Notes under the pieces: generated by a model | Seen by the model: the letters and a program-made list of their open reading frames with translations, nothing else | Databases searched by the model: none | Told to the model about the DNA's origin: nothing | In this document: one piece after another, positions 1 to 64,000 of the stretch | Layout of the letters: each line of letters begins with the position of its first letter | Position numbering within the stretch: the stretch's first letter is position 1 | Assembly: GCA_963803845.1 (NCBI GenBank) | Contig: CAWDNZ010000004.1 | Coordinates: 962,572 to 1,026,571, forward strand | Reading direction: 5' to 3' | DNA from: an uncultured Acidimicrobiales bacterium | Lineage (GTDB): Bacteria > Actinomycetota > Acidimicrobiia > Acidimicrobiales > SZUA-35 | DNA length: 64,000 nt | Translations under genes and position numbers: made by a program

Positions 1-432
1 GGGGCCGATCGGGTTGGCTTTGCCGTCCACTTCGTAGATTGTGTACCAACCGATCTCGGTGGTGGGGGAGCCCTCCACCGTTCCCCCTAGCGCTTCGGCG
101 ATGAGCTGGCCGCCGAAACACACGCCGAGAAGAGGTTGTCCGGTGGCGTATGCTTGGCGAATCAGATCCAGTTCCTCATTGACCCAGCTGCTGATTTCGT
201 CCTTGGTGGTCAGCGAGCGGATCGAACCCATGATGGCCACCACGTCGTAGTCCGCAAAGGATGGAAAGGGCTGGGCAACGTTGGGGGAGTGGAGATCGGC
301 TGTGACCACATGGGTCGTGACCACATACCCTCGCTCTGCCAAGCGAATGGCTACTTCACCACCGGGCCCGTCTGGTTCGTGGGCGATGACCAGGGCGGTG
401 CCGCTCGCTTCGTTGCTCTGTTGGAGTTCCAT
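1..432 (-). CDS. Class I (type 1) glutamine amidotransferase-like protein; C-terminal part lies beyond the window edge
   Basis: Not in ORF track because it runs off the edge. Manual minus-strand translation from ATG at 432-430: MELQQSNEASGTALVIAHEPDGPGGEVAIRLAERGYVV...GQPLLGVCFGGQLIAEALGG. Has the G-x-C-x-G-x-Q nucleophile-elbow motif of the GATase1 / peptidase C26 fold. Confidence 0.75.
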   Translation of the reverse strand, partial: MELQQSNEASGTALVIAHEPDGPGGEVAIRLAERGYVVTTHVVTADLHSPNVAQPFPSFADYDVVAIMGSIRSLTTKDEISSWVNEELDLIRQAYATGQPLLGVCFGGQLIAEALGGTVEGSPTTEIGWYTIYEVDGKANPIGP

Positions 433-454
433 CGCTTGTCCAATTTCGTTCGCT

Positions 455-476
455 ACCAAACGATGTTACGTTTGAG
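455..476. promoter_or_regulatory. Inverted repeat CAAACG-N6-CGTTTG; arms identical to the half-sites of the palindrome at 25971-25990
   Basis: CAAACG 457-462 and CGTTTG 469-474 read directly; lies in the divergent intergenic region 433-555. Confidence 0.3.
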
Positions 477-495
477 TAACCGGATCCCGGGTCCT

Positions 496-525
496 TTGAC
501 ATTACTTTGGGTCCAAAGTTAGTGT
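496..525 (+). promoter_or_regulatory. Putative promoter TTGACA-N18-TAGTGT with an operator palindrome ACTTTGG-GT-CCAAAGT (504-519) filling the spacer
   Basis: TTGACA 496-501, TAGTGT 520-525. The 15-nt core CTTTGGGTCCAAAGT recurs identically at 11274-11288. SD AGGGGAG lies before the ATG at 556. Confidence 0.5.
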
Positions 526-555
526 AATTCAGGTCTAACTAGGGGAGAATTCCAA

Positions 556-1893
556 ATGAAGCTTCGATCGGTTCTTGCGCTGCTGTTCACATTCGCGCTT
601 GTCAGCGCTGCCTGTACGGGGGGCTCCACGGCGGTAGACGATCCGCCCGCTGCCGATGACAGCGCTGCTGATGACAGCGCTGCCGATGACAGCGCTGCCG
701 ATGATGGCGCAGCCGATGATGGCGCAGCCGATGATGGCGCAGCCGATGATGATGCTGCTCCGCCGTCGGCAACCGGTCTCGACATCGACACGATCCTCGC
801 CGCAGATTTGAACAACTGCGCCCCCGCCCCCACCGGGGACCCGATCAAGGTGGGCATGGCGATGGACTTCAGCGAGGTAGTCGGCTTCGTGGACATCCCC
901 GGCTCCAAGCTCGTGCCCTATGTCGCTGAACTGATCAACTGCACCGGTGGAATCAACGGTTCACCGGTTGAGGTGCAGGTGCAGGACGTTGGCGGCGACG
1001 CCGGTAAGGCCGCTCTGGCCACGGACGAGCTTCTGAACTGGGGCGCGCAGTTCCTTATCGGTCCACCATTTGCCGATTTCGCTCTCCCAATTCTCCAGAC
1101 CACCGAAGGCAAGGTGCCGCTCTTCCTGGCGGCTTCCACCGAGCCAACGTTGCCAGATGCCAGCATCAACTCCTTCAACGTCTCGTTCGATGACACGCTG
1201 CAATCCACCGCCGCTGCCAAATGGGCGCTGGATCAGGGCATTACCCGGGCGATCGTGTTCACCGAGGGTCAGGGAATTGCCTATTCCGGCTACAACCCGG
1301 ACGTGTTTGCTGAAGTGTTTACCGCCGGTGGCGGCGAAGTGGTCAGCACCCAAACCTATGTCTGGGGGGCCGACACCGACTTCTCCGCCCAGGTAAATGA
1401 AATCGCCGGGCTCTCTGAAAACAACGAAGTGGTCTTCTCGGCCGCACTCGCTTTCCAAGTGACCGCACTTCGGGGCCAGCTGGAGGGCCAGGGCCTCGAC
1501 TCGCTCACCTACATCGGAACCGACGCGTTGGATGCAACGGGTATTTCCTTTGAGGACAACAACGAAGGCATCGCCCACACCCCCCATGTCACAATCGTGG
1601 CGGGGGATCGCAACGACAAGCTCCTCGCCGACTTCGCCGCCGCGGAGGGTGAAGAGCTTGAGAGCCGGGGCTTCATGCCGCTGTACGTTGACTCCATGTT
1701 CCTGGGCATCCAGGGGATTCTCGATTGCGGTTGCACCGATTCCGAGGGCATCGGTGCCGCCGTTGCCCAGATCTCCGGATTCCAGGGCCTCTCGGGTGAG
1801 ATCACCTACGCCGGAACCAACGGGATCCCCACCAAGAAGGTTCCAGTTCACCGGATCGTGAACGGCGAAGACGTCCAGGTTGACGTGAAATAA
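556..1893 (+). CDS. ABC transporter substrate-binding lipoprotein, LivK / Peripla_BP_6-like (branched-chain amino acid / amide type)
   Basis: Signal peptide plus lipobox (ALVSAAC), an acidic pentapeptide-repeat tether, then a type I periplasmic binding fold. First gene of a liv-like operon. Confidence 0.8.
   Translation: MKLRSVLALLFTFALVSAACTGGSTAVDDPPAADDSAADDSAADDSAADDGAADDGAADDGAADDDAAPPSATGLDIDTILAADLNNCAPAPTGDPIKVGMAMDFSEVVGFVDIPGSKLVPYVAELINCTGGINGSPVEVQVQDVGGDAGKAALATDELLNWGAQFLIGPPFADFALPILQTTEGKVPLFLAASTEPTLPDASINSFNVSFDDTLQSTAAAKWALDQGITRAIVFTEGQGIAYSGYNPDVFAEVFTAGGGEVVSTQTYVWGADTDFSAQVNEIAGLSENNEVVFSAALAFQVTALRGQLEGQGLDSLTYIGTDALDATGISFEDNNEGIAHTPHVTIVAGDRNDKLLADFAAAEGEELESRGFMPLYVDSMFLGIQGILDCGCTDSEGIGAAVAQISGFQGLSGEITYAGTNGIPTKKVPVHRIVNGEDVQVDVK
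649..753 (+). repeat. In-frame 15-bp tandem repeat x7 (GCNGCYGATGAYNRY) encoding AADDS/AADDG pentapeptides
   Basis: Units read directly at 649, 664, 679, 694, 709, 724 and 739. Confidence 0.95.
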
Positions 1894-1903
1894 CGTTCAA
1901 CCG

Positions 1904-2617
1904 ATGATCGAGATCTCGGGCCTGACAACCAGATATGGCGCGATCTCGGCACTTCGAGATGCCAGCCTGAGGGTTGACTCCGGTGAGGTGGTTGGCCTCA
2001 TCGGGCCAAACGGTGCCGGCAAGACCACGCTTCTCGGAACTATTGCAGGACTGCTCAAACCGGACGCAGGAACCGTCACGTTGGAGGGGCGGGATATCAC
2101 TGGCGCGTCGCCCGAAGTGATCCTGCGAGCCGGTTTGGCGCTGGTCCCGGAACACCGACGGATCTTTGTGGACATGACCGTGGAGGAAAATCTGAAGATC
2201 GGCGGCACCACCCGGTCAGCCTCGGAACGTGCGGCTCAGCTGAAGGAAATGAACCAGCTGTTTCCAGTCCTTGCAAACCGCTTCGACACCCCGGCCGGCT
2301 ACCTGTCCGGGGGAGAAGCCCAGCAGCTCGCTATCGCTCGGGCCCTGATGTCAAAGCCAAAGCTGTTGATGATGGATGAACCCACTCTGGGCCTAGCGCC
2401 ACTGCTGGTGGATGCCATCTTTGCCCTCATCGATCGCCTGCGATCGGAGGGAACAACCATCCTGGTGGTGGAGCAGAATGCCACCAGGATGCTCAGAGCT
2501 GCGGACAGGGCCTATGTCCTGCGCAGCGGGGCTGTGGTGGCCGAGGGGACGGGGCCAGAACTGCTGGCCCGAACCGACCTGTTCGACACGTTCGTGGGCG
2601 CGGGGCCAGCGTCATGA
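1904..2617 (+). CDS. livF: Branched-chain amino acid ABC transporter ATP-binding protein (LivF-like)
   Basis: Walker A GPNGAGKTT, signature LSGGEAQQ, Walker B LLMMDEP. Confidence 0.85.
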   Translation: MIEISGLTTRYGAISALRDASLRVDSGEVVGLIGPNGAGKTTLLGTIAGLLKPDAGTVTLEGRDITGASPEVILRAGLALVPEHRRIFVDMTVEENLKIGGTTRSASERAAQLKEMNQLFPVLANRFDTPAGYLSGGEAQQLAIARALMSKPKLLMMDEPTLGLAPLLVDAIFALIDRLRSEGTTILVVEQNATRMLRAADRAYVLRSGAVVAEGTGPELLARTDLFDTFVGAGPAS

Positions 2618-3501
2618 CCGGGTTTCTTCAGAACCTGATCGATGGCGTCGGGCGGGGCAGTATCTATGCGCTTCTGGCGTTGGGCATTGCGGTGATCTTC
2701 GGTGTGATGCACCTCTTGAATTTTGCCCACGGTGAACTCATCACAATCAGCGGCTACGCCGCATATGCAGTATTCCAGAGCGGGTGGTCTTGGTATCTCG
2801 TAGCTCCACTTGTGATCGTTGTTTCGATCCTTACCTCGCTGGTGATCGAGCGGGTGGCGTTCAGCAGGGTTCGAGGGGCGTCAGACTTCACGCTCCTGCT
2901 CACCTCCTTTGGTATTCACTTCCTCGTCCAGGCGATGTTCCTGATGTATGTCTCCGCATCGGTCAAGTCGTTCCCGCGTCCCAGATGGGTGACGAGCACT
3001 TATTCGATCGGACCTTTGAGCGTTGAAGTGTTCGACACCGTCGTCATTGGCGTCACCATCGTCACCCTCGCCGCGACGGCGGCGTTACTTCAACGAACCA
3101 TGTTCGGGCTGGCGCTTCGGGCCGCGGCTGCTGATTTCGACACTGCCCGGCTCATGGGGGTGCGCTCGGATTCGGTGATCCGCGGCGCTTTTGCACTCTC
3201 TGGTCTCCTGGCAGGCATCGCCGCCATCTTCTGGCTGATGCGATCGGGCAGCACCACACCAACGGCCGGCATCGACCCCATGCTGAAAGGGGTGCTGGCT
3301 GCCCTTATTGGCGGGTTGGGGAGTTTGCGGGGTGCAGTACTTGGCGGGCTCGTGCTCGGAATCACCGAGGTGCTATTGCGCTCTTGGCTCCCCGGCGGCG
3401 TCGCCGCGCTCACCGAGGGCGTGGTGTTCGGGCTGATCGCTCTTCTCTTCATCTTCCGGCCCCAGGGTCTCATCACCGTTGCCCATGCGGAGCGCGTCTG
3501 A
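2614..3501 (+). CDS. livH: Branched-chain amino acid ABC transporter permease (LivH-like)
   Basis: Polytopic membrane protein with a LivH-like N-terminus (FLQNLIDGVGRGSIYALLALG); start overlaps the livF stop. Confidence 0.85.
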   Translation: MTGFLQNLIDGVGRGSIYALLALGIAVIFGVMHLLNFAHGELITISGYAAYAVFQSGWSWYLVAPLVIVVSILTSLVIERVAFSRVRGASDFTLLLTSFGIHFLVQAMFLMYVSASVKSFPRPRWVTSTYSIGPLSVEVFDTVVIGVTIVTLAATAALLQRTMFGLALRAAAADFDTARLMGVRSDSVIRGAFALSGLLAGIAAIFWLMRSGSTTPTAGIDPMLKGVLAALIGGLGSLRGAVLGGLVLGITEVLLRSWLPGGVAALTEGVVFGLIALLFIFRPQGLITVAHAERV

Positions 3502-5357
3502 TGTTCCCCAATCTCAAGAGAGACGTGGCCTTCCCAGTTGTGGGGTCACTGCTCCTCTTCGGTCTAGTGCTGGGCGCCGGCCTTATCTATCAGGTGCTGG
3601 TGGGCGGAGCATCCGAACGGCTCGTAACCGCAATGCTCATCGACGCAATAATGGTGATCGGTATCCAGATCTACATTGGAAATACCGGCGTCTTGTCCTT
3701 CGGTCATATCGGCTTTGGCGCCATCGCTGGCTACGCCTTCGCTGTTCTGGCGATTAGCCCCGAGCAGAAAGCCAAAGTCCTGCCCAACGCCCCATTCGGA
3801 CTCACCAACAATGGGCTCATTCCTGCGGGAGCAGTGGTAGTGGCCATCATCGTCACGGTGGCCGTGGCGGTTATCGTCGGTCTGGGTTTGGCCCGCTCGG
3901 GCGCTCAATCGGGGGCGGTATCGGCAACCGTCATAACCCTGGCGTTGCTCTTCGTGACACATGAGGTTGCTCGAAACTGGACCGAGCTAACCGGTGGCAA
4001 TCGAATCGGGCTGTCCTTCCAGATCGGCGGGAAGCTGAATTCCCGGATCCCGATTCTGCTGGCGCTGGCCGCGTCGATCGTGGTGGCGAGAGTGTTCGCC
4101 CAAAGCCGCAGTGGGCGATTGGCCGCGGCCGCCCGTGAAGACAATCTGGCCGCTCGCGCCATGGGCGTAAACCCGCTCGTGCAGCAGATGGTGGCCCTGC
4201 TGCTCTCCGTCGTTGTGGTCAGCGTTGCGGCTTCGTTGCGGGTGTTCGAGACCGGCACCATCCTCCCCAATCAGTTCTTCTTTTCCTATACCTTGCTCAC
4301 GCTCGTGATGTTGATCGTGGGCGGGCGCAACAGCGTCACCGGTGCAGTGGTGGGGACCATGGTGATCACCGCCGGAAGTGAGCTGGCCCGCCGTATGGGC
4401 ACGTCCGGATTTGAGTTCTTCGGGCTCGGACTCGACGACGCTCCGGCTGACTGGATCTTCCGAGAGGGTCTCCCCACTGTCTTTCTCGGCGCGGCCATGG
4501 TGGGCTTCATGATTTGGAGGCCCATTGGCCTACTGGATGATTGGGAACTGGATGAGTGGCTGTTCGAGCGATTTGGCCGAGGCGAGGATCTTCAGCCGAG
4601 TGGTCTCCCCGAGGTGGCCGACACTCCCGTGGCCCGCCTCGCCGCCACGGGGATCGATGTCCGCTTTGGAGGGTTTCAGGCGCTCGATCAGGCTGGCCTC
4701 ACAGCCACCAGTGGTGAAATCGTGGGGATCATCGGACCCAATGGCGCCGGGAAAACCACGCTGGTGAACGTGATCACCGGCATGGTTCCGCCGACCGCCG
4801 GCGAGTTTTCCATCGATGATCGGGATCTCACCCGGGCCCCGGCCCACATCCTGGCCAGGACAGGTTTGGTTCGGACCTTTCAGAACCTCCGGCTCTTCGG
4901 TGCGCTCACAGTTCGCGAGAACGTTGAGGCGGCGGCGCTGGTGGCCCGAGAACACCGGTCCCACCGCATTCTTCCCGATGCCGATTCACTTGTTGCCGAG
5001 GCGGGCTTGTGGGAACACCGTAATCGCCGGGCTCGGGAGCTGGATTACGGCAACTCCCGGCGGCTCGAGTTGGCTCGGGCGGCAGCCATGGCCCCGGCGT
5101 TCATGCTGCTCGACGAGCCCACCAGCGGCATGAGCGACACGGAGTCCATCACCATGATCGAGCAGGTGCGCCATATGGCTGCCACGGTGGGCGCCGGTGT
5201 GATCGTCATCGATCACGATCTCAACTTCATCACTGGGATCTCAGACCGAATCTACGTTCTCGATCAGGGCCAAGTCATCGCTGAGGGGACACCTACCGAG
5301 GTCCAGGCCGACCCGCTGGTTCAGGCCGCCTACCTGGGATACGAAGCGGAGGCGTAG
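3501..5357 (+). CDS. Fused LivM-like permease / LivG-like ATPase
   Basis: ATG at 3501 overlaps the livH TGA (TGATG). The track ORF from 3384 is an Arg-rich extension inside livH. N-terminal ~10 TM region, then C-terminal GPNGAGKTT...LLDEPTSG. Confidence 0.8.
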   Translation: MFPNLKRDVAFPVVGSLLLFGLVLGAGLIYQVLVGGASERLVTAMLIDAIMVIGIQIYIGNTGVLSFGHIGFGAIAGYAFAVLAISPEQKAKVLPNAPFGLTNNGLIPAGAVVVAIIVTVAVAVIVGLGLARSGAQSGAVSATVITLALLFVTHEVARNWTELTGGNRIGLSFQIGGKLNSRIPILLALAASIVVARVFAQSRSGRLAAAAREDNLAARAMGVNPLVQQMVALLLSVVVVSVAASLRVFETGTILPNQFFFSYTLLTLVMLIVGGRNSVTGAVVGTMVITAGSELARRMGTSGFEFFGLGLDDAPADWIFREGLPTVFLGAAMVGFMIWRPIGLLDDWELDEWLFERFGRGEDLQPSGLPEVADTPVARLAATGIDVRFGGFQALDQAGLTATSGEIVGIIGPNGAGKTTLVNVITGMVPPTAGEFSIDDRDLTRAPAHILARTGLVRTFQNLRLFGALTVRENVEAAALVAREHRSHRILPDADSLVAEAGLWEHRNRRARELDYGNSRRLELARAAAMAPAFMLLDEPTSGMSDTESITMIEQVRHMAATVGAGVIVIDHDLNFITGISDRIYVLDQGQVIAEGTPTEVQADPLVQAAYLGYEAEA

Positions 5358-5364
5358 AACCGCA

Positions 5365-6366
5365 ATGCGAGCAGTTGTCCTCCCCCAGTCGAATGCGGAA
5401 TTGCTCGTCGTTCCGGACCATCTCGAACCCGAGGCGGACGATGGCGTGGTTCTCGATGTCACGGCGTGCGGGATCTGTCATTCCGACCTTCACGTTGTGG
5501 ACGGCGACTACGGCAAAGAGCCGCCGATCATCCTCGGGCATGAGGTCACCGGTGTCCATCCCGAACTGGGCCCGGTCATGCTGTATGCGCCGTGGGGCTG
5601 TGGGAATTGCCCGCAATGCGATCAGGGCCTGGAGATGCTGTGTCCCAACTCCAGCGAAGCGGGGTTGTTCACCGATGGTGGCTACGCCGAGCGGATGCGC
5701 ATTCCCAACCTGTCCTATCTGACCCCGCTCAACGGGCTGGATCCTTATGACGCAGCGCCACTGGCGTGCGGTGGGCTCACCGCATATCGGGCCGTACTTC
5801 ACGGCCTCGATCGCCTTCGCCAACGGGGTTCGGCAGCTCGGGCATTGATCATTGGGGCGGGCGGGCTTGGCCAATACGCCATCCGTTACCTTCGCCTTCT
5901 GACCGACGCCACGGTGGTGGCACTGGATCTCTCCCAGGCCAAACAGGCAACTGCGCTCGAGCTTGGTGCCCATCAGGCCGTTGTTGCTCTTGGTGGCGAA
6001 GAGCCGTTTGATCTGGTGATCGACTTCATCGGTGTTGAATCAACCTTGGCAACGGCGGCCGGGAGCGTGGCTCGCCTAGGACTGGTGGTGGTGGTGGGGC
6101 TTGGGGGTGGATCCATCCCGTTCGGTTTTGGGTCCGTACCGTTGGAGGCCCGTTTTGTCGCCAGTGTCTGGGGGAGTCGAGACCAGATGGATGAGCTGCT
6201 CGATTTCGCCCGCCGCGAACCATCGATCGTGCAACCGGTGGAGGTGCTGCCCTTGGCCGCCGCCCAGACAGCGCATTACCGTCTACGGGCGGGTGAAGTT
6301 CGCGGCCGTTTGGTGCTGGACATCAACGGAACCCGCACCCCTCAACCTGATGCACCTGATCGTTAG
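5365..6366 (+). CDS. Zinc-dependent alcohol dehydrogenase (MDR family)
   Basis: CGICHSDLH catalytic-zinc motif, GHEVTG, and a GAGGLG Rossmann motif. Confidence 0.85.
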   Translation: MRAVVLPQSNAELLVVPDHLEPEADDGVVLDVTACGICHSDLHVVDGDYGKEPPIILGHEVTGVHPELGPVMLYAPWGCGNCPQCDQGLEMLCPNSSEAGLFTDGGYAERMRIPNLSYLTPLNGLDPYDAAPLACGGLTAYRAVLHGLDRLRQRGSAARALIIGAGGLGQYAIRYLRLLTDATVVALDLSQAKQATALELGAHQAVVALGGEEPFDLVIDFIGVESTLATAAGSVARLGLVVVVGLGGGSIPFGFGSVPLEARFVASVWGSRDQMDELLDFARREPSIVQPVEVLPLAAAQTAHYRLRAGEVRGRLVLDINGTRTPQPDAPDR

Positions 6367-6404
6367 TCAATTCACTAATCCACCCCAATCTGGAGGAACT
6401 CACA

Positions 6405-7754
6405 ATGGCCGGAATCTCAAGATCGATCGAGGAGTTTCGGTCGGTAGCGAACGAACACGATCTGCACACGATCGAGCTTGCGGCCCCCGACACCCAGGGC
6501 CACCTTCGCGGCAAACGTATCCCGGCCAAGCGGTTCCTGAACGGCATTCACGCCAGCGGTGCCAAGGTTGCGGATGCGATTTTTGTGTTCGATATCCAGA
6601 ACGATTTGCCGGACAATGAATTCGTCAACATGGACACCGGCTACTTGGATGCGCACCTGATCCCGGACAACTCCAGCGGCCGAGTGCTCACTCACCGGCC
6701 GGGGTATGGCCTGGTCTTCGCCGATGCGGCCGACGAACACGGGAATCCCCATCCGCTCGCGCCTCGAAGCGTTCTCGCCGCTCAAATCGAACGCTGTCGG
6801 GCCGCCGGCGTGGATCCGTTCGTGGCGACCGAGTTGGAGTTCTACCTCTGCACTCCGGACTGGGAACCGGCGCAGAACTACATCCAATACAGCTCGGTCA
6901 CCGATGCCCTCGAGTTTGAACCCGTTCTGCATGCGATGCGTAGCGCATTGCTCGGTGCCGGTATCGACGTGGAGTCGAGCAACGCCGAATACGGCCCCGG
7001 CCAGATAGAGGTGAACGCCGGTCCCGCCGATGCCTTGACCGCAGCTGACAATGCCACGTTGTTCAAGAGCATCATCAAGCAAGTAGCCGTACAGCACGGG
7101 ATCCGAGCTTCCTTCATGCCCAAACCCTGGGCGGACCATTCGGGCTCCGGTCTACACGTCCACACCAGCCTCAATGCCGACGGGTCCAATGCGTTTGCGC
7201 CTTGCACCACCGGCGAACCCAATGAGCTCATGCGAAAATGGCTGGCCGGCATCCTGGCCAACGCCAGCGCTCTCACACTCTTGGGAGCCGCCACCATCAA
7301 CGGGGGCAAGCGAATCCGCCCCTACACGTTTGCTCCAACGCATGTGACCTGGGGGCTGGACAACCGCACGGTCATGGCGCGCTGCATCGCCGAATCCGAT
7401 TCGGGGGCAAATCGGGTGGAATACCGGAGCGCGGGAGCGGACGCCAACAACTACCTGATGATCGCCGGGCTCCTCGCCGCCGGAATGGATGGGCTGGAGC
7501 GGAATCTCGACCCCGGCCCGATGAGCGTTGGCGACGTGTATGCCGACCCCGGTGATCATGCACCGATCCCTGCCGATCTCCCGTCGGCCATTGCGGCTTT
7601 CTCGGGCAGTTCATTGGCGTCGCAGTTAGGCGACACGTTTTCCCGTAGCTTCGTGAGCATCGCCGAGGCCGAGGTTGCATTGGCGGTTGAGCATGCCGGC
7701 GGCGCCGACAAGGTGAACGATTGGGAACGGGCTCGTTTCATGGAGCACAGCTAG
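6405..7754 (+). CDS. Glutamine synthetase family protein (gamma-glutamyl-amine ligase type, GlnA3/PuuA/IpuC-like)
   Basis: GS catalytic-domain hallmarks (EFYL..., NAEYGPGQIEVN, SGLHVH..., VEYRSAGADANNYL). Confidence 0.8.
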   Translation: MAGISRSIEEFRSVANEHDLHTIELAAPDTQGHLRGKRIPAKRFLNGIHASGAKVADAIFVFDIQNDLPDNEFVNMDTGYLDAHLIPDNSSGRVLTHRPGYGLVFADAADEHGNPHPLAPRSVLAAQIERCRAAGVDPFVATELEFYLCTPDWEPAQNYIQYSSVTDALEFEPVLHAMRSALLGAGIDVESSNAEYGPGQIEVNAGPADALTAADNATLFKSIIKQVAVQHGIRASFMPKPWADHSGSGLHVHTSLNADGSNAFAPCTTGEPNELMRKWLAGILANASALTLLGAATINGGKRIRPYTFAPTHVTWGLDNRTVMARCIAESDSGANRVEYRSAGADANNYLMIAGLLAAGMDGLERNLDPGPMSVGDVYADPGDHAPIPADLPSAIAAFSGSSLASQLGDTFSRSFVSIAEAEVALAVEHAGGADKVNDWERARFMEHS

Positions 7755-9040
7755 TGTGCCCCGCAGCCCCAGCAACCTCTCCTGTGACCGGCCCGAACGT
7801 CACCGACGCATCGCTGTATCTGAACGGCATTCCCTATGACCGGTTTGAACAAATGCGAAACACGCCCGGTCTGGTGTGGCATCCTTACGGCGACGATGGG
7901 TTTTGGGCGGTCACGCGTCATAGCGAAATCAAGGAAGTCTCCAAGAACTCCGAGGTTTTCTCCTCGGCGATCGGGCACACCAATCTGTGGGACCTCGAAG
8001 CGGACGCGCTGGAAGCACGACGATCCCTTATCGACACCGACGGCGCCGACCACACTCGACTTCGCCGTCTGATCGCTCGCTCCTTTACGCCCAAGAATGT
8101 CCGCCGCTGGGAAGACACAGTTCGCTCCATCACCACCGAACTCTTGGACAAATTCGTGGCTGCCGGAGGTGGCGATTGGGTGGAGCTGGTGGCAGCCCCG
8201 TTGCCGATCCGGGTGATACTTACGATGCTTGGCGTCCCCGTGGAAGACGCTGGCTATTTGGTGGAGCTGTCCAATTATCTGGTGGAGGGCACGGGTGAGA
8301 GCCAGTCGATTCCCGCCGACGCTTTCGGCAACACCACCGAACTTCGCTTGCTGCCCTTCAACAGTCCGGCCAGCCATGCCCTCTATGAATACGGGGAGAA
8401 GCTGGCGGCGCTGCGAAGGGCGGACCCCCAGGACGATCTGGTGACCAGCCTTGTGCAAGCAGCCCAGGAGGAGGGCAACCGACTGAGCGGGAGCGAATAC
8501 CGCAATCTGTTCCATCTGCTGGTTTTCGCCGGCAACGAGACCACCCGTACCGCCATTTCCCATGGAGCGATCGCCTTGGCGGATCATCCCGACCAATGGG
8601 ATCGAATCCTCACCGATCGCAGTCTCATCGAGTCCGCCACCGAGGAGATTCTGCGGTGGTCCACGCCGGTGATGCACATGCGCCGCACCACCAGCTGTGC
8701 CACCGAGTTGGCGGGCACCCCGATCACTGCTGGTCAAAAAGTGGTGATGTGGTATGGCTCGGCCAACCGCGACGAAACCGTCTTTGATGATCCATTCATG
8801 TTCGATGTTGGCCGCGTCGACAACCCTCACTTCGCCTTCGGCGGCGGCGGGCATCACCTCTGCCTCGGCGCCTTCTTGGCCCGGTTGGAACTGATCATTC
8901 TGCTGGAGGAAATGACCACCAGGAACATATCCCTGGAACGAACGGGCGAACCTGTCCGCACCCCGTCCAATTTCGTTCACGGGATTCTCTCCGTTCACAT
9001 GACCGTCAGCACAAACCCCAGGAGTGACCAGCATGAGTGA
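7754..9040 (+). CDS. Cytochrome P450 (paralog 1)
   Basis: Heme loop FGGGGHHLCLG, AGNETT I-helix, EEILRW. GTG at 7754 overlaps the upstream TAG; 7721 and 7784 are alternative starts. Confidence 0.9.
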   Translation: MCPAAPATSPVTGPNVTDASLYLNGIPYDRFEQMRNTPGLVWHPYGDDGFWAVTRHSEIKEVSKNSEVFSSAIGHTNLWDLEADALEARRSLIDTDGADHTRLRRLIARSFTPKNVRRWEDTVRSITTELLDKFVAAGGGDWVELVAAPLPIRVILTMLGVPVEDAGYLVELSNYLVEGTGESQSIPADAFGNTTELRLLPFNSPASHALYEYGEKLAALRRADPQDDLVTSLVQAAQEEGNRLSGSEYRNLFHLLVFAGNETTRTAISHGAIALADHPDQWDRILTDRSLIESATEEILRWSTPVMHMRRTTSCATELAGTPITAGQKVVMWYGSANRDETVFDDPFMFDVGRVDNPHFAFGGGGHHLCLGAFLARLELIILLEEMTTRNISLERTGEPVRTPSNFVHGILSVHMTVSTNPRSDQHE

Positions 9041-9056
9041 GCAGATCGAAGAGCCA

Positions 9057-9257
9057 ATGGTTCAACTGGCAATCGATGCCGATGTCTGCATCGGCGGCGG
9101 GCAATGCGAGATGGTGGAGCCCGAGACGTTCATCGTTGATGACGAGACCGTGATCGCCCGGTTCATCGGACCGCCCGAGCTGCCGAAATCTCGGGCCGAA
9201 CTCGTGGTGGAACGGTGCCCCAGCGGGGCCATCTCGGTCGTCTCGAACGCCAGCTGA
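9057..9257 (+). CDS. Small ferredoxin (3Fe-4S type, P450 redox partner)
   Basis: MVQLAIDADVCIGGGQCEMVEPETF...ERCPSGAISV. CxxGxxC...CP pattern. The track start at 9024 would overlap the P450. Confidence 0.8.
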   Translation: MVQLAIDADVCIGGGQCEMVEPETFIVDDETVIARFIGPPELPKSRAELVVERCPSGAISVVSNAS

Positions 9258-10720
9258 TGGAGACCTACGACAACTGGATCAACGGCTCCTTTGTGGTGCC
9301 GGCGGAAGGTCGGCGAATGCTGACGTCCAACCCGTACACCGGTGCGGCGTGGGCCGAAGTGGCGGATGATCCGACCGCGGTCGATGTAGCGGTACGGGCC
9401 GCCCGGGCGGCTTTCGAAGACGGGCCATGGGCTACGATGTCGGGCCAGGAACGCGCTCGCTGTATGCGCCGACTGGGTGAGCTCACCACCCGTGAGGCCG
9501 ATGCTCTCGCCAAGATCGAAACGCGCGACAACGGCAAGATCATCCGGGAGACCACCGCTCAAGCCAAGAGTCTGCAGAGCTATCTCGACTACTTCGCCGG
9601 CATGACCGACAAGATCGTTGGTCAACAGATCCCCAGTCCTTCACCCAATTTCTTGGTTTACACCGAACGCGTACCAAAAGGCGTGGTGGGAGCGATCATC
9701 CCGTGGAATTCGCCGCTGGCTCTGCTCACTTGGAAGCTAGGTCCACTCTTGGCCTCGGGCTGCACGGTGGTGGTGAAGCCATCGGACATCACCCCGGTCA
9801 CCGCCCTGCTGCTGGCGCAGCTGGCAAGCGAGGCCGGGTTCCCTGACGGTGTGATCAACGTGGTGACCGGTGGTGCGGAGGTTGGTGCCGGCATTACATC
9901 GCATCCCGGCATCGACAAGATCACCTTCACCGGCGGGGGCGCCACGGCTCGGCACGTGGCTCGGGCGGCCGCCGAGAACCTCACGCCAACGGTGTTGGAA
10001 TTGGGAGGAAAGTCCCCCCAGATTCTCTTTGCCGACGCCGATCCCGAGGCAGCTACCAATGGTCTGCTGGCCGGGATCTTTGCCGCCAGCGGGCAGACGT
10101 GTGTCGCCGGTTCGCGGGCGTACATTCACGTTGACATCGCAGACGAGATCATCGCACGGCTCGTGAAGCGCGCCGGCGAATTGGTCCTGGGCGATCCCAG
10201 CGACATCGCAACCGAGATGGGCCCGGCGGCGTCCGATGCCCAGCGTGATCGAATCATCTCGATGGTGGATAAGGCCCGAGCAGAGGGCGCTACGATCGCC
10301 GCCGGGGGTGTAGTTGATCCAGAGTTGGGTGGACGGTTCGTCCGGCCCACCGTGATCACCGGTGTCGACAACCAAACATCGATCGTCCGGGAAGAGGTTT
10401 TCGGCCCGGTGCTGGCGGTGATGACCTTCACCGACGAGGACGAGGTAGTCGAACTGGCCAACGACTCCGACTACGGCCTTGCTGCCGGGGTCTGGACCAA
10501 CGACATCCGTCGCGGCCATCGCATGGCCCGCAAACTCAACGTTGGCACAGTCTGGATCAACACCTACCGCAACGTTAGCTACATGGCGCCCTTCGGTGGC
10601 TTCAAACAGTCCGGTTACGGTCGGGACAACGGGCTGGAAGCTCTCGACGGCTTCCTTCAGACCAAGACCGTGTGGGTTGAGTTGGCGGGCGCAACTCGCG
10701 ACCCGTTCGTGGTGGGCTAG
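9257..10720 (+). CDS. NAD(P)-dependent aldehyde dehydrogenase
   Basis: METYDNWINGSF start overlaps the ferredoxin stop (TGATG). ELGGKSP and the GQTCVAGSR catalytic Cys are present. Confidence 0.9.
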   Translation: METYDNWINGSFVVPAEGRRMLTSNPYTGAAWAEVADDPTAVDVAVRAARAAFEDGPWATMSGQERARCMRRLGELTTREADALAKIETRDNGKIIRETTAQAKSLQSYLDYFAGMTDKIVGQQIPSPSPNFLVYTERVPKGVVGAIIPWNSPLALLTWKLGPLLASGCTVVVKPSDITPVTALLLAQLASEAGFPDGVINVVTGGAEVGAGITSHPGIDKITFTGGGATARHVARAAAENLTPTVLELGGKSPQILFADADPEAATNGLLAGIFAASGQTCVAGSRAYIHVDIADEIIARLVKRAGELVLGDPSDIATEMGPAASDAQRDRIISMVDKARAEGATIAAGGVVDPELGGRFVRPTVITGVDNQTSIVREEVFGPVLAVMTFTDEDEVVELANDSDYGLAAGVWTNDIRRGHRMARKLNVGTVWINTYRNVSYMAPFGGFKQSGYGRDNGLEALDGFLQTKTVWVELAGATRDPFVVG

Positions 10721-11235
10721 TTGGGCTCGTGCGGGGTGTTCGGCTGCACGATCACGGCTTGCAGGAGCGTGGCGAGCTCGTTGATCTGCGGGCCGGTCAA
10801 GCCGCCCAACATCGCACCCGCTCTCTGATTGAATCGGGGAAACACCCTCTGAATGACCTCCTCGCCCTCGGGGGTGAGCGAGGTGTGCATTCGCCGGCGG
10901 TCCCGGTTGGTCCGGCGTATCTTCACCAGGCCCTGCGTCTCCAGTCCTTTCCTCACACCGGTGAGGGTTCCCAGCGTGAGGCCCAGCTCGGCGGCCAGAC
11001 GGGAGCTGTCCATCTCGCCCCACACCCACAGCACCCACAGCACGGCGAAGCCGCTCCACGAAAGGCCCTCCTCGGTCAGCACCTCCCGCTCGGCGGTGCG
11101 GCTCACCACGGTCGCAGCTCGGTAGATGTTGGAGACCGCTCGTTCCACCTCAAGGTCCACTGGCTGGCCCTCAAGCCGGGAGCGAATATCGGATTCGGCC
11201 TTCAGAAGAGCATCGGGGTCATAGTCATAGGGCAC
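10717..11235 (-). CDS. MarR family transcriptional regulator (MarR1)
   Basis: Winged-helix region LAAELGLTLGTLTGVRKGLETQGLVKIRRTNRDRR. GTG start at 11235. Its stop overlaps the convergent ALDH stop (CTAG). Confidence 0.85.
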   Translation of the reverse strand: MPYDYDPDALLKAESDIRSRLEGQPVDLEVERAVSNIYRAATVVSRTAEREVLTEEGLSWSGFAVLWVLWVWGEMDSSRLAAELGLTLGTLTGVRKGLETQGLVKIRRTNRDRRRMHTSLTPEGEEVIQRVFPRFNQRAGAMLGGLTGPQINELATLLQAVIVQPNTPHEPN

Positions 11236-11264
11236 GGCGCTTCCTTGCCACGGCGGGAGGGAGT

Positions 11265-11293
11265 TTGAGGTTGCTTTGGGTCCAAAGTAACGT
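11265..11293 (+). promoter_or_regulatory. Putative promoter TTGAGG-N17-TAACGT with operator CTTTGGGTCCAAAGT (11274-11288) in the spacer
   Basis: Same 15-nt core and same position in the spacer as at 505-519; lies in the divergent marR1 / P450-2 region. Confidence 0.5.
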
Positions 11294-11347
11294 GAAGCTC
11301 AGCACAATGCCCCACCATCGCCTATCGAGAACGAACCGAGAGCGGCC

Positions 11348-12592
11348 GTGACCCCCGCCGCCGCGCCCATCGATTTGAACGATCCGGCAACGTTCGCGGC
11401 CGGGATTCCTCACGAGGGCTTTTCCCAGATGCGAGCCGCCCCGGGGTTGTGTTGGTCCCCCGCCGGCCGGGGCGCAACGGCCGGCTTCTGGTCTGTCGCT
11501 CGCCACGCCGATCTTGGTGTGGTCTCCCGCGACTCCGCAACCTATTCCTCGGCCGTCGGCCATATCCAGATCTACGACATCGACGTTGACGCTCTGGATG
11601 CTCGGGCCTCCATGATCGACATGGACCCGCCGATCCACACCCGGCTACGGCGACTGGTGAGTTCGGCATTCACTCCTCGACATGTGCTGGCCTACACCGC
11701 GGCGGTTCGAAACCGCATACGCGCCGCGCTGGATGACCTTCAGGTCAACGGCGGTGGAGACTGGGTGAAGACGGTGGCTGCTCCGATCCCGATTGGCGTG
11801 ATCTGCGATCTGATGGGTGTTCCTGAAGAGGATCATCGCTACATGATCGAACTCTCGGATCATCTCGTAGCAGGCACCGGACAGGAGCCGTTGGAGCCCA
11901 CTGCGTACGGCAACACCACCGAGCTCCGGCTGCTCCCGTTCAACAGCCCGGCCGCATCGGCGATGTCCGCCTACGCCAACAAACTGGCCGACCGCCGCCG
12001 CTTGGCTCCAACTGACGATCTGATCTCCAAACTGATTACGGCCGAGATCGACGGTGAGCGACTGACACCCGACGAGTTCGCCAACTTTTTCCGGCTCATG
12101 ATTTTCGCTGGCAACGAAACCACGCGGTCGTCCATGGCCCACCTCGCCCTTCACCTCCAGCAGTTCCCGGATGCGTTTGCCGCGGTGGAACGGGATCGCT
12201 CACTGCTCCCTGCCGTGGCAGATGAGGTCATCCGTTACTCCTCGCCCATCCTCTACTTCCGGCGCACGGTCACTAAGGCAACCGAACTCGCCGGCACCCC
12301 GCTGACCGTTGGCGACAAGGTTGTCATGTGGTATGCATCGGCCAACTTCGACGCAACGGTCTTTCCCTCACCGCAGGAGTTCCGGGTGGATCGGCCGTCG
12401 GTCCCTGCCCATGTGGCTTTCGGCGGCGGTGGGGCTCACTATTGCCTCGGCGCCTCCCTGGCCCGGCTGGAAGTTTCCGTACTCATCGACGAGATCCTCG
12501 ATCGGCGGTTGCGGCCGGTCTCCACCGGCCAGCCGATCTTTGTGGAATCCAACTTCGTCAACGGCATAGAGTCACTCCCGGTGCACCTATGA
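11348..12592 (+). CDS. Cytochrome P450 (paralog 2)
   Basis: FGGGGAHYCLG, AGNETT, GTG start. Clearly paralogous to P450-1 (shared GNTTELRLLPFNSPA). Confidence 0.9.
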   Translation: MTPAAAPIDLNDPATFAAGIPHEGFSQMRAAPGLCWSPAGRGATAGFWSVARHADLGVVSRDSATYSSAVGHIQIYDIDVDALDARASMIDMDPPIHTRLRRLVSSAFTPRHVLAYTAAVRNRIRAALDDLQVNGGGDWVKTVAAPIPIGVICDLMGVPEEDHRYMIELSDHLVAGTGQEPLEPTAYGNTTELRLLPFNSPAASAMSAYANKLADRRRLAPTDDLISKLITAEIDGERLTPDEFANFFRLMIFAGNETTRSSMAHLALHLQQFPDAFAAVERDRSLLPAVADEVIRYSSPILYFRRTVTKATELAGTPLTVGDKVVMWYASANFDATVFPSPQEFRVDRPSVPAHVAFGGGGAHYCLGASLARLEVSVLIDEILDRRLRPVSTGQPIFVESNFVNGIESLPVHL

Positions 12593-13791
12593 CGGTTGAT
12601 GCCTTTGGCGCCCCGGTTGCGGCTGCTTCACCCGAATCGGTGATGGCGTGGGATGCGGCATGGATGGATTTTTACCACTTCGAGGGGCAGGCATTCCGGC
12701 TGCTGGCCGCCGCCAACGACACCGATGACGCCTTCGCCCTGGGGTCTGTCTTTTGCGGCACTTATCGGATCTTGGGTGGATCCGCCCCCGATTCGTACCG
12801 GGTCCAAACGGATCTGGAACGAGCCCGCACCCGCTCGAGCAGCGACCGCGAGCTCAGCCATTTGGACGCTCTGGGCCATATGGTCGATGGCGACTTCAGC
12901 CGTGCCGCCAAACGCTGGGATAGTATTGCCGCCGCCTGCCATGATCTGGCCGCAGTGCGATTCGCTCACGATGTCTACCTGCATGTAGGTGATGATCACG
13001 GCCGGCTCGCTTCCAGTTCGCGGGCTGCCGCCGATTGGCCAAAGGACGCCGCCGGCGGTGGATTCGTGCTTGGTCAATACTCCTTCGCACTGGAGGAGGC
13101 CGGTGACTACGCCGCCGCGGAAGATGTCGGTTGGCAGGCGTTGGAACGTGACCATCGGGACCTCTGGGCTCTCCACGCCCTCGCCCATGTCTATGAGAGC
13201 ACGGAGAGTCATACTCAGGCCTTGGATCTCCTGCGAGGGCGAATGGAAACGTGGAGCCAACAGCCAGCCCTCGCCACGCACATTTGGTGGCATCTTGCGC
13301 TCCGTCTGATCGCCGCCGGATCCTTCGACGAGGTGTTGGCGATCCACGACTCGCTCCAGCCCGAGACAACGATGCCGTTCGGGCTCAGTGATTTGGCCTC
13401 GCTCCTCTGGAGGCTCGAATTGGTGGGAGTGGATGTTGGTGGTCGGTGGAAGCCCCTCGCCGACGCGTTCGCATCCCGGCACGAGCAGCACACCGTTGGG
13501 TTTCTCGACCTTCACTTTGCGCTGGTCTTTGCCCGCTGTCCGGATCATCCCGCCGCAGCGACGTTCTTCGCCAGCGTCCTCGAGCGGCACGCTGGTGCGG
13601 CCGAGAACAACGAGACTTTTCAGAATGTCGTGAAACCGCTCACCGAGGCGATTCGGATCAGCGGCAGCCAACCCGATTGCGCCCTCACACTGCTGCAATC
13701 GATCGAAGCCGATACGTATCGGATCGGCGGCAGCATCGCCCAACGAGACCTGATCAACCGAACCCGGACGGCCCTGGAGGCGCACCGATGA
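12589..13791 (+). CDS. TTC38-family tetratricopeptide-repeat protein
   Basis: ATGA overlap with the P450-2 stop. Blocks RFAHDVYLHVG, HIWWHLALRLI and IGGSIAQRDL align with my recollection of TTC38. Confidence 0.7.
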   Translation: MTVDAFGAPVAAASPESVMAWDAAWMDFYHFEGQAFRLLAAANDTDDAFALGSVFCGTYRILGGSAPDSYRVQTDLERARTRSSSDRELSHLDALGHMVDGDFSRAAKRWDSIAAACHDLAAVRFAHDVYLHVGDDHGRLASSSRAAADWPKDAAGGGFVLGQYSFALEEAGDYAAAEDVGWQALERDHRDLWALHALAHVYESTESHTQALDLLRGRMETWSQQPALATHIWWHLALRLIAAGSFDEVLAIHDSLQPETTMPFGLSDLASLLWRLELVGVDVGGRWKPLADAFASRHEQHTVGFLDLHFALVFARCPDHPAAATFFASVLERHAGAAENNETFQNVVKPLTEAIRISGSQPDCALTLLQSIEADTYRIGGSIAQRDLINRTRTALEAHR

Positions 13792-14993
13792 CATGGCAAC
13801 TCAGCCCCGAACAGATCGACCTTCAGACTCGGGCCCGACAACTGGCCACCACCGTGATCGGGCCGCGTGCGGTTGAGGTCGACGCCGCGGAGCAGTACCC
13901 GTGGGAGAACGTCGCGGCGCTCAAGGAGGCCGGTTTCACCGGGATGACCGTTCCCCGGGAGCTGGGCGGGGCGGGCCGATCCTTCCTCGATGCCGTCCTC
14001 GTTGTGGAGGAGATGGCCAAGGTGTGTGGCGTAACCGGCCGTATCGCCGTGGAATGCAACATGGGAGCGATCTCGGCGGTGATGGCGTACGGGACCGATG
14101 GGCAGAAGAAGCTCGCTGCTGACCTCGTACTCAATGGCGACAAGCCAGCGATCTGCATCACCGAACCTGGTGCCGGTAGCTCGGCGTCACAGATGACAAC
14201 TCGCGCCGATCGAGTTGGCAGCGACTACGTCTTGAACGGCAAGAAACACTGGATCACGGGTGGAACCGTGTCGTTGCTTCACCTGATTTTCGCTCGGGTG
14301 TTCGATGAGGATGGGAACGAGGAGGGGATCGGTGGCTTCTTGGCAGTGCGCGATGAAACTCCCGGCCTGAGCTTTGGAAAACGGGAGCCGACCATGGGGC
14401 TTCGAGGTATCCCGGAGATGGAGGTGATCTTCACCGACATGCTGATCCCCGCCAGCATGGTGCTGATGCCGCCCTCCGGTTTCAAACGGGGCTTCGCAGA
14501 CCTCATGAACGCCTACAACTCTCAGCGGGTGGGGGCCGGAACGGTGGGCCTGGGAATCGCCCAAGGCGCTTACGAGCTGGCGTTGGCCTATGCCAAAGAA
14601 CGCCAACAGTTCGATCGCCCGATCGCCGAGTTCCAGGGACTTCAGTGGATGCTGGCAGACATGTCGGTGAAGCTGGAGGCGGCCCGCAGCCTCACCTACC
14701 GTGCGGCGGAGTCTCGGGGGGCAGACGGGTCGCCGTTTCCCGATGCCGCAATGGCCGCTCAGGCCAAGATCTTTACCGCCGAGGCGGCGATTCAAGTGGT
14801 GAATGATGCCCTTCAGGTCTTTGGGGCGGCCGGTTACAGCCGGGACAATCCGTTGGAACGCATGTACCGCGACGTTCGTATGTTCACCATCGGTGGAGGC
14901 ACGGCTCAAATCCTCCGCACCGTGGTTGCGTCTCGAATTTTGGATATGAAACTGCCGCAGACCCGCGGCGGGTTCCTCCCTCGTGACGCCTGA
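13788..14993 (+). CDS. Acyl-CoA dehydrogenase
   Basis: ATGA overlap start (MTWQLSPEQIDLQ...). Canonical ACAD blocks, including the C-terminal IGGGTAQILR. Confidence 0.9.
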   Translation: MTWQLSPEQIDLQTRARQLATTVIGPRAVEVDAAEQYPWENVAALKEAGFTGMTVPRELGGAGRSFLDAVLVVEEMAKVCGVTGRIAVECNMGAISAVMAYGTDGQKKLAADLVLNGDKPAICITEPGAGSSASQMTTRADRVGSDYVLNGKKHWITGGTVSLLHLIFARVFDEDGNEEGIGGFLAVRDETPGLSFGKREPTMGLRGIPEMEVIFTDMLIPASMVLMPPSGFKRGFADLMNAYNSQRVGAGTVGLGIAQGAYELALAYAKERQQFDRPIAEFQGLQWMLADMSVKLEAARSLTYRAAESRGADGSPFPDAAMAAQAKIFTAEAAIQVVNDALQVFGAAGYSRDNPLERMYRDVRMFTIGGGTAQILRTVVASRILDMKLPQTRGGFLPRDA

Positions 14994-16150
14994 TGCCTGC
15001 TCCTCTCGACGGTGTCCTTGTGGTGGCTCTGGAGCAAGCCGTGTCTGCCCCCTTTGCCACCCGTCAACTGGCCGATCTCGGCGCTGAGGTCCTCAAGGTG
15101 GAGCGCCCCGGCGAGGGAGAGTTCGCCCGGCACTATGACTCCGCAGTTGGGGGAACGTCGGCGTTCTTCGTGTGGGCCAACCGCGGCAAGCAGAGCATCG
15201 AGCTGGATATCAAGAATCCCACCGATCGGGCCACACTCGACCGCTTGATCGCGGGGGCCGACGTCTTCATCCAGAATATGTCGACCGCAGCAGCCGGTCG
15301 GCTGGGGCTGCTGGCTGATCAGCTCCGAGTGACCAATCCGAAGTTGATTGCGTGTGACATTTCGGGATATGGCCAGGGCGGTCCTCGAACCGACGACAAG
15401 GCATACGACCTCGCCATCCAGGCGGAAGCCGGCGCCATCGCCCTTACCGGAAGCGCCGAGGCCGTCTCAAAGGTGGGGTTCTCTGTGGCCGACATCAGCT
15501 CGGCGATGTATGCGTTCTCTTCCATCCTCGCTGCCTTGTATCGACGTCAGGCGACCGGTGAGGGCGCTTCGATCGAGGTGTCGATGTTGGAGAGTCTGGC
15601 CGAATGGACCGCCGTCCCCACCTATGCCGCCGTTGGACGGGGCGTGATCCCGCAACGGGCGGGCCATCGCCATGCCATGATCGCTCCGTACGGGATGTAT
15701 GCCCTCGCTGACGGCGAGATCATCATGATCGCAGTGCAGAGCAATCGGGAGTTCGTGTCGTTTGCCGAGCATGTACTTTGTGATGCAACCCTGAGCGAGG
15801 ACGTGAGGTTCGTCAACAATGACGACCGGATCGCCAACATCACCGCTCTCGAGAATGTGATCAACGAGACCTTTCGTTCGGTACCTGCGGGTGAGATCCG
15901 GGACCGCCTCCGGCTTGGCCGGATTACGCACAGCTCGGTTCGGGATCCGCATTCCCTGTGGCAGCACGAACAGCTACGGGCTCGGGGCCGCTTCATGACC
16001 GTGACCACCCCAACGGGCGAGGCCGAGGTCTATCGGTCACCGTTCAATATCAGCGGGGTTTCTGCACCACTCGCCACGATTCCGGCCCTCGGCGAGGACG
16101 CCACCGGGATCGTCGCTCGACTACTCGAACGGGCGGACCAGGGTGCCTGA
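14993..16150 (+). CDS. Family III CoA-transferase (CaiB/BaiF/Mcr-like)
   Basis: N-terminal LDGVLVVALEQAVSAPFATRQLADLGAEVLKVERP signature. Confidence 0.85.
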   Translation: MPAPLDGVLVVALEQAVSAPFATRQLADLGAEVLKVERPGEGEFARHYDSAVGGTSAFFVWANRGKQSIELDIKNPTDRATLDRLIAGADVFIQNMSTAAAGRLGLLADQLRVTNPKLIACDISGYGQGGPRTDDKAYDLAIQAEAGAIALTGSAEAVSKVGFSVADISSAMYAFSSILAALYRRQATGEGASIEVSMLESLAEWTAVPTYAAVGRGVIPQRAGHRHAMIAPYGMYALADGEIIMIAVQSNREFVSFAEHVLCDATLSEDVRFVNNDDRIANITALENVINETFRSVPAGEIRDRLRLGRITHSSVRDPHSLWQHEQLRARGRFMTVTTPTGEAEVYRSPFNISGVSAPLATIPALGEDATGIVARLLERADQGA

Positions 16151-16961
16151 TCGGCAGGCGCATACGGCATGGCGTGAGTCTGGTTCCGGTGAGCCGTTGG
16201 TCTTCTTGCACGGGTTGGGGGGCAGCGCGGATTCGTGGGGGCCACAGCTGGCCGACCTGAGCCAGTCCCGGCGCTGTATCGCCTGGGATATGCCCGGTTA
16301 TGGCGACTCTGATCCCGAAGACCCGCTCACCTATGAGGCGATCGCCGAGCGACTGGTGGCATTTCTCGATCGGTTGGCGATCGACCAGGCCGACCTGGTT
16401 GGCCTGTCGTTCGGAGGGATGCATGCCTTGCATACGGCCCTTGGTTTCCCCGACCGGGTTCGCCGCTTAGTGTTGGCCGACACCAGTCCGGAGTTTGGAA
16501 TGGATGGCACCGATCCGGAGGAGTGGAAGGCGGCTCGGCTTGCGGCGATCGGTGAGGGGCAAACACCGGGGTCGATCGGAGCAAGCGTTTTGGACGGCAT
16601 CGTGGCCCGACCGTTGGCGCCGGAAGTTCGTGAGGCGCTCATCGCATCGTTCGATCGTATTCCGGTGAGTGGGTTCCGAGCTGCGGTGGCGTGCCTCCCC
16701 GAAAACAGTATTCGCGATCAGCTCGGCGAGATTCCCCACCCGGCTCTGGTGATCGTGGGCGAACTGGATCAGGAGACACCGGTGTCCTATGCCCAGGCGT
16801 TGGCGGACGGCCTGCCAAATGCGCAGCTGGTGGTAATGCCGGGCGTTGGGCATCTGACTCCGTCCGAGGACCCCGATAGCTTCAATCGGCATGTTCGAGA
16901 GTTTCTCGATCTCACTTCCACTCTGACCACCACCAAGACATCCCAGGAGAACGCACCGTGA
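16143..16961 (+). CDS. Alpha/beta-fold hydrolase
   Basis: HGLGGS oxyanion region, GLSFGG nucleophile elbow, C-terminal GHL. Confidence 0.8.
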   Translation: MPDRQAHTAWRESGSGEPLVFLHGLGGSADSWGPQLADLSQSRRCIAWDMPGYGDSDPEDPLTYEAIAERLVAFLDRLAIDQADLVGLSFGGMHALHTALGFPDRVRRLVLADTSPEFGMDGTDPEEWKAARLAAIGEGQTPGSIGASVLDGIVARPLAPEVREALIASFDRIPVSGFRAAVACLPENSIRDQLGEIPHPALVIVGELDQETPVSYAQALADGLPNAQLVVMPGVGHLTPSEDPDSFNRHVREFLDLTSTLTTTKTSQENAP

Positions 16962-18169
16962 CCCTTGCTGGAATGGCCTATTCCGATGGCCTTCTCACCC
17001 CGGCCCGCGCCGAGGCGGTGGAGTTGATGCGGGCGCTCGGTCCCACGATCGCCGAACGATCGGCGAAATACGATCGAGAAGCCAGTTTTCCCTACGAAAA
17101 CTGGGATGATTTCGCAAATGCCGGTTTACTGGGTCTCTGCATCCCAATCGAGGCTGGCGGCCGGGGTTTGGATTTTGTGGGCTACGCCTTAGTGGCCGAG
17201 GAGCTCGGTCGGCACTGCACCGCCACCGCCCTCACGTTCAACATGCACATCGCTACCACGTTGCTCACCGGCCAAATCGCCGACGACATGCAACTCACCG
17301 CGGACGAACGAGCCCTGTTGCACGAGCGGCGCTCGCTGCTTCAAGCCGGCGTGATCGAGCGGCAGTTGATTCACAGCCAACCCTTCTCCGAAGGGATGTC
17401 CGCAGGCGCAACATCCGGCTTTGGCACAATGGCCGTTCCGGTGGAGGGTGGCTATCGGGTCACCGGTCGGAAGATCTTTGCTTCGCTCAGCGGAGCCGCC
17501 AACATCAACAACGTGGTGTGCATGGTTGAGGGAGATCCTCGAGTGCGTCTCCTTGGCGTGCCAGCCGACGGTGAAGGGGTGCGGATCGAGGGCGACTGGG
17601 ATCCGCTGGGGATGCGAGCCACCGACAGCCGGAACCTCGTGATGGACAACGTGTTCGTTCCCGCCGAGCACGAGTGGATCCCGCCCGGCATGTTCGATCA
17701 AGCTGCCCAACGCTGGCCCTATTTTTACATGACGCTCTCGTTCGCATACGTTGGCCTGATGCGCGGTGTTATGGACGCCACCGCCGAGTATCTCATCGGT
17801 GACGGTGGCCCCAACGCCCGCCGCAACCATCCCATCAAGCAGCAGGGGTGGACGGCGATGAACCTCATTTATGAGCAGGCCCAAGGGCTTTGTTATCGGG
17901 TACTCGGCGAGACGGGGGTGGACCCCACTCCGGCCGCGGTCAGGCGAGCCTGGGCATCGACGGTGACCACCATGGAAGGGTCGGCCGAACTGGCCTCTCT
18001 TGCCTTACGGGTATGCGGCGGTCGTTCGCTTTTGCGACCCTCCCGCCTGGAGCAGTTCTACCGCGATGCCCGCTGCGGTGCCACCATGCTCCCGTGGAGC
18101 GTGGAGGTCTGCATGGATCGCCTCGGCCGAGCCGACCTCTTCCGAGACGACTCCGAGTCCCCGGCATGA
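16958..18169 (+). CDS. Acyl-CoA dehydrogenase family protein (divergent)
   Basis: ACAD-like length and N-terminal and middle domains; weaker C-terminal similarity. Confidence 0.7.
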   Translation: MTLAGMAYSDGLLTPARAEAVELMRALGPTIAERSAKYDREASFPYENWDDFANAGLLGLCIPIEAGGRGLDFVGYALVAEELGRHCTATALTFNMHIATTLLTGQIADDMQLTADERALLHERRSLLQAGVIERQLIHSQPFSEGMSAGATSGFGTMAVPVEGGYRVTGRKIFASLSGAANINNVVCMVEGDPRVRLLGVPADGEGVRIEGDWDPLGMRATDSRNLVMDNVFVPAEHEWIPPGMFDQAAQRWPYFYMTLSFAYVGLMRGVMDATAEYLIGDGGPNARRNHPIKQQGWTAMNLIYEQAQGLCYRVLGETGVDPTPAAVRRAWASTVTTMEGSAELASLALRVCGGRSLLRPSRLEQFYRDARCGATMLPWSVEVCMDRLGRADLFRDDSESPA

Positions 18170-18293
18170 CCCGTGGTTCGATGACAGTGAGCTCCGATGA
18201 CCTGAGCTCCGATGACCTGAGCTCCGATGACCTGAGCTCCGATGACCCGTGGTTCGATGACAGGGCGTTCCGATGACAGGGTGGTCTCGATGA
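18166..18293 (+). repeat. Junction VNTR: nine ATGA start/stop overlaps spaced 15-17 nt, including 3 exact units of ATGACCTGAGCTCCG
   Basis: ATGA at 18166, 18181, 18197, 18212, 18227, 18242, 18257, 18273 and 18290, read directly. Confidence 0.95.
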
Positions 18294-19333
18294 CAGAGTG
18301 GCGGTGGGTGGAGCGTTACGCCCAGCAGTTTCGGGCCTGTGAGGTAGCGGCTGGCGATGTTGCCGTGGTGCTTTCGGAAACCACCAGCCGTCCGATCATC
18401 GTGGAGACCGCTCGTCTGGCCCTCGAGAGCCTCGGCGTCGCCGCCGTCCACGTGGCTGTTCCCACACCGCCCAATCCTGGTCCCGTGCCGATCCGATCCA
18501 CTGGGGCTTCGCAGGCCCTTGCTGGTCACCCGGCTGCCCTCGCTGCGCTCAGCACCGCCAGTTTCATCGTGGACTGCACCGTGGAGGGTTTGCTTCATGC
18601 CCCGGAGCTGGGCGCCATCTTGGCCGGCGGTGCCCGGGTGCTGATGATCTCCAACGAGCATCCGGAAAACACCGAGCGGTGGCCGCACGATCCCTCGCTT
18701 GCCCACCGGGTGGCTGATGGGCTCGCTCGGTTGGAGGCGGCCTCTACCATGCGGGTTGCCTCGGCTGCTGGCACCGACCTGACGATCAGGTTGACTGGAT
18801 CGTTTCGAACCGGATCGCATGGCTGGTGCAACGAGCCTGGGTCTATCGCCCACTGGCCGGGCGGACTTGTTCTGGCGTTCCCGGCCGAGGGTTCGGTGAA
18901 CGGCACCCTGGTTCTCGCGCCCGGTGATGTGAACCTCACCTTCAAGGAGTACCTACGGGAGACCGTGACGCTTACGATCGTGGCGGACTTCATCACCAAC
19001 ATCGAGGGCGACGGCGTTGACGCCGAGCTGTTCCGCTCCTATCTCGCGGCGTTCGGTGAGCCCGAGGCCTATGCCGTGAGCCACGTTGGCTGGGGCATGA
19101 ACACCGCAGCACGTTGGGACGCCATGGCCCTGTGGGACAAGGCCGATTTCAACGGGACCGAACTCCGGGCCTTCGCCGGCAACTTCCTGTACTCCACTGG
19201 CGCAAACGAAGTGGCCGGCCGGTTCTGCCGGGGCCATTTCGATTTGCCGATGCGAAACTGCACCGTTTCGTTGGACGGCGCGCCCATGGTAGTAGAAGGT
19301 GAACTGATCCCGGAGCTGCGTCCGGAGCCGTGA
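18290..19333 (+). CDS. NicX-like protein (2,5-dihydroxypyridine 5,6-dioxygenase / aminopeptidase-T fold family)
   Basis: C-terminal blocks SHVGWGMN, FAGNFLYSTGAN and GHFDLPMRNCTV resemble my recollection of NicX. Start could be 18242, 18257 or 18290 (all in frame). Confidence 0.65.
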   Translation: MTEWRWVERYAQQFRACEVAAGDVAVVLSETTSRPIIVETARLALESLGVAAVHVAVPTPPNPGPVPIRSTGASQALAGHPAALAALSTASFIVDCTVEGLLHAPELGAILAGGARVLMISNEHPENTERWPHDPSLAHRVADGLARLEAASTMRVASAAGTDLTIRLTGSFRTGSHGWCNEPGSIAHWPGGLVLAFPAEGSVNGTLVLAPGDVNLTFKEYLRETVTLTIVADFITNIEGDGVDAELFRSYLAAFGEPEAYAVSHVGWGMNTAARWDAMALWDKADFNGTELRAFAGNFLYSTGANEVAGRFCRGHFDLPMRNCTVSLDGAPMVVEGELIPELRPEP

Positions 19334-19358
19334 ACGAGGAGAGAGCTGGAAGCGTGCG

Positions 19359-20684
19359 ATGACCTTTGATCTGAATGACTACCAACGTGTTCGGGTGCTG
19401 TTCCCCGATCAGTTGGGTTTGGCCCGTGGCAAATACTTGATGCCGCATCTGGCCGAGCGGGGCACCGGCCACTGCGCCACCACCTACGGCCTGTCCTATG
19501 ACCGAAGCATGATTCCGGCGCCGGGCTCATATCTCCTCGAAGGGCTCATTGACCTTGAGTGCAAGCTGGATGCCAGCACACTGCGGCCCGGTTGGGAAGC
19601 GAACCCCACCGCGGTTGCCATTGGTGACCTCACACTTCACGGGGAACCGTTCCCCTATTCAGCTCGGTACGTGCTCCAGCAGGCGATCGCCTGCTGGGGC
19701 GACATGGGCTACTCGGTGAAGATTGGCATCGAAACCGAGGCCTACCTGCTGCAGCAGACCGGCGATGGCAAATGGGATCGTTACCAGAATCCTCGCTCGA
19801 TGGTGTACGGCACGGGGATAGGTAGCGACCCGACCGGCGTGATCGATGCCATCATGCGCACCGCCTTGGACAGCGGCTTTCGGATCGAATCGATCAATGC
19901 TGAGTTCGACGAGTCCCAGTACGAGCTGACGCTTCAATACGACGACGCCTTGAAGGCCACCGACGACATCTTCCTTTTCCGCTTGATGGCGCGCGAGATT
20001 GCTTTGGCCCATGGGCTGGATCTCACCTTCCTGGGCAAACCGTTTCCCGAGATCAGTGGGTCCGGGGTCCACGTGAACATGTCCCTGTGGGACGACAACG
20101 GTAACAACGTGCTGGCCGACAAGTCAGATCCGGACGGCATTTCAGCATTCGCGCGAAACGCCATTGCCGGACTGTGTGCCCACCATCAGGCACTGGTGGC
20201 GGTGACCGCTCCAACGGTGAACGCTTACCGACGGCTGCAACCCGCCCAATTGAGCGGCTACTGGGCCAACTGGGGACTCGACCACCGCTGCGTGGCAACT
20301 CGCGTTCCGCCGGCCCGCGGTGTCGGAACCCGGATCGAGAGCAGGGTGGCCGATGGGGCAGTCAACATTCATCTCGCCGTTGCGGCCGTCCTCACGGCGG
20401 CTCGACTGGGCGTGGTGAACCAACTGCCGTGCCCACCGCCCGAGACAGGTGACGGGTTTGAGGATGTCAACACCGACGTTGCGGCGGCAGCGAACCTCAA
20501 TGAAGCACTGGACCAGTTGGAGGCCGATGCCACGTTTTGCGCCGGAATAAGCCAGCCGTTGATCGACAACTTCGTTGCGAACAAACGAGCCGAATGGCAG
20601 CGGTTCATGGATGCTGAGGGCTCATTCGAGGGCTCCCAGCCCGCCAGCGTTTGGGAGCTCAACGAGTACATGATGTACCACTAG
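19359..20684 (+). CDS. Glutamine synthetase family protein (second gamma-glutamyl ligase-like paralog)
   Basis: GS catalytic blocks (NAEFDESQYELT, SGVHVNMSL, ESRVADGAVNIHL). Confidence 0.8.
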   Translation: MTFDLNDYQRVRVLFPDQLGLARGKYLMPHLAERGTGHCATTYGLSYDRSMIPAPGSYLLEGLIDLECKLDASTLRPGWEANPTAVAIGDLTLHGEPFPYSARYVLQQAIACWGDMGYSVKIGIETEAYLLQQTGDGKWDRYQNPRSMVYGTGIGSDPTGVIDAIMRTALDSGFRIESINAEFDESQYELTLQYDDALKATDDIFLFRLMAREIALAHGLDLTFLGKPFPEISGSGVHVNMSLWDDNGNNVLADKSDPDGISAFARNAIAGLCAHHQALVAVTAPTVNAYRRLQPAQLSGYWANWGLDHRCVATRVPPARGVGTRIESRVADGAVNIHLAVAAVLTAARLGVVNQLPCPPPETGDGFEDVNTDVAAAANLNEALDQLEADATFCAGISQPLIDNFVANKRAEWQRFMDAEGSFEGSQPASVWELNEYMMYH

Positions 20685-20725
20685 GCCGAGAATCCTTTGG
20701 CGGCTCGTGGACCTACAGTGGTGCC

Positions 20726-21235
20726 ATGGCAGAGCAACGACGGTTTCGCATGGGCCGGCTGGACCACGTGCACATCCGAGTACCAAATCGAGCCGAGGCC
20801 GCTGCGTGGTACGCGAAGTACCTCGGTTTCGAACCCGTCAAAGCGTTCGACTTCTGGGCCACCGGGTTTGAGGGTGGCCCGCTTCAAATTTCCGCCGATG
20901 GGGGCGAGACCATGTTGGCGCTGTTTGAAGCGAGCGACGGCCATCCGATGATCCCCCAGGAAACCGGTGTCGCTTTCAGTGTTGACACCGAGACGTTTAT
21001 CTCTTTTGCTCGTTCGCTCCCCGGGCCTATCAACGGCCCAAACGGTGCCCCGCTCGAGGCCAACAATGTGATCGACTTCGACATGTGTTGGGCATTCGAT
21101 CTGGCCGACCCCTGGGGGAACCAGTACGAGCTCAACTGTTACGACTACGAAGGTGTACGACAAGAACTGATCGACCGTGACGGGATTTCGCCGGTGCGCT
21201 ACTGGTCGCGGGAACTCTACGAGGATCACCTTTGA
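20726..21235 (+). CDS. VOC (glyoxalase/bleomycin resistance/dioxygenase) family protein
   Basis: LDHVHIRVPNRAEAAAWYAKYLGFEP; start chosen at the internal ATG 20726. Confidence 0.7.
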   Translation: MAEQRRFRMGRLDHVHIRVPNRAEAAAWYAKYLGFEPVKAFDFWATGFEGGPLQISADGGETMLALFEASDGHPMIPQETGVAFSVDTETFISFARSLPGPINGPNGAPLEANNVIDFDMCWAFDLADPWGNQYELNCYDYEGVRQELIDRDGISPVRYWSRELYEDHL

Positions 21236-21258
21236 CGGATCGATTGACCAGCTAACTG

Positions 21259-21295
21259 CAGTCATTCACGCCCGCTCAGCGGGCACCAATGACTG
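21259..21295. terminator. Long hairpin between convergent genes (possible bidirectional terminator)
   Basis: CAGTCATT-cac-GCCCGC-tca-GCGGGC-acc-AATGACTG, read directly. No clear U-tract. Confidence 0.5.
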
Positions 21296-21300
21296 CGGGT

Positions 21301-22239
21301 TCACGGGGTGAGCGTTTCCACGTACGCCACCATTTGGCGGCAGATGACGGCAAGGTCGCTCACGTTGTCGGTGTGTTGGGAGGGCTTCATGCAGAAGGTC
21401 GTGTAGCCGGCCGCCAGTTGCTCAGGGAAGGTGGTCATGGATTGGCCAACTCCCGCCACGTCGTGCGCCCCGGTGAATCGAGCCCGGGTGCCACCGATCT
21501 TCTCCAACTCGTCCACGCTCCGACCGGCGGCAGCCATGCCGTCGGCCAGACGCGCCAAATCCTCCTCCGATGGCGAACCGAACGGATGGAAACCGTCGCC
21601 ATACCGCACCAGTCGACGGAGCAAATGGTCGTGCATCGACTGGCCACCGAACCACATCTTGGGACGGCCAGGCCGAAAGGGCTTGGGTTCGGAATAGACC
21701 TCGGTGAAGTGGAAGAACTTACCGTGGAAGGTTGCCGGCGATCGTCCCCACAGCAGCATCAGTGCTTCCAGCTGCTCGTCGAGAATGCGGCCCCGCTGAT
21801 CGAACGGGACGCCCAGGGCATCGTATTCGTCCTTGTGCCACGAGACCGTGGGCTGCACGACCAGCCGTCCTTCGGAGAGGCGGTCCAGCGATGCCAGTTC
21901 CTTGGCCATGGCCACGGGATGGCGGAGCGGGGCGATGATGGCTCCCAGAACGATTCGGATGTGGCTGGTTCGGGCGGCGACAGCGGCGGCCATCACGATG
22001 TTGCTGGGCCAGGCCGTCATGGGATCTTGATTGCCGGGGGCGGCGTAGGCGCGAGGGTTCTCCGGTTCACCCAGCGCATTGGCCGAGGGTCCAAGCGCGA
22101 GGTGTTCGGAGAGCATGACTGCGTCGAATCCTTCGTCTTCCGCAATCACGGCCAGATCCACAAGCCCTCGGAGGTCATCACGATCCACGAGCGTGTGGTT
22201 CTCGGTCAGGAGCATGAGCAGCTTGGGAGTGGTGGGCAT
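21301..22239 (-). CDS. LLM-class flavin-dependent oxidoreductase (luciferase-like monooxygenase)
   Basis: MPTTPKLLMLLTENH...AVIAEDEGFDAVMLSEHL. ATG at 22239 lies just after the upstream SDR stop. Confidence 0.8.
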   Translation of the reverse strand: MPTTPKLLMLLTENHTLVDRDDLRGLVDLAVIAEDEGFDAVMLSEHLALGPSANALGEPENPRAYAAPGNQDPMTAWPSNIVMAAAVAARTSHIRIVLGAIIAPLRHPVAMAKELASLDRLSEGRLVVQPTVSWHKDEYDALGVPFDQRGRILDEQLEALMLLWGRSPATFHGKFFHFTEVYSEPKPFRPGRPKMWFGGQSMHDHLLRRLVRYGDGFHPFGSPSEEDLARLADGMAAAGRSVDELEKIGGTRARFTGAHDVAGVGQSMTTFPEQLAAGYTTFCMKPSQHTDNVSDLAVICRQMVAYVETLTP

Positions 22240-22243
22240 CGGT

Positions 22244-23002
22244 CTAGTGGTCGCGCAGGTCGAAGGGGCCAAGTGCGGTGGCCCCGCCGTCCACCAGGAA
22301 ACTGGTTGCGGTGGCATAGCGGCCCACGGGGGCCACGAGGTAGTGGACCAGCCCCGCGATCTCTTCGCCGGTGCCGGGCCGACCCACCATGTTGATGCTC
22401 TTCCTGGCGGTAGACAGTTCCTCCACGGCACCGGCGGCCATCGGTGTATCCACCAGACCGGGGTTCACTTGGTTCACGCGGATGCCGTCTGTTCGCCATT
22501 CCTTGGCCAACGCAATCGTCGCGCCGGCCAGAGCGGCTTTTGTGGCGCCATACACGATGCTTCCGGCTGAGGGTCGAACGGCGTCGACCGAACCGATCAT
22601 CACCACCGCGGCTTCCTCGGCCGCGGCAAGGTGAGGGAAGGCCAGTTGGCACAGCCGAATCGGGGCCCAGAGGTTGAGACTCATCATGTCATCGAAGAAC
22701 ACCCGATCGATGTGGGCGAGCGGTACCCAATCACCCCGGCCGGCGTTGTTCACCAAGATGTCGAGCCCGCCCAGGACTTCCACAGCAGCTTCCACTACCC
22801 CATCCAGCGATGTGGCATCGCTGAGATCGGCTTTCAACGGATGGATGGAGTTGTTCCCCTGGGGGGAAGTGCCAGAGCGGGAGACGGCCACCACCTGAGC
22901 GCCCGCATCGGCCAGCCGCACGGCAATTGCAGCGCCGATGCCGTAGGAGGCGCCGGTCACCAGCGCCCGGCGGCCGGTCAAATCGAATCCCGAATCCGTC
23001 AC
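22244..23002 (-). CDS. SDR family oxidoreductase
   Basis: TGASYGIGAAIA cofactor motif, NNAG, YGATKAAL catalytic motif. Confidence 0.9.
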   Translation of the reverse strand: MTDSGFDLTGRRALVTGASYGIGAAIAVRLADAGAQVVAVSRSGTSPQGNNSIHPLKADLSDATSLDGVVEAAVEVLGGLDILVNNAGRGDWVPLAHIDRVFFDDMMSLNLWAPIRLCQLAFPHLAAAEEAAVVMIGSVDAVRPSAGSIVYGATKAALAGATIALAKEWRTDGIRVNQVNPGLVDTPMAAGAVEELSTARKSINMVGRPGTGEEIAGLVHYLVAPVGRYATATSFLVDGGATALGPFDLRDH

Positions 23003-23005
23003 GAT

Positions 23006-23866
23006 CTACACATCGAACCAGACGTGGGCTTGGCCCGTCCCGGCCACCGATTCGTATTCGCCAAATTGGACGCCTTTCAACCGGCACTCCTTTCCGCCGA
23101 GCGCTCCCAGCATGGTGAGGTAGTGGCCGAACCGGCCTTCGGGCGCATACTTGCGGAACTCGGGAAGGAAGTCGAGAATCCCGGCGTGGTCACCGGACTT
23201 CATCATTGCCAGCACCGCACGATCAGCGGCCGCGGCTTCCGGCGTGCGAAGATGCAGATCGGGGTCGGCCGCTTCGTGATCGCGGAACTGGCGGAGTGGC
23301 CAGAATCGGTGGCTGAGTCCTCCGCTGGCGAGAATCACAACTCTACGGTCCACAGGATTCAGCGCTTCAGCGAGAAGTTGCCCGAAGAGCAGGTAGTCCA
23401 GTTCGTCGCCGGTCTGACAGATGCCGGTAGATATCCAGCGTTCATCACCCTGTAGATACGGAAGCAGGTTGATCGTGGGGTAGTGAACCGGCAGGTAGGG
23501 ATCATCGATTGCTGTCACCCAGGTGTCGGATCGACCGGCGGCGGCGGCCGCCCACGCCTGAGCGAGTTCGGGGTCACCGGGCATGCTGTAGGGGATCTGC
23601 CGCATTCCTCGGGGGAGTTCTTCTGAGGTATAGACGCCGTTGCGATGTTGATGGCTGGTGACGATGTGCTCGATGGTGGTGGCCCAATGCGAATCGATCA
23701 CCACAACCGTGTCGATCTCGAGCTTGTCCATCTTTTCCGAGCGCAGTTGATGAAGACCGGCTACGAGAGTGGTGTCCTCGCCGTTGTTCATAGCTCGGCG
23801 ATCAGCTTCGGGCAGGACGAGCGGCGGCACATGGGACACGAGCGCCGCTCCAACAATCTGGCCCAT
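23006..23866 (-). CDS. Class III extradiol ring-cleavage dioxygenase (LigB family)
   Basis: MGQIVGAALVSHVPPL...VVVIDSHW...LASGGLSH pattern. Confidence 0.75.
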   Translation of the reverse strand: MGQIVGAALVSHVPPLVLPEADRRAMNNGEDTTLVAGLHQLRSEKMDKLEIDTVVVIDSHWATTIEHIVTSHQHRNGVYTSEELPRGMRQIPYSMPGDPELAQAWAAAAAGRSDTWVTAIDDPYLPVHYPTINLLPYLQGDERWISTGICQTGDELDYLLFGQLLAEALNPVDRRVVILASGGLSHRFWPLRQFRDHEAADPDLHLRTPEAAAADRAVLAMMKSGDHAGILDFLPEFRKYAPEGRFGHYLTMLGALGGKECRLKGVQFGEYESVAGTGQAHVWFDV

Positions 23867-25128
23867 CAGGCAACCCGTACCGGGAGGTGCTTGATCCCGG
23901 CGATGAAATTGGACCGCAGGTGCTCGCGCGGGCCGGCCGGTTCAAATCGATCCACTCGTTTCATGAGTTCTTCAAACACCAGTCGTACTTCCATTCGAGC
24001 CAGCCAGGCGCCGAGACAGAGATGTGGCCCGCTTCGCCCAAAGGTCATGTGTTCGTTGTCCTGTCGGGCGAGGTTGTAGGAGAATGGGTCCGGGAAGGCG
24101 TCGGGGTCGTGGTTGGCGGCGTTGTACCAGATGACCACCTTGTCACCGGTTTTTATCTGCTTGCCTCGTATCTCCAGGTCGGTGGTGGCAGTTCGGCGAA
24201 AATGCATGGTGACCGAGCTGGTGCGCAACACCTCTTCTACTGCCGTCGGGGTCAGGTTGGGGTCGGACTTCCACGCATCCCAGAGCGAAGGGTGATTCAT
24301 CAAGCTCCAGAGGGCATGGGTGACCGTGTAGCGGGTGGTGTCGTTGCCGGCCGCTACGAGAAGGGTCATGAAGTTGTTGAATTCAAGGTCCGTGAGATGA
24401 TGTCCGTCCTTGGTGGGCTCCAGCAGTTGAGAGATCACGTCGTCGGTGGGGTTGGCGCGTCGCTCGGCCGCCTTTTCTTGGGCGAATTGGAAGATCTGGA
24501 TGGAGGCCGGGCTCCGGAAGGGCACCATCCGAAACTGTTCGGTATCGGTGAGATCCACCGGGTAATCGGTGAACTCGGGATCGGTGTTGCCCAGGAGGGC
24601 GTCACCCCAGGCCACCATCTTGTGTCCTTCTTCGTCACTGGTGCCGAGCATGCGGCCCAACATTCGCATAGGGAGCTCCTCGGCGATCTGGGTGACGAAG
24701 TCGAACTTGTCGTTGGCCAACGCCTCCTCGATCACCTCGATGGCGATCTGACGGATCTCGGCCTCGTAGGACTCCACCCGGCGGCGGGTGAACCCTTTGC
24801 TGACCAGGCGGCGATAGCGCGTATGTTCTGGCGGATCCAACTCCATCATCGTGCGACGGGCTTCGGTTTCTTCCGGATCCATTTCTTCCAGGCGGATGCC
24901 CTTTGACGAAGTGAACGTCTGGACGTCTCGACTAACCGCAACAGCATCGTCGTAACGAAGGATTGACCAAAAACCGGAGCCGTCTTTCTCTTCGGTCCAG
25001 TGCACCGGATCCTCGGCCCGCAGACGGGCGAAGGTGGCGTGGGGGACACCCGAAACGTAGGTGTCGTGGCTGGTGATGTCGGCATCATCGGGGCCGAGAT
25101 CGAGGAGGTAGTTGGCAACTGCGGTCAC
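23866..25128 (-). CDS. Cytochrome P450 (paralog 3, CYP125/124/142-like)
   Basis: FGRSGPHLCLG, AGNDTT, EEVLR. C-terminal RSNFIAGIKHLPV resembles my recollection of the M. tuberculosis CYP125 C-terminus. Confidence 0.9.
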   Translation of the reverse strand: MTAVANYLLDLGPDDADITSHDTYVSGVPHATFARLRAEDPVHWTEEKDGSGFWSILRYDDAVAVSRDVQTFTSSKGIRLEEMDPEETEARRTMMELDPPEHTRYRRLVSKGFTRRRVESYEAEIRQIAIEVIEEALANDKFDFVTQIAEELPMRMLGRMLGTSDEEGHKMVAWGDALLGNTDPEFTDYPVDLTDTEQFRMVPFRSPASIQIFQFAQEKAAERRANPTDDVISQLLEPTKDGHHLTDLEFNNFMTLLVAAGNDTTRYTVTHALWSLMNHPSLWDAWKSDPNLTPTAVEEVLRTSSVTMHFRRTATTDLEIRGKQIKTGDKVVIWYNAANHDPDAFPDPFSYNLARQDNEHMTFGRSGPHLCLGAWLARMEVRLVFEELMKRVDRFEPAGPREHLRSNFIAGIKHLPVRVA

Positions 25129-25958
25129 TGGTCCTGTCCTCTCAATGCGGCGACCATGGGGTTCGGTGAGGCCCAGACCGTGGTACCGCCGGCCATGGAG
25201 TTTCCGACCTGGCGGTAGTAGCCGCCGATGATCTCTATGTCACGAAAGCGGGTGAGCTCTTCGGTTGGGGAGTTGTGCAACACCAGTTCGGCGTGGCCGC
25301 TGTAGACCGGGCCAAGCTCAACATCGAAGCCTCGCATGGTGACCAGTTCGTCAAGCGAGTCTCGGCCATCCATCTCGATGGCGGGCATTTGCCTGCTATG
25401 CAGCATGGGGTGAGCGTTCACGAAACCGGCCGAGTCGGCGGTACCGGTGATTGTGAAGTTAGCGTCGGCGATTCGTCGGCCGAAGGTGCTGAGGGTGGCC
25501 CCGAATCGTCCACCGGTCTCCAGGCGGGGACCGGCTTTGCCGATCGTGATCGGTCGGGTCATCCAAATCTCCGACATCTTCTTCGGGTAACCCTGGATGT
25601 GGCCGCGGGCCATCGCGAAGTCCTTGTCAACCCAGATGTACGCCGCCCGACTGAAGGTGGCACCCTGATACTGGCAGCGGATGACCACGAAGACCTCTTT
25701 GTATTGCGACCGGGCCGGGTCGAGCAACTCGTCGAAATTGTCGCTGCAGCTCTGCCAGTCCGCCCAGATGATGGCCACGGCGCCCGGGTCGTCATCGGCG
25801 AGTGAGAGCGAAGCGGGCAGCAGTTCGGCCACCCGATCGGGATCGGTTCGGAACTCCACCGTGAGCATCTCGCCGCTGTAGTGCCATGGCGGCGAGGGCA
25901 GAATGCTGGCGGCCCCGGCCGGCGTTCTCGGATACATGAGGCCCTTGAGTTCCGTCAT
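25125..25958 (-). CDS. Acetoacetate decarboxylase (ADC) family protein
   Basis: MTELKGLMYPRTPAGAASILPSPPWHYSGEMLTVEFRTDPDRVAELLP. ATG at 25958; the track ORF from 26315 runs through marR2. Confidence 0.7.
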   Translation of the reverse strand: MTELKGLMYPRTPAGAASILPSPPWHYSGEMLTVEFRTDPDRVAELLPASLSLADDDPGAVAIIWADWQSCSDNFDELLDPARSQYKEVFVVIRCQYQGATFSRAAYIWVDKDFAMARGHIQGYPKKMSEIWMTRPITIGKAGPRLETGGRFGATLSTFGRRIADANFTITGTADSAGFVNAHPMLHSRQMPAIEMDGRDSLDELVTMRGFDVELGPVYSGHAELVLHNSPTEELTRFRDIEIIGGYYRQVGNSMAGGTTVWASPNPMVAALRGQDQ

Positions 25959-25964
25959 GGACGG

Positions 25965-25994
25965 AGCATAATCGTTTGGTACCAAACGATTCAA
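25965..25994 (-). promoter_or_regulatory. Putative leaderless promoter TTGAAT-N18-TATGCT with a perfect 20-bp palindrome ATCGTTTGGTACCAAACGAT (25971-25990)
   Basis: On the minus strand: TTGAAT (25994-25989), TATGCT (25970-25965), and the ATG 6 nt after the -10 element. Confidence 0.55.
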
Positions 25995-26497
25995 CCGGCG
26001 TTGGTGATCACGATCCGCAGTAGTCGGGCCAATTCCTTTTTCTCCTCCACCGAGAGCCCGGCGGACATCTGCCCCTCGTAGTGATTGAACCGAGGAAAGA
26101 GTTTGGTGATCAGCGCTTGGCCGGCCGCGGTGAGGGTCACCAGCACCCGGCGTTTGTCCGTGGCCACCGACTTGCGCTGCACGAGGCCTTGTTTCTCCAG
26201 TGTGCCCACCATCCCGCTGAGCGTCCCTTTGGCCAGCCCGCACTCGGCCGCCAAGTTCGCCGTCTCCGTTGCCCCCCACACCCACAGCACCCACAAGATG
26301 GTGAAACCGCCCCAACTCAGGTTGTACGCAGAGAGAAGTTCGCGCTCGGCCCGACGGCGGACCCCCGAGGCGGCCCGGTAGATATTGGAGATGGCGTCCA
26401 TAGAGGCGAAATCCAACGGGTGCGAACCCAGGCGGGCCTGAACGTGTCGCTCTGCATCGAGGCGGTGATCTGGTTCGGGGGCTGGTGTTGGGCTCAT
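25991..26497 (-). CDS. MarR family transcriptional regulator (MarR2, paralog of MarR1)
   Basis: Shares ISNIYRAA...LSW.GF..LWVLWVWG...LFPRFN blocks with MarR1. Start set at ATG 26497 so the palindrome at 26549-26562 is intergenic. Confidence 0.8.
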   Translation of the reverse strand: MSPTPAPEPDHRLDAERHVQARLGSHPLDFASMDAISNIYRAASGVRRRAERELLSAYNLSWGGFTILWVLWVWGATETANLAAECGLAKGTLSGMVGTLEKQGLVQRKSVATDKRRVLVTLTAAGQALITKLFPRFNHYEGQMSAGLSVEEKKELARLLRIVITNAG

Positions 26498-26548
26498 CGT
26501 CGAGGCCAAGATAGGCGAGGGCCTGTCTGGCGGTTGTAACCGGAGGTC

Positions 26549-26562
26549 GTTTGGTACCAAAC
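26549..26562. promoter_or_regulatory. Operator-like perfect palindrome GTTTGGTACCAAAC in the marR2 / FAH divergent region
   Basis: Same core as 25974-25987; read directly. Confidence 0.5.
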
Positions 26563-26626
26563 TATCTTCGGCAGCGCCGTTCGATCCGTCTGTCCGCTCT
26601 CGCACCCTTCACGAAAGTCACCGCGC

Positions 26627-27532
26627 ATGGATGAAACCCGCCGCATACTGCTCAATGGCTACCCCACCGAAGTGCGCCGCCATGGCGATGATCTGGTAGC
26701 GGGGGACGGGCGCTCCGTTTCGGTCGACGACGCCGTCCATCTGGCGCCCGTTCAACCCACCAAGATCCTCTGCATCCACCTCAACTACCGGAGCCGGGTG
26801 GAGGAGTTCATGACCAAACTGCCGGCGGCTCCCACCTACTTTCACAAGCCCATCACGGCGCTCACCGGCCATGGGTCCGACGTTGTTCGTCCGGTGGGGT
26901 GTGAGTGGCTGAACTATGAGGGTGAAATCGCCATTGTGATCGGGCGGACGTGCCGCAACGTGGCACCGGGCGACGCCGGTGACTACATCGCCGGCTACAG
27001 CGTTGGCAACGACTACGGCCTGCACGATTTCCGAGACACCGACGCGGGGTCGATGCTGCGGGTGAAAGGAAGCGACACCCTCTGTCCCGTTGGCCCAGGA
27101 CTGGTGACCGACTGGGACTTTCACGACAAAACCATTCGCACCATCGTGAACGGCGAGGTGAAACAGGAGGCGTCCACCGCCGAGATGGAGTGGGACATGC
27201 ACTATCTGGTGGCGGACCTCGCTCGCACCATCACCTTGGTGCCGGGCGACATCATCCTGTCCGGTACACCGGCCAACTCCCGCACGGTCTACCCCGGCGA
27301 TGTTGTTACCGTGGAGGTGGACGGCCTCGGTGCTCTCACCAACACGATCGTCTCGGGTCCAACGCCGATCCGCACCGATGTTGGCGCACAGCCCAGCAAC
27401 TCCGAAGAGGTCATGTCCACCGCCCAAGGCGGCGACTGGGAGTTCAGGGGAATCCGGGCGCCCCGTGGGCCGGGCGCCATGCACTATGAGAGCACCCTCG
27501 ATGAGGCCGAGCCCGGCAAGGATTTGCAGTGA
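26627..27532 (+). CDS. Fumarylacetoacetate hydrolase (FAH) family protein (HpcE/HpaG-like hydratase/isomerase-decarboxylase)
   Basis: KILCIHLNYRS..., NYEGEIAIVIG, GDIILSGTP blocks. Confidence 0.8.
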   Translation: MDETRRILLNGYPTEVRRHGDDLVAGDGRSVSVDDAVHLAPVQPTKILCIHLNYRSRVEEFMTKLPAAPTYFHKPITALTGHGSDVVRPVGCEWLNYEGEIAIVIGRTCRNVAPGDAGDYIAGYSVGNDYGLHDFRDTDAGSMLRVKGSDTLCPVGPGLVTDWDFHDKTIRTIVNGEVKQEASTAEMEWDMHYLVADLARTITLVPGDIILSGTPANSRTVYPGDVVTVEVDGLGALTNTIVSGPTPIRTDVGAQPSNSEEVMSTAQGGDWEFRGIRAPRGPGAMHYESTLDEAEPGKDLQ

Positions 27533-28995
27533 TCACCCGTCGGACTACCTCTGTGGCTGGGGTGACCGTCCCGCTCGATCACTTCATCGGCGGAAGATGG
27601 TTGGGTTCGCCGGAGGCGTTCGAAACTCGTTCACCGCTGAACTGGGAAGCCGGGCCCATCGCTCAGATCGCCCGCGGCGATGCCGCCGCCGCAACCGCCG
27701 CAGTGGATGCCGCTATCAACGGATTCGAGGCCTGGGGTTCCTATTCACCACGGGCTCGGGCCGAAGTGATGTATCGGCTGGCGGATCTCATCGAGGCCCA
27801 CAATGACGAGATCGCAATCGTGGAATCGATCGACATGGGGTTCATGTACGAGTCGATGAAGCAGCGACTGGTCGCCCGCGGTGCCGCCAACTTTCGCGTC
27901 TACGCCGACCTCATCGTGGCCCACGAAGAACGGGCGTGGGATGCCAAGAACATGCACAACGTTGTACAGAGAATGCCGGCCGGCCCCGCCGTTGTCATCA
28001 CCCCGTGGAACGCCCCGTTCATGCTGAGTACGTGGAAGCTGGCTCCGGCATTGGCTTCCGGTAATAGCGTGATCCACAAACCAGCCGAGTGGTCACCCCT
28101 CACCGCAGCGCTCCTGGCCGATCTCACCAACGAGGCCGGCTTCCCGCCGGGCGCCTACAACATGGTGCAGGGCATCGGCTCCGAAGTTGGTCCATCCCTC
28201 ACCGGTAACCCCGGTGTACGCAGAATCACTTTCACAGGCTCCCCGGCCACGGCCCGCACGATCGGCCACGCCGCTGCTGAAAACATCGTTCCCTTCACCG
28301 CCGAGCTCGGTGGGAAAGGCCCCATGATCGTTTTCGCCGATGCCGACCTGGATGCGGCCGCACACCGAGCTGCGTGGCAGTTCGATGATTCGGGGCAAGT
28401 CTGTCTGGCCGGGACACGGCTCCTGGTGGAGGAGTCCATCCGTGAACCGTTCATGGAACGCTTCAATTCGATTGTCGATGGCCTGGTCCTGGGCGACAGT
28501 CGGGAGGACAGCACCGATATCGCGCCGATGGTGCACCCAGATCATCGGGCCAACGTCCATGGCTTCGTTGAACGGGCCCGGGCCGCCGGGGACACCATTC
28601 TGCGAGGCGGTCAGCCGCTGCCAGACAGCCTGCATTACCAACCCACCCTGATCGAACCGGCCTCAAACGCTAGTGAAGTAGTGCAAAAAGAGATCTTCGG
28701 CCCGGTCCTCACGTTTCAAACCTTCGCCGATGAGGCTGAGGCGATTTCGCTGGCCAACAGCACTGCTTACGGCCTCTCCGCGATGGTGTGGACCACGTCA
28801 AAGGAACGGGCGGAGCGGGTTGGTCGCTCGCTGCGAACCGGTCTGGTGTGGGTGAACACATTCCTGGTCCGAGACCTCACCGCTCCCTTCGGCGGCTGTG
28901 GAATCAGTGGCATCGGCCGCGAAGGCGGAGACTACGCACTGGACTTCCACAGCGACATCAAGACGCTGATGATTCTGGACGACTCGGTGAGCTGA
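27529..28995 (+). CDS. Aldehyde dehydrogenase (hydroxymuconic-semialdehyde dehydrogenase-like)
   Basis: ELGGKGP, GQVCLAGTR catalytic Cys, EIFGPV. ATGA-type overlap with the FAH gene. Confidence 0.85.
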   Translation: MITRRTTSVAGVTVPLDHFIGGRWLGSPEAFETRSPLNWEAGPIAQIARGDAAAATAAVDAAINGFEAWGSYSPRARAEVMYRLADLIEAHNDEIAIVESIDMGFMYESMKQRLVARGAANFRVYADLIVAHEERAWDAKNMHNVVQRMPAGPAVVITPWNAPFMLSTWKLAPALASGNSVIHKPAEWSPLTAALLADLTNEAGFPPGAYNMVQGIGSEVGPSLTGNPGVRRITFTGSPATARTIGHAAAENIVPFTAELGGKGPMIVFADADLDAAAHRAAWQFDDSGQVCLAGTRLLVEESIREPFMERFNSIVDGLVLGDSREDSTDIAPMVHPDHRANVHGFVERARAAGDTILRGGQPLPDSLHYQPTLIEPASNASEVVQKEIFGPVLTFQTFADEAEAISLANSTAYGLSAMVWTTSKERAERVGRSLRTGLVWVNTFLVRDLTAPFGGCGISGIGREGGDYALDFHSDIKTLMILDDSVS

Positions 28996-29098
28996 CCAGC
29001 ACTCGTCACTTCGCTTGAGGGTTCACCTCCCAGATCCGTACCACCTAATCTCGCTACATCTTGGGTACGGGGCGGCGGTCCAGCTACGATCAAGCGCT

Positions 29099-29464
29099 GT
29101 GTCAGAGTTCTTACGCCAGTACCTTCTGGTTGCCGTTTTCGGGGGCCTCGCTTTCGGGCTCGTCGCCGTCCTTATCGGGGCTGCGTCGTTGTTCCGTCCT
29201 AGCCGCCCCAGCACCGGCAAGGTGGAGAACTATGAGTCCGGCGTAGATCCGGTGGGATCCAGTTGGAGTCAGTCCCAGATCCGCTACTACATCTTTGCCC
29301 TGCTCTTTGTGATGTTCGATGTTGAAGCCGTTTTCATCTTTCCGTGGGCGGCCCGACTCGAAGCCTTCGGCTTCTTTGGTCTTGTGGAAATGACCATCTT
29401 CATTTTCATTCTTGCTCTCGGCCTGGCCTACGCCTGGCGAAAAGGAGTACTCAAATGGGTATGA
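29099..29464 (+). CDS. nuoA: NADH-quinone oxidoreductase subunit A
   Basis: YESGVDPVG...IRYYIFALLFVMFDVEAVFIFPWA. GTG at 29099 gives the usual ~121 aa. Confidence 0.9.
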   Translation: MSEFLRQYLLVAVFGGLAFGLVAVLIGAASLFRPSRPSTGKVENYESGVDPVGSSWSQSQIRYYIFALLFVMFDVEAVFIFPWAARLEAFGFFGLVEMTIFIFILALGLAYAWRKGVLKWV

Positions 29465-29675
29465 GCGTGGAATCAGTCTCCTCTCCACACGGGATCGCAG
29501 CTTTGCCTGACAGCTCGCAACGACGCGAAAGCGTGGGGCAGTTCGAGCCGAACCGGTTGACCCAGTTAGTGGAGCGCCGGGTAGGCGAGGCCTCCGTGGC
29601 CGGCGGAACGGCCCCCGGAGGGAGTAATGCTCCCTGTCGGGTCACACGCCGGCGAGTGGAAACAGGAGTACTCAG
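29455..29675 (+). repeat. 221-bp insertion between nuoA and nuoB that duplicates the nuoA-stop/nuoB-start junction and holds a reverse copy of the downstream array motif
   Basis: AGGAGTACTCAAATGGGT at 29443-29460 versus AGGAGTACTCAGATGGGT at 29664-29681. AACGGCCCCCGGAGGGA at 29607-29623 is the reverse complement of 40130-40146. Confidence 0.85.
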
Positions 29676-29685
29676 ATGGGTCTAG
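29455..29685 (+). CDS. Possible 76-aa relay ORF inside the insertion (starts like NuoB, ends like NuoA)
   Basis: MGMSVES...GVLRWV*. Its ATG lies 7 nt before the nuoA stop, and its own stop lies 7 nt after the nuoB ATG. No recognisable domain. Confidence 0.3.
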
Positions 29686-30179
29686 TGGAGTCAGGAAAGA
29701 TCCCCAAGCCGCTCACCACGTTGCTGAACATGAGCCGAAAGTACTCGCTGTGGGTGTACCAGTGGGGCCTCGCTTGCTGCGCCATCGAGATGGGTGCGGC
29801 GTTCGGCTCACCTCGCTATGACGTCATGCGGCTTGGTGTCATTCCGTTGCCTGCCAGCCCCCGTCAAGCCGATTTTGTGTGCGTCTCGGGCACCGTCACC
29901 GACAAGATGGCCCCCGCCGTCCGTCGGTTGTATGAGCAGATGCCCGAACCCAAGTACGTCATCAGCATGGGGTCCTGTGCAAACTGTGGCGGTCCCTACT
30001 GGGACAGCTACTCCGTCACCAAGGGCGTTGACCAGATCATTCCCGTGGATGTCTACGTGCCCGGCTGCCCGCCCCGTCCGGAGGCGTTGCTCGAAGGAAT
30101 CGTCCTTCTTCAAGAGATGATTCAGAACGAGGACATGGTCGAGAAGTGGAAAGGTGATCCCCTTGCCATCGTCCACTGA
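29676..30179 (+). CDS. nuoB: NADH-quinone oxidoreductase subunit B
   Basis: [29 protein letters not shown] (N2 cluster ligands). Confidence 0.95.
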
Positions 30180-30888
30180 CACCGAGACCGCCGACGCACC
30201 TGATGCAGTAGACGAGGGCCGCTCAGCGCTGCTCGAAGCCATGCAGTCCGAACTTGGCGATGCGCTGGTGGAATCGCATCTCAACCACGGCGTCGATCTC
30301 ACCGTCCGCATCGCAAATGCAGCGTGGACAGACACCGCCAGCTACCTCCGCGACCGTCAGCGTTTTCGGTACTTCGGGTTCTTGAGCGCCATCGACTGGT
30401 TGCCTTCCCCCTTTGGCAGGTCCATGGACGCAGTGGTGGACACCCAGCAGGGATCGAGCGACTCCGACGAAGATGAAGCAGAAGAGATGGTGTCTGGTTT
30501 GGCTGGCGGTGATACGCGGTTTCAGATTCTGGCCCGGGTCTCCAGCCTCACCACCAACCTCGGCGTCACTTTGAAGTGTGACGTTGCGGATGAGAGCCCC
30601 ACTGTGGGGTCCTGGGTCGCCACTTATCCCGGCGCCGAATGGCACGAGCGGGAGACGTGGGAGATGTTCGGAATAACCTTCACCGGTCACCCCGGGCTGC
30701 GTCCGCTCTACCTTCCCGGCGACTTCGAGGGCAATCCGCTTCGCAAAGACTTTCCCCTTTTGGCTCGCATCATCAAGCCGTGGCCCGGGATCGTAGATGT
30801 TGAGCCGATGCCGGATGTCGAAACCGACGAGGTGGCGACCGCCCCGGCTGCGATTGACGATGAGTCAAGCGAGGTGACTCAGCCATGA
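30154..30888 (+). CDS. nuoC: NADH-quinone oxidoreductase subunit C
   Basis: [24 protein letters not shown]...PLRKDFPL. Contains an acidic insert ([11 protein letters not shown]). Confidence 0.9.
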
Positions 30889-32057
30889 CCGCCATAAGCG
30901 ACCGTCGCCAACTGGCCTACGTGGCCTCCCAGGCCGCCGAAGCCCGGGTGAATCTCGAACTCGAGACCGAGGGTATGACCCTCAATATCGGCCCCCAGCA
31001 CCCCGCCACCCATGGCACGCTCCGGATCGTGGCTCAACTCGATGGCGAGCAGGTGATCCAGGCCGAGCCGATCATGGGCTACATGCACCGGGGTTATGAG
31101 AAGCTCACCGAGGTCCGCACCTACCCCCAGGTCACCACGCTGGTCAACCGCATCGACTGGCTGGGCAGTTTCGCCAACGAGGTTCCGTTCATCCTGGCGT
31201 GCGAGCAACTCATGGATATCGAGGCGCCGCCGCGCGCCCAGCACATCCGAACCATTCTCCACGAGATGGCCCGCATGGCTCACGTCACCCTTTTCCTGGG
31301 CGACCTTGGAGTTCAGCTGGGGGCGATCACCCCGGTGTTCTACGCCTTCCGCGACCGTGAGCATGTTCTCAATCAGATCGAGTCCGCGACCGGCGGCCGC
31401 TTCCACCCCAACTTCGACCGCATCGGCGGTGTGAAGGACGACCTCCCGGCCGGTTGGATCGCCGAATCCAAGCAGGCCGTCCGCAAGATCCGAGATTTCT
31501 GCAACACGATCGAAGACCTGCTCTTTGGCAATGAGATCTTCCAGGCCCGTACCCGTGGCATCGGCGTGATCCCGGCCGACATCGGACTCAGCTATGGCCT
31601 AAGCGGAGCCAACATCCGTGCCTCTGGCGTGGATTGGGACCTGCGGCGAGACAACCCCAACGGACTGGCGTACGACAAGGTCGATTGGAAGGTCTGGACC
31701 CACCCCGACGGCGATGCTTTCGCCCGCTCGTGGGTTCGCCTGCAAGAAACTCGTGAGGCTTGCAGCATCGTGGAACAACTACTGGACACGATCCCCAAGG
31801 GGCCGATCATGGCCAAGGTGCCGCGCATCATCAAGGTGCCGGCGGGTGAGGCGTATGTTTCTACCGAGAATCCTCTTGGCGAGATGGGCTACTACGTAGT
31901 GTCCAAGGGTGGTCTCACCCCGTTCCGGGTGAAGATTCGGACAGCCAGCTTCAACAACATGTCCATTACGCCTTGGGTGCTCAAGGGGACCTATGTGCCG
32001 GATGTGATCACTATCCTCGCCAGCCTGTATTTCATTCTGGGAGACATCGACCGTTGA
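30885..32057 (+). CDS. nuoD: NADH-quinone oxidoreductase subunit D
   Basis: LNIGPQHPATHGTLRIV, GYMHRGYEKL, C-terminal LASLYFILGDIDR. Confidence 0.95.
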   Translation: MTAISDRRQLAYVASQAAEARVNLELETEGMTLNIGPQHPATHGTLRIVAQLDGEQVIQAEPIMGYMHRGYEKLTEVRTYPQVTTLVNRIDWLGSFANEVPFILACEQLMDIEAPPRAQHIRTILHEMARMAHVTLFLGDLGVQLGAITPVFYAFRDREHVLNQIESATGGRFHPNFDRIGGVKDDLPAGWIAESKQAVRKIRDFCNTIEDLLFGNEIFQARTRGIGVIPADIGLSYGLSGANIRASGVDWDLRRDNPNGLAYDKVDWKVWTHPDGDAFARSWVRLQETREACSIVEQLLDTIPKGPIMAKVPRIIKVPAGEAYVSTENPLGEMGYYVVSKGGLTPFRVKIRTASFNNMSITPWVLKGTYVPDVITILASLYFILGDIDR

Positions 32058-32077
32058 GCCCCTCGCTCGTTGACCAA

Positions 32078-33169
32078 ATGCTGAGCACCCCGCTGCTCGC
32101 CATTGAACTCGGTTGGGTGGAGTGGCTGGCAAAGGTGCTCGGCGTTTTGGCTGTGGTGATCCTGCCTGCCGGTGGAACGGTGTACCTCTATCTGTTCAAG
32201 ATGGTGTCGTTCATGCAGTCCCGTCTGGGGCCCATGGAAGCCGGGCCCTACGGATCAATGCAGCTTCTGGCCGAAGTGGGCAAGAACCTCCAGAAGGAAG
32301 ACATCTTCCCCGCCAAAGCCGATCGCACCGTCTTCGCATTTGCGCCCTATGTCGTGCTGGCCAGCACCTTTCTACTGGCCGTCGTCATCCCCTTTGGTCC
32401 CGAAGCGGGCTTTGCGTCACTGGACACCGGGAGCTTCGATGCCACTCAGTTCGACGGTGTAGGGGTCTTCTTCGCCCTCGCGGTCAGCTCCATCAGCGTC
32501 ATCGGCATCCTGATGGCGGGCTGGGGGAGTGCCTCCAAGTACTCATTGATGGGTGGTCTCCGAGCCGCTGGTCAGCTGATTGCGTACGAACTCCCGCTCG
32601 TCCTGGCAGTTGTTGGCGTGGTCATCCAGGCTGGAACCCTCAGCCTGCAAGGAATCGTCTACTCCCAGATCAACGGCGAGATTTTCGGATTCGGTGGTCT
32701 TGGCCTGCCGTACATCCTCACCCAGTTCGTAGGGTTCTTCATCTTCATGATCGCTGTGCAAGCAGAGCTCACCCAGACCCCGTTTGACATGCCGATCGCT
32801 GAATCCGAGCTCGTCACCGGCTACCTCACCGAGTACACCGGCTTCCGCTTCCTTGTTTTCTTCATCGCCGAGTTCGCAACGGCGGCGGTGTTTGCCTTCC
32901 TCGCCTCGGTGTTGTTCCTCGGTGGCTGGGCCATCCCGCCGTTCGTAATGGACATCTTCGGCATCGACGAGTTCAGCAACTGGTTCAACGTGATCGGCCC
33001 GGCCGTGATGGCCACCAAGATGTTGCTCCTCACCTTCGTCATCTACTGGGTTCGCTTCACCTTCCCCCGTTTCCGTGAGGACCAGTTGCAGCGGTTCGCC
33101 TGGAAGATTCTTATTCCTCTCTCCCTCGTCAACATCTTCGTGACGGGCCTCCTGAAAGTGGCGTTCTAA
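32078..33169 (+). CDS. nuoH: NADH-quinone oxidoreductase subunit H
   Basis: [42 protein letters not shown]. Alternative TTG start at 32054 overlaps the nuoD stop. Confidence 0.9.
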
Positions 33170-34227
33170 TGGGCCTTGTTCCTGGGTTGGTTACGGGTTT
33201 GGGGATCACCTTCAAGGAGATCATCAAGACGGTGGTGAAGGGTGCGGAGACCGTTCAGTACCCGCACGAGAAAGAAGAGCCAGCACCCCGCGCCCGTGGT
33301 GTGATCGCCCTGCACGAAGACAACTGCACGTCCTGCATGTTGTGCGCTCGTGAGTGCCCGGACTGGTGTATCTATATCGAGGGCCACAAGGAACTGGCTC
33401 CACCCCGGCGGGCTGGCGGCAAGCCCCGGTCGGTAAACAAACTCGACCGGTTCGACATCGACTATTCGCTGTGCATGTACTGCGGGATCTGTGTTGAGGT
33501 TTGCCCGTTCGAAGCCTTGTTCTGGTCGCCCGAGTATGAGTACTCCGAGTTCAAGATCGCCGACCTTTTGCACGACAAAGCCAAGCTCGGCAAGTGGATG
33601 ACCACCGTGCCCGAGTTCGAAGCCTACGAAGCAGGGGCCGAGGTCAAGGCCAAAAAGTCCCTGCTCTGGAAACGAAGTAGTCGATCGATGGCGAAGTTTT
33701 TCCTCCTCGGTCAGCAAACCGGCAACAGCTGGGATCTCCCTGCCAACATCGCGTTTTATGTGATCGCCGTCATCGCCATCGGATCTGCACTGCGCATGGT
33801 GACCACCAACAACGTGGTGCATTCGGCGCTCTACTTGCTGCTCGTGTTGGCATCGGTGGCGGCCGTCTACATCTTGCTGGGAGCCGAGTTCGTGGCCGCA
33901 ACCCAGGTGTTGGTGTACATCGGAGCCATCCTGGTGCTGCTGCTGTTCGGCGTGATGCTTACCCGGGCCCGTATCGGGATCGACGATGACCTCAACTACG
34001 AACAGCGATGGATAGGCCTCGGTGTCTCCAGTCTCCTGTTCGTTGTGATCGCCTACTCGCTGTGGGACTTCTACGGGTCCGACACCCGGCTCGTGGGGTA
34101 TGAACCCCAACGGACCGGCGAAGTTGCCGACTCCATCTTCAGCACCTACATCGTTCCTTTCGAAGCCATATCCGTCTTGCTGCTCGCAGCCCTCATCGGG
34201 GCCGTGGTCGTGGCCCGCCGGGACTAG
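33169..34227 (+). CDS. nuoI-nuoJ: NuoI (2x[4Fe-4S]) and NuoJ encoded in one uninterrupted 352-codon ORF
   Basis: The N-terminal half has [12 protein letters not shown] and [12 protein letters not shown]. The C-terminal half (from MAKFF, ATG 33688) has NuoJ blocks [11 protein letters not shown]...[16 protein letters not shown]...[15 protein letters not shown]. No stop codon lies between them. Confidence 0.8.
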
Positions 34228-34236
34228 GAGACCACC

Positions 34237-34551
34237 GTGTTACTGAACCAGTACCTGCTCTTGGCTGCCGCTCTGTTCTGTATCGGTGTGTACGGCGTGT
34301 TGACCCGCAAGAACGGTGTGATGGTCCTCATGAGCATCGAGCTGATTCTCAACGCAGTCAACATCAACATGGTGGCCTTTGGTGTTCACAACGCTGAAGC
34401 CGGCGCAGCCAGTGTGGGCGGGGCCGTATTCGCTCTGTTCATCATCGCGGTCGCCGCAGCCGAAGTTGGCGTCGGCCTGGCCATCGTCCTTCTCATCTAT
34501 CGCAATCGCCGCAGCATCAACGTTGCCGACGCAAGCCTGATGAAGGGCTGA
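34237..34551 (+). CDS. nuoK: NADH-quinone oxidoreductase subunit K
   Basis: LMSIELILNAVNINMVAF...AAAEVGVGLAI; GTG start. Confidence 0.95.
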   Translation: MLLNQYLLLAAALFCIGVYGVLTRKNGVMVLMSIELILNAVNINMVAFGVHNAEAGAASVGGAVFALFIIAVAAAEVGVGLAIVLLIYRNRRSINVADASLMKG

Positions 34552-34552
34552 T

Positions 34553-37051
34553 ATGTCACTCGTGTCCACCGCGTTGTTCGCCGCCGCTGCTGCCGAGACG
34601 TTCCAGCCCGCCAGCTGGCTCTTCGACAATGTCTGGATCGTGCCCGCTCTCCCGGCGCTGTCCTTCGCGTTGATCCTGCTTTTCGGCAAGAATTTCGCCA
34701 AGCACGTTCACATCCTTGGTATTGCCGCGGTTGCCACCGGACTGCTTTTCAGCACGGTCACCGCCTTCGCTTGGATCGGCCAGTACGAGGACGAGCAGTC
34801 CCAGCACGGTTCCGTCGAGGAGGATCACTCTGAAGAAGAGGGCGCCGGCGGCTTCGTCACCATCGCTACCGCCGATGAGGAAACGAGCGACGAGGACACC
34901 GATGCCGGTCACGCCGAAGAGGAGAGCGACGGGCACGACGACGACGGCCAGATCGCCGCTCGCGGCTGCAACGTTGCAGAAAACAACAAGGGCCGATTCG
35001 GGCCCACTGCCGACGAGCTGTCGATCGGTCAAGATGAATTCGCCCTCACCGACGTTTCCGAAATAGCGGCTACTGCCGAAGAGGTAGAAGAAGGGGGCGG
35101 CGGGGAGCACATCAAGCCGGCCGCCGTCGTCAATTGTCTCGACTGGCTCGAAACCGGTTCGTTTGGCTCCGACATCGGCGCATCCGGCGATGAGGCAGCT
35201 CAGGGTGGCCGCACCCTGAAGCTCAGTATCGGCACCATCGCCGACGGGCAGAGCATCATGATGCTCTTCGTCGTCACGTTCATCTCGCTCCTCGTCCACG
35301 TCTTCAGCACCGAGTACGTGAAGGGCGATCGACGCTACGTCCACTACTACGCGTTCCTCAGCCTGTTCACCGCCTCCATGCTGTTCATGGTCCTGTCGGC
35401 TTCAGCACTGCAGTTGATCGTTGGCTGGGAACTGGTGGGGGTCTGTTCTTTTGTGCTCATCGGCCATTGGTGGGAAGACCAAGACAATTCCAACGCCGCC
35501 CTCAAAGCCTTCCTCACCAACCGGGTGGGCGACATCGGCCTGCTCATCGGCATGATCGTGCTGTTCTTTGGCGCCGGTCAAACCTTCGACATCATGACCA
35601 TCAACCATGCCGCTGTGACCGGAGAGCTCAGCCAGACCACCATGACCGTGGCCAGCCTGTGTTTGCTGACCGCCGTGATGAGCAAGTCCGGTCAGTTCAT
35701 CCTCCACACCTGGCTACCCGACGCCATGGCCGGGCCCACTCCGGTCTCCGCACTGATCCATGCCGCCACCATGGTGGTAGCGGGGATCTACATGGTGGGC
35801 CGCCTCTACCCGGTGTTCTGGAACGGGCTCATGATCCCCGGCTCCAGTTTCAACATCCTCGCCTTCGTTGGCGCCCTCACCGTGGTAGGTGGTGGTGCGC
35901 TGGCATTCGTGCAGCGAGATATCAAGAAGGTCCTCGCTTACTCCACGGTCTCCCAACTCGGCTACATGGTGCTCGCCCTCGGAGTGGGCGCCTGGACCGC
36001 CGCAATGTTCCACCTCTTCACTCACGCCTTCTTCAAGGCATGCCTCTTCCTCGGCGCCGGCGCTCTCAGCCACGCCTGCCACCACAGCTTCGATATGAAA
36101 GACGAGATGGGCGGTCTTCGCAAGAAGATGCCCATCACCTTTGCTACGTTCATGATCGGTACCCTTGCCCTCGCCGGCGTGTTCCCGTTCGCAGGGTTCT
36201 GGAGCAAGGACGAGATCTTGGTGGGCACCGGCGGTTTCCCGGGCACCGACGCCAACGGCACCTACACCCTCCTCTTGATCATGGGCCTGATCGGCGCCGC
36301 CTTGACCGCCGGCTACATGACCAGGGCCATCTGGCTGATCTTCTTTGGCGAGTACCGAGGCCATGACCATCCCCACGATCCACCGCGGGCAATGTCCTGG
36401 TCGCTCATCATCCTGGCCGTCTTCGCGACGTTTGCGGGTTTCCTGAACATGCCGGCGGACTGGTTCGGGCCCATCGGTGAACGGTATGGCCTGAAGTTCG
36501 AGCAATGGTTCGAACCCGGTGGCGGCGATGTCTTCCCCGTGATCAGTCACGGCGACTCCAACCTCCTGCTGGCCATCGTGGCAACCCTTGCGGCGGTCGG
36601 CTCGGGCTACGTGGTGTGGAACTACTACCAGAAGCTCTACGCCAAGGACCCCACTGCCACCGAATACACCGACGGGATCCGCACCAAGAACACCTTCGCC
36701 AGCGCGGGTTACACGTTGTTGGAAAACAAGTACTACCTGGACCATCTCTACACAGGAATCATCACCGGTTTCACCAAGGGACCACTGGCCCGGGCGGCCT
36801 ATTGGGTGAATCAGAACGTGATCGACGAAGTCATCAACACCGCCGGCAGAACCACCACAGCGATGGGCCGGTTCGTGTACAGGTTCATCGATCAGGGCGC
36901 CATCGACGGTGCCGTCAACCTGTCAGGCAACAGCTCCTCCGACGTAGGTCAGGTCTTGCGGCGGATGCAGAGCGGTTCAATTCGTCAGTACGCCAGCCTC
37001 ATGTTCGGGGCAGCCACCGTGTTGGCTGCCGTGTTCATCGTGGCGGTATAG
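34553..37051 (+). CDS. nuoL: NADH-quinone oxidoreductase subunit L with a ~110-120 aa acidic insertion after TM2
   Basis: GWELVGVCSFVLIGHWW, HAATMVVAGIYMV, and the long C-terminal lateral-helix region. 832 aa, against my expectation of ~610-660 aa. Confidence 0.9.
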   Translation: MSLVSTALFAAAAAETFQPASWLFDNVWIVPALPALSFALILLFGKNFAKHVHILGIAAVATGLLFSTVTAFAWIGQYEDEQSQHGSVEEDHSEEEGAGGFVTIATADEETSDEDTDAGHAEEESDGHDDDGQIAARGCNVAENNKGRFGPTADELSIGQDEFALTDVSEIAATAEEVEEGGGGEHIKPAAVVNCLDWLETGSFGSDIGASGDEAAQGGRTLKLSIGTIADGQSIMMLFVVTFISLLVHVFSTEYVKGDRRYVHYYAFLSLFTASMLFMVLSASALQLIVGWELVGVCSFVLIGHWWEDQDNSNAALKAFLTNRVGDIGLLIGMIVLFFGAGQTFDIMTINHAAVTGELSQTTMTVASLCLLTAVMSKSGQFILHTWLPDAMAGPTPVSALIHAATMVVAGIYMVGRLYPVFWNGLMIPGSSFNILAFVGALTVVGGGALAFVQRDIKKVLAYSTVSQLGYMVLALGVGAWTAAMFHLFTHAFFKACLFLGAGALSHACHHSFDMKDEMGGLRKKMPITFATFMIGTLALAGVFPFAGFWSKDEILVGTGGFPGTDANGTYTLLLIMGLIGAALTAGYMTRAIWLIFFGEYRGHDHPHDPPRAMSWSLIILAVFATFAGFLNMPADWFGPIGERYGLKFEQWFEPGGGDVFPVISHGDSNLLLAIVATLAAVGSGYVVWNYYQKLYAKDPTATEYTDGIRTKNTFASAGYTLLENKYYLDHLYTGIITGFTKGPLARAAYWVNQNVIDEVINTAGRTTTAMGRFVYRFIDQGAIDGAVNLSGNSSSDVGQVLRRMQSGSIRQYASLMFGAATVLAAVFIVAV

Positions 37052-37060
37052 GGAGAGATT

Positions 37061-38602
37061 ATGTTCTGGGATGACTACAACTGGCTGACCACAGCGCTGG
37101 TCTTCACGCCGCTGGTCGGCGTGCTCATCATGATGGCGATACCTGCCAAAGACGAGGAGAGCCACAAGACTGTGGCGCTCATCACCACGCTGGTCACCGC
37201 CGGGCTGGGCGTCGTCATGTGGCGGCAGTTCGACTTCGGGCGGGCCAATGTTCTGCAGTTCGAATACAACCGGTCCTGGATCGAAGTGGTCAACGCCAAC
37301 TACAAAGTCGGCATCGACGGGATGAGCCTGCCACTCATTGCGCTCACACTCCTGGTCGTTCCGCTGGTCATCATCTACAGCTGGAACCACATCCCCAGTC
37401 CGGGGAACACCAAGATGTTCTTGATACTGACCTTGGTGCTCCACACCGGCATGCTCGGAAGTTTCGTTGCCCAGGATCTGGTGTTGTTCTTCGTCTTCTT
37501 CGAAATTGTTCTTCTCCCCATGTACTTCATGATCGGTGTGTGGGGTGGCGAGGATCGGTTGTATGCCGCGATCAAGTTCTTCCTTTTCACACTGTTCGGT
37601 TCGGCGCTCATGCTCGTCGCCTTCCTGGCGTTGTACTGGAACACTGGCAGCTCCACGTTCGACATGGTCAAGCTGGCCGAAGAGGTGGCCTCTCGAGACA
37701 TCTCCCTCACCACGCAGGTATTGATCTTCGGAGGGATGTTCCTGGGCTTTGGCATCAAGGTGCCGCTGTTCCCCTTCCACACATGGCTCCCCGATGCTCA
37801 CACCCAGGCACCAACCCAGGGTTCAGTCATCCTTGCTGCCGTGCTCCTGAAGTTGGGCACTTACGGCTTCATCCGGATCGCCATTCCGATTCTGCCCGAG
37901 GCGGCAGTGGAGTGGGCCCCATGGATCGGCCTGCTCGCCGTGATCGGAATCATCTACGGCGCCCTCGGCTGTCTGGCCCAAACCGACATGAAGCGTCTCA
38001 TCGCCTTCTCCTCGGTGGCCCATATGGGTTATGTGATGCTCGGCATCGCTACCCTCACCCCGTTCGGGATCAACGCCGCCATCTTCGGCATGGTCGCCCA
38101 TGGCCTGATTACCGGCATGTTGTTCTTCATCGCCGGCTCGGTGAAGGAGCGCTACCACACGCTGGAGATCGCCCGGCTGGGCGGTCTGCTCAAGCAGGCT
38201 CCTCACCTCGGCTGGATCCTCGGGTTCTGCACCATGGCTTCGCTGGGCCTTCCCGGTCTCGCTGGGTTCTGGGGTGAGTTCCCCGCCATCCTCGCCGCAT
38301 ACAACCCCGCCGAAGGTGTGAGCCAAACGCTTTTCCGGGTCTACATGGTGATCGCCGCAATCGGCACCGTGCTTGCCGCCGGTTACCTGCTTTGGCTGCT
38401 CCAGCGCACCGCCTTCGGTGAGCCCAGCGAAGAGTTCGCCGACGATCCCCACGTCCACGACGTAGTCGCCACCGAGTGGATCGCCTGGACCCCGCTCCTC
38501 GTACTGATCCTCCTGTTCGGTTTCCTTCCCGGCATCATCTTCGGAATCACCGATCCCGCCGTCGTGCAGGGCCTCCAGGCTCTCTCTCAAGGCGCTCCTT
38601 AA
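37061..38602 (+). CDS. nuoM: NADH-quinone oxidoreductase subunit M
   Basis: FPFHTWLPDAHTQAPTQGSVILAAVLLKLGTYGF. Confidence 0.95.
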   Translation: MFWDDYNWLTTALVFTPLVGVLIMMAIPAKDEESHKTVALITTLVTAGLGVVMWRQFDFGRANVLQFEYNRSWIEVVNANYKVGIDGMSLPLIALTLLVVPLVIIYSWNHIPSPGNTKMFLILTLVLHTGMLGSFVAQDLVLFFVFFEIVLLPMYFMIGVWGGEDRLYAAIKFFLFTLFGSALMLVAFLALYWNTGSSTFDMVKLAEEVASRDISLTTQVLIFGGMFLGFGIKVPLFPFHTWLPDAHTQAPTQGSVILAAVLLKLGTYGFIRIAIPILPEAAVEWAPWIGLLAVIGIIYGALGCLAQTDMKRLIAFSSVAHMGYVMLGIATLTPFGINAAIFGMVAHGLITGMLFFIAGSVKERYHTLEIARLGGLLKQAPHLGWILGFCTMASLGLPGLAGFWGEFPAILAAYNPAEGVSQTLFRVYMVIAAIGTVLAAGYLLWLLQRTAFGEPSEEFADDPHVHDVVATEWIAWTPLLVLILLFGFLPGIIFGITDPAVVQGLQALSQGAP

Positions 38603-38610
38603 GGTCTCGA

Positions 38611-40128
38611 ATGCTCTCTCTTCTCGCACAGATTGATCAGCCGGAGTTCCTCCGGCCAGACATCGACTGGCATGCTGTGGCGCCCGAGCTGCTGTTGCTC
38701 GGCGGTGGGGCCATCATCACCACGCTGGATTTGGTCTTCCTGGAGCGCGTCCGTAAATACATGCCCACCCTCACCGGGCTCACGTTTCTCATTCCACTGA
38801 TCGCCGTTCTCACGCTCTGGAACCAATCCGAGGATCTTCCCCGGGTAATGTTCGACGGCGCATACGTGGTGGATCGTTACTCGCTGGCTCTCAAGATCCT
38901 GTTCCTGCTGTCGGGTTATGTGGTTGTGCTGCTGTCCAGCGAGTACATGGCCGAGGGCGACTATTACGAAAGCGAGTTCTATCAGCTGTTGTCGGCATCG
39001 CTCCTAGGCATGATCGTCATGAGCTCGGCGCGTGATCTCATCTCGATCTTCGTCGCCCTCGAACTCATCTCCATCCCGGCCTACCTCATGGCGGCGTGGC
39101 GCAAGCGGGACCTCAAATCCAACGAAGCCGGCCTCAAATACATGCTGATGGGCGTATTCGCCAGCGGCATCATGCTGTATGGAATGAGCCTGCTTTATGG
39201 CTTCACCGGCGATACCAAGCTGTCCGCCATCGCCGGCGCTATTGGAAACGGTGGTGAAACGTCGCCGCTCATCACCTTGGCCATCGTGTTCACCGTGATC
39301 GGGTTCGGGTTCAAAGTGAGCGCCGTTCCGTTCCACACCTGGGCGCCGGACACCTATGAAGGCGCCCCCACGCCCCTCACCGCCTTCCTTGCCGTGGCCT
39401 CCAAGTCCGCCGGATTCGTGGCACTGATCAGCATCGTTCTGGTGGCGCTCCCAGCCCAGTCCAACGTGGTGGAGCCCCTCATGTGGGTCCTCTCCGCTCT
39501 GACCATGACCGTCGGCAACCTGATCGCCCTCCGTCAGACCAACATCGTCCGCATGCTGGCCTACTCCGGCGTGGCCCAGGCTGGCTACATGCTGGCGCCA
39601 CTCGCCGTGTTCGGCGACAACTTCACCGGAACCACCAACCCGGCGAACGCCATCGTCAACTACTTACTGGTCTATGCAGCCATGAACCTCGGAGCCTTCG
39701 CCGTGGTGCTGCTGGTGGCTCGCAAGACTCGCTCGGGTGAGATCGCCAGCTATGGCGGACTCATGAATTACGCCCCCGGGCTTGGCGCCGCCATGACGCT
39801 GTTCATGTTCTCCCTCGCCGGCATCCCGCCGGTGGGTGGCTGGTGGGCCAAGTTCCAGATCTTCAACGTTCTCACCCAGAACGGGTCCTGGGCCGGAATC
39901 TCCCTAGCGGTGATCGCAGCCGTGAACAGCGTGATCGCGGCGTTCTACTACCTGAACATCGCCAAGCAGATGTGGTTCCTGCCCGAACCGAACGAAGATC
40001 ACACCCCGATCGGCTTCCCGGCCCCACTGGCGATTGCTCTCGGCATCACCGTGATCGCCACCATCGTGTTCGGCATCCTGCCCGGCATCACCGGCGATCT
40101 CAGCGACTTCACCAACGTCGCGCTCTAA
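38611..40128 (+). CDS. nuoN: NADH-quinone oxidoreductase subunit N
   Basis: FKVSAVPFHTWAPDTYEGAPTP. ATG at 38611 lies just after the nuoM stop. Confidence 0.9.
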   Translation: MLSLLAQIDQPEFLRPDIDWHAVAPELLLLGGGAIITTLDLVFLERVRKYMPTLTGLTFLIPLIAVLTLWNQSEDLPRVMFDGAYVVDRYSLALKILFLLSGYVVVLLSSEYMAEGDYYESEFYQLLSASLLGMIVMSSARDLISIFVALELISIPAYLMAAWRKRDLKSNEAGLKYMLMGVFASGIMLYGMSLLYGFTGDTKLSAIAGAIGNGGETSPLITLAIVFTVIGFGFKVSAVPFHTWAPDTYEGAPTPLTAFLAVASKSAGFVALISIVLVALPAQSNVVEPLMWVLSALTMTVGNLIALRQTNIVRMLAYSGVAQAGYMLAPLAVFGDNFTGTTNPANAIVNYLLVYAAMNLGAFAVVLLVARKTRSGEIASYGGLMNYAPGLGAAMTLFMFSLAGIPPVGGWWAKFQIFNVLTQNGSWAGISLAVIAAVNSVIAAFYYLNIAKQMWFLPEPNEDHTPIGFPAPLAIALGITVIATIVFGILPGITGDLSDFTNVAL

Positions 40129-40810
40129 TTCCCTCCGGGGGCCGTTCAAACGCCACGGAGGCTTTGCCTTCGGCCTGGCGACAGATGCTTGCGTGGCTTT
40201 GTGTTTGACTGCATAGGGCTTCCCTCCGGGGGGCGTGCTCTGACTCCCTCCGGGGGCGTGCTCTGACTCCCTCCGGGGGGCGTTCCGCCGGGCACGCAGC
40301 CCTCGCCTTCGGCTTGGCGACAGATGCTTGCGTGGCTTTGTGTTTGACTGCGCAACGATTCCCTTCGGGGGCGTGCTCTGACTCCCTCCGGGGGCCGTTC
40401 AAACGCCACGGAGGCTTTGCCTTCGGCCTGCCAAAGATGCGTCAGAAACTGAATGCGTGACTGCATAGGGCTTCCCTTCGGGGGCGTGCTCTGACTCCCT
40501 CCGGGGGGCGTTCCGCCGGGCACGCAGCCCTCGCCTTCGGCCTGGCGACAGATGCTTGCGTGGCTTTGTGTTTGACTGCATAGGGCTTCCCTTCGGGGGC
40601 GTGCTCTGACTCCCTCCGGGGGGCGTTCCGCCGGGCACGCAGCCCTCGCCTTCGGCCTGGCGACAGATGCTTGCGTGGCTTTGTGTTTGACTGCATAGGG
40701 CTTCCCTCCGGGGGCCGTTCAAACGCCACGGAGGCTTTGCCTTCGGCCTGGCGACAGATGCTTGCGTGGCTTTGTGTTTGACTGCGCAACGATTCCCTCC
40801 GGGGGGCGTT
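40129..40810 (+). repeat. Mosaic (BIME-like) intergenic repeat array: 12 P motifs, 6 Y cores, 2 connector types, 5 mini-units
   Basis: Modules read directly. There is an exact 115-bp tandem duplication (40473-40587 and 40588-40702). Confidence 0.95.
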
Positions 40811-40935
40811 GTGGCCGTCCGAAACATCGCTGGTCGGTGTTCTGGCCGCTTGAACCTTCGAGTTTCGAACCTTCGGGCGGTCAGGTGCGTCGTCACCGAA
40901 GTTTCGAGCGGCCAGTTGACGCTTCCTACCCACAA

Positions 40936-41892
40936 CTAGTCCCACTCGGCGACCCAGAAAGCGCCGAGGCCGGTGGGGTCGGTGAGGGCTTCGGCTTCGG
41001 AGATTCGGCTGCGCATTCGCATGGCGTTGAGGTCTGGTTTGGAGGCATGCTCACGCCAGTAGGCGCGCCCTTCGGCAACCAAATCCCCGATTCCCATCTC
41101 GGCACAGAACTCCGCCTGGGTCCACGTCTTGGCCGGAAGCGGAAGCTGATCCAGAGGTACATCGGTGGTGATATCCCACCAACCGGGATCTCGCAGCGGG
41201 TCATTGGTGCGCTGATGCTCCCGATAGCACCGGAGCCAGCCTCCCCGGCGGGCGAGGTCCGCAGTTGTGGCGGCGCCGTAGTCGAACATCAGAACGCGTG
41301 CCGGTCTCCGATCCAGGATCGACTGCACCAATGCGGCAGCACCTCCCACGAGGGGATATTCGCCCTCGGCGAGGAGTGGCTCAGGGCAGGGCTGCCAAGC
41401 GATGGCCCCGTCGCCAACGAACGCTTCCTCACCACCTGCGGCCGAAGAGCGAACCCAACGAAACGGAACATTGTCCAGAAGTTCGTTGGCGATGACCACG
41501 GCCCCCTCAAGTGAGTCCGGAAGTTCCGAAGCCGTGGCGAGGTCGATCCCGTGCAACGTCCAGGCCCGGGCACATTCGGGTGCTGCTGCGGCGAGTGATC
41601 TCAGTAACGTGCCGGGCCCGGTTCCAACGTCGAAAACCCCCAAGCTCGCGGGCCTGCCCAGTTTGTTCCACACCTCGTTGATCCACCGCGCAACGAGGGT
41701 GCCGAAGAGTGGCCCGACTTCGGGGCTCGTGATGAAGTCACCGCCTCGCCTTCCGGCGATCCCGCGCCCCGACGTGTAGAAGCCGTCGGCGCCGTAGAGC
41801 GCCTGGGCTACGTACTCATCGAACCGCTGCACGGAGACGTCAATTGTTGATCTCGATGTCGGCGAACTCATAGGAACAAACGGCCCACTCAT
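40936..41892 (-). CDS. SAM-dependent methyltransferase, MidA/NDUFAF7 (DUF185) family
   Basis: GDFITSPEVGPLFG plus VFDVGTGPGTL motifs. Start uncertain (41892, 41871, or GTG 41832 just after the upstream stop). Confidence 0.75.
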   Translation of the reverse strand: MSGPFVPMSSPTSRSTIDVSVQRFDEYVAQALYGADGFYTSGRGIAGRRGGDFITSPEVGPLFGTLVARWINEVWNKLGRPASLGVFDVGTGPGTLLRSLAAAAPECARAWTLHGIDLATASELPDSLEGAVVIANELLDNVPFRWVRSSAAGGEEAFVGDGAIAWQPCPEPLLAEGEYPLVGGAAALVQSILDRRPARVLMFDYGAATTADLARRGGWLRCYREHQRTNDPLRDPGWWDITTDVPLDQLPLPAKTWTQAEFCAEMGIGDLVAEGRAYWREHASKPDLNAMRMRSRISEAEALTDPTGLGAFWVAEWD

Positions 41893-42652
41893 CGCTGGCG
41901 TTCTTCGTCATTTCCGCGCTAAACGGAAGTGTTGTGCCGTTGACCACGATGGTGCCGCCGGTCTGGGTGCCGGTGCCCGTTGCTGTGTTGGCGATCAGAA
42001 TGCTGTAGCTGCTGAGACCGCTGAGATCCTCCTGGATCTGAGCGGAGCTGAGGTTGCATTCCGGAGCGGTCAGGGCTGCCGCTCCTTCGAAGTCGTCGGC
42101 GGCCGCCGCGGCCAGGAACTTGTTGGTGGCATCGATCGGACCGCGCACCAGGAGATACCCGGCGATACTGCACCCCCCAACGAGCACGATGAATGCGATG
42201 AATGCCAGCACACCCCAAAACAAACAACCGCGTCCCTTCTTTGGAGCGGGCGGCGGGAAACCCGGGCCGGCGCCCTGGGCATAGTTGGGAACCGGGCCGG
42301 GCGCGCCCGGAGGCGGAGCGGAACCGGGTGGGGTGGTAGCGCCATACCCGGGCGGGGTTGTGGGCGGCTGGGCGCTGGGCGGGGGGAAGTCGGTTCCGCT
42401 GATTGGAGGAATGGCCGACGCCTGAGGTGGTGGGAATTCTTGCGGGGAAGGGGAGGCCTGTGGAGCGGGGAAACCCTGCGGGGACTCCCACGGGTTCGGT
42501 GAGCCTTCCGGCGGGAGAAACGCCGAACGGGGTAGCGGTGGCGGCACCGCGGGACGTTCTTCTGGTGAACCGAACGATGGGATGTCTAGATCATCAACTC
42601 CGGCCAATGGGTCGTCGGGGAAATCGAAAGGATCTTTGGTGCCGTCAGCCAT
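41840..42652 (-). CDS. Proline-rich single-pass membrane protein, unknown function
   Basis: Pro-rich N-terminus, one TM (CLFWGVLAFIAFIVLVGGCSIAGYLLV), and a ~100 aa C-terminal domain. Start at ATG 42652 (MADGTKDPF) or at 42685. Confidence 0.6.
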   Translation of the reverse strand: MADGTKDPFDFPDDPLAGVDDLDIPSFGSPEERPAVPPPLPRSAFLPPEGSPNPWESPQGFPAPQASPSPQEFPPPQASAIPPISGTDFPPPSAQPPTTPPGYGATTPPGSAPPPGAPGPVPNYAQGAGPGFPPPAPKKGRGCLFWGVLAFIAFIVLVGGCSIAGYLLVRGPIDATNKFLAAAAADDFEGAAALTAPECNLSSAQIQEDLSGLSSYSILIANTATGTGTQTGGTIVVNGTTLPFSAEMTKNASDEWAVCSYEFADIEINN

Positions 42653-42706
42653 CGTTCCAGAGTACCGCGCCACTACCTCTGGCAATAGCCCCGAGCAACC
42701 CGCGCG

Positions 42707-43426
42707 CTAACCGTCCCGCTCGGCCACCATCCGTGCCAGCTTCTCGAAGTTGATGCTTATGAAGAGCCCCGTCGCCTCGGCACAGAGAGTTTCGCCGGAG
42801 TGCAGCGTTCCCTCGGTGAAGATCTTTCTGCCCTCCACCCTCACCAACCGACCAGCGAAACGAAGCGGGGAATGAAGGGGGACTGGCGCTCGGTAATAGA
42901 TCTCCAGTTTTCCAGTCATGCCCGGGGTCCCGCTGAGAACTTGGGTAGCGCCCAGCAGTTCATCAAAGAGGGCGGCGATGATACCGCCATGCACATGACC
43001 GGGCGGACCTTCATAGGCCGAACCGCAGGTGACCTCACCGGTGACGACGCCGTGCAGGTAACCGAGACGGAGTGGCGGGGCCAGCGGGTTGGCTTGCCCC
43101 ATGATCGGGCTGAAGTCGCTGTGATCGGTACTCTCGTTCGGGGTTGCCGATCTGCGGGAGGGTTGGGTTCGGGTGGATGCCTCGCTCACCCCTTCATAGC
43201 TTCGGCCGTGGGGGTACTCGCTGAGGACGGCCCCGATGGTCTCCAACTGTTCAGCGACCTTGGTGAGTTCTTCATCGCTAGCGGTGGTGGAAACAAGCTG
43301 TTCGATGACAGCCCGAAGTGCGTCGCCCACACGCCAAGTGAGCTGACGCCGTGGTGAACCTTGGGAATCCTGCAGGCCGATGACGAAGGCCATGAGGGCT
43401 GCGGCGTCGGTGGTGGGATCAGGCAT
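42707..43426 (-). CDS. PaaI-family hotdog-fold thioesterase with an N-terminal extension
   Basis: GHVHGGIIAALFDELLG motif. Confidence 0.7.
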   Translation of the reverse strand: MPDPTTDAAALMAFVIGLQDSQGSPRRQLTWRVGDALRAVIEQLVSTTASDEELTKVAEQLETIGAVLSEYPHGRSYEGVSEASTRTQPSRRSATPNESTDHSDFSPIMGQANPLAPPLRLGYLHGVVTGEVTCGSAYEGPPGHVHGGIIAALFDELLGATQVLSGTPGMTGKLEIYYRAPVPLHSPLRFAGRLVRVEGRKIFTEGTLHSGETLCAEATGLFISINFEKLARMVAERDG

Positions 43427-43470
43427 AACTGACGACGAGCGTAGTCAGCGCCGGGCTGTTTGCGAGTTGG

Positions 43471-43881
43471 CTAGCGGGAGCGCAGCTCTTTACGCCACAC
43501 CACGCGCAACCCAGACCACGTGGCGTCGATGGCACAGACCTTGTTGTCCACCAGACCCATTGGCAGTGCGATCTCCCGCACGGTGTCTTCGGTGATGTTG
43601 GTAGGAACCTTCGATGCCTTCTTCGGCCAGGCCGCCCAGAGCGATCCGTCGGGAAAGATCGACTGCGAGGATTTGATGATCATCTCCTCCAAGCGCTGGC
43701 GCTCGGTTGCGAATGCGATCACAACGTCGGGGTGCTTCGGCAGGCGAGTGGAGAACGAAACGCCCGGTGGGAGGTCAAGCAGTAGAGAGCGGAAGTCTTC
43801 GGGTTCGCTGAGAAGACAGACGCGGTTGCCGTCCTTGATACCGAGCTTCTTGCCTAGTGGGGTTCCCGAGTAGCCAGCCAC
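43471..43881 (-). CDS. DUF3052-like protein
   Basis: N-terminus MAGYSGTPLGKKLGIKDGNRV matches my recollection of this family. Confidence 0.55.
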   Translation of the reverse strand: MAGYSGTPLGKKLGIKDGNRVCLLSEPEDFRSLLLDLPPGVSFSTRLPKHPDVVIAFATERQRLEEMIIKSSQSIFPDGSLWAAWPKKASKVPTNITEDTVREIALPMGLVDNKVCAIDATWSGLRVVWRKELRSR

Positions 43882-44018
43882 ATTCTGACGCTAGTCGCAC
43901 GAGATGGTCGCGAGGGCTTCGATTGAGCAACCGACGTCTGCTAGGTCTATCCGTCGCGATCGATGTGTTGGCAGGTTGTCGCTTGGCGGCCCCCACCTCC
44001 CGATCTAGGGTCTGATCC

Positions 44019-44744
44019 ATGAGCATGATCGAACGGTTCCGAGAACTTCACACCACTGGCTGCTTCGTGATGCCCAATCCTTGGGATCGAGGGTCGGCCC
44101 GGATCATGGAGCGGCTCGGCTTCCCGGCGTTGGCCACCAGTAGCAGCGCCTACGCACGGTCGCGTGGCAAGAACGATCAGGAGCTCACGCGGGACGAGTT
44201 GGTGGCCCATGTGGACGATCTCGCCGCATTCATCGGCGTGCCGTTGAATGTGGATAGTGAACGCCTGTATCCCCATGACCCCGGCGGGATCGAGCGAACG
44301 GTGGAGCTGCTGGCCAGTGCCGGTGCCGCCGGTTGTTCCATCGAGGATTTTGACCCCGCCACCGATGCGATCGATGACATCGATCGGGCCACCGAGGCGG
44401 TTGCTGCTGCGGTGGCGGCTTGCTCGGCTCACGGCCTGGTGCTCACCGGCCGCGCCGAAGGTCATCTGTATGGTCGAAATGATCTGGACGATACGATCCG
44501 TCGCCTGCAGAGCTATCAAGCAGCTGGAGCCGACGTGGTGTATGCACCGGGGATTTTCGTTCCGTCCGATATCTCCCGCATCGTCGCCGAGGTTGATGCG
44601 CCGGTCAATTTTCTCGACTGGCCGGATGGTCCCGGCGTGCCGGAACTCGGCGAATTGGGGGTGCGGCGAATCTCGACCGGGGGAGCACCGCAGAACAATG
44701 CGTATCGGTTCATGCAGGCGGAATTGAAAGAACTGCTGCCCTAG
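44019..44744 (+). CDS. Isocitrate lyase / PEP mutase family protein
   Basis: FRELHTTGCFVMPNPWDRGSARIMERLGFPALATSS. Confidence 0.75.
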   Translation: MSMIERFRELHTTGCFVMPNPWDRGSARIMERLGFPALATSSSAYARSRGKNDQELTRDELVAHVDDLAAFIGVPLNVDSERLYPHDPGGIERTVELLASAGAAGCSIEDFDPATDAIDDIDRATEAVAAAVAACSAHGLVLTGRAEGHLYGRNDLDDTIRRLQSYQAAGADVVYAPGIFVPSDISRIVAEVDAPVNFLDWPDGPGVPELGELGVRRISTGGAPQNNAYRFMQAELKELLP

Positions 44745-44836
44745 ATACTGCACGGCTGGTCCACCCAGGGCGTGCCCTTTCGCTTGGGCCCTTTGCTTTG
44801 TAGGCTGGGGACAGCACCGCAGAGGAGCGAAATCGA

Positions 44837-45817
44837 GTGGTAGCCACCGATCACAACCGGGTTTCCCTGGCGCCGACGGCCTCCCTGCTGCCCGATGTGT
44901 TGCCAACGGACCGGTTATTCGCCTCCGGTAAGGCCAAGCCCGGCACCAATCCCGGGTTGCGTACCATCAACAATCGTCGCAACGGGCTGGCCATCGCCTC
45001 GGTGTATGCGCAGATCTTCGGCTCTTGGGCACTGGTGGCGTGGCTAGACCACCCGCTGGCCTGGCTGGCGTTGCTGATCTGGAGCGCCCGCTGCATCTCC
45101 TTGCTCAATCTCCTCAATCACGAAGGCGTTCACGCATTGCTGTTCTCGGACCGGCGTCTGAATGACAACGTGGCCCGGTTTCTGCTGGCCCCAGTGGCGA
45201 TCACCGACTTCGATGCATACCGTCGGGCTCACCTGGCTCACCACAAGGACGAGCTCGGTCCCGAAGAACCCGATGTGTCGATGTACGCCCCCTATCCCAG
45301 TGGTGGCTGGCGCTTACTCCGGCGCCTAGCCCGGGACTTGGTTGGTATCTCCGGGGCCAAACTGCTGTTGCTTCTCGGCGGAGCCTCGTGGACGATTCGG
45401 CGCCGCCTCGTAGGTGCTCAACTGGTGATGTTCGCTCTCGCGTTCGCCATCACCGGAAAATGGTGGGCGTGGGTGGTCGTGTGGTTCCTTCCATGGCTCA
45501 CCACATGGCAGGTCACCAACCGCCTTCGGGCCATTGCTGAACACGGCGGTATGGAGCGGGGATCGGATCGGCGGGTTACTACCCATGTGGTAAAAACCGG
45601 GCCGGTCTCGTCGTTCATGCTGGCGCCTTACCAGGCCGGTTTCCATCTGGCCCACCATGTTGACACCAGCGTTCCCTGGAATCAATTGAAGGCGCTCCAT
45701 GCTGAGCTAGAGCGGGCCGGGTGGATCACACCGCAACTCACCCACGCCAACTATCGGGCGCTGTGGCGGTATCTGGCCAGCGGTGAACGAGTGCTGGGCC
45801 CAGTCCCGGTTGGGTAG
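44837..45817 (+). CDS. Membrane fatty acid desaturase family protein
   Basis: Three His boxes: HEGVH, HLAHHKD, HLAHHV. GTG start with an upstream GAGGAG. Confidence 0.8.
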   Translation: MVATDHNRVSLAPTASLLPDVLPTDRLFASGKAKPGTNPGLRTINNRRNGLAIASVYAQIFGSWALVAWLDHPLAWLALLIWSARCISLLNLLNHEGVHALLFSDRRLNDNVARFLLAPVAITDFDAYRRAHLAHHKDELGPEEPDVSMYAPYPSGGWRLLRRLARDLVGISGAKLLLLLGGASWTIRRRLVGAQLVMFALAFAITGKWWAWVVVWFLPWLTTWQVTNRLRAIAEHGGMERGSDRRVTTHVVKTGPVSSFMLAPYQAGFHLAHHVDTSVPWNQLKALHAELERAGWITPQLTHANYRALWRYLASGERVLGPVPVG

Positions 45818-45862
45818 ATCTGCGTATCGAGAACCCATCCCTAACCAGCCGAAGTACTGAGG

Positions 45863-46084
45863 GTGACCCTGGATTCCCCCTCTGCTCGACCGCAGCCTTC
45901 TCGAATCAGATCATTCACGATCTTCACCATTCTCGTGACGGCCTCGATTTCAGGGGCTGCGGTCGCGCAGCTGACAGCTGACCCGGTGCCGACGAGTATC
46001 GGTCAACCGGACACTGCGATTGCTACAGAAGCGCCCGCCACCGATGCGGCCCTCACGCCAACTCCGCTGGCCTTCGGCGACTAG
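45863..46084 (+). CDS. Small hypothetical protein with one hydrophobic segment
   Basis: ORF only. FTIFTILVTASISGAAVA segment. No homology recognised. Confidence 0.25.
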   Translation: MTLDSPSARPQPSRIRSFTIFTILVTASISGAAVAQLTADPVPTSIGQPDTAIATEAPATDAALTPTPLAFGD

Positions 46085-46135
46085 CTGCCAGCCGGACATT
46101 CAGCGGGACCATTGGGCGGCGACTATCTTCGGTCC

Positions 46136-46984
46136 ATGGAAATTGGCCTACTGATCTTCCCTACCGACACCACGATGGACCCCGTAACGCTGGGCAAAGA
46201 AGTGGAGGCGAGAGGGTTTGAGTCGCTCTGGTTTCCTGAGCACTCCCACATCCCGGTGAGTCGGCAGACACCGTGGGGTGGTCGGGAAGGGGCTCCGCCG
46301 TTGCCCGAGGAATACTGGCGGACCCACGAACAGTTCACCGCTCTCGCAGCCATCAGTTCGGTAACCACAACGCTGAAGTTGGGAACCGGCATCACTTTGC
46401 TCGGCCAGCGCGATCCCATCTGGACGGCCAAGCAGGCCGCCACGGTCGACTACCTCAGCAACGGCCGATTGCTGTTCGGGGTGGGGTATGGCTGGAACAA
46501 AGAAGAGCTGGCGAGCCACGGCGTGAAATACACCGACCGCCGAGCCCGGATGCGGGAATGCGCTCTCACGGTCAAGGCACTTTGGACCCAGGACGAGGCG
46601 TCGTTCAGTGGGGAATTCATCAACCTCGAACCCAGTTGGGCGTGGCCCAAGCCAAAATCCAAGCCGCACCCCCCGATCATCATGGGTGGAACGGCGGGAC
46701 CGAAAACCGCCGCGGCGATCGCCGAGTACTGCGACGGCTGGATGCCGATCGGGGCCAGGACGCTAGACAAGGGGTGGGAAGAGATCCAAAAGGCGTGCGC
46801 GCTAATCGATCGCGACCCCGCCACCATTCAGCTGGGGATTTTTGGCGCCAAGCCCATTCCGGAGGAATTAGATGATCTGGAGCGCCGAGGCATGGCTCGT
46901 GCGCTGATCGCACTACCGCAAGGTTCAGCCAGCGAGGTCATGACCGCTCTCGACCAATACACGCCTCTGCTGGAGCGCTCATGA
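46136..46984 (+). CDS. LLM-class F420-dependent oxidoreductase (TIGR03619-like)
   Basis: MEIGLLIFPTD...GFESLWFPEHSHIP...GRLLFGVGYGWNKEE. Confidence 0.75.
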   Translation: MEIGLLIFPTDTTMDPVTLGKEVEARGFESLWFPEHSHIPVSRQTPWGGREGAPPLPEEYWRTHEQFTALAAISSVTTTLKLGTGITLLGQRDPIWTAKQAATVDYLSNGRLLFGVGYGWNKEELASHGVKYTDRRARMRECALTVKALWTQDEASFSGEFINLEPSWAWPKPKSKPHPPIIMGGTAGPKTAAAIAEYCDGWMPIGARTLDKGWEEIQKACALIDRDPATIQLGIFGAKPIPEELDDLERRGMARALIALPQGSASEVMTALDQYTPLLERS

Positions 46985-47523
46985 TGAACCGCGTCTTCAT
47001 CGCCACAAGTCTGGATGGGTTCATCGCTACGCCCGAGCACGGCCTGGACTGGCTCGACCAGCTTCCCAACCCCGACGATGACGACTACGGGTTCAACGCT
47101 TTCATGGAAGCCACCGATGCTCTGCTGATGGGTCGGCGTACCTTCGAGGTGATCAGAGGGTTTCGACCTTGGCCCTATGAGCGGCCGGTTTTCGTTGCCA
47201 GCGCAACGCTGACCTTGGCTGATGTGCCTGATGATCTCGCCGGCTCGGTCTATGTGGTCGCGGGCTCGCCGGCGCAGATGGTGACGGAGCTGCACCGAAT
47301 GGGCCACCAGACCCTCTACGTCGATGGCGGTTCCCTCATAACGTCGTTTCTGGCTGACGGATTGATCGATGAGATGACGATCTCCCGCCTGCCGGTGCTG
47401 CTGGGCGGCGGGATTCCGCTCTTCGGCGCGGTCCCGGCCACCACCTGGTGGGATCACGTCGAGACCACGGCGTTCGCTAATGGGATCGTTGAATCCACCT
47501 ATCGACGACAGCTGCCCAGTTAG
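46981..47523 (+). CDS. Dihydrofolate reductase family protein (RibD C-terminal domain)
   Basis: VFIATSLDGFIATPEHGLDWL...LYVDGGSLITSFL. Confidence 0.75.
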   Translation: MMNRVFIATSLDGFIATPEHGLDWLDQLPNPDDDDYGFNAFMEATDALLMGRRTFEVIRGFRPWPYERPVFVASATLTLADVPDDLAGSVYVVAGSPAQMVTELHRMGHQTLYVDGGSLITSFLADGLIDEMTISRLPVLLGGGIPLFGAVPATTWWDHVETTAFANGIVESTYRRQLPS

Positions 47524-48851
47524 CTGTTGGGCAGGAGTTTCTTCACCATCTCCGAAATCGGCCGTTCACCTCTGGCGGCGTAGTTGTCGTGCCGGTCACC
47601 GATGAACGCCGGTTCGTATCGGTAGTTCACCATGATCCCCATGCTGCGTTCCCAACCGGTTTCGGTGGGATTGGCCCACCAGTTGAGCCGGTAGATCTCC
47701 GCACCGTTGGAGAGATGGAAATGCGCAACCGGGTCGAGAGCTCGAGTGGATGAACCGTTGTCGTCTGAATCTGAGGTGGACTCGCGGGCGAGGTAACGGG
47801 CGGCGAGCTGCTCCAATTTGGGTTTCAGATCGGCAAGCTCACCGGGGCCAGACGGGAGCCCCGAAGGAATCAGCGAGCGGATCTCGGTGGCATTGTCGTG
47901 CACCCACTTGCTCAACCCGGGGATGGGGCTGAGCGTTACGAAGTTTCGGAGATTGGGGAGGTCTCGGGCCAGTTCTTCCACCACACTCTTTATCAGCAGC
48001 TCGCCCAGTGACACCCCTGTCAGGCCGTCGTGGCAGTTGGAGATTGAATAGAAGGTTGCCGAATCTGCTTTGGTGGGATCGCTCTTGTCGATCGAGTGGT
48101 CGAGCAACGGCTCGAGAGCATTGGGGACGCCGGTGGTGAATGCAACCTCCACGAAGATGAGCGGATCGTTTGCCATGGCGGGGTGGAAGAAGGCATAACA
48201 CCGGCGGCCGCGGTCGAGGCGACCGCGAAGGTCCGCCCAACCCTTGATCTCGTGGACCGCTTCGTATTCGATCAGCTTTTCCAAAACGACGGCCGGTGAG
48301 TCCCACGTGAGCCGCTCCAAGCGAAGCAGGCCCACATCGAAGAAGCGGGCCAACGTGACGCGCAGGTCATGATCGAGCGACACCAATGCGGGGGACTCCC
48401 TCCGGATCAGTAACAACTCTTCGCGTAGATCGACCAGGAAGGACAGACCTCCTTGAAGGCCAACAAAGCGCCGAAACAGCCGTTCGCGTTTGGGGCGAAG
48501 AACGTTGCGGAGATTGGCTTCCGCTTCTGCCCGGTGGCCAGCCGGTGCCGCTTGCACCTCAGCCATCGCAGCGTCGACGGACTCGTCGTCGTGGGCGTAT
48601 TCCTCCGCCAGAAGCTCAAAGAATCGCCGCCGTCCTTCGCTGTTCAACTCCAAGAAGCAGGCTCCTACTTCACTGGCCCGCTTGCGAGCCGCCAGCTCCC
48701 CTCCCCGGCCTTCTATGGCATCATCCAGGAGCTTTCGCAGCTTGGCCACGTCGCTCTTGCCGAGATTTGGATGCAGGCGAAGCGTGGTGATCGTCTCGTC
48801 TGCGCGCCATGAACGGATCTGGCCCCACATACGTTCCAGCCGCGTCTGCAT
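47520..48851 (-). CDS. Malonyl-CoA decarboxylase family protein
   Basis: FYSISNCHDGLTGVSLGELLIKSVVEEL...FVTLSPIPG block. Confidence 0.75.
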   Translation of the reverse strand: MQTRLERMWGQIRSWRADETITTLRLHPNLGKSDVAKLRKLLDDAIEGRGGELAARKRASEVGACFLELNSEGRRRFFELLAEEYAHDDESVDAAMAEVQAAPAGHRAEAEANLRNVLRPKRERLFRRFVGLQGGLSFLVDLREELLLIRRESPALVSLDHDLRVTLARFFDVGLLRLERLTWDSPAVVLEKLIEYEAVHEIKGWADLRGRLDRGRRCYAFFHPAMANDPLIFVEVAFTTGVPNALEPLLDHSIDKSDPTKADSATFYSISNCHDGLTGVSLGELLIKSVVEELARDLPNLRNFVTLSPIPGLSKWVHDNATEIRSLIPSGLPSGPGELADLKPKLEQLAARYLARESTSDSDDNGSSTRALDPVAHFHLSNGAEIYRLNWWANPTETGWERSMGIMVNYRYEPAFIGDRHDNYAARGERPISEMVKKLLPNS

Positions 48852-48967
48852 GACTTCGAGAGTATGCGGTGCGTGGCCATTTCAAGAAGTCTTCGCTCGG
48901 GGATTCTCGGCCGCTCCGTTTCGCTCCCGACGATCGAGGCCATTCATCAGCCGGCAGCAGGCCTCGG

Positions 48968-49642
48968 TCAGGCGAGATCCGCCAGTTGGGTGGCCAGGTC
49001 TGCAAAGTCGGTTGCTGTCACATCGGCAGGAGGGAATACATCCAGGAAGCGGGCGCCAGGCCGGCTGACGAAAGCGGTCTTCATGCCAACAGCTTTGGCC
49101 CCGGCGAGGTCCCAGTCATGGGCCGCCACCATCCACATGTCGGACGGCTCGACGTCGGCAACGTCGGCGATGTGATGGTATGGCGCGGGAGACGGCTTGA
49201 ACGTTTGGACCGCCTCCACCGAGACGATGGCTTCGAACCGATCCGTGATCCCGCCGCTCGTCAGCTGCGCCTCCACGGCGGCCTGAGTGCTGTTGGTGAG
49301 GGCAAACAGCCGCCAGCCGTCAGCGATCAACCGGTCCAGCCCATCGGCCACGTCCGGGTGGGGTGGAAGAGTGAGGATGGCATCCACCACCAGCTGCCAG
49401 TCCTCGTCGCTGATCGAATCGAAGCCTGCCACCGAGTCAGCTACGGATCCCATTGCAGCTCGGGCCAACTGGGTGAACGACTTGTAGTGACCGGTTGCGG
49501 TGATCGCCATGGAGAGTCCGAGAAGGCGGGCGAACCACATGCCGGCCGCCCCCGAATGGCCCAATTGGCGATTGATCTCGCTCCGCACCGGAGCCAGGTC
49601 CAGCGTGGTTTCGTTCATGTCAAAGACCGCGAGTCGTGCCAT
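48968..49642 (-). CDS. HAD-superfamily hydrolase (haloacid dehalogenase type II-like)
   Basis: VFDMNETTLDL motif I, LTNS motif II, C-terminal Asp region. Confidence 0.7.
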   Translation of the reverse strand: MARLAVFDMNETTLDLAPVRSEINRQLGHSGAAGMWFARLLGLSMAITATGHYKSFTQLARAAMGSVADSVAGFDSISDEDWQLVVDAILTLPPHPDVADGLDRLIADGWRLFALTNSTQAAVEAQLTSGGITDRFEAIVSVEAVQTFKPSPAPYHHIADVADVEPSDMWMVAAHDWDLAGAKAVGMKTAFVSRPGARFLDVFPPADVTATDFADLATQLADLA

Positions 49643-49718
49643 TGATCGAGGCTAGATCAACCGTCTCCGCCACGCCCATTTTGTGCAAAGGCGGTGGGGG
49701 TCGGCCAAGCTGGCTCGG

Positions 49719-50612
49719 ATGAGTCAGCGCCTCACCCTCGCCACGGTTTTCTTGGTGGCAGCGTTGATCGGTCTCAACTTCAGCATTCTCAAGTACGCCA
49801 TCGATGAGAGCAGCCCGTTCATGGTGGCGGCGATGCGAACAGTGCTCGCCAGTTCCACGCTGATGGCGTTTGCTTTCTGGAGGGGGGAGCGAATCCCTCG
49901 CAACCGTGAGGATCTGTTCAACATCTTCATCGTGGGGCTGAGCATCACAACGTGCTCCAGCGCCCTCCTCGTCTTCGGGATCAGCAAGGTCTCCGCTGGT
50001 CTGGGCTCGCTGATGTCCAGCACCATGCCGCTGTTCACGGCCGCCCTGTCGCTGGTCTTGTTGAAGGTTCGGCTTCCCCGAGCAGCGCTGCTCGGCGTTG
50101 GCGTCGGATTTGGTGGGACGGTGGTATTGGCAATCCCCAGCCTTTCCGGGTCCAGCCAGTTTGTCGGGCTCGTGTCGCTGGGGGTGTCTGCGCTGTGTTG
50201 GGCCTTCGGCAATGTGTACATGAAATGGCGTGACTTCAGCCGTGTCAGCCCGGTGATGCTGGTAGCGGTCCAGCTCGTTTTCTCGGCCATGATTCTGGTG
50301 CCGTTCGGGCTACTGGTGGAAGGACTGGGCCAGACGAACTGGGGTTGGAGACTCTTCCTTCCGCTCTTCTATGCGTCGGTGCCGGCCAACGCCGTCACCT
50401 TCGCCCTTCTCGCCACCGTGGTGCGAAGAGCAACCCCTACCGTTGCAGCCGCCACCGCCTACCTCATCCCGCTTTTTGGTGTGCTCTTCGGTTTTGCGAT
50501 CCGTGGCGAAACCCTCGGGCCGATTGAGGCACTTGGGGGAGTGCTGGTGGTTCTCGGAGTGTTCGTTGTGGTCAGATCCACCACTCGACCAACGCCCGCT
50601 CGGGCGGGATGA
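49719..50612 (+). CDS. DMT (EamA) family transporter
   Basis: Ten hydrophobic segments with two EamA-like halves. ATG at 49719. Confidence 0.75.
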   Translation: MSQRLTLATVFLVAALIGLNFSILKYAIDESSPFMVAAMRTVLASSTLMAFAFWRGERIPRNREDLFNIFIVGLSITTCSSALLVFGISKVSAGLGSLMSSTMPLFTAALSLVLLKVRLPRAALLGVGVGFGGTVVLAIPSLSGSSQFVGLVSLGVSALCWAFGNVYMKWRDFSRVSPVMLVAVQLVFSAMILVPFGLLVEGLGQTNWGWRLFLPLFYASVPANAVTFALLATVVRRATPTVAAATAYLIPLFGVLFGFAIRGETLGPIEALGGVLVVLGVFVVVRSTTRPTPARAG

Positions 50613-50647
50613 GAAAGCCAATCTGCGGCTAAGGGCCAGACCCGGGG

Positions 50648-52051
50648 TCAAGATGGCGTGGATGGGAAACCCTTTCGGACCTGCTGACCCCACTCGGTCC
50701 GACCTTGCAGGAAGAGTCGTACCCCCCACAATCGCCAGTAGATGGTGAGGGGCCGGTAGACGAACTGCTCGGCGATTCCGTAGAACGCAAGTTTCAGTCG
50801 CGATCTGAACGCTGGATAGGCATGGTTCACCCGGTCGTCAAACCAAAGCGTCACGATGGTGAGTGCCGCCCCAAACCCGTAGGCCGCAACGATCAGCCAG
50901 ATGGCGCTCAGCTCGATGAGGCCGAAGGCCAGACCGGCGATAGTGGCCAAGATTCCTATCGCCTCCACCATCGGTGAAAGGAATTCGACCACGAAGTAGT
51001 ACGGCATGGACAACATCCCCGCAGCGCCGTATTTGGGGTTGAACATCATCTTCTTGTGGCGCTGCAGCACATCCATAAGGCCCCGCTGCCAACGGTTTCG
51101 CTGGCGACCCAGCACTTTCATGGACTCCGGTGCTTCAGTCCACGCCACCGGCTTGGCCAGGAACTCCACCCAGGCCTTCTCCCCATTTTCATAGCCCGTT
51201 CGGCGAAGCCGAACGATGAGTTCCATGTCCTCACCGATCGAGCTGGTCTCGTATCCGCCGGCGGCCAGAACGGCGTCACGTTTGAAGAGACCGAATGCGC
51301 CCGAGATGATTAGGTTGCCGCCCAGCGGATTCCAGCCAAGTCGTCCAACGATGAATGCCCGCACGTACTCAACCACCTGAAATGCGGGCACGGGTGACCT
51401 AGGCACAACAAGTCGGGGAACTGCGGAGGCCGTCACTACCGAGTCGTTGGTGAGGCGCACGGTACCGCCAACAGCCACGGTGTCAGTCCGATTCAAGAAC
51501 GGAGCCACGAGCTCGTGAAGCGCATCAGGTCCCACCAATGTGTCAGCATCGATTGCGCACACCAGTTCTCCAGATGCGATGTTGAGCCCGGTGTTCAGCG
51601 AGTCAGCTTTGCCACCGTTGAGCTTGTCCACCAAGACCAGGCTGCGTTCGGTGTGCGAGCGGTAAATGCTCCGCACCTCGGCGGTCTGGATAACCCGTTG
51701 AAAGACTGGATGGATAGGGCGGAGATCGAAAGCATCGATGAGGACCCCTACTGTGCGGTCCGCCGAGCCATCGTTGATCACCACCACCTCGAGGTTCTGG
51801 TACGACAGGGCGAGAAGTGATCGCACCGTCTCGATGACCGTCACTTCTTCGTTGTAGGCCGGAACGAGAATGGTGACCTTGGGAGCGAGCTGGGAGGCCA
51901 GAACTCGTCGCCAGAGTTGGTATTCGTCGCGCTGGGAGATCCGCCACTGTTCATACATTGCACTAAACAGAATCGACAGCTGCGCGAGAGTGATTCCGGC
52001 GACCCACCCTGCTGTTATCCACGGCACAGCTCGAAACACGCTCTGGATCAT
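50648..52051 (-). CDS. Processive family 2 glycosyltransferase (PgaC/IcaA/BcsA-like polysaccharide synthase)
   Basis: ILVPAYNEE, INDGSADRT, AIDADT, GEDMEL, QRNRWQRG (QxxRW), with flanking TM helices. Confidence 0.85.
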   Translation of the reverse strand: MIQSVFRAVPWITAGWVAGITLAQLSILFSAMYEQWRISQRDEYQLWRRVLASQLAPKVTILVPAYNEEVTVIETVRSLLALSYQNLEVVVINDGSADRTVGVLIDAFDLRPIHPVFQRVIQTAEVRSIYRSHTERSLVLVDKLNGGKADSLNTGLNIASGELVCAIDADTLVGPDALHELVAPFLNRTDTVAVGGTVRLTNDSVVTASAVPRLVVPRSPVPAFQVVEYVRAFIVGRLGWNPLGGNLIISGAFGLFKRDAVLAAGGYETSSIGEDMELIVRLRRTGYENGEKAWVEFLAKPVAWTEAPESMKVLGRQRNRWQRGLMDVLQRHKKMMFNPKYGAAGMLSMPYYFVVEFLSPMVEAIGILATIAGLAFGLIELSAIWLIVAAYGFGAALTIVTLWFDDRVNHAYPAFRSRLKLAFYGIAEQFVYRPLTIYWRLWGVRLFLQGRTEWGQQVRKGFPSTPS

Positions 52052-53163
52052 GCGATCACCCTCGCTTTGACCTTGAATCGGTTATCCCGATGTTCGTTGC
52101 CGGCATTGCGGAGGCCCGGGGCAACCAACCCGGCACTTGGGGAGAGTGACCCATCCAGCACTTGGCGCGCCATGTCTCGGGCAAACGGATCGGAGGATTG
52201 GAGCATTTGGCGAAGCACGAGTTGGCCTGGTGCGCCCAACTCATCCAAGGTGTTGCCAGCTTCTCGACGAACCCGAAATGCCGGATCGCTCATCGCCCGT
52301 CCAATCGCCACCGCCGACTCCAACGATTCGAGACGTCGAAGGGCGGTGATAGCGCTCACCCGCACGTCCGCATCATCGTCGGTGAGGAGACCGCTCAGAA
52401 TAGCAACGGCGCCAACGCCGGTTCCGCTGCCGAGCGCCTTGGCCGCCATCTCGCGGTGCTTGGATAGATCCGAGGCCGCGTAGTTGGCCAGCGCCTTGAT
52501 GAGGCGGGCGTCCGGCAGATCCGAAGCAACGTCCATTGCTTCGCCAACGTGATCGCCGCCGGCATCCAAAAGCCGGAGCAGCGGTTCGATGGCCGCCGCC
52601 CCGGATCGAAGCAGCGCATTCTTGGAAGACAGGCGCACGCTGAGCGAGTCATCGCTAATCATCTCTGCGAGAAGCTCAACGTTCACCACCGCCTGCTCGG
52701 CGGTGGTGGTTTCAATGGCTCGAGCTCGCACTAGCGAGTGGCGGTCATTCAACAGCCGGGATCGGTTGAAATCCGGATGAGTGACGAGATAGTGCAACTG
52801 GGCCGCCTGCACTCGGCGCCGCCAACGCCTCGATCGGGCCCGGCGACGAATCAGACGCTCCAACCCGCAGGTGCGCACGAGTTGCTGAAGCCGCTCCTGG
52901 GCTTGGCCGGTGACGTCCAAAGCCAGTCTCTGGATGACATCGAGGAGCACAGTCTTTTTCGTTGAAGCCAGGCGTGGATGGACCGATGCGGCATCCTCGT
53001 TCGAGTCGAACAAGAGCACGCTCAGGTCACCCAGGACCTTGCGACGGCGGTGGGTGTGGAGTCGTTCGGACACATCGAGGTATACGCCGGTGGCGAGGTA
53101 GAGCACCAAGGTGGCGGCGACCAGAACACAGGCGCTGACGAACAGAGCGACTTCGGTACCCAT
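52048..53163 (-). CDS. Membrane-anchored HEAT-repeat protein
   Basis: N-terminal TM (VALFVSACVLVAATLVLYLATGV), then repeated D..VR..A...L HEAT/PBS-lyase-like units. ATGA overlap with the GT2 gene. Confidence 0.7.
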   Translation of the reverse strand: MGTEVALFVSACVLVAATLVLYLATGVYLDVSERLHTHRRRKVLGDLSVLLFDSNEDAASVHPRLASTKKTVLLDVIQRLALDVTGQAQERLQQLVRTCGLERLIRRRARSRRWRRRVQAAQLHYLVTHPDFNRSRLLNDRHSLVRARAIETTTAEQAVVNVELLAEMISDDSLSVRLSSKNALLRSGAAAIEPLLRLLDAGGDHVGEAMDVASDLPDARLIKALANYAASDLSKHREMAAKALGSGTGVGAVAILSGLLTDDDADVRVSAITALRRLESLESAVAIGRAMSDPAFRVRREAGNTLDELGAPGQLVLRQMLQSSDPFARDMARQVLDGSLSPSAGLVAPGLRNAGNEHRDNRFKVKARVIA

Positions 53164-55091
53164 CAGTTGTCCAGAGCGCGCTGCACGCGATGAAGGAGCA
53201 GCGGCATGCTGAAAGGCTTCGCAATGTAGTTCTCCACGCCCATTTCAAAGGCCTGGCGCATTTCGCCTTCGATCGTGCGGGAAGACACAACAATGATCTT
53301 CATGCGTCCGAAGTGACCGGACGCCTGCATCTGGCGGAGGAATTGAAGTCCTCCGACCCCTCGCTGCTCGAGTTCCAAAAGGATGAGCCGGGGGAAGGGG
53401 CGGTCCATGCCGCCGGTGAGGTAACGAAGACCTTCGAGGGAGTCCGTCTCGTGCTCAACTCGCAAGCCGCGCCGTTCCATGGTGGCTTGAAGCACCGAGC
53501 CCAGCGTCTCGTCGGGATCCAGAATGTAGACATCGGGGGGTCGCTCGGAGTTGGGCCGCCAGTCCGCCCCAACCACCCAGGGTCCGTCCTCAGCTGTTAC
53601 TCGTTCGATCATCCGCATGCCGCCCGTGACGAGATCCTCCAATGATCGACCATCGACCGGGAACTCCAGGCAGGCCACTCGGCCGCCACCGGAACGAAGA
53701 CTGAATTTGTCCGAGAGCGTGCGCATCCGGTTCACCAGCGTGGTTCGGTTGACTGCCTCTAGCAGGACCACAACATGGCGGTCGTCGTAGCGAGCCATTA
53801 TGTCGCCGCGGCGAAATTCCTTTCCGATCTCCTCGTCACGGCTGTTCCGCCGATCGATTGGCAATTCCAACAACGCCAGTCCGACCGGCGCACTTCGTCG
53901 CATGGCACTGGTGAGCATTCGCTCGATCAGGACCTGTGCTGGTCGCCATGCGAGAACCCCGTCGGGCTTGTCGCTATCGCTGATTTTGGCGCTGAGCGAC
54001 CGGCGACTCAAGCGCGAGCGTACGAGCGCAAGGACTTCGTTCGTGCGGTCGCCGGTGAACACTGCATCGGCCCCGGCGCGGAGGAGTTCCTCCACTTCGG
54101 CGCCACCGGACGCGGCGATGACGATGGCACCGATGTTCCGAGTCTTGATGTCGCTGCGGAGAAGTTCGATCAGCTCGCGGGCGGACATAGTGAAAGCGCT
54201 CTCCACGATGACGATCGCTTCAACGGGGTCATCCATGAGCGACTGCCACAGTGAACTCACTGATTTTTCAGAGCGAACCGGCAGTCCAGCTTCCTTCATC
54301 TTGGCGGCCAACCACTCCGAGGCTCGACCGATTGTGAGCACCTCATTCCCTTTCCGACGCTTGGTGCTGAGGAGCGCAATCTCCTCCATCAGGGCGTTGG
54401 GATGAAGCTCGAGATTGAGGATGGTCGTCACGTTCTCAACCCCCCGTAGCCGCTGCTGGAGGGTATTCGTTGGGCACAAGACGATGATCGGCGTGGCATA
54501 GAACGTCTGCCCGACGGCACGTATGAGGGGACGCGCTGCTCCGAGATCCGGATCGGGAGCGGTCACCATGACTACATCGGGCGGCCGCATTCCCGGGGGT
54601 ACGGCCTGTAGACCGTTCTCGTGAAAGGTGACTTTCAGGCCCCGCGTAATCGCCACCCACATCAGGCGGTCCGCCTGGGGCAGCTGGGGACCAACCACCA
54701 GGAGATGCCGCCCGATGCCAAGACTTGCCATGGCCTCGCCGACTTCGGATGCGATGGAAAGCCGCGTGTCGTCGAGGAGAGAAGACAGCTGAACAGCTTC
54801 GCTCGACGGCAGATCCCGCTGGTCGATGGTGTTGGCAACGATCCGAACGAGGTCTGCTCCGGCCGACATGCCCAGCGTCGCCAAGGTGCTGGCCAGGGCA
54901 TTGCAAAGTTGGGCTGCCTCGGCGATTTCTTCGCCAGAGAGCGGCCGGTCGAAGAGGCTCATCGTAAAGCGTTCGAGCCGACCCAGACGGTGTTCCAACT
55001 GTGCGTGGATCCGCAGCCAGATCTGCTCTGCCAGTGGGGTGGTCTTAGGACGAGCGTCCTCGAACTCGGTATCGGCGACGGACATAGCCAT
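53163..55091 (-). CDS. Multi-domain response-regulator-like protein: helical N-terminus, two degenerate receiver-like regions, a degenerate GGDEF domain with RxxD retained, and a C-terminal receiver with Glu at the phosphoacceptor position
   Basis: RRGD-IMARY-DDRHV (53813-53772) aligns with RxxD-x5-GG(D/E)EF. C-terminal REC: DPDE, LILLELE (E573, codon 53375-53373), VVSS, AKPF. Confidence 0.7.
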   Translation of the reverse strand: MAMSVADTEFEDARPKTTPLAEQIWLRIHAQLEHRLGRLERFTMSLFDRPLSGEEIAEAAQLCNALASTLATLGMSAGADLVRIVANTIDQRDLPSSEAVQLSSLLDDTRLSIASEVGEAMASLGIGRHLLVVGPQLPQADRLMWVAITRGLKVTFHENGLQAVPPGMRPPDVVMVTAPDPDLGAARPLIRAVGQTFYATPIIVLCPTNTLQQRLRGVENVTTILNLELHPNALMEEIALLSTKRRKGNEVLTIGRASEWLAAKMKEAGLPVRSEKSVSSLWQSLMDDPVEAIVIVESAFTMSARELIELLRSDIKTRNIGAIVIAASGGAEVEELLRAGADAVFTGDRTNEVLALVRSRLSRRSLSAKISDSDKPDGVLAWRPAQVLIERMLTSAMRRSAPVGLALLELPIDRRNSRDEEIGKEFRRGDIMARYDDRHVVVLLEAVNRTTLVNRMRTLSDKFSLRSGGGRVACLEFPVDGRSLEDLVTGGMRMIERVTAEDGPWVVGADWRPNSERPPDVYILDPDETLGSVLQATMERRGLRVEHETDSLEGLRYLTGGMDRPFPRLILLELEQRGVGGLQFLRQMQASGHFGRMKIIVVSSRTIEGEMRQAFEMGVENYIAKPFSMPLLLHRVQRALDN

Positions 55092-55197
55092 ATTCTTTCG
55101 GCACCTTTCGAGCAGGATTCATCGGACGCTCTGAACTATTTGGTCTCCGGATTTCCGTTGGGCTCAATGTCCAAGCCGCGGAGCCGATTGGGATCAT

Positions 55198-55554
55198 GTG
55201 AGGGTGAAGCTGGCTGCTGTCGTTGCTTCGTTGGCGATCCTCAGCGGATGCGGATCCTCATCCGATGACCTGGCGTTTGCCGAAACCGTCGCTCCCACCA
55301 CGCTGATTGAACGGCCCTCGGTGACGTTCAAGCGGGCCGAAACCGACCTGATCAGCTTCCATGCGTCATGGCTTTGTGAGTTCCAGCGCCGCACGTTTAG
55401 CTCTCCCACCGGCGGAGTCGAGGCGCTCTCGGTCCAGTTGGAGCGGTCCGGCGTGGCACCTACGGACTACGAAGCGTTCCTTCTTCGGCTCGGCAGCTCC
55501 CAGGATTTGCGGGATGCTGTGTTGTTCTCGTTCCAGGAGAACTGCCTGAGGTAG
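55198..55554 (+). CDS. Small lipoprotein, unknown function
   Basis: Signal peptide with lipobox LAILSGC. Confidence 0.6.
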   Translation: MRVKLAAVVASLAILSGCGSSSDDLAFAETVAPTTLIERPSVTFKRAETDLISFHASWLCEFQRRTFSSPTGGVEALSVQLERSGVAPTDYEAFLLRLGSSQDLRDAVLFSFQENCLR

Positions 55555-55639
55555 GCCATACGACCTCCCGGAGCTGGGCTTCTCTGGGTGGAACACCCCG
55601 ATAGGTAAGGAAAGCCGATCGGTCTGCCGAAGTCACGGT

Positions 55640-56449
55640 ATGCCGATTTCCAAGACGCTCAGCGCAGTCGCTATTTCCAGCATCGCTCTTGCCTCGCTCG
55701 TTTCCCCGGCCGCAGCCGCGCCGAAGGACACCGACCTGCCCGTTGCTCCAATCCTCCTCAGCAACTCCAAAATTAACTGGGTCGCCGGTTCGACCGGATG
55801 GATCCACCTTTCCTGGACGGCGTCAGAAGACCTTCAGGATGTGCGGGTCACCGTGACCCCTGCTTCGAAAGGGATCACGATCGAGTACCCCGATAACGCT
55901 AGACACGACGGCTACACCGGTCTGATGGTGGATGCTGACCTTTCCGCCAACGAGATTGACTTCGCAAGTTTCCTCGCCACCACCGTCGACGACAACAATG
56001 GCACCAAGTGGGCGTCCGTTTCCGTGGAGTGGACGGACGGCGGGGAGCGCCACAGCATGGACGCCGGCCGTTTGAGCCTCACCAACAAGAAGTATAAAGG
56101 CGATGATTTCGCCATCCTTACGGAGGTCTCCTCGGCCGTGAGCGGTGATGACGCTGATCCGATGGCCAACTGGATTGAGGTGGGCTACATGGGTCTGTCG
56201 CCGATGAATAGCAACTTCGCCATCGAAGTCACCTCCGACGGCGTGCCGATCTATCATCCTCAAGAATCCTTCACCAGCCTGCACCACGATCACGTGTTAA
56301 ACGGCGGCGAGTCCGATGTAGCCCGGATCTTCATTGATCCGACCGCCATCACCTCCGGGACCCGGATGCTCGATGTCACTATCTCCTACACGAATCTGGC
56401 GGGCGTGGCCAAGGTCAAGACACACCAAGTCGTATTGAGCATCTCCTAG
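55640..56449 (+). CDS. Secreted protein of unknown function
   Basis: Sec signal peptide (ALASLVSPAAAAP) and a beta-rich-looking body. No family recognised. Confidence 0.6.
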   Translation: MPISKTLSAVAISSIALASLVSPAAAAPKDTDLPVAPILLSNSKINWVAGSTGWIHLSWTASEDLQDVRVTVTPASKGITIEYPDNARHDGYTGLMVDADLSANEIDFASFLATTVDDNNGTKWASVSVEWTDGGERHSMDAGRLSLTNKKYKGDDFAILTEVSSAVSGDDADPMANWIEVGYMGLSPMNSNFAIEVTSDGVPIYHPQESFTSLHHDHVLNGGESDVARIFIDPTAITSGTRMLDVTISYTNLAGVAKVKTHQVVLSIS

Positions 56450-56515
56450 AACGCACCACCAACGCCGAGCCGCTTGCGCCGTCGGTGAGCCACCCTTCGC
56501 CCTTAGCATGAGCCG

Positions 56516-56875
56516 ATGAAGCTGGACCCGTGCCCGTCATCCCCCAACTGCATTTCCTCGCAGGCCGAGGAGTCGGATAGTCAGCACTTCATGGCTGCCA
56601 TCCCCTACCCCGGGACCGCAGAGGAAGCTCTGTCGGCGGTGGCCGAAGTTCTTGGCGAGGCAAGTGGGGCGGTCATCAAAGAACGGTCGACCGAGTTGGT
56701 GAGGGCGGTCTTCACCACCAGGTTCTTCCGTTTCAAGGATGACGTGATCTTTGCGGCGGACCAAGCCAACAAGCTTCTGCATTTTCGCAGTGCGTCCCGT
56801 GTGGGGAAGAGCGATCTCGGGGCCAACCGCAAGCGCCTGGAGGCGCTGTTGCCGCAAATATCGGCCAGGTTGTAG
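56516..56875 (+). CDS. DUF1499 family protein
   Basis: N-terminal PCPSSPNCISS motif. Confidence 0.6.
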   Translation: MKLDPCPSSPNCISSQAEESDSQHFMAAIPYPGTAEEALSAVAEVLGEASGAVIKERSTELVRAVFTTRFFRFKDDVIFAADQANKLLHFRSASRVGKSDLGANRKRLEALLPQISARL

Positions 56876-56895
56876 GGCTTCCCTTGGACCTCGTT

Positions 56896-57273
56896 CTAGG
56901 TGGACAGACGCGGTAGGAACGTTCCGGGGCCTTCGGTCTTGACTCCCTCGGGTAGACGCTGCTTCAAGCCTTTGTCGGCGCTGACCACGGTGACATCTGC
57001 ACAGCCGAGGGCTTGTACCAATTCGACGATCACATCATCGGCGGCGTTCCGCGCAGAGCGTTCGGCGAACTGAATCCGGAGGTTGCCGCCAGCCAGTGTG
57101 CCAACATCCTCGACGTGGGGTCCGTCGAAAACGAGGTGAACCGTGTCCTCGTGGCTCCAACACCATTGGGCGATCTCTTGACCCAGCCGCTCCATCGCCG
57201 CTGGTCGATCGTTCCACCACTTGTCGGGCCGGCTGCCCATGATGTTGTTGCCATCGAGAATCCAGGCCGTCAT
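56896..57273 (-). CDS. NYN-domain (YacP-like) putative RNase
   Basis: ILDGNNIMGSRPDKWW...VHLVFDG...VVSADKGL. Confidence 0.6.
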   Translation of the reverse strand: MTAWILDGNNIMGSRPDKWWNDRPAAMERLGQEIAQWCWSHEDTVHLVFDGPHVEDVGTLAGGNLRIQFAERSARNAADDVIVELVQALGCADVTVVSADKGLKQRLPEGVKTEGPGTFLPRLST

Positions 57274-58082
57274 CGGCGGGCAGGAATTAGTTTCTCCGCA
57301 TTGCCCGCTGTGATTGCGTGATAGGTGGCGTCGCTGAGACCGAGTTTCTTCAAGGCGTCCAGCTGAAGTGCGCTGGTGGTGCCCGTGTTCGGTGCATCGG
57401 TTCCGAAAAGGAGTCGATCGGCGAAGCGCTCCGCATCGGCCGCTGTGAGTGGAACCGGTTCAAAGATGACCGGTGCGAGGTCGCAATAAAGGTTCCGATG
57501 CCGCCCCATCATGGCGATTGCGGCCTCGTAGGCGTTGTGGCCGCAGTGAGCGAGAATGAAGGTGGTCTCGGGATGAGAGGTGACCGCTTCGGCGATCGGG
57601 ATCAATTCTTCTGCGTCGGTGTGCCCACTGACGGCGTGACCTGCATGCACGGTGACCGGTATACCCAACTCACCGGCGCGGCTGAGTACGGGAGCCAAGC
57701 CCGGATCGGTGAGTTCGTACTCTCCCACCGAGCAGTGCAACTTGAGAAGGCGGGCACCCGCTTCGACGGCGTTGTCGAGATCCTCGACTGGATCGTCGTC
57801 CAGCGGGTGAACAGTGCACCCTGAGACGATTCGGACCGGATGATCGCTGTATGCGTGAGCAACTTCCAGCATCGAAGCATTGAGGGTCGCCGCCATGCCC
57901 GGCTTGTGGGCATAGGGGAGGTTCCAAACTGTGGTCACCCCTTCGGCGGCGTGTCGGGTGAGGAGATCGTCGTAGTCCAAGCCGTAGGCCAGCTTCTGGT
58001 TCAGCAGGTACTGGTCGAAGAATCCTCGGACCTTACGAGCCAATCGCTGCGGAAGGAGGTGGGTATGGCAGTCGGTGACCAT
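57270..58082 (-). CDS. Amidohydrolase family protein (Amidohydro_2 type)
   Basis: DCHTHLLP metal-binding start, HAGH, HCGH, and a C-terminal FGTDAP. Confidence 0.75.
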   Translation of the reverse strand: MVTDCHTHLLPQRLARKVRGFFDQYLLNQKLAYGLDYDDLLTRHAAEGVTTVWNLPYAHKPGMAATLNASMLEVAHAYSDHPVRIVSGCTVHPLDDDPVEDLDNAVEAGARLLKLHCSVGEYELTDPGLAPVLSRAGELGIPVTVHAGHAVSGHTDAEELIPIAEAVTSHPETTFILAHCGHNAYEAAIAMMGRHRNLYCDLAPVIFEPVPLTAADAERFADRLLFGTDAPNTGTTSALQLDALKKLGLSDATYHAITAGNAEKLIPARR

Positions 58083-58149
58083 AGTGATTCAGACGGTATT
58101 CCACGAACCGGGGTTGCACCAACTGAACAACGAGCTGACAGGCTGGAGT

Positions 58150-58785
58150 ATGGCCGGTAGTCCCTCGTTCTTCGATCGCTGGTCGCTCAGCTATGACCGC
58201 GAGCGTCTCCAACAATCCACGTACACGCCAATCCATGACGAAGTGCTGCGCCGACTGGCCGAGACCGGTCCCGGGCGGATTCTGGACCTGGGCTGCGGCA
58301 CCGGCCACCTGACCAAGCGCATGATCGATGCATTTCCAGCCTCCGGAGTGGTGGGAGTCGATCTGTCACCGGGGATGCTCACCAAGGCGACCGACCGGCT
58401 GTCTGCGGATCGAACCGGGGGAGCGGTGCTGGTGCGATCCGATGCGCAGCGGCTTCCTTTCGCACCTGGCTCTTTCGACGTGATTACCTGTACGGAATCG
58501 TTCCACTGGTACACCGATCAGGTTGCCACGATGGAAACGCTCCGGGACCTGCTGGTCCCTGGCGGGCGTTTGCTGCTGGCCTCGATCGCCACCGTCACCG
58601 GGATCGGCGAGGATATTCTCCGATTTGTTTCCCAACTGGGCGGTACCCCGATCCGAGCGCTCACCGGCGATCACATGCGTGCCATTGCGGAAAAAGCGGG
58701 TCTGGCTGTGGTGGATCAACGGCGTATACGGAGACCGGGCTTCCTCCCACCACCGATCTTCACCGAGGCCGTCAGACGGAGCTAG
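58150..58785 (+). CDS. Class I SAM-dependent methyltransferase
   Basis: ILDLGCGTGHLT motif I and VVGVDLSPGML. Start at 58150; the alternative 58075 overlaps the divergent gene. Confidence 0.8.
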   Translation: MAGSPSFFDRWSLSYDRERLQQSTYTPIHDEVLRRLAETGPGRILDLGCGTGHLTKRMIDAFPASGVVGVDLSPGMLTKATDRLSADRTGGAVLVRSDAQRLPFAPGSFDVITCTESFHWYTDQVATMETLRDLLVPGGRLLLASIATVTGIGEDILRFVSQLGGTPIRALTGDHMRAIAEKAGLAVVDQRRIRRPGFLPPPIFTEAVRRS

Positions 58786-59195
58786 CGGAGGCGGCGGGCG
58801 ATCCGATGCGCCTGGCGAACCTGCCGGTCGGTGAGGTCGAACCACTCGCCGTTCATCCGTTGAGCTTCGAAGACAACGTGCAAGGTGGCTTCGGCGGCGC
58901 GGGCCTCGGCGCTCGTTCGGTAACTCACCGAGTGGAGCAGGGCCAGTGATTCAGGATGGCCGGTCTGGAGGTTGGCGAGACGTTCACCGGGGTCGTGGGA
59001 GATGCCGATCTTCACTGCGCCCTGTTCGTCGCTGATCAAATACACATGGCTACGGTCCGTGCCGAGCCCGAACGGCAGCTGGTCGATTGCTCGGATCATC
59101 TGCGCCCCCGAGGTCACCAATTCGGTTCGACCGGTCAGCAGGCGAAGGGCGATGCCCACGATGCCAACGGCAAACCCGGCCATGAACAAGGTCAT
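58782..59195 (-). CDS. Membrane-anchored T5orf172 / MUG113 (GIY-YIG superfamily) domain protein
   Basis: VYLISDEQGAVKIGISHDPGERLANLQTGHPESL...GEWFDL. The only in-frame start not overlapping hrpB is ATG 59195. Confidence 0.7.
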   Translation of the reverse strand: MTLFMAGFAVGIVGIALRLLTGRTELVTSGAQMIRAIDQLPFGLGTDRSHVYLISDEQGAVKIGISHDPGERLANLQTGHPESLALLHSVSYRTSAEARAAEATLHVVFEAQRMNGEWFDLTDRQVRQAHRIARRLR

Positions 59196-59329
59196 GCCCG
59201 AGAGGATTACCAGCGGAATCAGAAGTATTCGTCCGATGCCACTCCATCGGCAGCCAGTCTCACCACAGGAGCGATTGGTGGCCGGAGCGAGCCTTCCGCC
59301 CGTAGGGTCGGGATACCATCGCTCGCATC

Positions 59330-61744
59330 GTGAGCAGACTGACGTGGACCGCCACCGGGTTGCCGGTGGAAGGGGCCTTGGATCAGATCGTTGCGGCGAT
59401 GCGCACTTCCAAGACAATGGTCTTGGTGGCCGAGCCTGGGGCGGGAAAGTCGTCATTGGTTCCGTTGATGGTCGCCCGCGAGATCGGTGGCCGAGTTGTG
59501 ATGCTTCAGCCCCGGCGACTGGCCGCTCGGGCCACCGCGCAGCGACTGGCCGCTCTTCTGGGCGAGCAGCTTGGCGACTCCGTTGGGCTCACAATGCGGG
59601 GCGAAAGGAAGGTGTCCCGGCACTGCCGGATCGAGGTTGTGACCGAAGCAGTGCTCACCAATCGGATCCAAAACGATCCGGAACTCCCGGGTGTGGGAGC
59701 TGTCATCTTCGACGAGTTCCACGAGCGAAGTCTTCACGCTGATCTGGGTCTGGCGATGGCCGTGGAATCTCGAGCACTGCTTCGACCCGACCTCGGCATC
59801 GTCGTCATGTCGGCCACGATCAACCCAACACCCATCGCCCGCCTGCTCGGCTCGGGTCCCAACGGCCCTTCCCCGGTGGTCTCGGTGCCGGGCCGAACGT
59901 TCCCGGTGTCCACTCGCTACCACGAGCGGCCCCCGCGCCGTGACTGGACAGAAAGGATCGCCGCGGTTACTCGGTTGGCGCTGGCCGAGAACGATGGCGA
60001 CGCCCTGGTCTTCGTTCCGGGTAGAGGCGAGGTGGATCGGGTGGTGCGGGCCCTCTCGGGTCAGGGCGGGTTGGAGGTTCTCGGGCTCCACGGTGGCACC
60101 GAGAGCGATCTGCAACGGGACATCCTCGCCGGTGGCAAGACCCGTCGAGTGATTGTGGCGACCACCATCGCCGAGACTTCTGTGACCGTGCCGGGGGTGA
60201 ACATCGTGGTCGATGGGGGCCTGGCTCGTCGTCCGGCCTTCGATGCAGACACCGGCCTTGGGTCGCTGGAAACCGTCTTCGTTACCCGCTTCGGCGCCGA
60301 TCAGCGCCGCGGCCGCGCCGGCCGCTTGGGACCCGGTGTGTGCCACCGTTTGTGGTCTGCCGAGGACGAGCGCCATTTGGCGGAGGCAACCGAGCCCGAG
60401 ATCCGCACGGGCGACCCGCTCCCACTGGCCATTGCGCTGGCTCGATGGGGTGATCCAACGGCCGCTGATCTCCCACTGTTGGACAAGCCCGATGAGCACC
60501 GTCTCGAGGCTGGGCGTCGGGCGCTGGAGCTGTTGGGCCTGGTCGATGGCACCGGGATGCTGTCACGCCTCGGAGACGAAGTGGCCAGGATGCCGGTACA
60601 TCCGCGCCATGCTCTCGCGGTGTTTCATGCCCCCGAAGGGGTGCTCCGAGAGCGGGTGATCGCGTTGGTCAGCGCTATTGAGGAGGGCGTTCGTTTTCGT
60701 TCGGCGGATCTGGAGGCGGCGTCTGCGGCGGAGGTGGATCGGGGTCGGAGATCCGCCAGAGCACTGCGAAAACATCGTCGGTCGTTTCCCCCACCTGGGA
60801 GTGACCGCCTCCCCACCGATGTTGCGGAGTGTTTGTTGGATGCATGGCCAGACCGAGTCGGCATGCGGCGCACCGATCGCCCTGGTCGTTTTCTCCTCGC
60901 CACGGGTACGGAGGTCCAGGTCCCGGAGAATGATGTTCTGGCGGGCGCCGAGTTCATCGTGGCCGCAGCCGCGGACGGCCGGGCCCCCGAGATCCGGCTT
61001 CGTTCTGCGGTAGCGCTGGACCGAGCCACGGTTCTCGAGCGAATGGAACACCGGATTGAGCGAATCGAGGTGGTTACATGGGACGAACGCCAACAACGGG
61101 TAGTGGCCGAATGGCAGGACCGTTTGGGTGCCATCGTGGTGAGGAGTGCACCGCTACCGAAACCGGATCCCCAGATGGTCGAACGTGCCCTTTACGATGC
61201 GGTGCGATCCAAGGGCTTGACAGCGTTGCGGTGGACCGACGAAGCGATCGCGATCTTGCATCGGCTCCGCTGGCTTCACGGCGTGGCACCGGATGGGTGG
61301 CCGATCGTGACCGACCAAGCACTTCTTGAGCGGTTGCCAGAATGGGTCCAGATCGGCACGGCTGTTCGACCCGGTGAGATCGTTGCCGGTCGAGGAATCC
61401 TAGATCTGCTGGATTGGCAGCAGCGCCGGGACCTCGACGAGCAAGCCCCGGTTGAGCTCACGCCATCCAAGGGCAACCCCCGTCCGGTCGACTACGCCAG
61501 CGGTCGACCCGTATGGTCGGTTCGGCTCCAGGATCTCTTTGGAATGAATGTGCACCCAGTCGTCGGACCCAATCGGACGCCCGTGACCGTAGAACTCCTC
61601 ACACCGGCGAATCGGCCCGCTCAGACTACGAATGATCTACCGGGATTTTGGCGCGGTTCTTACGCCGAGGTCCGACGCGATCTCCGGGGCCGTTATCCCA
61701 AACACGATTGGCCCGAGGACCCACTGTCTGTTGATTCGCCTTAG
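59330..61744 (+). CDS. hrpB: ATP-dependent RNA helicase HrpB (DEAH box)
   Basis: AEPGAGKSS, DEFHERS, SATI, TIAETSVTV, QRRGRAGR, and an HrpB C-terminal domain. GTG start. Confidence 0.9.
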   Translation: MSRLTWTATGLPVEGALDQIVAAMRTSKTMVLVAEPGAGKSSLVPLMVAREIGGRVVMLQPRRLAARATAQRLAALLGEQLGDSVGLTMRGERKVSRHCRIEVVTEAVLTNRIQNDPELPGVGAVIFDEFHERSLHADLGLAMAVESRALLRPDLGIVVMSATINPTPIARLLGSGPNGPSPVVSVPGRTFPVSTRYHERPPRRDWTERIAAVTRLALAENDGDALVFVPGRGEVDRVVRALSGQGGLEVLGLHGGTESDLQRDILAGGKTRRVIVATTIAETSVTVPGVNIVVDGGLARRPAFDADTGLGSLETVFVTRFGADQRRGRAGRLGPGVCHRLWSAEDERHLAEATEPEIRTGDPLPLAIALARWGDPTAADLPLLDKPDEHRLEAGRRALELLGLVDGTGMLSRLGDEVARMPVHPRHALAVFHAPEGVLRERVIALVSAIEEGVRFRSADLEAASAAEVDRGRRSARALRKHRRSFPPPGSDRLPTDVAECLLDAWPDRVGMRRTDRPGRFLLATGTEVQVPENDVLAGAEFIVAAAADGRAPEIRLRSAVALDRATVLERMEHRIERIEVVTWDERQQRVVAEWQDRLGAIVVRSAPLPKPDPQMVERALYDAVRSKGLTALRWTDEAIAILHRLRWLHGVAPDGWPIVTDQALLERLPEWVQIGTAVRPGEIVAGRGILDLLDWQQRRDLDEQAPVELTPSKGNPRPVDYASGRPVWSVRLQDLFGMNVHPVVGPNRTPVTVELLTPANRPAQTTNDLPGFWRGSYAEVRRDLRGRYPKHDWPEDPLSVDSP

Positions 61745-62529
61745 GCCGGCGCCGGAAGTTGGGTTGCAAAGAAATCCAAGACCTGGTTGAGCGCAACGTG
61801 GGTAGGGTGACCGGGCACATCGATCAGGTCCTCGGTGAGCACCGAATGGGCGGTGCGTTTAATGCTGAGGGATCGGTCCGGACTCTGGATCTCGACCGCG
61901 GTGAAGCGATCTCCCAGCGCCCGAGCAAGGAAGGCGAAACGGTCGGCCGGAACCAGCAAGTCACCGGTGAATCGCAGGCCCATCACGTTGCAGCCGTTGG
62001 CCTTCACCGCCTCCAGGTCCTCTGGCGAAATGGAGAGTGATCCGGCCCGTTCAGCTCCAAGGGCGAGAGGTCCCGCCGGCTGGGAGAGCACCGGTGCCCG
62101 CACCACGGGCTCGGTTGCCATCGCCAGCGCAAAACCTCCGGAAAAGCACATCCCCAGAGCACCTACCGGTTGGCCCCCGAGACTCTCCGAGAGCAGCTTG
62201 GCAAGCGCTCGCAACCATTGGGCGATCGGCGGGGTTTCAGCGGCGGCGAAGAGAGCGAACTCCTTGGCCACGCACACCCTGGCGACGGTCTGGGCGAGGT
62301 AAGGAACGTTGGGCTCACGGCCGGGTATGCCACTGAGCGACGGCAACCAGACGGTGGCACCCCGGTCCACCAAACGATCGGCAAACGACAGCACAGAAGG
62401 AGTAATTCCGGGGACCTCGTGGATCACGATGATCCCTCGTTCGGGCGAGCTTTCAGGGGAACGTGTGAACACCGGGCGTTCCGTATCACCGTGGGTGAAG
62501 GTGGTTTTCTTGTAGTCGGACAGCGCCAT
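61741..62529 (-). CDS. Dienelactone hydrolase family protein
   Basis: GIIVIHEVPGITP..., GMCFSGGFA nucleophile. ATG at 62529 avoids overlap with the upstream gene. Confidence 0.75.
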   Translation of the reverse strand: MALSDYKKTTFTHGDTERPVFTRSPESSPERGIIVIHEVPGITPSVLSFADRLVDRGATVWLPSLSGIPGREPNVPYLAQTVARVCVAKEFALFAAAETPPIAQWLRALAKLLSESLGGQPVGALGMCFSGGFALAMATEPVVRAPVLSQPAGPLALGAERAGSLSISPEDLEAVKANGCNVMGLRFTGDLLVPADRFAFLARALGDRFTAVEIQSPDRSLSIKRTAHSVLTEDLIDVPGHPTHVALNQVLDFFATQLPAPA

Positions 62530-62578
62530 TGGAAGGACTCTATTCAGCTCGTTGCGTGAAAAGTCGTCGCTCCGATCC

Positions 62579-63685
62579 CTACGCCAGAGCGTTCTCCAAG
62601 TCGTGCCAGAGGTCCTCGACATCTTCGATTCCGACGCTGAAGCGGAGTAGCCCTGCGGGGAGGTGTTCTTGACCGGCGACGGTGCTCCGCCGTTCGATTG
62701 TGCTTTCCACCGCGCCGAAGCTGGTGGCGTTCGTTATCAACTCCAGCGCCGCCAGCACCGTGTCGGCCGTAGCACCATCAGGCAGGTCGAAGCTGATGAG
62801 CGTCCCGTAACCGTTGAGCTGATGTTTGGCCAGTTCATGCTGAGGGTGACTGGGGAGACCGGGATAACGAACCTTCACCACCGCCGGATGAGCCTCCAGC
62901 CGTTCGGCGAGGATCTGGGCGGATTTCTGCGCTGCTGCCAATCGAATCGACAGTGTTCGGGCGCCCCGAACGGCGAGAAATGTTTCGAGGTTTCCCGGGG
63001 TTGCGCCGTTGAGCAAGCGGGAGCGGAACAGGCCGGCGAGAAGTGCATCGTTATTGGTGATCGTGACGCCACACAGAAGGTCGGAGTGGCCGCCTACGTA
63101 CTTGGTGGCCGCCATCACCGAGATGTCGGCCCCCAGCTGCAGCGGTTGCTGGTTGAGTGGGGTGGCCACCGTGTTGTCCACGGCGAGAATTGAGCCCGGC
63201 TTCCGGTGTGCCGCAGCAATAGACCGCAAATCGGCGATGTCCAGCAGTGGATTGGACGGGCTTTCCAGCCAGATCAGATCCGCTGACGGAGCGGCTTCGA
63301 CCCATTGGGCCGTATCGTCAACGGCGATCCGGCTGCTGGTCCAGCGGCCCTGTTTCTCGCCATCGGCGATGATGCCGGCAACGCCCTGGTAGCAATCGTC
63401 TGGCCAGATGATGTGGGCGCCCACGTTGAGCTGGTCGAACACGGCGGCGATTGCTGCCATGCCTGAGCCGAACGCTAGTGCCCGTCCAGATTCGAGCCGG
63501 CCCAGCAGGGTTTCGAGGGCAACCCATGTTGGCGTTCCCTCATCCCGGGCGTATCCCCACTCGCCACCGTGGACATAGTTGGATGCCGCAACGATCGGCG
63601 TGTTCAGTGGATCTCCCGGTTCGGTGGGTCGAGCCCCCGCCACAAGCCACGAATCGACCGACCACTTCTCGCTCGAGTTCATCAC
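62579..63685 (-). CDS. PLP-dependent Cys/Met metabolism enzyme (cystathionine gamma-synthase/lyase-like)
   Basis: AATKYVGGHSDLL (PLP lysine), VDNTVATP, C-terminal LLRFSVGIEDVEDL. Confidence 0.85.
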   Translation of the reverse strand: MMNSSEKWSVDSWLVAGARPTEPGDPLNTPIVAASNYVHGGEWGYARDEGTPTWVALETLLGRLESGRALAFGSGMAAIAAVFDQLNVGAHIIWPDDCYQGVAGIIADGEKQGRWTSSRIAVDDTAQWVEAAPSADLIWLESPSNPLLDIADLRSIAAAHRKPGSILAVDNTVATPLNQQPLQLGADISVMAATKYVGGHSDLLCGVTITNNDALLAGLFRSRLLNGATPGNLETFLAVRGARTLSIRLAAAQKSAQILAERLEAHPAVVKVRYPGLPSHPQHELAKHQLNGYGTLISFDLPDGATADTVLAALELITNATSFGAVESTIERRSTVAGQEHLPAGLLRFSVGIEDVEDLWHDLENALA

Positions 63686-63701
63686 CCGACGCTATCGCTC
63701 G

Positions 63702-64000
63702 TCAGGCGTTGGCTCGTTCGATGGCGTTGAGGTAGGTGTAGAGCGTGACCTTGCTGACGCCCATCCATCCGGCAACGTCTTCCACAGCGCCGCGTAGGAG
63801 GAAGGCGCCGTGTTCATCGAGTCGACGCACCGCGGCCTGTTTCTCAGCCCGGTCCATATCGGAAAGACGGCCACCGATTTCGCGCTCGACCGAAGCCACG
63901 GCGCGCTCCAGTGCCCCATGAAGTTCATTGAGTCTCACGTAGGCGACCGTTTCCCCCTGCCACACCACGGGTTCATCCCCCTTTCGAGATGACCGGACCG
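63702..64000 (-). CDS. Helix-turn-helix domain protein; the reading frame stays open to the window edge, so the N-terminus is undefined
   Basis: C-terminal HTH VEDVAGWMGVSKVTLYTYLNAIE. No stop upstream in frame up to 64000. Confidence 0.55.
   Translation of the reverse strand, partial: VRSSRKGDEPVVWQGETVAYVRLNELHGALERAVASVEREIGGRLSDMDRAEKQAAVRRLDEHGAFLLRGAVEDVAGWMGVSKVTLYTYLNAIERANA

Follow-up and report, generated by a model that had tools for sequence, protein, structure and literature searches.

The genes at the start of the 64-kb window (the whole stretch of DNA analysed) most likely serve amine breakdown by glutamate attachment followed by cytochrome P450 oxidation. More specifically, we propose with moderate confidence that they encode gamma-glutamylation of the Ipu kind, acting on a C3 organosulfur amine after its import, in one MarR-controlled unit with a desulfinase module, leading to propionyl-CoA and sulfite. 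The operon drawn in the initial annotation (5365-10720) is incomplete, and continues functionally into 10717-16961.

Domain searches returned the gene content and order that had been claimed, all on the plus strand: a Zn-ADH (5365-6366; ADH_N and ADH_zinc_N), a GS-like ligase predicted to be a gamma-glutamyl-amine synthetase (6405-7754; Gln-synt_C, E 4.6e-80), cytochrome P450 'a' of the CYP125/124-like clade (7754-9040; PF00067), a small three-cysteine ferredoxin of the [3Fe-4S] type (9033-9257; Fer4_19 and Fer4_13), and an NAD(P)-dependent, aminoaldehyde/betaine-aldehyde-like ALDH (9257-10720; Aldedh, E 3e-163). Translational coupling, described as extending to all of these genes, was found as a TAGTG overlap at the ligase/P450 junction (7752-7756) and a TGATG overlap at the ferredoxin/ALDH junction (9255-9259). 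P450a and the ferredoxin overlap at ATGAGTGA, with an AGGAG ribosome-binding site. Between the ADH and ligase genes, however, there is a gap of 38 nt and no overlap, and the ligase gene has its own GGAGG.

The upstream Liv-type importer (556-5357) and the divergent class I GATase were also found as described. The importer, on the plus strand, comprises a Liv/HAAT-type substrate-binding protein (556-1893; Peripla_BP_6, E 2e-30), too divergent from solved structures for ligand inference, followed by an ABC ATPase (1904-2617), a permease (2614-3501) and a permease-ATPase fusion (about 3501-5357), with ABC_tran, BPD_transp_2 and BCA_ABC_TP_C domains across 1904-5357. The IpuF-like GATase-fold fragment (1-432, minus strand; PF00117, E 1e-8) is cut by the window edge, leaving the N-terminal 144 aa, and is divergent from the importer. 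It carries a GVCFGGQ nucleophile motif and matched NCBIfam 'glutamine amidotransferase' models at E 1e-17, yet under their cut-offs. Identity was 57% to a full-length 241-aa orthologue (locus L001) and 35% to the GATase of the pTC1 ipu cluster. Just past the GATase orthologue, 24 orthologous loci encode a PuuD-like C26 hydrolase.

Judged by its sequence, the GS-like ligase is not a true GlnA. NCBIfam scores were 233 for GGputSyn (cut-off 650) and 177 for GlnA (cut-off 429). Metal, ATP and glutamate residues are invariant, and Phe309 occupies the Glu327 flap position, where GlnA4 (F331) and PauA7 (W296) likewise have Phe or Trp (PMC6529630). The closest annotated relatives were IpuC-type ligases (38% and 36% identity, against 30% for PuuA). 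In a neighbour-joining tree the protein grouped with IpuC-type enzymes and away from GlnA. The lost Glu327 flap and a GlnA score far under the cut-off argue against a bona fide GlnA. These features also make it highly improbable that the genes are functionally uncoupled, the ligase serving nitrogen assimilation as a glutamine synthetase and the P450 acting like CYP125/124 to oxidise free lipids or sterols. Such a reading could draw on the approximately 41% identity of P450a to CYP125, and on a Gulosibacter study in which a GS gene beside pipA-like P450s was read by the authors as nitrogen assimilation (PMC9477822). However, the ligase and P450 genes overlap translationally, and in 74 of the 82 loci compared around GS-like orthologues (63-77% identity) the gene after the ligase is a P450a orthologue. 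The nearby genes are also without sterol or lipid catabolism, and the importer is of the amino-acid/amine type.

The assignment of P450a as CYP125/124-like was borne out, the nearest solved structures being CYP125 (266 bits; 40.8% identical to 4apy in an alignment of 380 residues), then CYP268A2 and CYP124 (252 bits). Its motifs are AGNETT and FGGGGHHLCLG. The pairing had been considered different from known systems. A GS-like ligase with a P450 is what defines Ipu, so that only the P450 lineage differs, with 29-32% identity to Ipu-cluster P450s and a clade-specific insertion (GNTTxLRLLPFNSPA) common to P450a and its paralogue P450b. The ferredoxin cysteines follow a CxxGxxC...CP pattern, present only as CIGGGQC...CP, and no ferredoxin reductase gene was found within the 64-kb window. 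Best NCBIfam matches for the ADH were AdhP and Ahr, both under cut-off. The ALDH matched BADH (501 bits), aminobutyraldehyde DH (452), the phenylacetaldehyde dehydrogenase StyD (447) and PuuC (398), all under cut-offs, and is 41% identical to E. coli PuuC.

The Ipu (isopropylamine) pathway already combines a GS-like ligase, a P450 and a GATase, as in the window; the enzyme logic itself is thus not new. The ipu clusters of Paenarthrobacter pTC1 and Microbacterium pYJNG hold the same inventory of GS-like ligase, GATases, P450, ferredoxin, ALDH and ADH/SDR. Together with the IpuC-type ligase and the PuuC-like ALDH, this supports the gamma-glutamyl-mediated amine oxidation first proposed, though for a wider unit. 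Ipu and Puu clusters differ in having an aminotransferase or amino-acid dehydrogenase, none of which was found in the window. A tblastn search of the 64 kb gave no homologue of PuuB, PuuE, PuuD or alanine dehydrogenase, four queries that cover part of the aminotransferase/amino-acid dehydrogenase families.

Beyond the ALDH, and convergent with it, lies a MarR-family regulator gene (10717-11235, minus strand; PF01047, E 1.7e-9), divergent from a second operon. A plus-strand ORF at 10729-11268 matched no family and was rejected as a gene, being the shadow of the MarR gene. A palindrome, ACTTTGG-GT-CCAAAGT (504-519), is present in the GATase/importer promoter region, with a second copy, GCTTTGGGTCCAAAGT (11273-11288), between MarR and P450b. 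These were the only two matches to the 16-bp palindrome in 64 kb, against 0.15 expected. Across related loci, TTTGG-NN-CCAAA was found at 21 intergenic sites, each of them either ahead of the importer operon or next to the start of MarR. In five loci (L010, L014, L018, L028, L062), 17-71 nt separate the palindrome from the MarR start. In 25 loci the cluster has a MarR orthologue at its flank. The regulator, with this candidate operator in both promoter regions, ties the ADH-to-ALDH operon to the second operon.

The second operon, on the plus strand, opens with P450b (11348-12592; 49% identical to P450a) and a conserved all-alpha TPR-like protein (12589-13791; AlphaFold pLDDT 94.9). No Pfam or NCBIfam family matched the latter, and its model gave generic TPR fold matches only (TM ≤0.52); many His/Asp/Glu/Trp residues are invariant, and its gene has ATGA overlaps at both ends. 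The next gene (13788-14993) encodes an acyl-CoA dehydrogenase-fold protein of the AcdA type (Acd), which scored 657 bits on NCBIfam NF042439, over the equivalog cut-off of 600, and 520 bits (E 3.6e-155) on PDB 5af7. By this curated cut-off it is a member of the 3-sulfinopropanoyl-CoA desulfinase family, with predicted desulfinase activity. It shares 62-64% identity with proteobacterial genes annotated as acdA, retains Arg84 and Gln246, and has GGG in place of the YEG catalytic base, so that the catalytic Glu is absent; the AcdDPN7 desulfinase has AGG at this position (PMC8360864). A TGATG overlap joins it to a class III (CaiB/BaiF) CoA-transferase (14993-16150; CoA_transf_3, E 2e-96), which matched succinate-glutarate and oxalate CoA-transferase models under cut-off. 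Identity of this candidate Act analogue to the transferases encoded beside acdA in Mesorhizobium loti and Diaphorobacter is no more than 31-32%; how Act and AcdA serve in their pathway has been described (PMC6370202). A co-transcribed alpha/beta-fold hydrolase follows (16143-16961; Abhydrolase_1, E 3e-29). Whereas the canonical act-acdA system is accompanied by the thiol dioxygenase Mdo, none was found within the window. The proposed pathway would therefore need a substrate that already carries the sulfinate, or some other source of this group.

An analogous cluster occurs in another phylum. Within 13 kb, M. loti pML2037 encodes a CoA-transferase, desulfinase (62% identical), sulfate-exporter-family protein, PuuD-like hydrolase, TPR protein, GS-like ligase, permease, P450 (60% identical to P450b) with its reductase, alpha/beta hydrolase (38%) and Zn-ADH; propionyl-CoA carboxylase and methylmalonyl-CoA mutase adjoin the cluster. 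The TPR proteins are 28% identical (E 5e-46), with 26 of 38 invariant residues kept. The TPR gene links the two halves: its operon partners are Acd and P450b in Acidimicrobiales, but a GS-like ligase and a P450 in M. loti. Together, shared operator, synteny and this cluster indicate that a limit at 10720 was too narrow.

Conservation over the 82 loci places the gene arrangement far beyond chance. Orthologues of the ferredoxin were found in 57, of the ADH directly upstream of the ligase in 50, and of the Liv importer genes in about 53. With at least 8 kb of upstream sequence, 45 of 64 loci had the substrate-binding protein; with at least 8 kb downstream, 35 of 59 had P450b and 32 of 59 had Acd, about 46% being without a nearby Acd. 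Many Acidimicrobiales genomes carry one co-directional string, importer-ADH-GS-P450a-Fdx-ALDH-P450b-TPR-Acd(-CoAT). Gammaproteobacterial loci hold methyltransferase-ADH-GS-P450a-Fdx only, so that the GS-P450a-Fdx core may function without the sulfur module.

P450, ADH and ALDH are the classical set for terminal-methyl oxidation, and CYP124/125 are terminal hydroxylases. Together with the PuuC-like ALDH and the loci without Acd, this fits a generic pathway of the Ipu/Puu type whose substrate is an alkylamine or polyamine free of sulfur, in which gamma-glutamylation, terminal P450 hydroxylation, and ADH and ALDH would give a gamma-glutamyl amino acid, then amino acid and glutamate. The desulfinase/CoA-transferase operon would be a separate neighbour in a catabolic island. 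The island is indeed a mosaic, holding homoprotocatechuate-type genes and a NicX-like module, and adjacency could reflect this. We consider such a pathway possible but unlikely: no aminotransferase or amino-acid dehydrogenase that would dispose of the amino-acid product was found in the window, the TPR gene joins both halves, and the palindrome is common to both promoter regions.

The same strand continues with an ACAD-fold flavin monooxygenase-like protein (16958-18169), a NicX-like dioxygenase (18242-19333) and a second GS-like ligase (19359-20684), of uncertain relation to the pathway. This string follows Acd in two loci (L027, L083) and precedes the importer in three (L002, L078, L085). 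A luciferase-like gene was rejected as an SfnG-type sulfone monooxygenase, being an F420-type oxidoreductase. The homoprotocatechuate-type genes at 23-29 kb raise the prospect, which we rate as rather improbable, of an arylethylamine pathway. Tyramine or phenylethylamine would be gamma-glutamylated, oxidised by P450 to arylacetaldehyde and by ALDH to arylacetate, hydroxylated by a third P450 (P450c) and meta-cleaved. HpaR was the best NCBIfam match of the MarR protein (44 bits, under cut-off), the ALDH matched StyD, and HpaD-like LigB dioxygenase, HpaE-like and HpaG-like genes and the third P450 lie 12-18 kb away. LigB and P450c recur beside the cluster in 12-17 of the 82 loci, and an Embleya locus couples MarR, GS-like ligase, a P450c-like P450, PuuC/PuuD-like genes and LigB. 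However, the P450b/Acd association is stronger (35-42 of 82), eight genes lie between the cluster and the Hpa-like genes, which have the opposite orientation, the M. loti cluster is without ring-cleavage genes, and the NCBIfam scores concerned are all well under cut-offs.

For the preferred organosulfur route, we infer each reaction step, the hydroxylation position and the substrate from features read directly in the DNA: gene families, order, coupling, conservation, shared operator and desulfinase family membership. The Liv-type ABC importer would take up the amine, and the GS-like ligase would use ATP and glutamate to form a gamma-glutamyl amide. P450a and/or P450b may then hydroxylate the alkyl part, receiving electrons through the three-cysteine ferredoxin from a reductase whose gene lies elsewhere. 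ADH and ALDH would convert the oxidised carbon to a carboxylate, while GATase-fold proteins would regenerate glutamate and release nitrogen. The resulting acid, probably the C3 sulfur acid 3-sulfinopropionate, would be activated by the class III CoA-transferase and split by the AcdA-type desulfinase into sulfite and propionyl-CoA. A nitrogen-free end product, with no aminotransferase or amino-acid dehydrogenase found in the window, favours hydroxylation at the carbon beside the amide nitrogen, which would give glutamine and an aldehyde, not an Ipu-style amino-alcohol/amino-acid product.

The substrate had been held to be unreadable from the sequence. It is only narrowed here, but the conserved desulfinase and the lack of a detected aminotransferase point to a C3 organosulfur amine, candidates being homotaurine or homohypotaurine, 3-(methylthio)propylamine and related C3 sulfur amines. 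What is new is the joining, in many genomes and two phyla, of an amine-tagging operon to 3-sulfinopropionyl-CoA desulfinase enzymes. This link hints at a pathway, so far undescribed, for an amine that contains sulfur.

Gene calling from the ORF listing, combined with Pfam and NCBIfam scans, recovered the gene content and order described in the initial annotation, including the Liv importer and the divergent GATase. A Liv/HAAT-type ABC importer (556-5357; Peripla_BP_6 binding protein, ATPase, permease and permease-ATPase fusion) is followed by a Zn-dependent alcohol dehydrogenase (Zn-ADH, 5365-6366), a glutamine-synthetase-like (GS-like) ligase (6405-7754; Gln-synt_C E = 4.6e-80), a P450 (P450a, 7754-9040), a ferredoxin and an aldehyde dehydrogenase (ALDH; Aldedh E = 3e-163). 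The binding protein was too distant from solved structures for its ligand to be deduced. Inspection of the junctions placed the likely start of P450a at GTG 7754, where it overlaps the ligase stop as TAGTG. The ferredoxin likely starts at ATG 9033, with AGGAG upstream and a ATGAGTGA overlap with the P450a stop, and the ALDH likely starts at ATG 9257, at a TGATG junction. The genes had been described as all translationally coupled; the TAGTG and TGATG overlaps are indeed present, but the ADH and the ligase are separated by a 38-nt spacer without overlap, and the ligase carries its own GGAGG. Three cysteines in the ferredoxin (CIGGGQC...CP) fit the [3Fe-4S] type. On the minus strand, the window edge cuts the class I GATase gene (1-432), leaving the N-terminal 144 residues with a GVCFGGQ nucleophile motif; this fragment was 35% identical over 74 residues to the GATase AAur_pTC10062 of plasmid pTC1. 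A promoter and terminator scan of the window was uninformative, the genome being GC-rich.

Family scores, active-site residues and relatedness were compared to classify the ligase, which is predicted to be of the gamma-glutamyl-amine-synthetase type and not a GlnA. NCBIfam scores were 233 for gamma-glutamylputrescine synthetase (GGputSyn, cut-off 650) and 177 for GlnA (cut-off 429). Residues E129, E131, E212, E220, G265, H269, R321, R339, R344, E357 and R359 (GlnA numbering) were invariant with E. coli GlnA and PuuA (metal-, ATP- and glutamate-binding residues of GS are listed in PMC6529630); the alignment was unreliable around Asp50 and Tyr179. At the Glu327 flap position the aligned residue is Phe309, and this Phe is invariant across the ligase family. 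Substitutions at the same position, F331 in GlnA4 and W296 in PauA7, mark enzymes that no longer make glutamine (PMC6529630). Identity was 38% and 36% to IpuC-type ligases, the closest relatives that carry an annotation, and 30% to PuuA, with GlnA giving only a 202-residue local match. In a search of 72,556 plasmids, the gamma-glutamylisopropylamide synthetases annotated as IpuC in Paenarthrobacter aurescens TC1 (36-37%) were among the best matches, as was a Microbacterium homologue (38%). Placement of the ligase on a phylogeny had been suggested as a check. A neighbour-joining tree, partial in that it leaves out GlnA2-4, TdnQ and the Pseudomonas KIE171 IpuC, grouped it with the IpuC type and a Mesorhizobium homologue, with PuuA outside this group and GlnA as the outgroup.

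The P450s of the window belong to a different lineage from those of the isopropylamine (Ipu) clusters. The nearest solved structures to P450a were CYP125 (266 bits) and CYP124 (252 bits), and its identity to CYP125 (4apy) was 40.8% over 380 aligned residues, or 38.0% over all 408 columns. Identity to the reconstructed CYP125MRCA was 46.7%. P450 nomenclature requires at least 40% identity to a named member for family membership, and the predicted membership of P450a in CYP125 is borderline. The P450s of the Ipu clusters were more distant (32% for pTC1, 29% for pYJNG), while P450b, the first gene of a second operon, was 49% identical to P450a. P450a resembles the mycobacterial terminal hydroxylases CYP125 and CYP124 in heme-loop length (FGGxGxHxCxG) but has an extra 11-13-residue insertion, GNTTxLRLLPFNSPA, and lies in a context without sterol or lipid genes. 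The form GNTT(E/P)LRLLPFNSPA is shared by the window P450s (7754-9040; 11348-12592; and 23866-25128 on the minus strand, P450c, in a divergent form) and by a P450 of Mesorhizobium loti NZP2037 plasmid pML2037 (locus L088, 19488-20741, minus strand). It is absent from CYP125 and from the Ipu-cluster P450s, and could serve as a signature of this P450 clade.

Gamma-glutamylation recurs in bacterial amine handling, being found in putrescine (Puu), isopropylamine, aniline and ethanolamine use. In the Ipu route, isopropylamine is converted by IpuC to gamma-glutamylisopropylamide, which a multicomponent P450 monooxygenase converts to gamma-glutamyl-L-alaninol; an amidotransferase-type hydrolase and then alcohol and aldehyde dehydrogenases complete the route (PMC6776027). 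The ipu regions annotated on pTC1 and Microbacterium pYJNG combine a GS-like ligase and two GATases with a P450, a ferredoxin and ferredoxin reductase, and with ALDHs and an ADH/SDR. Since these clusters combine a GS-like ligase with a P450, such a pairing is not new. The view that a CYP125/124-like P450 would make the pairing different from known systems therefore stands for the P450 lineage and falls for the pairing itself. The window shares with the Ipu systems (Pseudomonas sp. KIE171; P. aurescens TC1 pTC1 and pTC2) the ligase type, a P450 with a small ferredoxin, GATase-fold hydrolases and ADH/ALDH enzymes. In contrast to those systems, it has a Liv-type ABC importer in place of an APC permease and adds a paralogous second P450, a TPR-like protein and a desulfinase module. 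No ferredoxin reductase was found in the 64 kb by tblastn with the pTC1 and pYJNG reductases as queries.

Other known systems share parts of this organization. The E. coli Puu pathway (PuuA, B, C, D, E) is alike in gamma-glutamylation, oxidation of the conjugate and hydrolysis, and the window ALDH, of the aminoaldehyde type, was 41% identical to PuuC. The P450 stands where Puu has the PuuB oxidase, and searches of the window by tblastn gave no homologue of PuuB, PuuE (the Puu aminotransferase), PuuD or alanine dehydrogenase; the Ipu and Puu clusters do contain an aminotransferase or an amino-acid dehydrogenase. PuuD-like C26 hydrolases adjoin orthologous clusters, lying directly past the GATase in 24 loci, a position whose equivalent falls outside the window. 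In the mycobacterial CYP151 PipA/MorA systems, a GS-like gene lies beside a P450, a ferredoxin and a reductase, and in the piperidine pathway of Pseudomonas sp. KU43P a GS-like gene reportedly adjoins the same three genes. An amine-degrading Gulosibacter has the same arrangement (PMC9477822). These cyclic-amine systems, likened here by gene content, differ from the window in carrying a reductase and no desulfinase.

Beyond the ALDH, a MarR regulator (10717-11235, minus strand) precedes a second operon on the plus strand. Opposite the MarR gene, the plus strand has a 179-residue ORF (10729-11268) that matched no family and most likely represents a shadow ORF. The second operon consists of P450b (11348-12592), a TPR-like protein (12589-13791), an acyl-CoA-dehydrogenase-fold protein (13788-14993), a class III CoA-transferase (14993-16150) and an alpha/beta hydrolase. 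Its junctions are tightly coupled (ATGA, ATGA, TGATG, plus 8- and 4-nt overlaps), the TGATG joining the acyl-CoA-dehydrogenase-fold gene to the CoA-transferase.

The protein encoded at 13788-14993 is predicted to be a 3-sulfinopropanoyl-CoA desulfinase (Acd). It scored 657 bits on NCBIfam NF042439, the model for this activity (cut-off 600), and 520 bits (E = 3.6e-155) against PDB 5af7, the Advenella AcdDPN7. Identity to annotated acdA products of Paraburkholderia, Cupriavidus necator N-1, Diaphorobacter and Mesorhizobium was 62-64%. The protein retains Arg84 (in GRI), which we take to be an active-site residue, and Gln246 (in YNSQR), both presumably having roles in AcdDPN7. The YEG catalytic glutamate is missing, the window protein having GGG where AcdDPN7 has AGG. 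Loss of this glutamate (AGG) is a feature of the desulfinase branch (PMC8360864).

In the known pathway, Mdo oxidizes 3-mercaptopropionate to 3-sulfinopropionate, which is activated by the class III CoA-transferase Act or by SucCD and cleaved by AcdA into sulfite and propionyl-CoA; in Variovorax, acdA lies next to act (PMC6370202). The canonical Diaphorobacter cluster has the order act-acdA-cdo. The window resembles the modules of Advenella mimigardefordensis DPN7 and Variovorax paradoxus TBEA6 (Act/SucCD and AcdA) in its AcdA-type desulfinase, which lies beside a class III CoA-transferase as in V. paradoxus and Diaphorobacter, and the window transferase was 31-32% identical to acdA-adjacent transferases. 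It differs in its actinobacterial host and in the partners of the desulfinase, which are a GS-like ligase, P450s, GATase-fold proteins and the TPR-like protein. No Mdo/CDO thiol dioxygenase was found by tblastn in the window or in 90 loci, the Diaphorobacter reference excepted.

The 400-residue TPR-like protein matched no Pfam or NCBIfam family and no PDB sequence. Its AlphaFold model was all-alpha (pLDDT 94.9), and Foldseek returned generic TPR scaffolds only. Many His, Asp, Glu and Trp residues are invariant, and the M. loti protein retains 26 of 38. In M. loti the TPR gene belongs to the operon of the ligase and P450, in Acidimicrobiales to that of P450b and Acd; plasmid homologues occur in unrelated gene contexts. 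This protein may be an unrecognized enzyme.

Several lines of evidence join the two operons. A 16-bp palindrome, ACTTTGG-NN-CCAAAGT, occurs at exactly two sites in the window, against 0.15 expected by chance; one lies between the GATase and the importer (504-519) and the other between MarR and P450b (11273-11288). An exact search of the first five related loci gave no copy of the palindrome. The relaxed form TTTGG-NN-CCAAA occurs at 21 sites in 1.6 Mb of related loci (L010, L014, L018, L022, L028, L062, L032, L038, L039, L045, L047 and others), all of them intergenic, and these lie either 17-92 nt from a MarR start or 5' of the importer operon. The ACTTTGGNNCCAAAGT sites are thus candidate operators for MarR. 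In many Acidimicrobiales genomes, the genes form one co-directional string, importer-ADH-GS-P450a-Fdx-ALDH-P450b-TPR-Acd(-CoAT), with MarR at its end, whereas MarR lies mid-cluster in the window.

An analogous cluster was found in another phylum, within 13 kb of M. loti NZP2037 pML2037 (L088, genes A9174_RS34705-34755, record positions 249743-262803). It encodes a LysR regulator, a CaiB/BaiF CoA-transferase, a 3-sulfinopropanoyl-CoA desulfinase 62% identical to that of the window, a sulfate-exporter-family protein, a PuuD-like hydrolase (40% to PuuD), a TPR protein (L088 14126-15457, minus strand; 28% identity over the full length, E = 5e-46), a GS-like ligase (37%), an APC permease, a reductase-type 2Fe-2S protein, a P450 (60% to P450b, 50% to P450a), an alpha/beta hydrolase (38%) and a Zn-ADH. 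Genes for propionyl-CoA carboxylase and methylmalonyl-CoA mutase lie directly upstream. No sulfate-exporter-family protein was found in the window. Together, the shared operator, the synteny and the independent M. loti cluster indicate that the two operons belong together. The gamma-glutamylation logic of the initial annotation was thus right in kind, while its boundaries were too narrow, since MarR and the desulfinase operon continue the unit beyond the ALDH. A literature search found no paper linking a GS-like ligase or a P450 with 3-sulfinopropionate, although absence is not provable by such a search. What appears to be new here is the joining of the known GS-like/P450 pairing to a 3-sulfinopropionyl-CoA desulfinase module.

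To assess conservation, 80 orthologue loci, mostly from Acidimicrobiales with a few from Arenicellales and Acidiferrobacter, were fetched and searched by tblastn with all window proteins. Ligase homologues numbered in the hundreds at 66-78% identity, nearly all from Acidimicrobiales/Actinomycetota MAGs. P450a lay directly after the ligase in 74 of 82 loci, and orthologues of the ferredoxin (57/82), the Liv importer genes (about 53/82) and the ADH (50/82) were also frequent. P450b was found in 42, Acd in 35, the ALDH in 31, MarR and the TPR-like protein in 25 each, full-length GATase orthologues in 18 and the CoA-transferase in 13 of the 82 loci. Where at least 8 kb of downstream sequence was available, Acd was present in 32 of 59 loci, and Acd or the CoA-transferase in 37 of 59; about 46% of loci with enough flank had no Acd nearby. 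Loci of gammaproteobacterial MAGs (Arenicellales, Acidiferrobacter) carried only a methyltransferase-ADH-GS-P450a-Fdx arrangement with no desulfinase nearby, suggesting that the ADH-GS-P450a-Fdx core may be an independent, travelling module. The methyltransferase 5' of that core is SAM-dependent (L063 1517-2347; L074 144-1289).

Downstream of the second operon, the cluster continues into a mosaic island. An acyl-CoA-dehydrogenase (ACAD)-fold protein, a NicX-like dioxygenase and a second GS-like ligase (16958-20684) lie on the same strand and in the same string as the desulfinase, and this trio adjoins the cluster in five further settings (L002, L027, L078, L083 and L085). The ACAD-fold protein resembles heteroatom-oxidizing flavin monooxygenases (119 bits to 5gj7), with weaker matches to DszC, nitrososynthase and methanesulfinate monooxygenase. 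The dioxygenase scored 197 bits to 7cn3, and the second ligase shared 31% identity with the first in the best local alignment and 25% in the full one. Beyond the trio, the segment 21301-28995 resembles a homoprotocatechuate-type module, with genes for an F420-dependent LLM oxidoreductase, an SDR, an HpaD-like LigB dioxygenase, P450c, an MppR/acetoacetate-decarboxylase-like protein, and HpaG-like and HpaE-like proteins. The luciferase-like gene was considered as an SfnG/SsuD-type sulfur monooxygenase; it is of the F420-type LLM family (TIGR03619) and was dropped as sulfur evidence. A respiratory complex I (nuo) string follows at about 30154-40128, encoding the 30-kDa and 49-kDa subunits, NuoH-like and NuoI/J-like proteins and three antiporter-like subunits, which places the island on the chromosome, with its end near 29 kb.

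The island raises the question of whether the amine is an arylethylamine and not a sulfur amine, a reading that we consider improbable. The HpaD-like LigB, P450c and the HpaG-like and HpaE-like genes at 21-29 kb lend it support, and LigB and P450c lie beside the cluster in 12-17 related loci. A similar design, with LigB and without a desulfinase, occurs on a linear plasmid of Embleya sp. NBC_00896 (L094, about 980000-996000) and also favours this reading. There, a MarR gene accompanies a GS-like ligase followed directly by a P450 closest to P450c, together with PuuC-like, PuuD-like, LigB and ferredoxin reductase genes. Embleya is a cultured streptomycete relative, with ring-cleavage genes instead of the desulfinase.

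For a sulfur amine, the gene content suggests a possible pathway, which would start from a sulfur-containing C3 amine. The amine would be taken up by the importer, which by homology is of the amine/amino-acid type, and gamma-glutamylated by the ligase, and the conjugate would be hydroxylated by a P450 and oxidized to a carboxylate, with release of nitrogen and recovery of glutamate; CoA activation and desulfination would then yield propionyl-CoA and sulfite. Hydroxylation next to the amide nitrogen, which would give glutamine and an aldehyde, is favoured over Ipu-type terminal hydroxylation because the compound on which the last two enzymes act carries no nitrogen and because tblastn gave no PuuB, PuuE, PuuD or alanine dehydrogenase homologue in the window. 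The GATase would then act as a glutaminase, a role that we only infer. Several observations weigh against the pathway: no Mdo-type dioxygenase was found, the window CoA-transferase resembles acdA-adjacent transferases only distantly, many loci have no Acd nearby, the gammaproteobacterial core occurs without it, and the island is mosaic. Homotaurine or homohypotaurine fits the minimal M. loti gene set, since no extra sulfur oxygenase would be needed. In the case of 3-(methylthio)propylamine or a related thioether, S-demethylation or oxygenation would be required, a step with no candidates other than the second P450 and the TPR protein.

We tentatively propose, as a reading with a real but less than even chance of holding, that these genes encode an undescribed and widespread pathway. 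A C3 organosulfur amine would be tagged with glutamate, oxidized by a distinct CYP125-like P450 clade, and passed on to a class III CoA-transferase and an AcdA desulfinase, the end products being propionyl-CoA, sulfite and ammonia; the conserved His-rich TPR-like protein would be a new enzyme or essential partner. Candidate substrates are homotaurine/homohypotaurine, 3-(methylthio)propylamine or a DMSP-related amine. The pathway would occur in Acidimicrobiales of sponges, sediments, soils and activated sludge, and on at least one rhizobial plasmid. A cultivable strain, the candidate MarR operator, the distinct P450 clade and the conserved protein of unknown function provide experimental handles.

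AcdA desulfinases are known from the breakdown of industrial or xenobiotic thio- and dithiodipropionate. Here the desulfinase shares an operon with gamma-glutamylation genes in dozens of genomes from uncultured Acidimicrobiales and, independently, on a plasmid of a Mesorhizobium held in culture, which suggests that a sulfur amine is the natural substrate and that the desulfinase has an ecological role. If this is true, organic sulfur and nitrogen would reach central metabolism through a new entry point; if confirmed, the pathway would be a further route by which marine and soil actinobacteria cycle organic sulfur and nitrogen.

What the first reader, a model, noticed from the sequence alone, without database searches (positions are those of the whole stretch)
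18166..18293. Gene-junction VNTR that relays translational coupling through nine ATGA overlaps
Between the ACAD-like gene and the NicX-like gene, the motif cgATGAc occurs nine times, spaced 15-17 nt (18166, 18181, 18197, 18212, 18227, 18242, 18257, 18273, 18290). The first ATGA is the ACAD stop. From its ATG, a 36-codon ORF (MTRGSMTVSSDDLSSDDLSSDDLSSDDPWFDDRAFR) runs to the TGA at 18274-18276. That stop overlaps ATG 18273, which opens a 6-codon ORF (MTGWSR) ending at 18291-18293. That stop in turn overlaps ATG 18290 of the downstream gene. The units look like serial duplications of the original junction: ATGACAG(A/G)GTGG occurs at 18273 and 18290, and ATGACCCGTGGTTCG occurs twice. This is the logic described for mycobacterial MIRUs (repeats in operon junctions carrying mini-ORFs that overlap the flanking genes), but with a 15-bp unit. 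Copy-number change could tune downstream expression.
Basis: seen in the sequence. Interest (0 to 1): 0.6.

Follow-up and report, generated by a model that had tools for sequence, protein, structure and literature searches.

The report
Tandem copies of a gene junction
Between two neighbouring metabolic genes of an uncultured Acidimicrobiia bacterium lie eight extra, partly decayed copies of the four-letter stop/start overlap (ATGA) that joins these genes directly in related species; the repeat is real, but nothing shows that it regulates anything.

Summary
Nine ATGA motifs sit at the stated coordinates, 15-17 nt apart. The first is the stop of the ACAD-like gene. The last (18290) is the start of the NicX-like gene, as judged from homologue N-termini.

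The six closest relatives available, and many others, join these two genes by a direct ATGA, GTGA or TGATG overlap. The 124-nt array is therefore a derived, local expansion of that junction. The units read as NicX head plus ACAD tail.

The unbroken chain of -4 overlaps (a 36-codon ORF, then a 6-codon ORF, then NicX) exists. It occurs in only 3% of unit permutations. Three results argue against it being required or tunable:
- ATG 18290 has its own Shine-Dalgarno-like AGGGTGG, supplied by the last unit and typical in strength for this family.
- Changing the number of 15-nt units never breaks the chain, so there is no on/off switch.
- Relatives with expanded junctions keep a path about as often as chance predicts.

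Length polymorphism could not be tested because no close strain exists in any collection. I found no special RNA structure, Rfam match, promoter, terminator or dispersed copies.

Verdict: a junction-derived minisatellite that is tolerated because each copy carries its own stop, start and SD-like. It resembles a MIRU in logic only and is not a member of that family. Interest is modest.

The parts
16958..18169 (+). ACAD-like gene (acyl-CoA dehydrogenase fold). Its stop, TGA 18167-18169, lies inside the first ATGA.
   Evidence: ORF. Pfam Acyl-CoA_dh_N/M/C. It aligns over residues 1-403 to the upstream gene of NicX homologues in relatives.
18166..18289 (+). Junction-derived tandem array of eight units of 15-17 nt, each beginning with ATGAC. 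This is 124 nt that relatives lack.
   Evidence: Relatives have a direct overlap at this position.
18197..18241 (+). Three identical 15-nt units (ATGACCTGAGCTCCG), the youngest part of the array. Each holds a two-codon ORF, ATG ACC TGA, in the ACAD/NicX frame.
18166..18276 (+). Mini-ORF 1, 36 codons. Its ATG overlaps the ACAD stop (ATGA) and its TGA overlaps ATG 18273.
   Evidence: The frame was checked.
18273..18293 (+). Mini-ORF 2, 6 codons (MTGWSR). Its TGA overlaps ATG 18290.
18278..18284 (+). Shine-Dalgarno-like AGGGTGG, 5 nt upstream of ATG 18290. It is a copy of NicX codons 2-4 (ACA GAG TGG) with an A>G change.
   Evidence: Predicted pairing with the canonical anti-SD is -7.7 kcal/mol, in the top 7% of all ATG/GTG contexts in the window. 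The AGAGTGG version gives -3.8.
18290..19333 (+). NicX-like gene (PF26233; sources call it 'peptidase M29' or 2,5-dihydroxypyridine dioxygenase-like), with the probable true start at ATG 18290 (347 aa).
   Evidence: Homologues of 344-348 aa begin M-T-E-W at this position. It has the best SD-like of all candidate starts.
18242..18289 (+). In-frame upstream extension of the NicX ORF, made of units 6-8. The database protein P0001 (363 aa) is called from here, which is probably a mis-called start.
   Evidence: There is no SD-like (-1.9 kcal/mol), and the extension is absent from homologues.

Best explanation
The array is a locally generated minisatellite. An ancestral 4-nt stop/start overlap (…CCGGCATGACAGAGTGG…) between the ACAD-like and NicX-like genes of a conserved catabolic operon was duplicated in tandem. 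Slippage then re-duplicated it several times and the copies partly decayed. The result is eight extra copies of the junction.

Such a duplication harms neither gene. The first copy still ends ACAD. The last copy still starts NicX at 18290. The copy before it places NicX's own purine-rich codons 2-4, now AGGGTGG, at Shine-Dalgarno distance from that start.

NicX is therefore most likely translated from 18290 by ordinary SD-assisted initiation. Ribosomes that finish ACAD may add to this by re-initiating at ATG 18166 and being carried by the 36-codon mini-ORF to within 14 nt of 18290, where they can re-initiate directly or through the 6-codon ORF.

The array itself is a tolerated by-product rather than a dedicated regulator.

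Shown: the repeat, its derived status, its junction origin, the frames and the SD-like. Inferred: the slippage mechanism, the route of initiation and the neutrality.
For: - Direct -4 or -1 overlaps occur in the closest relatives: L083 (80% NicX identity), L005 and L013 (80% ACAD identity), L016, L086 and L084. About 20 further loci show the same.
- Unit 8 matches a hypothetical 'NicX head + ACAD tail' unit at 15 of 20 positions. Units 1 and 6 are identical, and units 3-5 are identical.
- Independent small duplications of the same junction, or of neighbouring gene ends, occur in L023, L063, L021, L070, L071/L075 and L045/L052.
- Homologue N-termini align at 18290.
- SD-like energies are 18290 -7.7, 18242 -1.9 and 18166 -2.5 kcal/mol. 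The family median is about -7.
- RNA folding is no more stable than shuffles (z = -0.01). There are no Rfam, promoter or terminator hits.
- The units are not found elsewhere in the window.
- The three junctions upstream in the same operon are -1, -8 and -4 overlaps. A tight junction is thus the local norm and this one is the exception.
Against: - The complete chain of -4 overlaps is found in only 112 of 3360 unit orders (3.3%) and in 7% of bootstrapped arrays. That hints at some selection to keep coupling.
- The A>G change that creates the SD-like could also be adaptive, which would make the array more than neutral.
- There are no expression or ribosome data.
- The anti-SD sequence was assumed to be canonical, because no 16S rRNA lies in the window.
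Confidence: 0.6

Rival explanations
1. The array is a selected relay: ribosomes ending ACAD re-initiate at ATG 18166, translate 36 codons, re-initiate at ATG 18273, translate 6 codons and re-initiate at ATG 18290. Coupling is thereby transmitted over 120 nt, and repeat number tunes NicX output.
For: - The chain exists exactly as described.
- It is rare among permutations of the same units (3.3%).
- Bridging mini-ORFs with overlaps at both ends arose independently in relatives: L026 (7 codons, where the NicX start has no SD-like, -1.1 kcal/mol), L070 (25 codons) and L019/L020 (6 codons).
- The ACAD tail in this genome has no SD-like (-2.5), so the ancestral overlapped start probably relied on coupling.
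- Short ORFs that deliver ribosomes through a -4 overlap are an accepted mechanism (review PMC12548453).
Against: - ATG 18290 has its own SD-like of family-typical strength.
- Two successive re-initiations would multiply their losses.
- Competing ATGs lie along the path: three 2-codon ORFs, plus 18242 and 18257 in the NicX frame.
- Copy number of the 15-nt units cannot switch the chain (0-11 copies all work), so 'tuning' has no frame-based mechanism.
- Among independent expansions of this junction in relatives, a path to NicX is kept in roughly 7 cases and lost in 5. That is about what the three possible phases predict.
Confidence: 0.22
2. NicX really starts at ATG 18242, as in the database annotation (363 aa). 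Units 6-8 then encode a 16-residue N-terminal extension, and only 72 nt are intergenic.
For: It is the longest ORF. It is the protein on record, P0001, in NCBI, ENA and Logan. Some homologues carry N-terminal extensions of similar length (P0043, P0061, P0066, P0101).
Against: There is no SD-like before 18242 (-1.9 kcal/mol, no better than 73% of background contexts). The extension consists of repeat units and aligns with nothing in homologues. Most homologues start at the MTEW position.
Confidence: 0.1
3. The repeat is a cis-regulatory nucleic-acid element: iterated binding sites for a protein on DNA or RNA, an attenuator, or a small RNA.
For: The regular 15-nt spacing of CGATGAC and the palindromic GAGCTC in four units could in principle be recognition sites.
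Against: Folding energy equals that of shuffles. No Rfam match at E<=1. No promoter-like or terminator-like site lies in or next to the array. The array is absent from all relatives, which keep the operon. No other copy occurs in the window.
Confidence: 0.04
4. The array is an assembly or sequencing artefact.
For: Tandem repeats are error-prone, and only one sample carries this genome.
Against: Two Logan unitigs from run ERR12040029 give identical sequence on both sides and enter the perfect units from each side. The imperfect units could not be produced by a collapse or expansion error. Only the exact number of perfect units (3) remains unverified.
Confidence: 0.03

Closest known systems
MIRU (mycobacterial interspersed repetitive units; Supply et al. 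1997, as summarised in PMC12548453 and PMC2734929)
   Same: Both are tandem units sitting in the junction of co-oriented operon genes. In both, short ORFs inside the repeat overlap the stop of the upstream gene and the start of the downstream gene with -4 spacing, so insertion need not break translational coupling.
   Different: MIRU units are 40-100 bp, occur at about 41 loci of the M. tuberculosis genome and appear to be mobile. Here the units are 15-17 nt and derive from the local junction itself. No other copy was seen in the 64-kb window or in JGI metagenomes, and the host is an Acidimicrobiia bacterium. Two chained ORFs are needed rather than one ORF per unit.
Intergenic VNTRs that expand a tight gene junction, e.g. 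ETR-F/VNTR3239 between rnc and fpg in the M. tuberculosis complex (PMC2734929)
   Same: Relatives have only a few bases (1-6 bp there, -4 here) between the two genes. One lineage has a repeat-filled spacer that ends at the downstream start codon.
   Different: That locus is 279-358 bp of longer composite repeats and has documented length polymorphism between isolates. Here polymorphism is untested, and the unit is a copy of the stop/start overlap.
Translational coupling by termination-reinitiation at -4 (ATGA) overlaps, and short 'delivery' ORFs coupled to a downstream gene (review PMC12548453)
   Same: The ancestral junction is a classic -4 overlap. Mini-ORF 2 (18273-18293) has exactly the architecture of a delivery ORF.
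   Different: Here the overlap motif is iterated nine times. Dependence of NicX on upstream translation is not shown, and an SD-like offers an independent route.

Membership tests
MIRU | Repeat unit of 40-100 bp | tested here: not met
   Units are 15, 16 or 17 nt. The MIRU size is taken from PMC2734929.
MIRU | Interspersed family: related units at many loci of the same genome, apparently mobile | tested here: inconclusive
   No other copy with up to 3 mismatches above chance in the 64-kb window. 0 hits for a two-unit pattern in JGI metagenome contigs. The units derive from the local flanks. Only about 3% of the 2.05-Mb contig could be read.
MIRU | Located in the junction between co-oriented genes of an operon | tested here: met
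   The array lies between the ACAD-like and NicX-like genes. Their adjacency is conserved in most of the 80 related loci.
MIRU | Internal ORF(s) whose start and stop overlap the stop and start of the flanking genes (-4) | tested here: met
   ATG 18166 overlaps the ACAD stop. TGA 18291-18293 overlaps ATG 18290. The two are linked through a second ATGA at 18273.
MIRU | Host in the genus Mycobacterium | tested here: not met
   All close homologues are from Acidimicrobiia/Acidimicrobiales MAGs. Similarity to a MIRU consensus was not tested because no MIRU sequence was at hand.
VNTR / minisatellite | Head-to-tail copies of a unit of about 10 nt or more | tested here: met
   TRF scores of 122 and 71.
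VNTR / minisatellite | Copy number differs between strains | not testable with these tools
   The nearest NicX homologue is 80% identical. The 90% cluster has one member. A degenerate flank pattern and a unit pattern found nothing in metagenome contigs.
Translationally coupled gene pair (termination-reinitiation) | Stop of the upstream gene overlaps or abuts the start of the downstream gene | tested here: not met
   120 nt separate the ACAD stop from ATG 18290 (72 nt from ATG 18242). The feature is met in the closest relatives and is preserved here only indirectly, through chained mini-ORFs.
Translationally coupled gene pair (termination-reinitiation) | Downstream translation depends on upstream translation | not testable with these tools
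   This needs reporters or ribosome profiling.
Short 'delivery' ORF coupled to a gene | Short ORF ending in a -4 overlap on the start of a bona fide gene | tested here: met
   Mini-ORF 2 (18273-18293) overlaps ATG 18290. Its translation is not shown.

The most novel reading that the evidence does not exclude
When a -4 stop/start overlap is pulled apart by tandem duplication, selection may keep an unbroken chain of ATGA overlaps, so that translational coupling is relayed across the new spacer. That would be a MIRU-like coupling device born locally from the junction itself instead of from a mobile element. The independent bridging mini-ORFs in L026, L070 and L019/L020, and the 3% permutation result here, would then be traces of a general rule. 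The same process could be how MIRU-type elements originate.
Probability: 0.15. Interest if true: 0.6.

Novelty: new variant of a known kind. Interest (0 to 1): 0.35.

Why it matters
If the best explanation holds, the locus shows clearly how overlapping, coupled genes can be separated without damage. A tandem duplication across an ATGA overlap leaves an intact stop in the first copy and an intact start in the last. Here it also creates a Shine-Dalgarno-like from the duplicated codons.

There are three practical consequences:
- The NicX-like protein on record (363 aa) probably starts 16 codons too early, inside the repeat.
- The three perfect 15-nt units are a candidate strain marker.
- The locus offers a natural construct for testing how far, and through how many hops, re-initiation can carry ribosomes in Actinomycetota.

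It does not reveal a new kind of system.

Tried and rejected
- **RNA structure of 18140-18330.** Minimum free energy is -68.5 kcal/mol against a shuffle mean of -68.5 (z = -0.01). Rejected.
- **Known RNA families.** No Rfam match at E<=1 around the array, and none at gathering score in the whole window. No tRNA.
- **Promoter or terminator.** No promoter-like site in 17000-19500. The two terminator-like hits are at chance level and lie at 18846 and 19221, outside the array.
- **Dispersed element.** The units are not found elsewhere in the window above chance.
- **Alleles in other samples.** The exact ACAD and NicX proteins occur only in run ERR12040029 and the 2.05-Mb contig. The single genome-contig scan returned only relatives at 79% identity or less.
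- **A coding acidic linker.** SSDDL x3 resembles the AADDS repeat at 648-751. I rejected this because the frame is closed after 36 codons, it is not the frame of either gene, and relatives lack it. The shared CCGATGA core is just Asp-Asp codons.
- **Read-through fusion of ACAD and NicX.** They share a frame, but five in-frame TGAs intervene, and TGA also ends NicX, so the code is standard.
- **Enrichment of relay-compatible junctions among relatives.** The tally is about 7 kept against 5 lost, so there is no signal.
- **L061 14-nt x3 ATGA chain as a second clean example.** The ORF it feeds is only 45 codons, so I downgraded it.

Full report
**What is in the sequence.** Reading 17900-18600 shows ATGA at 18166, 18181, 18197, 18212, 18227, 18242, 18257, 18273 and 18290. 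These define eight units:
- u1 ATGACCCGTGGTTCG
- u2 ATGACAGTGAGCTCCG
- u3, u4, u5 ATGACCTGAGCTCCG
- u6 ATGACCCGTGGTTCG (identical to u1)
- u7 ATGACAGGGCGTTCCG
- u8 ATGACAGGGTGGTCTCG

They are followed by ATGACAGAGTGGCGG…, the head of the downstream gene. The first motif is gcATGAc and the other eight are cgATGAc. TRF scores the array 122 (period 15, 96% match) and 71 (period 16). The window holds 33 CGATGAC on both strands, eight of them in this array, against 15.8 expected; no shuffle reached 33. Two unitigs from an independent Logan assembly of run ERR12040029 reproduce both edges and stop inside the perfect units. The array is therefore not an assembly invention. Only the exact count of perfect units is unverified.

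**The flanking genes.** The upstream ORF 16958-18169 has the three acyl-CoA dehydrogenase domains. The downstream ORF belongs to PF26233 (NicX), which sources name 'peptidase M29' or 2,5-dihydroxypyridine dioxygenase. Both sit in an operon of co-oriented genes: ACAD, CoA-transferase, alpha/beta hydrolase, ACAD-like, NicX-like and glutamine-synthetase-like. The three junctions upstream of the array are -1, -8 and -4 overlaps. All close homologues come from uncultured Acidimicrobiia/Acidimicrobiales, including Ca. Poriferisocius. The longest NicX ORF starts at 18242, and that is the protein on record (P0001, 363 aa). Homologues are 344-348 aa, however, and begin M-T-E-W at the position of ATG 18290.

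**Comparative evidence: the array is a derived insertion at an ancestral overlap.** One scan of species-representative genomes gave 80 related loci, and ACAD-NicX adjacency is conserved in most. The closest relatives all join the two genes directly:
- L083 (NicX 80% identical) …CACCGGCATGACCACCGAGTGG…
- L005 and L013 (ACAD 80% identical) …CCCCGCATGAGAACCGAATGG…
- L016 ATGA
- L086 GTGA
- L084 TGATG

About 20 more distant loci also show a -4 overlap. The window's flanks, …TCCCCGGCATGA and ATGACAGAGTGG…, fit the same pattern once the 124 nt between them are removed. A unit built as NicX head plus ACAD tail (ATGACAGAGTGG+TCCCCGGC) matches u8 at 15 of 20 positions. The other units grade away from it, and u3-u5 and u1/u6 are identical. 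This indicates several rounds of duplication, the last one recent. The slippage mechanism is an inference from general knowledge of tandem repeats.

**Duplications at gene ends recur in this clade.**
- L023 repeats AATCCGGCATAGC (the ACAD end with its stop).
- L063 repeats CAAATGACAG (the NicX start).
- L021 carries a 65-nt copy of the ACAD 3' end.
- L070 has GCATGAGC twice, 74 nt apart.
- L071 and L075 have 3.5 copies of a 19-nt unit taken from the NicX 3' end.
- L045 and L052 repeat the hydrolase 3' end.

Duplications that span a gene border leave both genes intact. I infer that this is why they survive.

**Reading frames and the relay.** All ORFs in the array are listed.
- ATG 18166, which overlaps the ACAD stop, opens 36 codons ending at TGA 18274-18276.
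- That stop overlaps ATG 18273, which opens 6 codons ending at TGA 18291-18293.
- That stop overlaps ATG 18290.
- There are also three two-codon ORFs (ATG ACC TGA) at 18197, 18212 and 18227.
- ATGs at 18242 and 18257 lie in the NicX frame.

In a permutation test the strict chain exists in 112 of 3360 orders of the same units (3.3%) and in 7% of bootstrapped eight-unit arrays. This is suggestive, but it is post hoc and not decisive. The chain survives any copy number (0-11) of the 15-nt unit and 14 of 16 single-unit gains or losses. Slippage in the perfect core would only lengthen or shorten mini-ORF 1 by five codons. There is no frame-based switch or obvious dial.

**An independent route to initiation.** I assumed a canonical anti-SD, because no 16S rRNA lies in the window. 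The 18 nt before ATG 18290 pair at -7.7 kcal/mol through AGGGTGG (18278-18284, 5 nt from the ATG). That is in the top 7% of all ATG/GTG contexts in the window and equals the value for the ACAD start (-7.4). By comparison, 18242 gives -1.9 and 18166 gives -2.5. NicX homologues have a median of about -7 whether they overlap ACAD or not. The SD-like is the duplicated copy of NicX codons 2-4; the ancestral spelling AGAGTGG would give only -3.8. The last unit thus supplies a family-typical ribosome-binding site, and NicX need not depend on the relay. Even so, translation of mini-ORF 1 would end 14 nt before 18290. Coupling over such distances ranges from good to about 10-fold reduced depending on the organism (review PMC12548453), so some coupling remains plausible.

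**Do relatives speak for selection on the relay?** Bridging mini-ORFs with overlaps at both ends arose independently in L026 (7 codons; there the NicX start has no SD-like, -1.1), in L070 (25 codons) and in L019/L020 (6 codons). In-frame extensions back to a GTGA overlap occur in L063, in L049 and in the 17-nt-spacer Poriferisocius group. L010, L014, L021, L025 and L055 have lost any such path. Counting lineages roughly, that is 7 kept against 5 lost, which is what the three possible phases would give by chance. The sample is small.

**Other functions considered.** I found no extra RNA stability (z = -0.01), no Rfam match, no promoter-like site and no terminator-like site near the array. I also found no dispersed copies in the window or in JGI metagenomes. 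The SSDDL repeat in mini-ORF 1 resembles the coding AADDS repeat at 648-751 only through Asp-Asp codons.

**Polymorphism.** This could not be tested. The 90% clusters of both proteins contain only this genome, the exact proteins occur in a single run, and a degenerate flank pattern found nothing in metagenomes.

**Comparison with known systems.** The logic matches what is described for MIRUs: a repeat in an operon junction whose internal ORFs overlap the neighbours' stop and start, so that coupling can persist. Membership fails on unit size (15-17 against 40-100 bp) and taxon. Dispersal is unsupported, and polymorphism is untestable. The rnc-fpg ETR-F locus of the M. tuberculosis complex is a good analogue for the evolutionary pattern: relatives have 1-6 bp there and one lineage has a repeat-filled spacer. 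I found no paper describing arrays built from copies of the ATGA overlap itself. That search covers open-access text only.

**Verdict.** The array is best read as a junction-derived minisatellite, tolerated because every copy carries a stop, a start and an SD-like. The relay is possible but unproven and is not needed to explain NicX expression. I rate it a new variant of a known kind, with interest 0.35.

Noticed in passing
window 648-751: A second 15-bp tandem repeat (6.9 copies, 94% match) is coding. It spells AADDS/AADDG repeats in the linker after the signal peptide of a Peripla_BP_6 solute-binding protein (ORF 556-1893). It shares the CCGATGA core with the junction array only through Asp-Asp codons.
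   Followed up: partly
window 40122-40810: About 700 bp of intergenic composite tandem repeats, with units of 91-139 bp and a 23-nt sub-repeat TCCCTCCGGGGGGCGTGCTCTGAC carrying short GC hairpins. It has no Rfam match at E<=1, and its nature is unknown.
   Followed up: partly
window 18242-18289 (protein P0001): The NicX-like protein on record in NCBI, ENA and Logan (363 aa) is called from ATG 18242 inside the repeat. Homologue N-termini and the SD-like favour ATG 18290 (347 aa).
   Followed up: yes
L026 3972-3995; L070 3915-3992; L019/L020 about 3980-4003: In these relatives the ACAD-NicX junction has expanded independently. A single mini-ORF (7, 25 or 6 codons) starts on the ACAD stop (ATGA or GTGA) and ends in a TGA that overlaps the NicX ATG. 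In L026 the NicX start has no SD-like of its own.
   Followed up: partly
L023 3940-3967; L063 3815-3845; L021 3910-3985; L071/L075 5029-5095; L045 3933-3975 (= L052 1821-1863): Tandem duplications of gene ends, including stop or start codons, recur in related Acidimicrobiia loci: the ACAD 3' end, the NicX start, the NicX 3' end (19 nt x 3.5) and the hydrolase 3' end (21 nt x 2).
   Followed up: partly
L062 3780-3989: Where the ACAD-like gene is absent, a 69-codon ORF starts TAATG on the hydrolase stop and ends GTGA on the NicX start. It carries 9-nt repeats (CCCAGATGA, giving TQM/TQT) and a His/Gly-rich tail. It could be a small protein or another junction-filling ORF.
   Followed up: partly
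L061 8068-8108: A 14-nt x 3 repeat (GATCACACAATGAG) forms two 5-codon ORFs chained by ATGA overlaps into the next ATG. The ORF it feeds is only 45 codons, so its status as a gene is doubtful.
   Followed up: partly
window 11348-20684: There is a conserved catabolic cluster: P450, ACAD, family III CoA-transferase, alpha/beta hydrolase (PcaD-like), ACAD-like, NicX-like and a glutamine-synthetase-like ligase. The pairs from the ACAD gene (13446-14993) through CoA-transferase and hydrolase to the ACAD-like gene are joined by -1, -8 and -4 overlaps. The substrate is unknown.
   Followed up: no

Follow-up and report, generated by a model that had tools for sequence, protein, structure and literature searches.

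A copy of a dispersed repeat family and a bridging open reading frame between duplicated copies of the nuoA/nuoB junction in an Acidimicrobiales bacterium

Introduction

The described systems closest to the locus considered here are short repeats that coexist with translated DNA. According to a review (PMC12548453, citing Supply et al. 1997), mycobacterial interspersed repetitive units (MIRUs) insert at start codons with an internal open reading frame (ORF) that is coupled to the downstream gene, minimizing the impact on expression; in MIRUs the ORF belongs to the element, is co-oriented with the genes, and is coupled at a -4 spacing. Rickettsia palindromic elements (RPEs) insert in frame in protein-coding genes and are translated with the host protein (PMC10969869).

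The locus lies in a 64,000-nt stretch of DNA from a marine Acidimicrobiales bacterium (the window), where a copy of a small repeat family is found between two copies of the nuoA/nuoB junction. Overlapping start/stop junctions of essential operons are usually regarded as closed to insertion. The present case shows that such a junction can open without loss of either gene, through duplicated signals and a filler ORF assembled from the spare start and stop; the same solution is found at two operons (nuoA/nuoB and cysD/cysN) and appears to have persisted through later changes in length.

The nuo operon and its duplicated junction

The nuo operon in the window comprises 11 genes, nuoA-B-C-D-H-I-J-K-L-M-N; nuoEFG are missing. 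The NuoB proteins of the closest species representatives are 96-97% identical to that of the source bacterium, and an identical NuoB (100%) is encoded on two metagenome contigs, L001 and L002, that share ~88% nucleotide identity with the window; an exact-protein look-up with NuoD returned no record. The nuoA gene (29099-29464, plus strand) encodes 121 aa from a GTG start at 29099 to a TGA stop at 29462-29464 and matches Pfam Oxidored_q4 over its full length (E 5.6e-36). The nuoB gene (29676-30179, plus strand) starts at the ATG at 29676 and encodes an intact protein of 167 aa (Pfam Oxidored_q6), whose alignment starts at residue 1 in 80 related loci.

In the window 211 nt separate the nuoA stop from the nuoB start, and a copy of the junction stands at either end of this spacer. 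The upstream copy, D1 (29430-29476, plus strand; ~47 nt, with the upstream limit near 29430 judged by eye), was delimited by alignment to the downstream copy, D2, and by comparison with the ancestral overlap ATGGGNCTAGTNGA of relatives; it takes in the end of nuoA with its stop codon, and within that end the ancestral Shine-Dalgarno of nuoB, AGGAG (29443-29447), and a relic ATG at 29455; a relic of codons 4-7 of nuoB, GTGGAATCAG, lies at 29467-29476. D2 (29647-29694, plus strand), delimited by alignment to D1 and comparison with relatives, combines a diverged version of the nuoA 3' end with the working signals of nuoB, namely its functional Shine-Dalgarno, AGGAG (29664-29668), and the ATG that this precedes by 7 nt; a TAG (29683-29685) ends the bridging ORF described below. 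The Shine-Dalgarno in D2 is a good one and could let nuoB initiate alone, a point against the need for a translational relay from upstream.

The two copies pair as AGGAGTACTCAAATGGGT (29443-29460) with AGGAGTACTCAGATGGGT (29664-29681) and, on the nuoB 5' side, as the codon 4-7 relic of D1 with GTGGAGTCAG (29685-29694); further upstream, similarity between ACGCCTGGCGA at 29430 and ACGCCGGCGAGTGG at 29647 is visible by eye. Their local alignment spans 39 columns with two small indels, and its score was reached in 0 of 200 flank shuffles. The ancestral 10-nt nuoA/nuoB overlap, ATGGGNCTAG, is thus duplicated into the diverged copies D1 and D2. A preliminary description of this DNA had claimed the duplication, which the alignment confirms, and had placed the nuoA stop, both ATGs, the paired strings, the TAG, and the 76-codon ORF correctly; of its "221-bp repeat element" the repeat unit is indeed present, but 221 nt is the distance by which D2 is displaced from D1, and the family unit measures ~94 nt.

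The left half of the insert can be read from a second source. A 920-nt Logan contig from an independent assembly (L100), which encodes the exact same NuoA protein, is 100% identical to window positions 28686-29605; it takes in D1 together with 140 nt at the start of the spacer and ends inside the repeat core at 29605. Because this independent contig is identical, the left half (D1 and 140 nt) is not an assembly artefact. On the right, a 21-nt block at 29646-29666 (ACGCCGGCGAGTGGAAACAGG) is common to L001 and L002 at 95%, with one mismatch; there it reads ACGCCGGCGAGTGGAAGCAGG.

The nuoA/nuoB junction across the order

The comparison covers 81 comparable junctions, made up of 80 related loci and the window. 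The overlap is kept in 41 of the 81 (36 in the 10-nt form and five in other short forms), a gap of 3-211 nt separates the genes in 39, and one locus is unscorable. Its occurrence in 36 of the 80 related loci suggests that the 10-nt overlap is the ancestral state. The junction had been described beforehand as one of the most conserved in bacterial operons; within this order that does not hold, given the 39 that have opened. At three loci (L004, L008, and L015) ATGGG..TAG is kept at the nuoA end and a new ATGGG start lies downstream, so that these junctions are duplicated with no repeat element. In this order the junction always opens by way of a duplication of the overlapped signals.

The gap is 37 nt in L001 and 91 nt in L002. 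The L001 spacer, CCGGAGCGGAACG followed directly by CCGGCGAG..., matches window 29600-29611 joined to 29649 onward. Its 13-nt first part agrees with 29600-29611, which lies within the repeat unit, at 12 of 13 positions with one gap; MAFFT places the L001 spacer differently, with agreement at 5 of 13 positions. On our own reading, the L001 spacer would therefore keep 12 nt of the element interior. From these short matches L001 and L002 may be deletion derivatives of a window-like junction, L002 with an additional 54-nt tandem duplication; if so, the insertion would be older than the split of these lineages. The right-side sequence common to L001 and L002 likewise points to an event older than this genome.

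A dispersed repeat family

A full repeat unit of ~94 nt occupies 29532-29625 on the minus strand. It was recovered by nhmmer (E 4.2e-13, model positions 1-91) with a profile built from 8 metagenome copies only, without any window sequence, and on the minus strand reads ACTCCCTCCGGGGGCCGTTC...GCCACGGAGGC...CGAACTGCCCCACG. The junction unit matches array units elsewhere in the window in inverted orientation over 43 nt at 91%, and a metagenome copy (L096) over 52 nt at 94%. The 17-mer AACGGCCCCCGGAGGGA has 9 matches with ≤2 mismatches in the window against 0.05 expected, the others all on the opposite strand within an array at 40130-40810, and GCCTCCGTGG at 29590-29599 is the reverse complement of 40153-40162. 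The 17-mer had been noticed earlier as the reverse complement of 40130-40146; the 43-nt inverted match bears this out, and the number of matches excludes the concern that the 17-mer is unique and its match due to chance.

The tandem array (40128-40810, plus strand) starts 2 nt after the nuoN stop and is ~700 nt long. It consists of six units of ~91-115 nt together with 23-nt modules and a last unit that is truncated, and six array units are recovered by the metagenome-only profile with E 2.6e-07 or better each; the periods of 91, 115, and 139 nt include none that is a multiple of 3. A relative with nuoM/N 93.6% identical to the window at the nucleotide level (L083) carries a homologous, shorter array. 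Close relatives differ in their array after nuoN, and in this the family behaves as a variable-number marker in Acidimicrobiales.

Outside the window, 16 metagenome contigs carry the exact 20-mer ACTCCCTCCGGGGGSCGTTC; several belong to a single assembly, RCMY01, and at least one bears a marine label. The long unit of ~91-100 nt comprises the invariant 20-mer, a variable loop, GCCACG[G/C]AGGC, a small GCC-loop-GGC hairpin, ~35 variable nt, and finally CGGACTGCNCAACG; the family also occurs as a short 39-nt form and as the 23-nt module. Copies are scattered over unrelated loci and face either way with respect to the genes; some follow gene ends, others sit within coding sequence or at junctions, and those that are intergenic are in sense orientation from a few to ~75 nt past stop codons (window, L083, L086, L095, and L097). 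There is no match to the family in the 82 loci from nuoB searches (L001-L082), and so it does not travel with the nuo operon. The family occurs within a narrow lineage of marine Acidimicrobiales; a search of the literature on Acidimicrobiia repeat families found no description of one built on ACTCCCTCCGGGGGSCGTTC. With 16 contigs, both orientations, and the profile match at the junction, the proposal of a dispersed, orientation-independent family is borne out.

The family was also considered as a structured RNA. Rfam 15 gives 0 matches at the gathering threshold over the whole window and, at E up to 10, matches at chance level only on the array and none on the junction. The consensus structure has three helices of 3-4 bp (-12 kcal/mol) and a single covarying pair, GGGGG[C/G]CGU with ACG[G/C]AG; because it is so weak, no structured-RNA claim is made. 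Folded one at a time, family units show no gain in stability over their shuffled versions (z from 0 to -1.5). The 39-nt short form (L093) folds as CCUCCG..GGCC-loop-GGCC..CGGAGG, a stem broken in the G-variant, and covariation favours another helix of 4 bp. A design of the units to be free of stops in many frames is also unsupported, the 55 open frames against 45 expected being no significant excess.

The spacer and its bridging frame

The 211-nt spacer is a composite of the D1 tail, 55 nt without a match (29477-29531), the antisense 94-nt unit, a 21-nt linker (29626-29646, minus strand), and the D2 head. In blastn-short comparisons against all collected loci, no match beyond chance was found for the left segment, taken as 55-66 nt, or for the whole ~75 nt that lie between D1 and D2 outside the repeat unit. 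The linker weakly resembles the 23-nt array module in an alignment to array unit u2.

One ORF spans this composite. ORF76 (29455-29685, plus strand; 76 codons, MGMSVES...GVLRWV and stop) begins at the relic nuoB start and ends at the relic nuoA stop that overlaps the real nuoB ATG (ATGGGTCTAG); its start precedes the nuoA stop by 7 nt, and its end falls 7 nt beyond the nuoB ATG. A frame like NuoB at its start and NuoA at its end, as first proposed for this junction, is supported. ORF76 is the sole open frame through the insert, the other two containing 2 and 4 stops. The corresponding ORFs of L001 and L002 have 18 and 36 codons, begin MG..., and end ...WV and stop at nuoB +9, and the differences in length among the three junctions (174 and 54 nt) are both multiples of 3. 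Relay ORFs ending at +9 are also present without the repeat element in L015 and L008; the gaps of L003 and L005 have no usable relay. Among other lineages with a relic start, most terminate between -10 and +13 of the nuoB start, with three exceptions; termination here is partly expected because the conserved nuoB 5' end holds stops in both other frames.

A second operon junction has the same arrangement. In L084, cysD (Pfam PAPS_reduct) and cysN/C (GTP_EFTU and APS_kinase) are separated by 215 nt that hold the same family in sense orientation, and the junction is duplicated, TTCTGAGATGAGTCATCA...GAACT pairing with TTCTG, a three-column gap, and TGAGTCATCA...GAACT. A 76-codon ORF starting MSHQ, like CysN, begins 1 nt after the cysD stop, enters the second junction copy in the cysD frame, and ends 16 nt within cysN; it is the only open frame and its sequence is unrelated to ORF76.

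Family copies inside genes and their flanks

Two further copies lie within coding sequence. In L087 the family is antisense in the gene for a 708-aa flavin oxidoreductase as a clean in-frame insertion of exactly 93 nt (31 codons), for which DNA alignment identifies an empty site on L099; the 31 residues are missing from 12 homologues, one of them 92% identical. The flanks of this insertion share a repeat of 2-4 nt at most (GTCA/GTCA), and no inverted repeat is seen at its ends in the alignment with L099. The copy in L094 is a 34-nt core within a dnaE2-like gene, and the domain that holds it exceeds its Pfam profile by 17 residues; a PDB look-up with this segment found nothing. No two of the antisense copies in the window, L087, and L094 have the core in the same reading frame. 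The family disperses and is tolerated in translated DNA.

Long flanking duplications were searched for at every copy and are present only at the two junction copies (window and L084); at the eleven other copies or arrays, intergenic ones included, there is no significant flanking repeat. The 21-nt flank repeat at L094 (p~0.01) looks like chance, within conserved dnaE2 coding sequence. Long junction duplications are not the family's ordinary footprint.

Origin and possible function of the junction

The account that we favour combines a two-step history with a functional relay and, taken as a whole, is fairly probable. Its structural part, comprising the duplicated junction, the repeat unit, and the frame that bridges them, is near certain; preservation of translational coupling through a functional relay, read from the arrangement of start and stop signals, is about evenly balanced between being right and wrong. 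In the first step, a tandem duplication of the junction, an event type that appears to recur in this order, would have produced a dispensable, translated spacer. The repeat would then have landed in this spacer, the duplication probably having come first, and net in-frame deletions may later have shrunk the insert in L001 and L002.

With D1 retaining the old nuoB Shine-Dalgarno and ATG, ribosomes that finish nuoA or load there would translate ORF76, cross the GC-rich repeat, and melt the hairpin predicted in it. Termination at the old nuoA stop in D2, 7 nt past the nuoB ATG, would hand translation over to nuoB in the ancestral coupling geometry. Selection would act on the frame staying open and ending at the nuoB start rather than on the peptide, and the ORF76 peptide itself is probably junk. 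The junction offers a natural, testable case of the dependence of a coupled junction on termination-reinitiation geometry.

The main rival accepts the repeat and the duplication and takes the open frame of 76 codons as an accident, with nuoB using its own Shine-Dalgarno in D2; it is a serious possibility, if a less probable one than the two-step account with its relay. In its favour are the AGGAG 7 nt upstream of the nuoB ATG and the ease with which such a frame arises, since shuffling the insert at ~62% GC gives an open frame in 24% of cases and the prior for the correct phase is 1/3; the absence of a usable relay from the gaps of L003 and L005 is in keeping with it. Family units are not significantly depleted of stops, which also counts for this rival, and the openness of the bridges accordingly looks like a filter on those particular junction copies. 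A purely accidental frame accounts less well for the recurrence of an open, in-phase bridge at cysD/cysN, where as in the window the other two frames carry 2-4 stops, for the survival of the bridge through length changes of 174 and 54 nt (L001 and L002), and for the element-free relays of L015 and L008. Crudely estimated, two open, in-phase bridges have a joint chance of ~0.006, for two loci that possibly belong to the same or related populations; the recurrence at L084 is suggestive, not proof.

In a one-step history, the duplication of ~30-47 nt would be the element's own target-site duplication, left by widely staggered cuts. Both junction copies are in fact flanked by long direct duplications of the target, but the insertion in L087 has a flank repeat of 2-4 nt at most, the eleven other copies or arrays have no significant one, L015, L004, and L008 show duplicated junctions with no element, and the family does not account for ~75 nt of the DNA that separates D1 from D2. 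Because of the short repeat at L087, the intergenic copies without repeats, and the duplicated junctions that lack the element, the long duplication is probably not a target-site duplication, and the one-step history is unlikely. Equally doubtful is a bolder version, a mobile element specialized for gene boundaries that lands at stop and start codons in either orientation, its insertion itself duplicating 30-50 nt at coupled junctions and so building a relay ORF from host signals; if true, it would represent a new insertion mechanism and a new route by which selfish DNA is tolerated in compact operons.

The insert might instead set the ratio of NuoA to NuoB as a cis-acting RNA, be it an attenuator, an sRNA, or a hairpin for processing or stability. 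An imperfect hairpin had been proposed at 29600-29652, and the minimum-energy fold agrees, predicting an imperfect mRNA hairpin at 29593-29660 (plus strand) of -47.1 kcal/mol (z = -2.14; 5 of 200 shuffles fold as well), with the tip GGGAG-UAAUG-CUCCC formed by the linker and the 5' end of the unit. Effects on the stability and processing of mRNA are known for REP and Correia elements (PMC10969869). Against such a role, the hairpin is built from the unit end and junction-specific flank, is confined to this junction, and is not a conserved feature of the repeat family, and L001 has lost it; the stability of the whole-junction fold is not unusual (z = -1.2), the scan of 28900-30000 for promoters and terminators found nothing inside the insert, and the Rfam result and tiny consensus helices given above also weigh against it, as do the two orientations of the family and its presence within coding sequence. 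A regulatory RNA here is distinctly improbable.

That ORF76 is a genuine small protein, such as an extra complex I subunit or assembly factor, is very improbable. Its start signals, Shine-Dalgarno and ATG, are good, and it was called on L100 by one gene caller, but no homologue was found among 5.8 billion proteins, it has no Pfam family and no record in an exact-protein look-up, and ~31 of its 76 codons are an antisense reading of the repeat unit. A conserved 76-aa protein in relatives, which would point to an extra subunit, was not found: with NuoB identical, the versions of 18 and 36 codons in L001 and L002 lack most of ORF76, and the sequence of the L084 bridge is unrelated. ORFs of this kind should not be annotated as proteins. 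An assembly artefact or chimera at the repeat is scarcely credible. L100 does break in the repeat core, as short-read assemblies do at repeats, but it independently confirms D1 and the 140 nt of insert next to it; substitutions as well as indels separate D1 from D2, the sequence on the D2 side is common to L001 and L002, and nuoA and nuoB are both intact.

Comparison with known repeat systems

The family resembles MITEs in being small, non-autonomous in appearance, and tolerated inside an operon; it differs from them in having no terminal inverted repeats and no target-site duplication beyond 2-4 nt. With REP/BIME and BOX elements it shares GC-rich short units, small hairpins, clustering after gene ends and within operons, a modular build (here 23-nt and ~91-nt modules), and a copy number that varies between strains. 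The invariant 20-nt block ACTCCCTCCGGGGGSCGTTC is not a simple palindrome, the 39-nt form does fold into the stem given above, and in contrast to REP/BIME the units are mostly arranged in direct tandem instead of alternating.

The likeness to RPEs lies in the in-frame insertion of 93 nt (31 codons) in L087, with its empty site, and in a size in the ~100-150 nt class for both repeats. RPE families are palindromic and encode a conserved peptide, whereas the copies considered here are read in three frames and have no strong palindrome or terminal inverted repeat.

Likened by description rather than by sequence, MIRUs would be the functionally closest known system. Both are short actinobacterial repeats within operons at gene starts, often in tandem and variable in number, and a bridging ORF of translated type that overlaps the flanking stop and start is present in ORF76 and, near its ends, in the L084 bridge. 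The differences are that the start and stop of the bridge come here from the duplicated host junction and not from the element, that the orientation of the element varies, being antisense in the window but sense in L084, that the array periods of 91, 115, and 139 nt are not multiples of 3, and that the host belongs to the Acidimicrobiales and not to Mycobacterium. The best reading is a small interspersed repeat family that is MIRU- and RPE-like in behaviour and survives in translated DNA, which extends the MIRU idea outside mycobacteria.

Repeat copies within genes and at gene junctions

Members of the repeat family are found inside coding sequences as well as between genes. On the metagenome contig L087, a copy at 4283-4382 lies within a minus-strand gene (4170-6296) for a 708-aa OYE/FAD oxidoreductase resembling N-methylproline demethylase. 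Comparison with homologues shows the copy to be a clean, in-frame insertion of 93 nt (31 codons), which is absent from a 92%-identical homologue and from 11 others; the relative L099 carries the corresponding empty site at 470-690. On contig L094, a 34-nt core of the family (7453-7486) lies inside a minus-strand ORF (6753-10160), a dnaE2-like DNA polymerase III alpha gene, and falls within its HHH_6 domain. This domain spans 106 residues versus 89 positions in the profile, which points to a probable second in-frame coding insertion.

The family also splits the cysD/cysN junction of contig L084 (2210-2442, minus strand), where the junction is duplicated and bridged by a 76-codon ORF (MSHQ...CFCESSV*).

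Possible effects on translation initiation

The 5' end of the element, read as its reverse complement GGAGGGAGT, may donate a Shine-Dalgarno sequence. In the window, GGAGGGAGT precedes the ATG at 29627. A third-frame ORF of 64 codons (29627-29821, plus strand) begins there; it crosses the nuoB start and, if used, could disturb nuoB initiation. On two further metagenome contigs, L089 (approximately 2569-2585) and L090 (approximately 200-216), GGAGGGAGT is located 4-5 nt before apparent GTG start codons of genes; the N-terminus that follows on L090 is GNAT-like in appearance.

Each copy of the duplicated nuoA/nuoB junction contains the 8-nt palindrome GAGTACTC (29446-29453 and 29666-29673). These two palindromes are predicted to pair with each other, both in the minimum-energy fold and in the centroid fold, looping out the entire insert and covering both Shine-Dalgarno regions.

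The nuo operon, its array and other repeats

The nuo operon of the window (29099-40128) consists of 11 genes (nuoA, B, C, D, H, I, J, K, L, M, and N) and is without nuoE, F, and G. The array that follows nuoN is approximately 700 nt long in the window (40128-40810) versus approximately 280 nt on contig L083 (1464-1741), from a relative with 93.6% identity in nuoM/N. The 23-nt modules of the array, composed of TCCCTCCGGGGGCGT and GCTCTGAC, resemble the nuoN end (GCTCTAAT) copied several times and fused to the start of the element.

Elsewhere in the window, two tracts of 15-nt tandem repeats, CGCTGCCGATGACAG-like (633-752) and TGAGCTCCGATGACC (18188-18277), lie inside long ORFs. Segments 8321-8913 and 11903-12495, which are 3582 nt apart, share 74-82% identity, suggesting tandem paralogous genes.

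In other Acidimicrobiales the nuoA/nuoB spacer has small repeats of its own: approximately three tandem copies of the 15-16-nt GACGAACTTGGATGT at locus L068 (9952-10000) and a GC hairpin at locus L005 (9935-10000).
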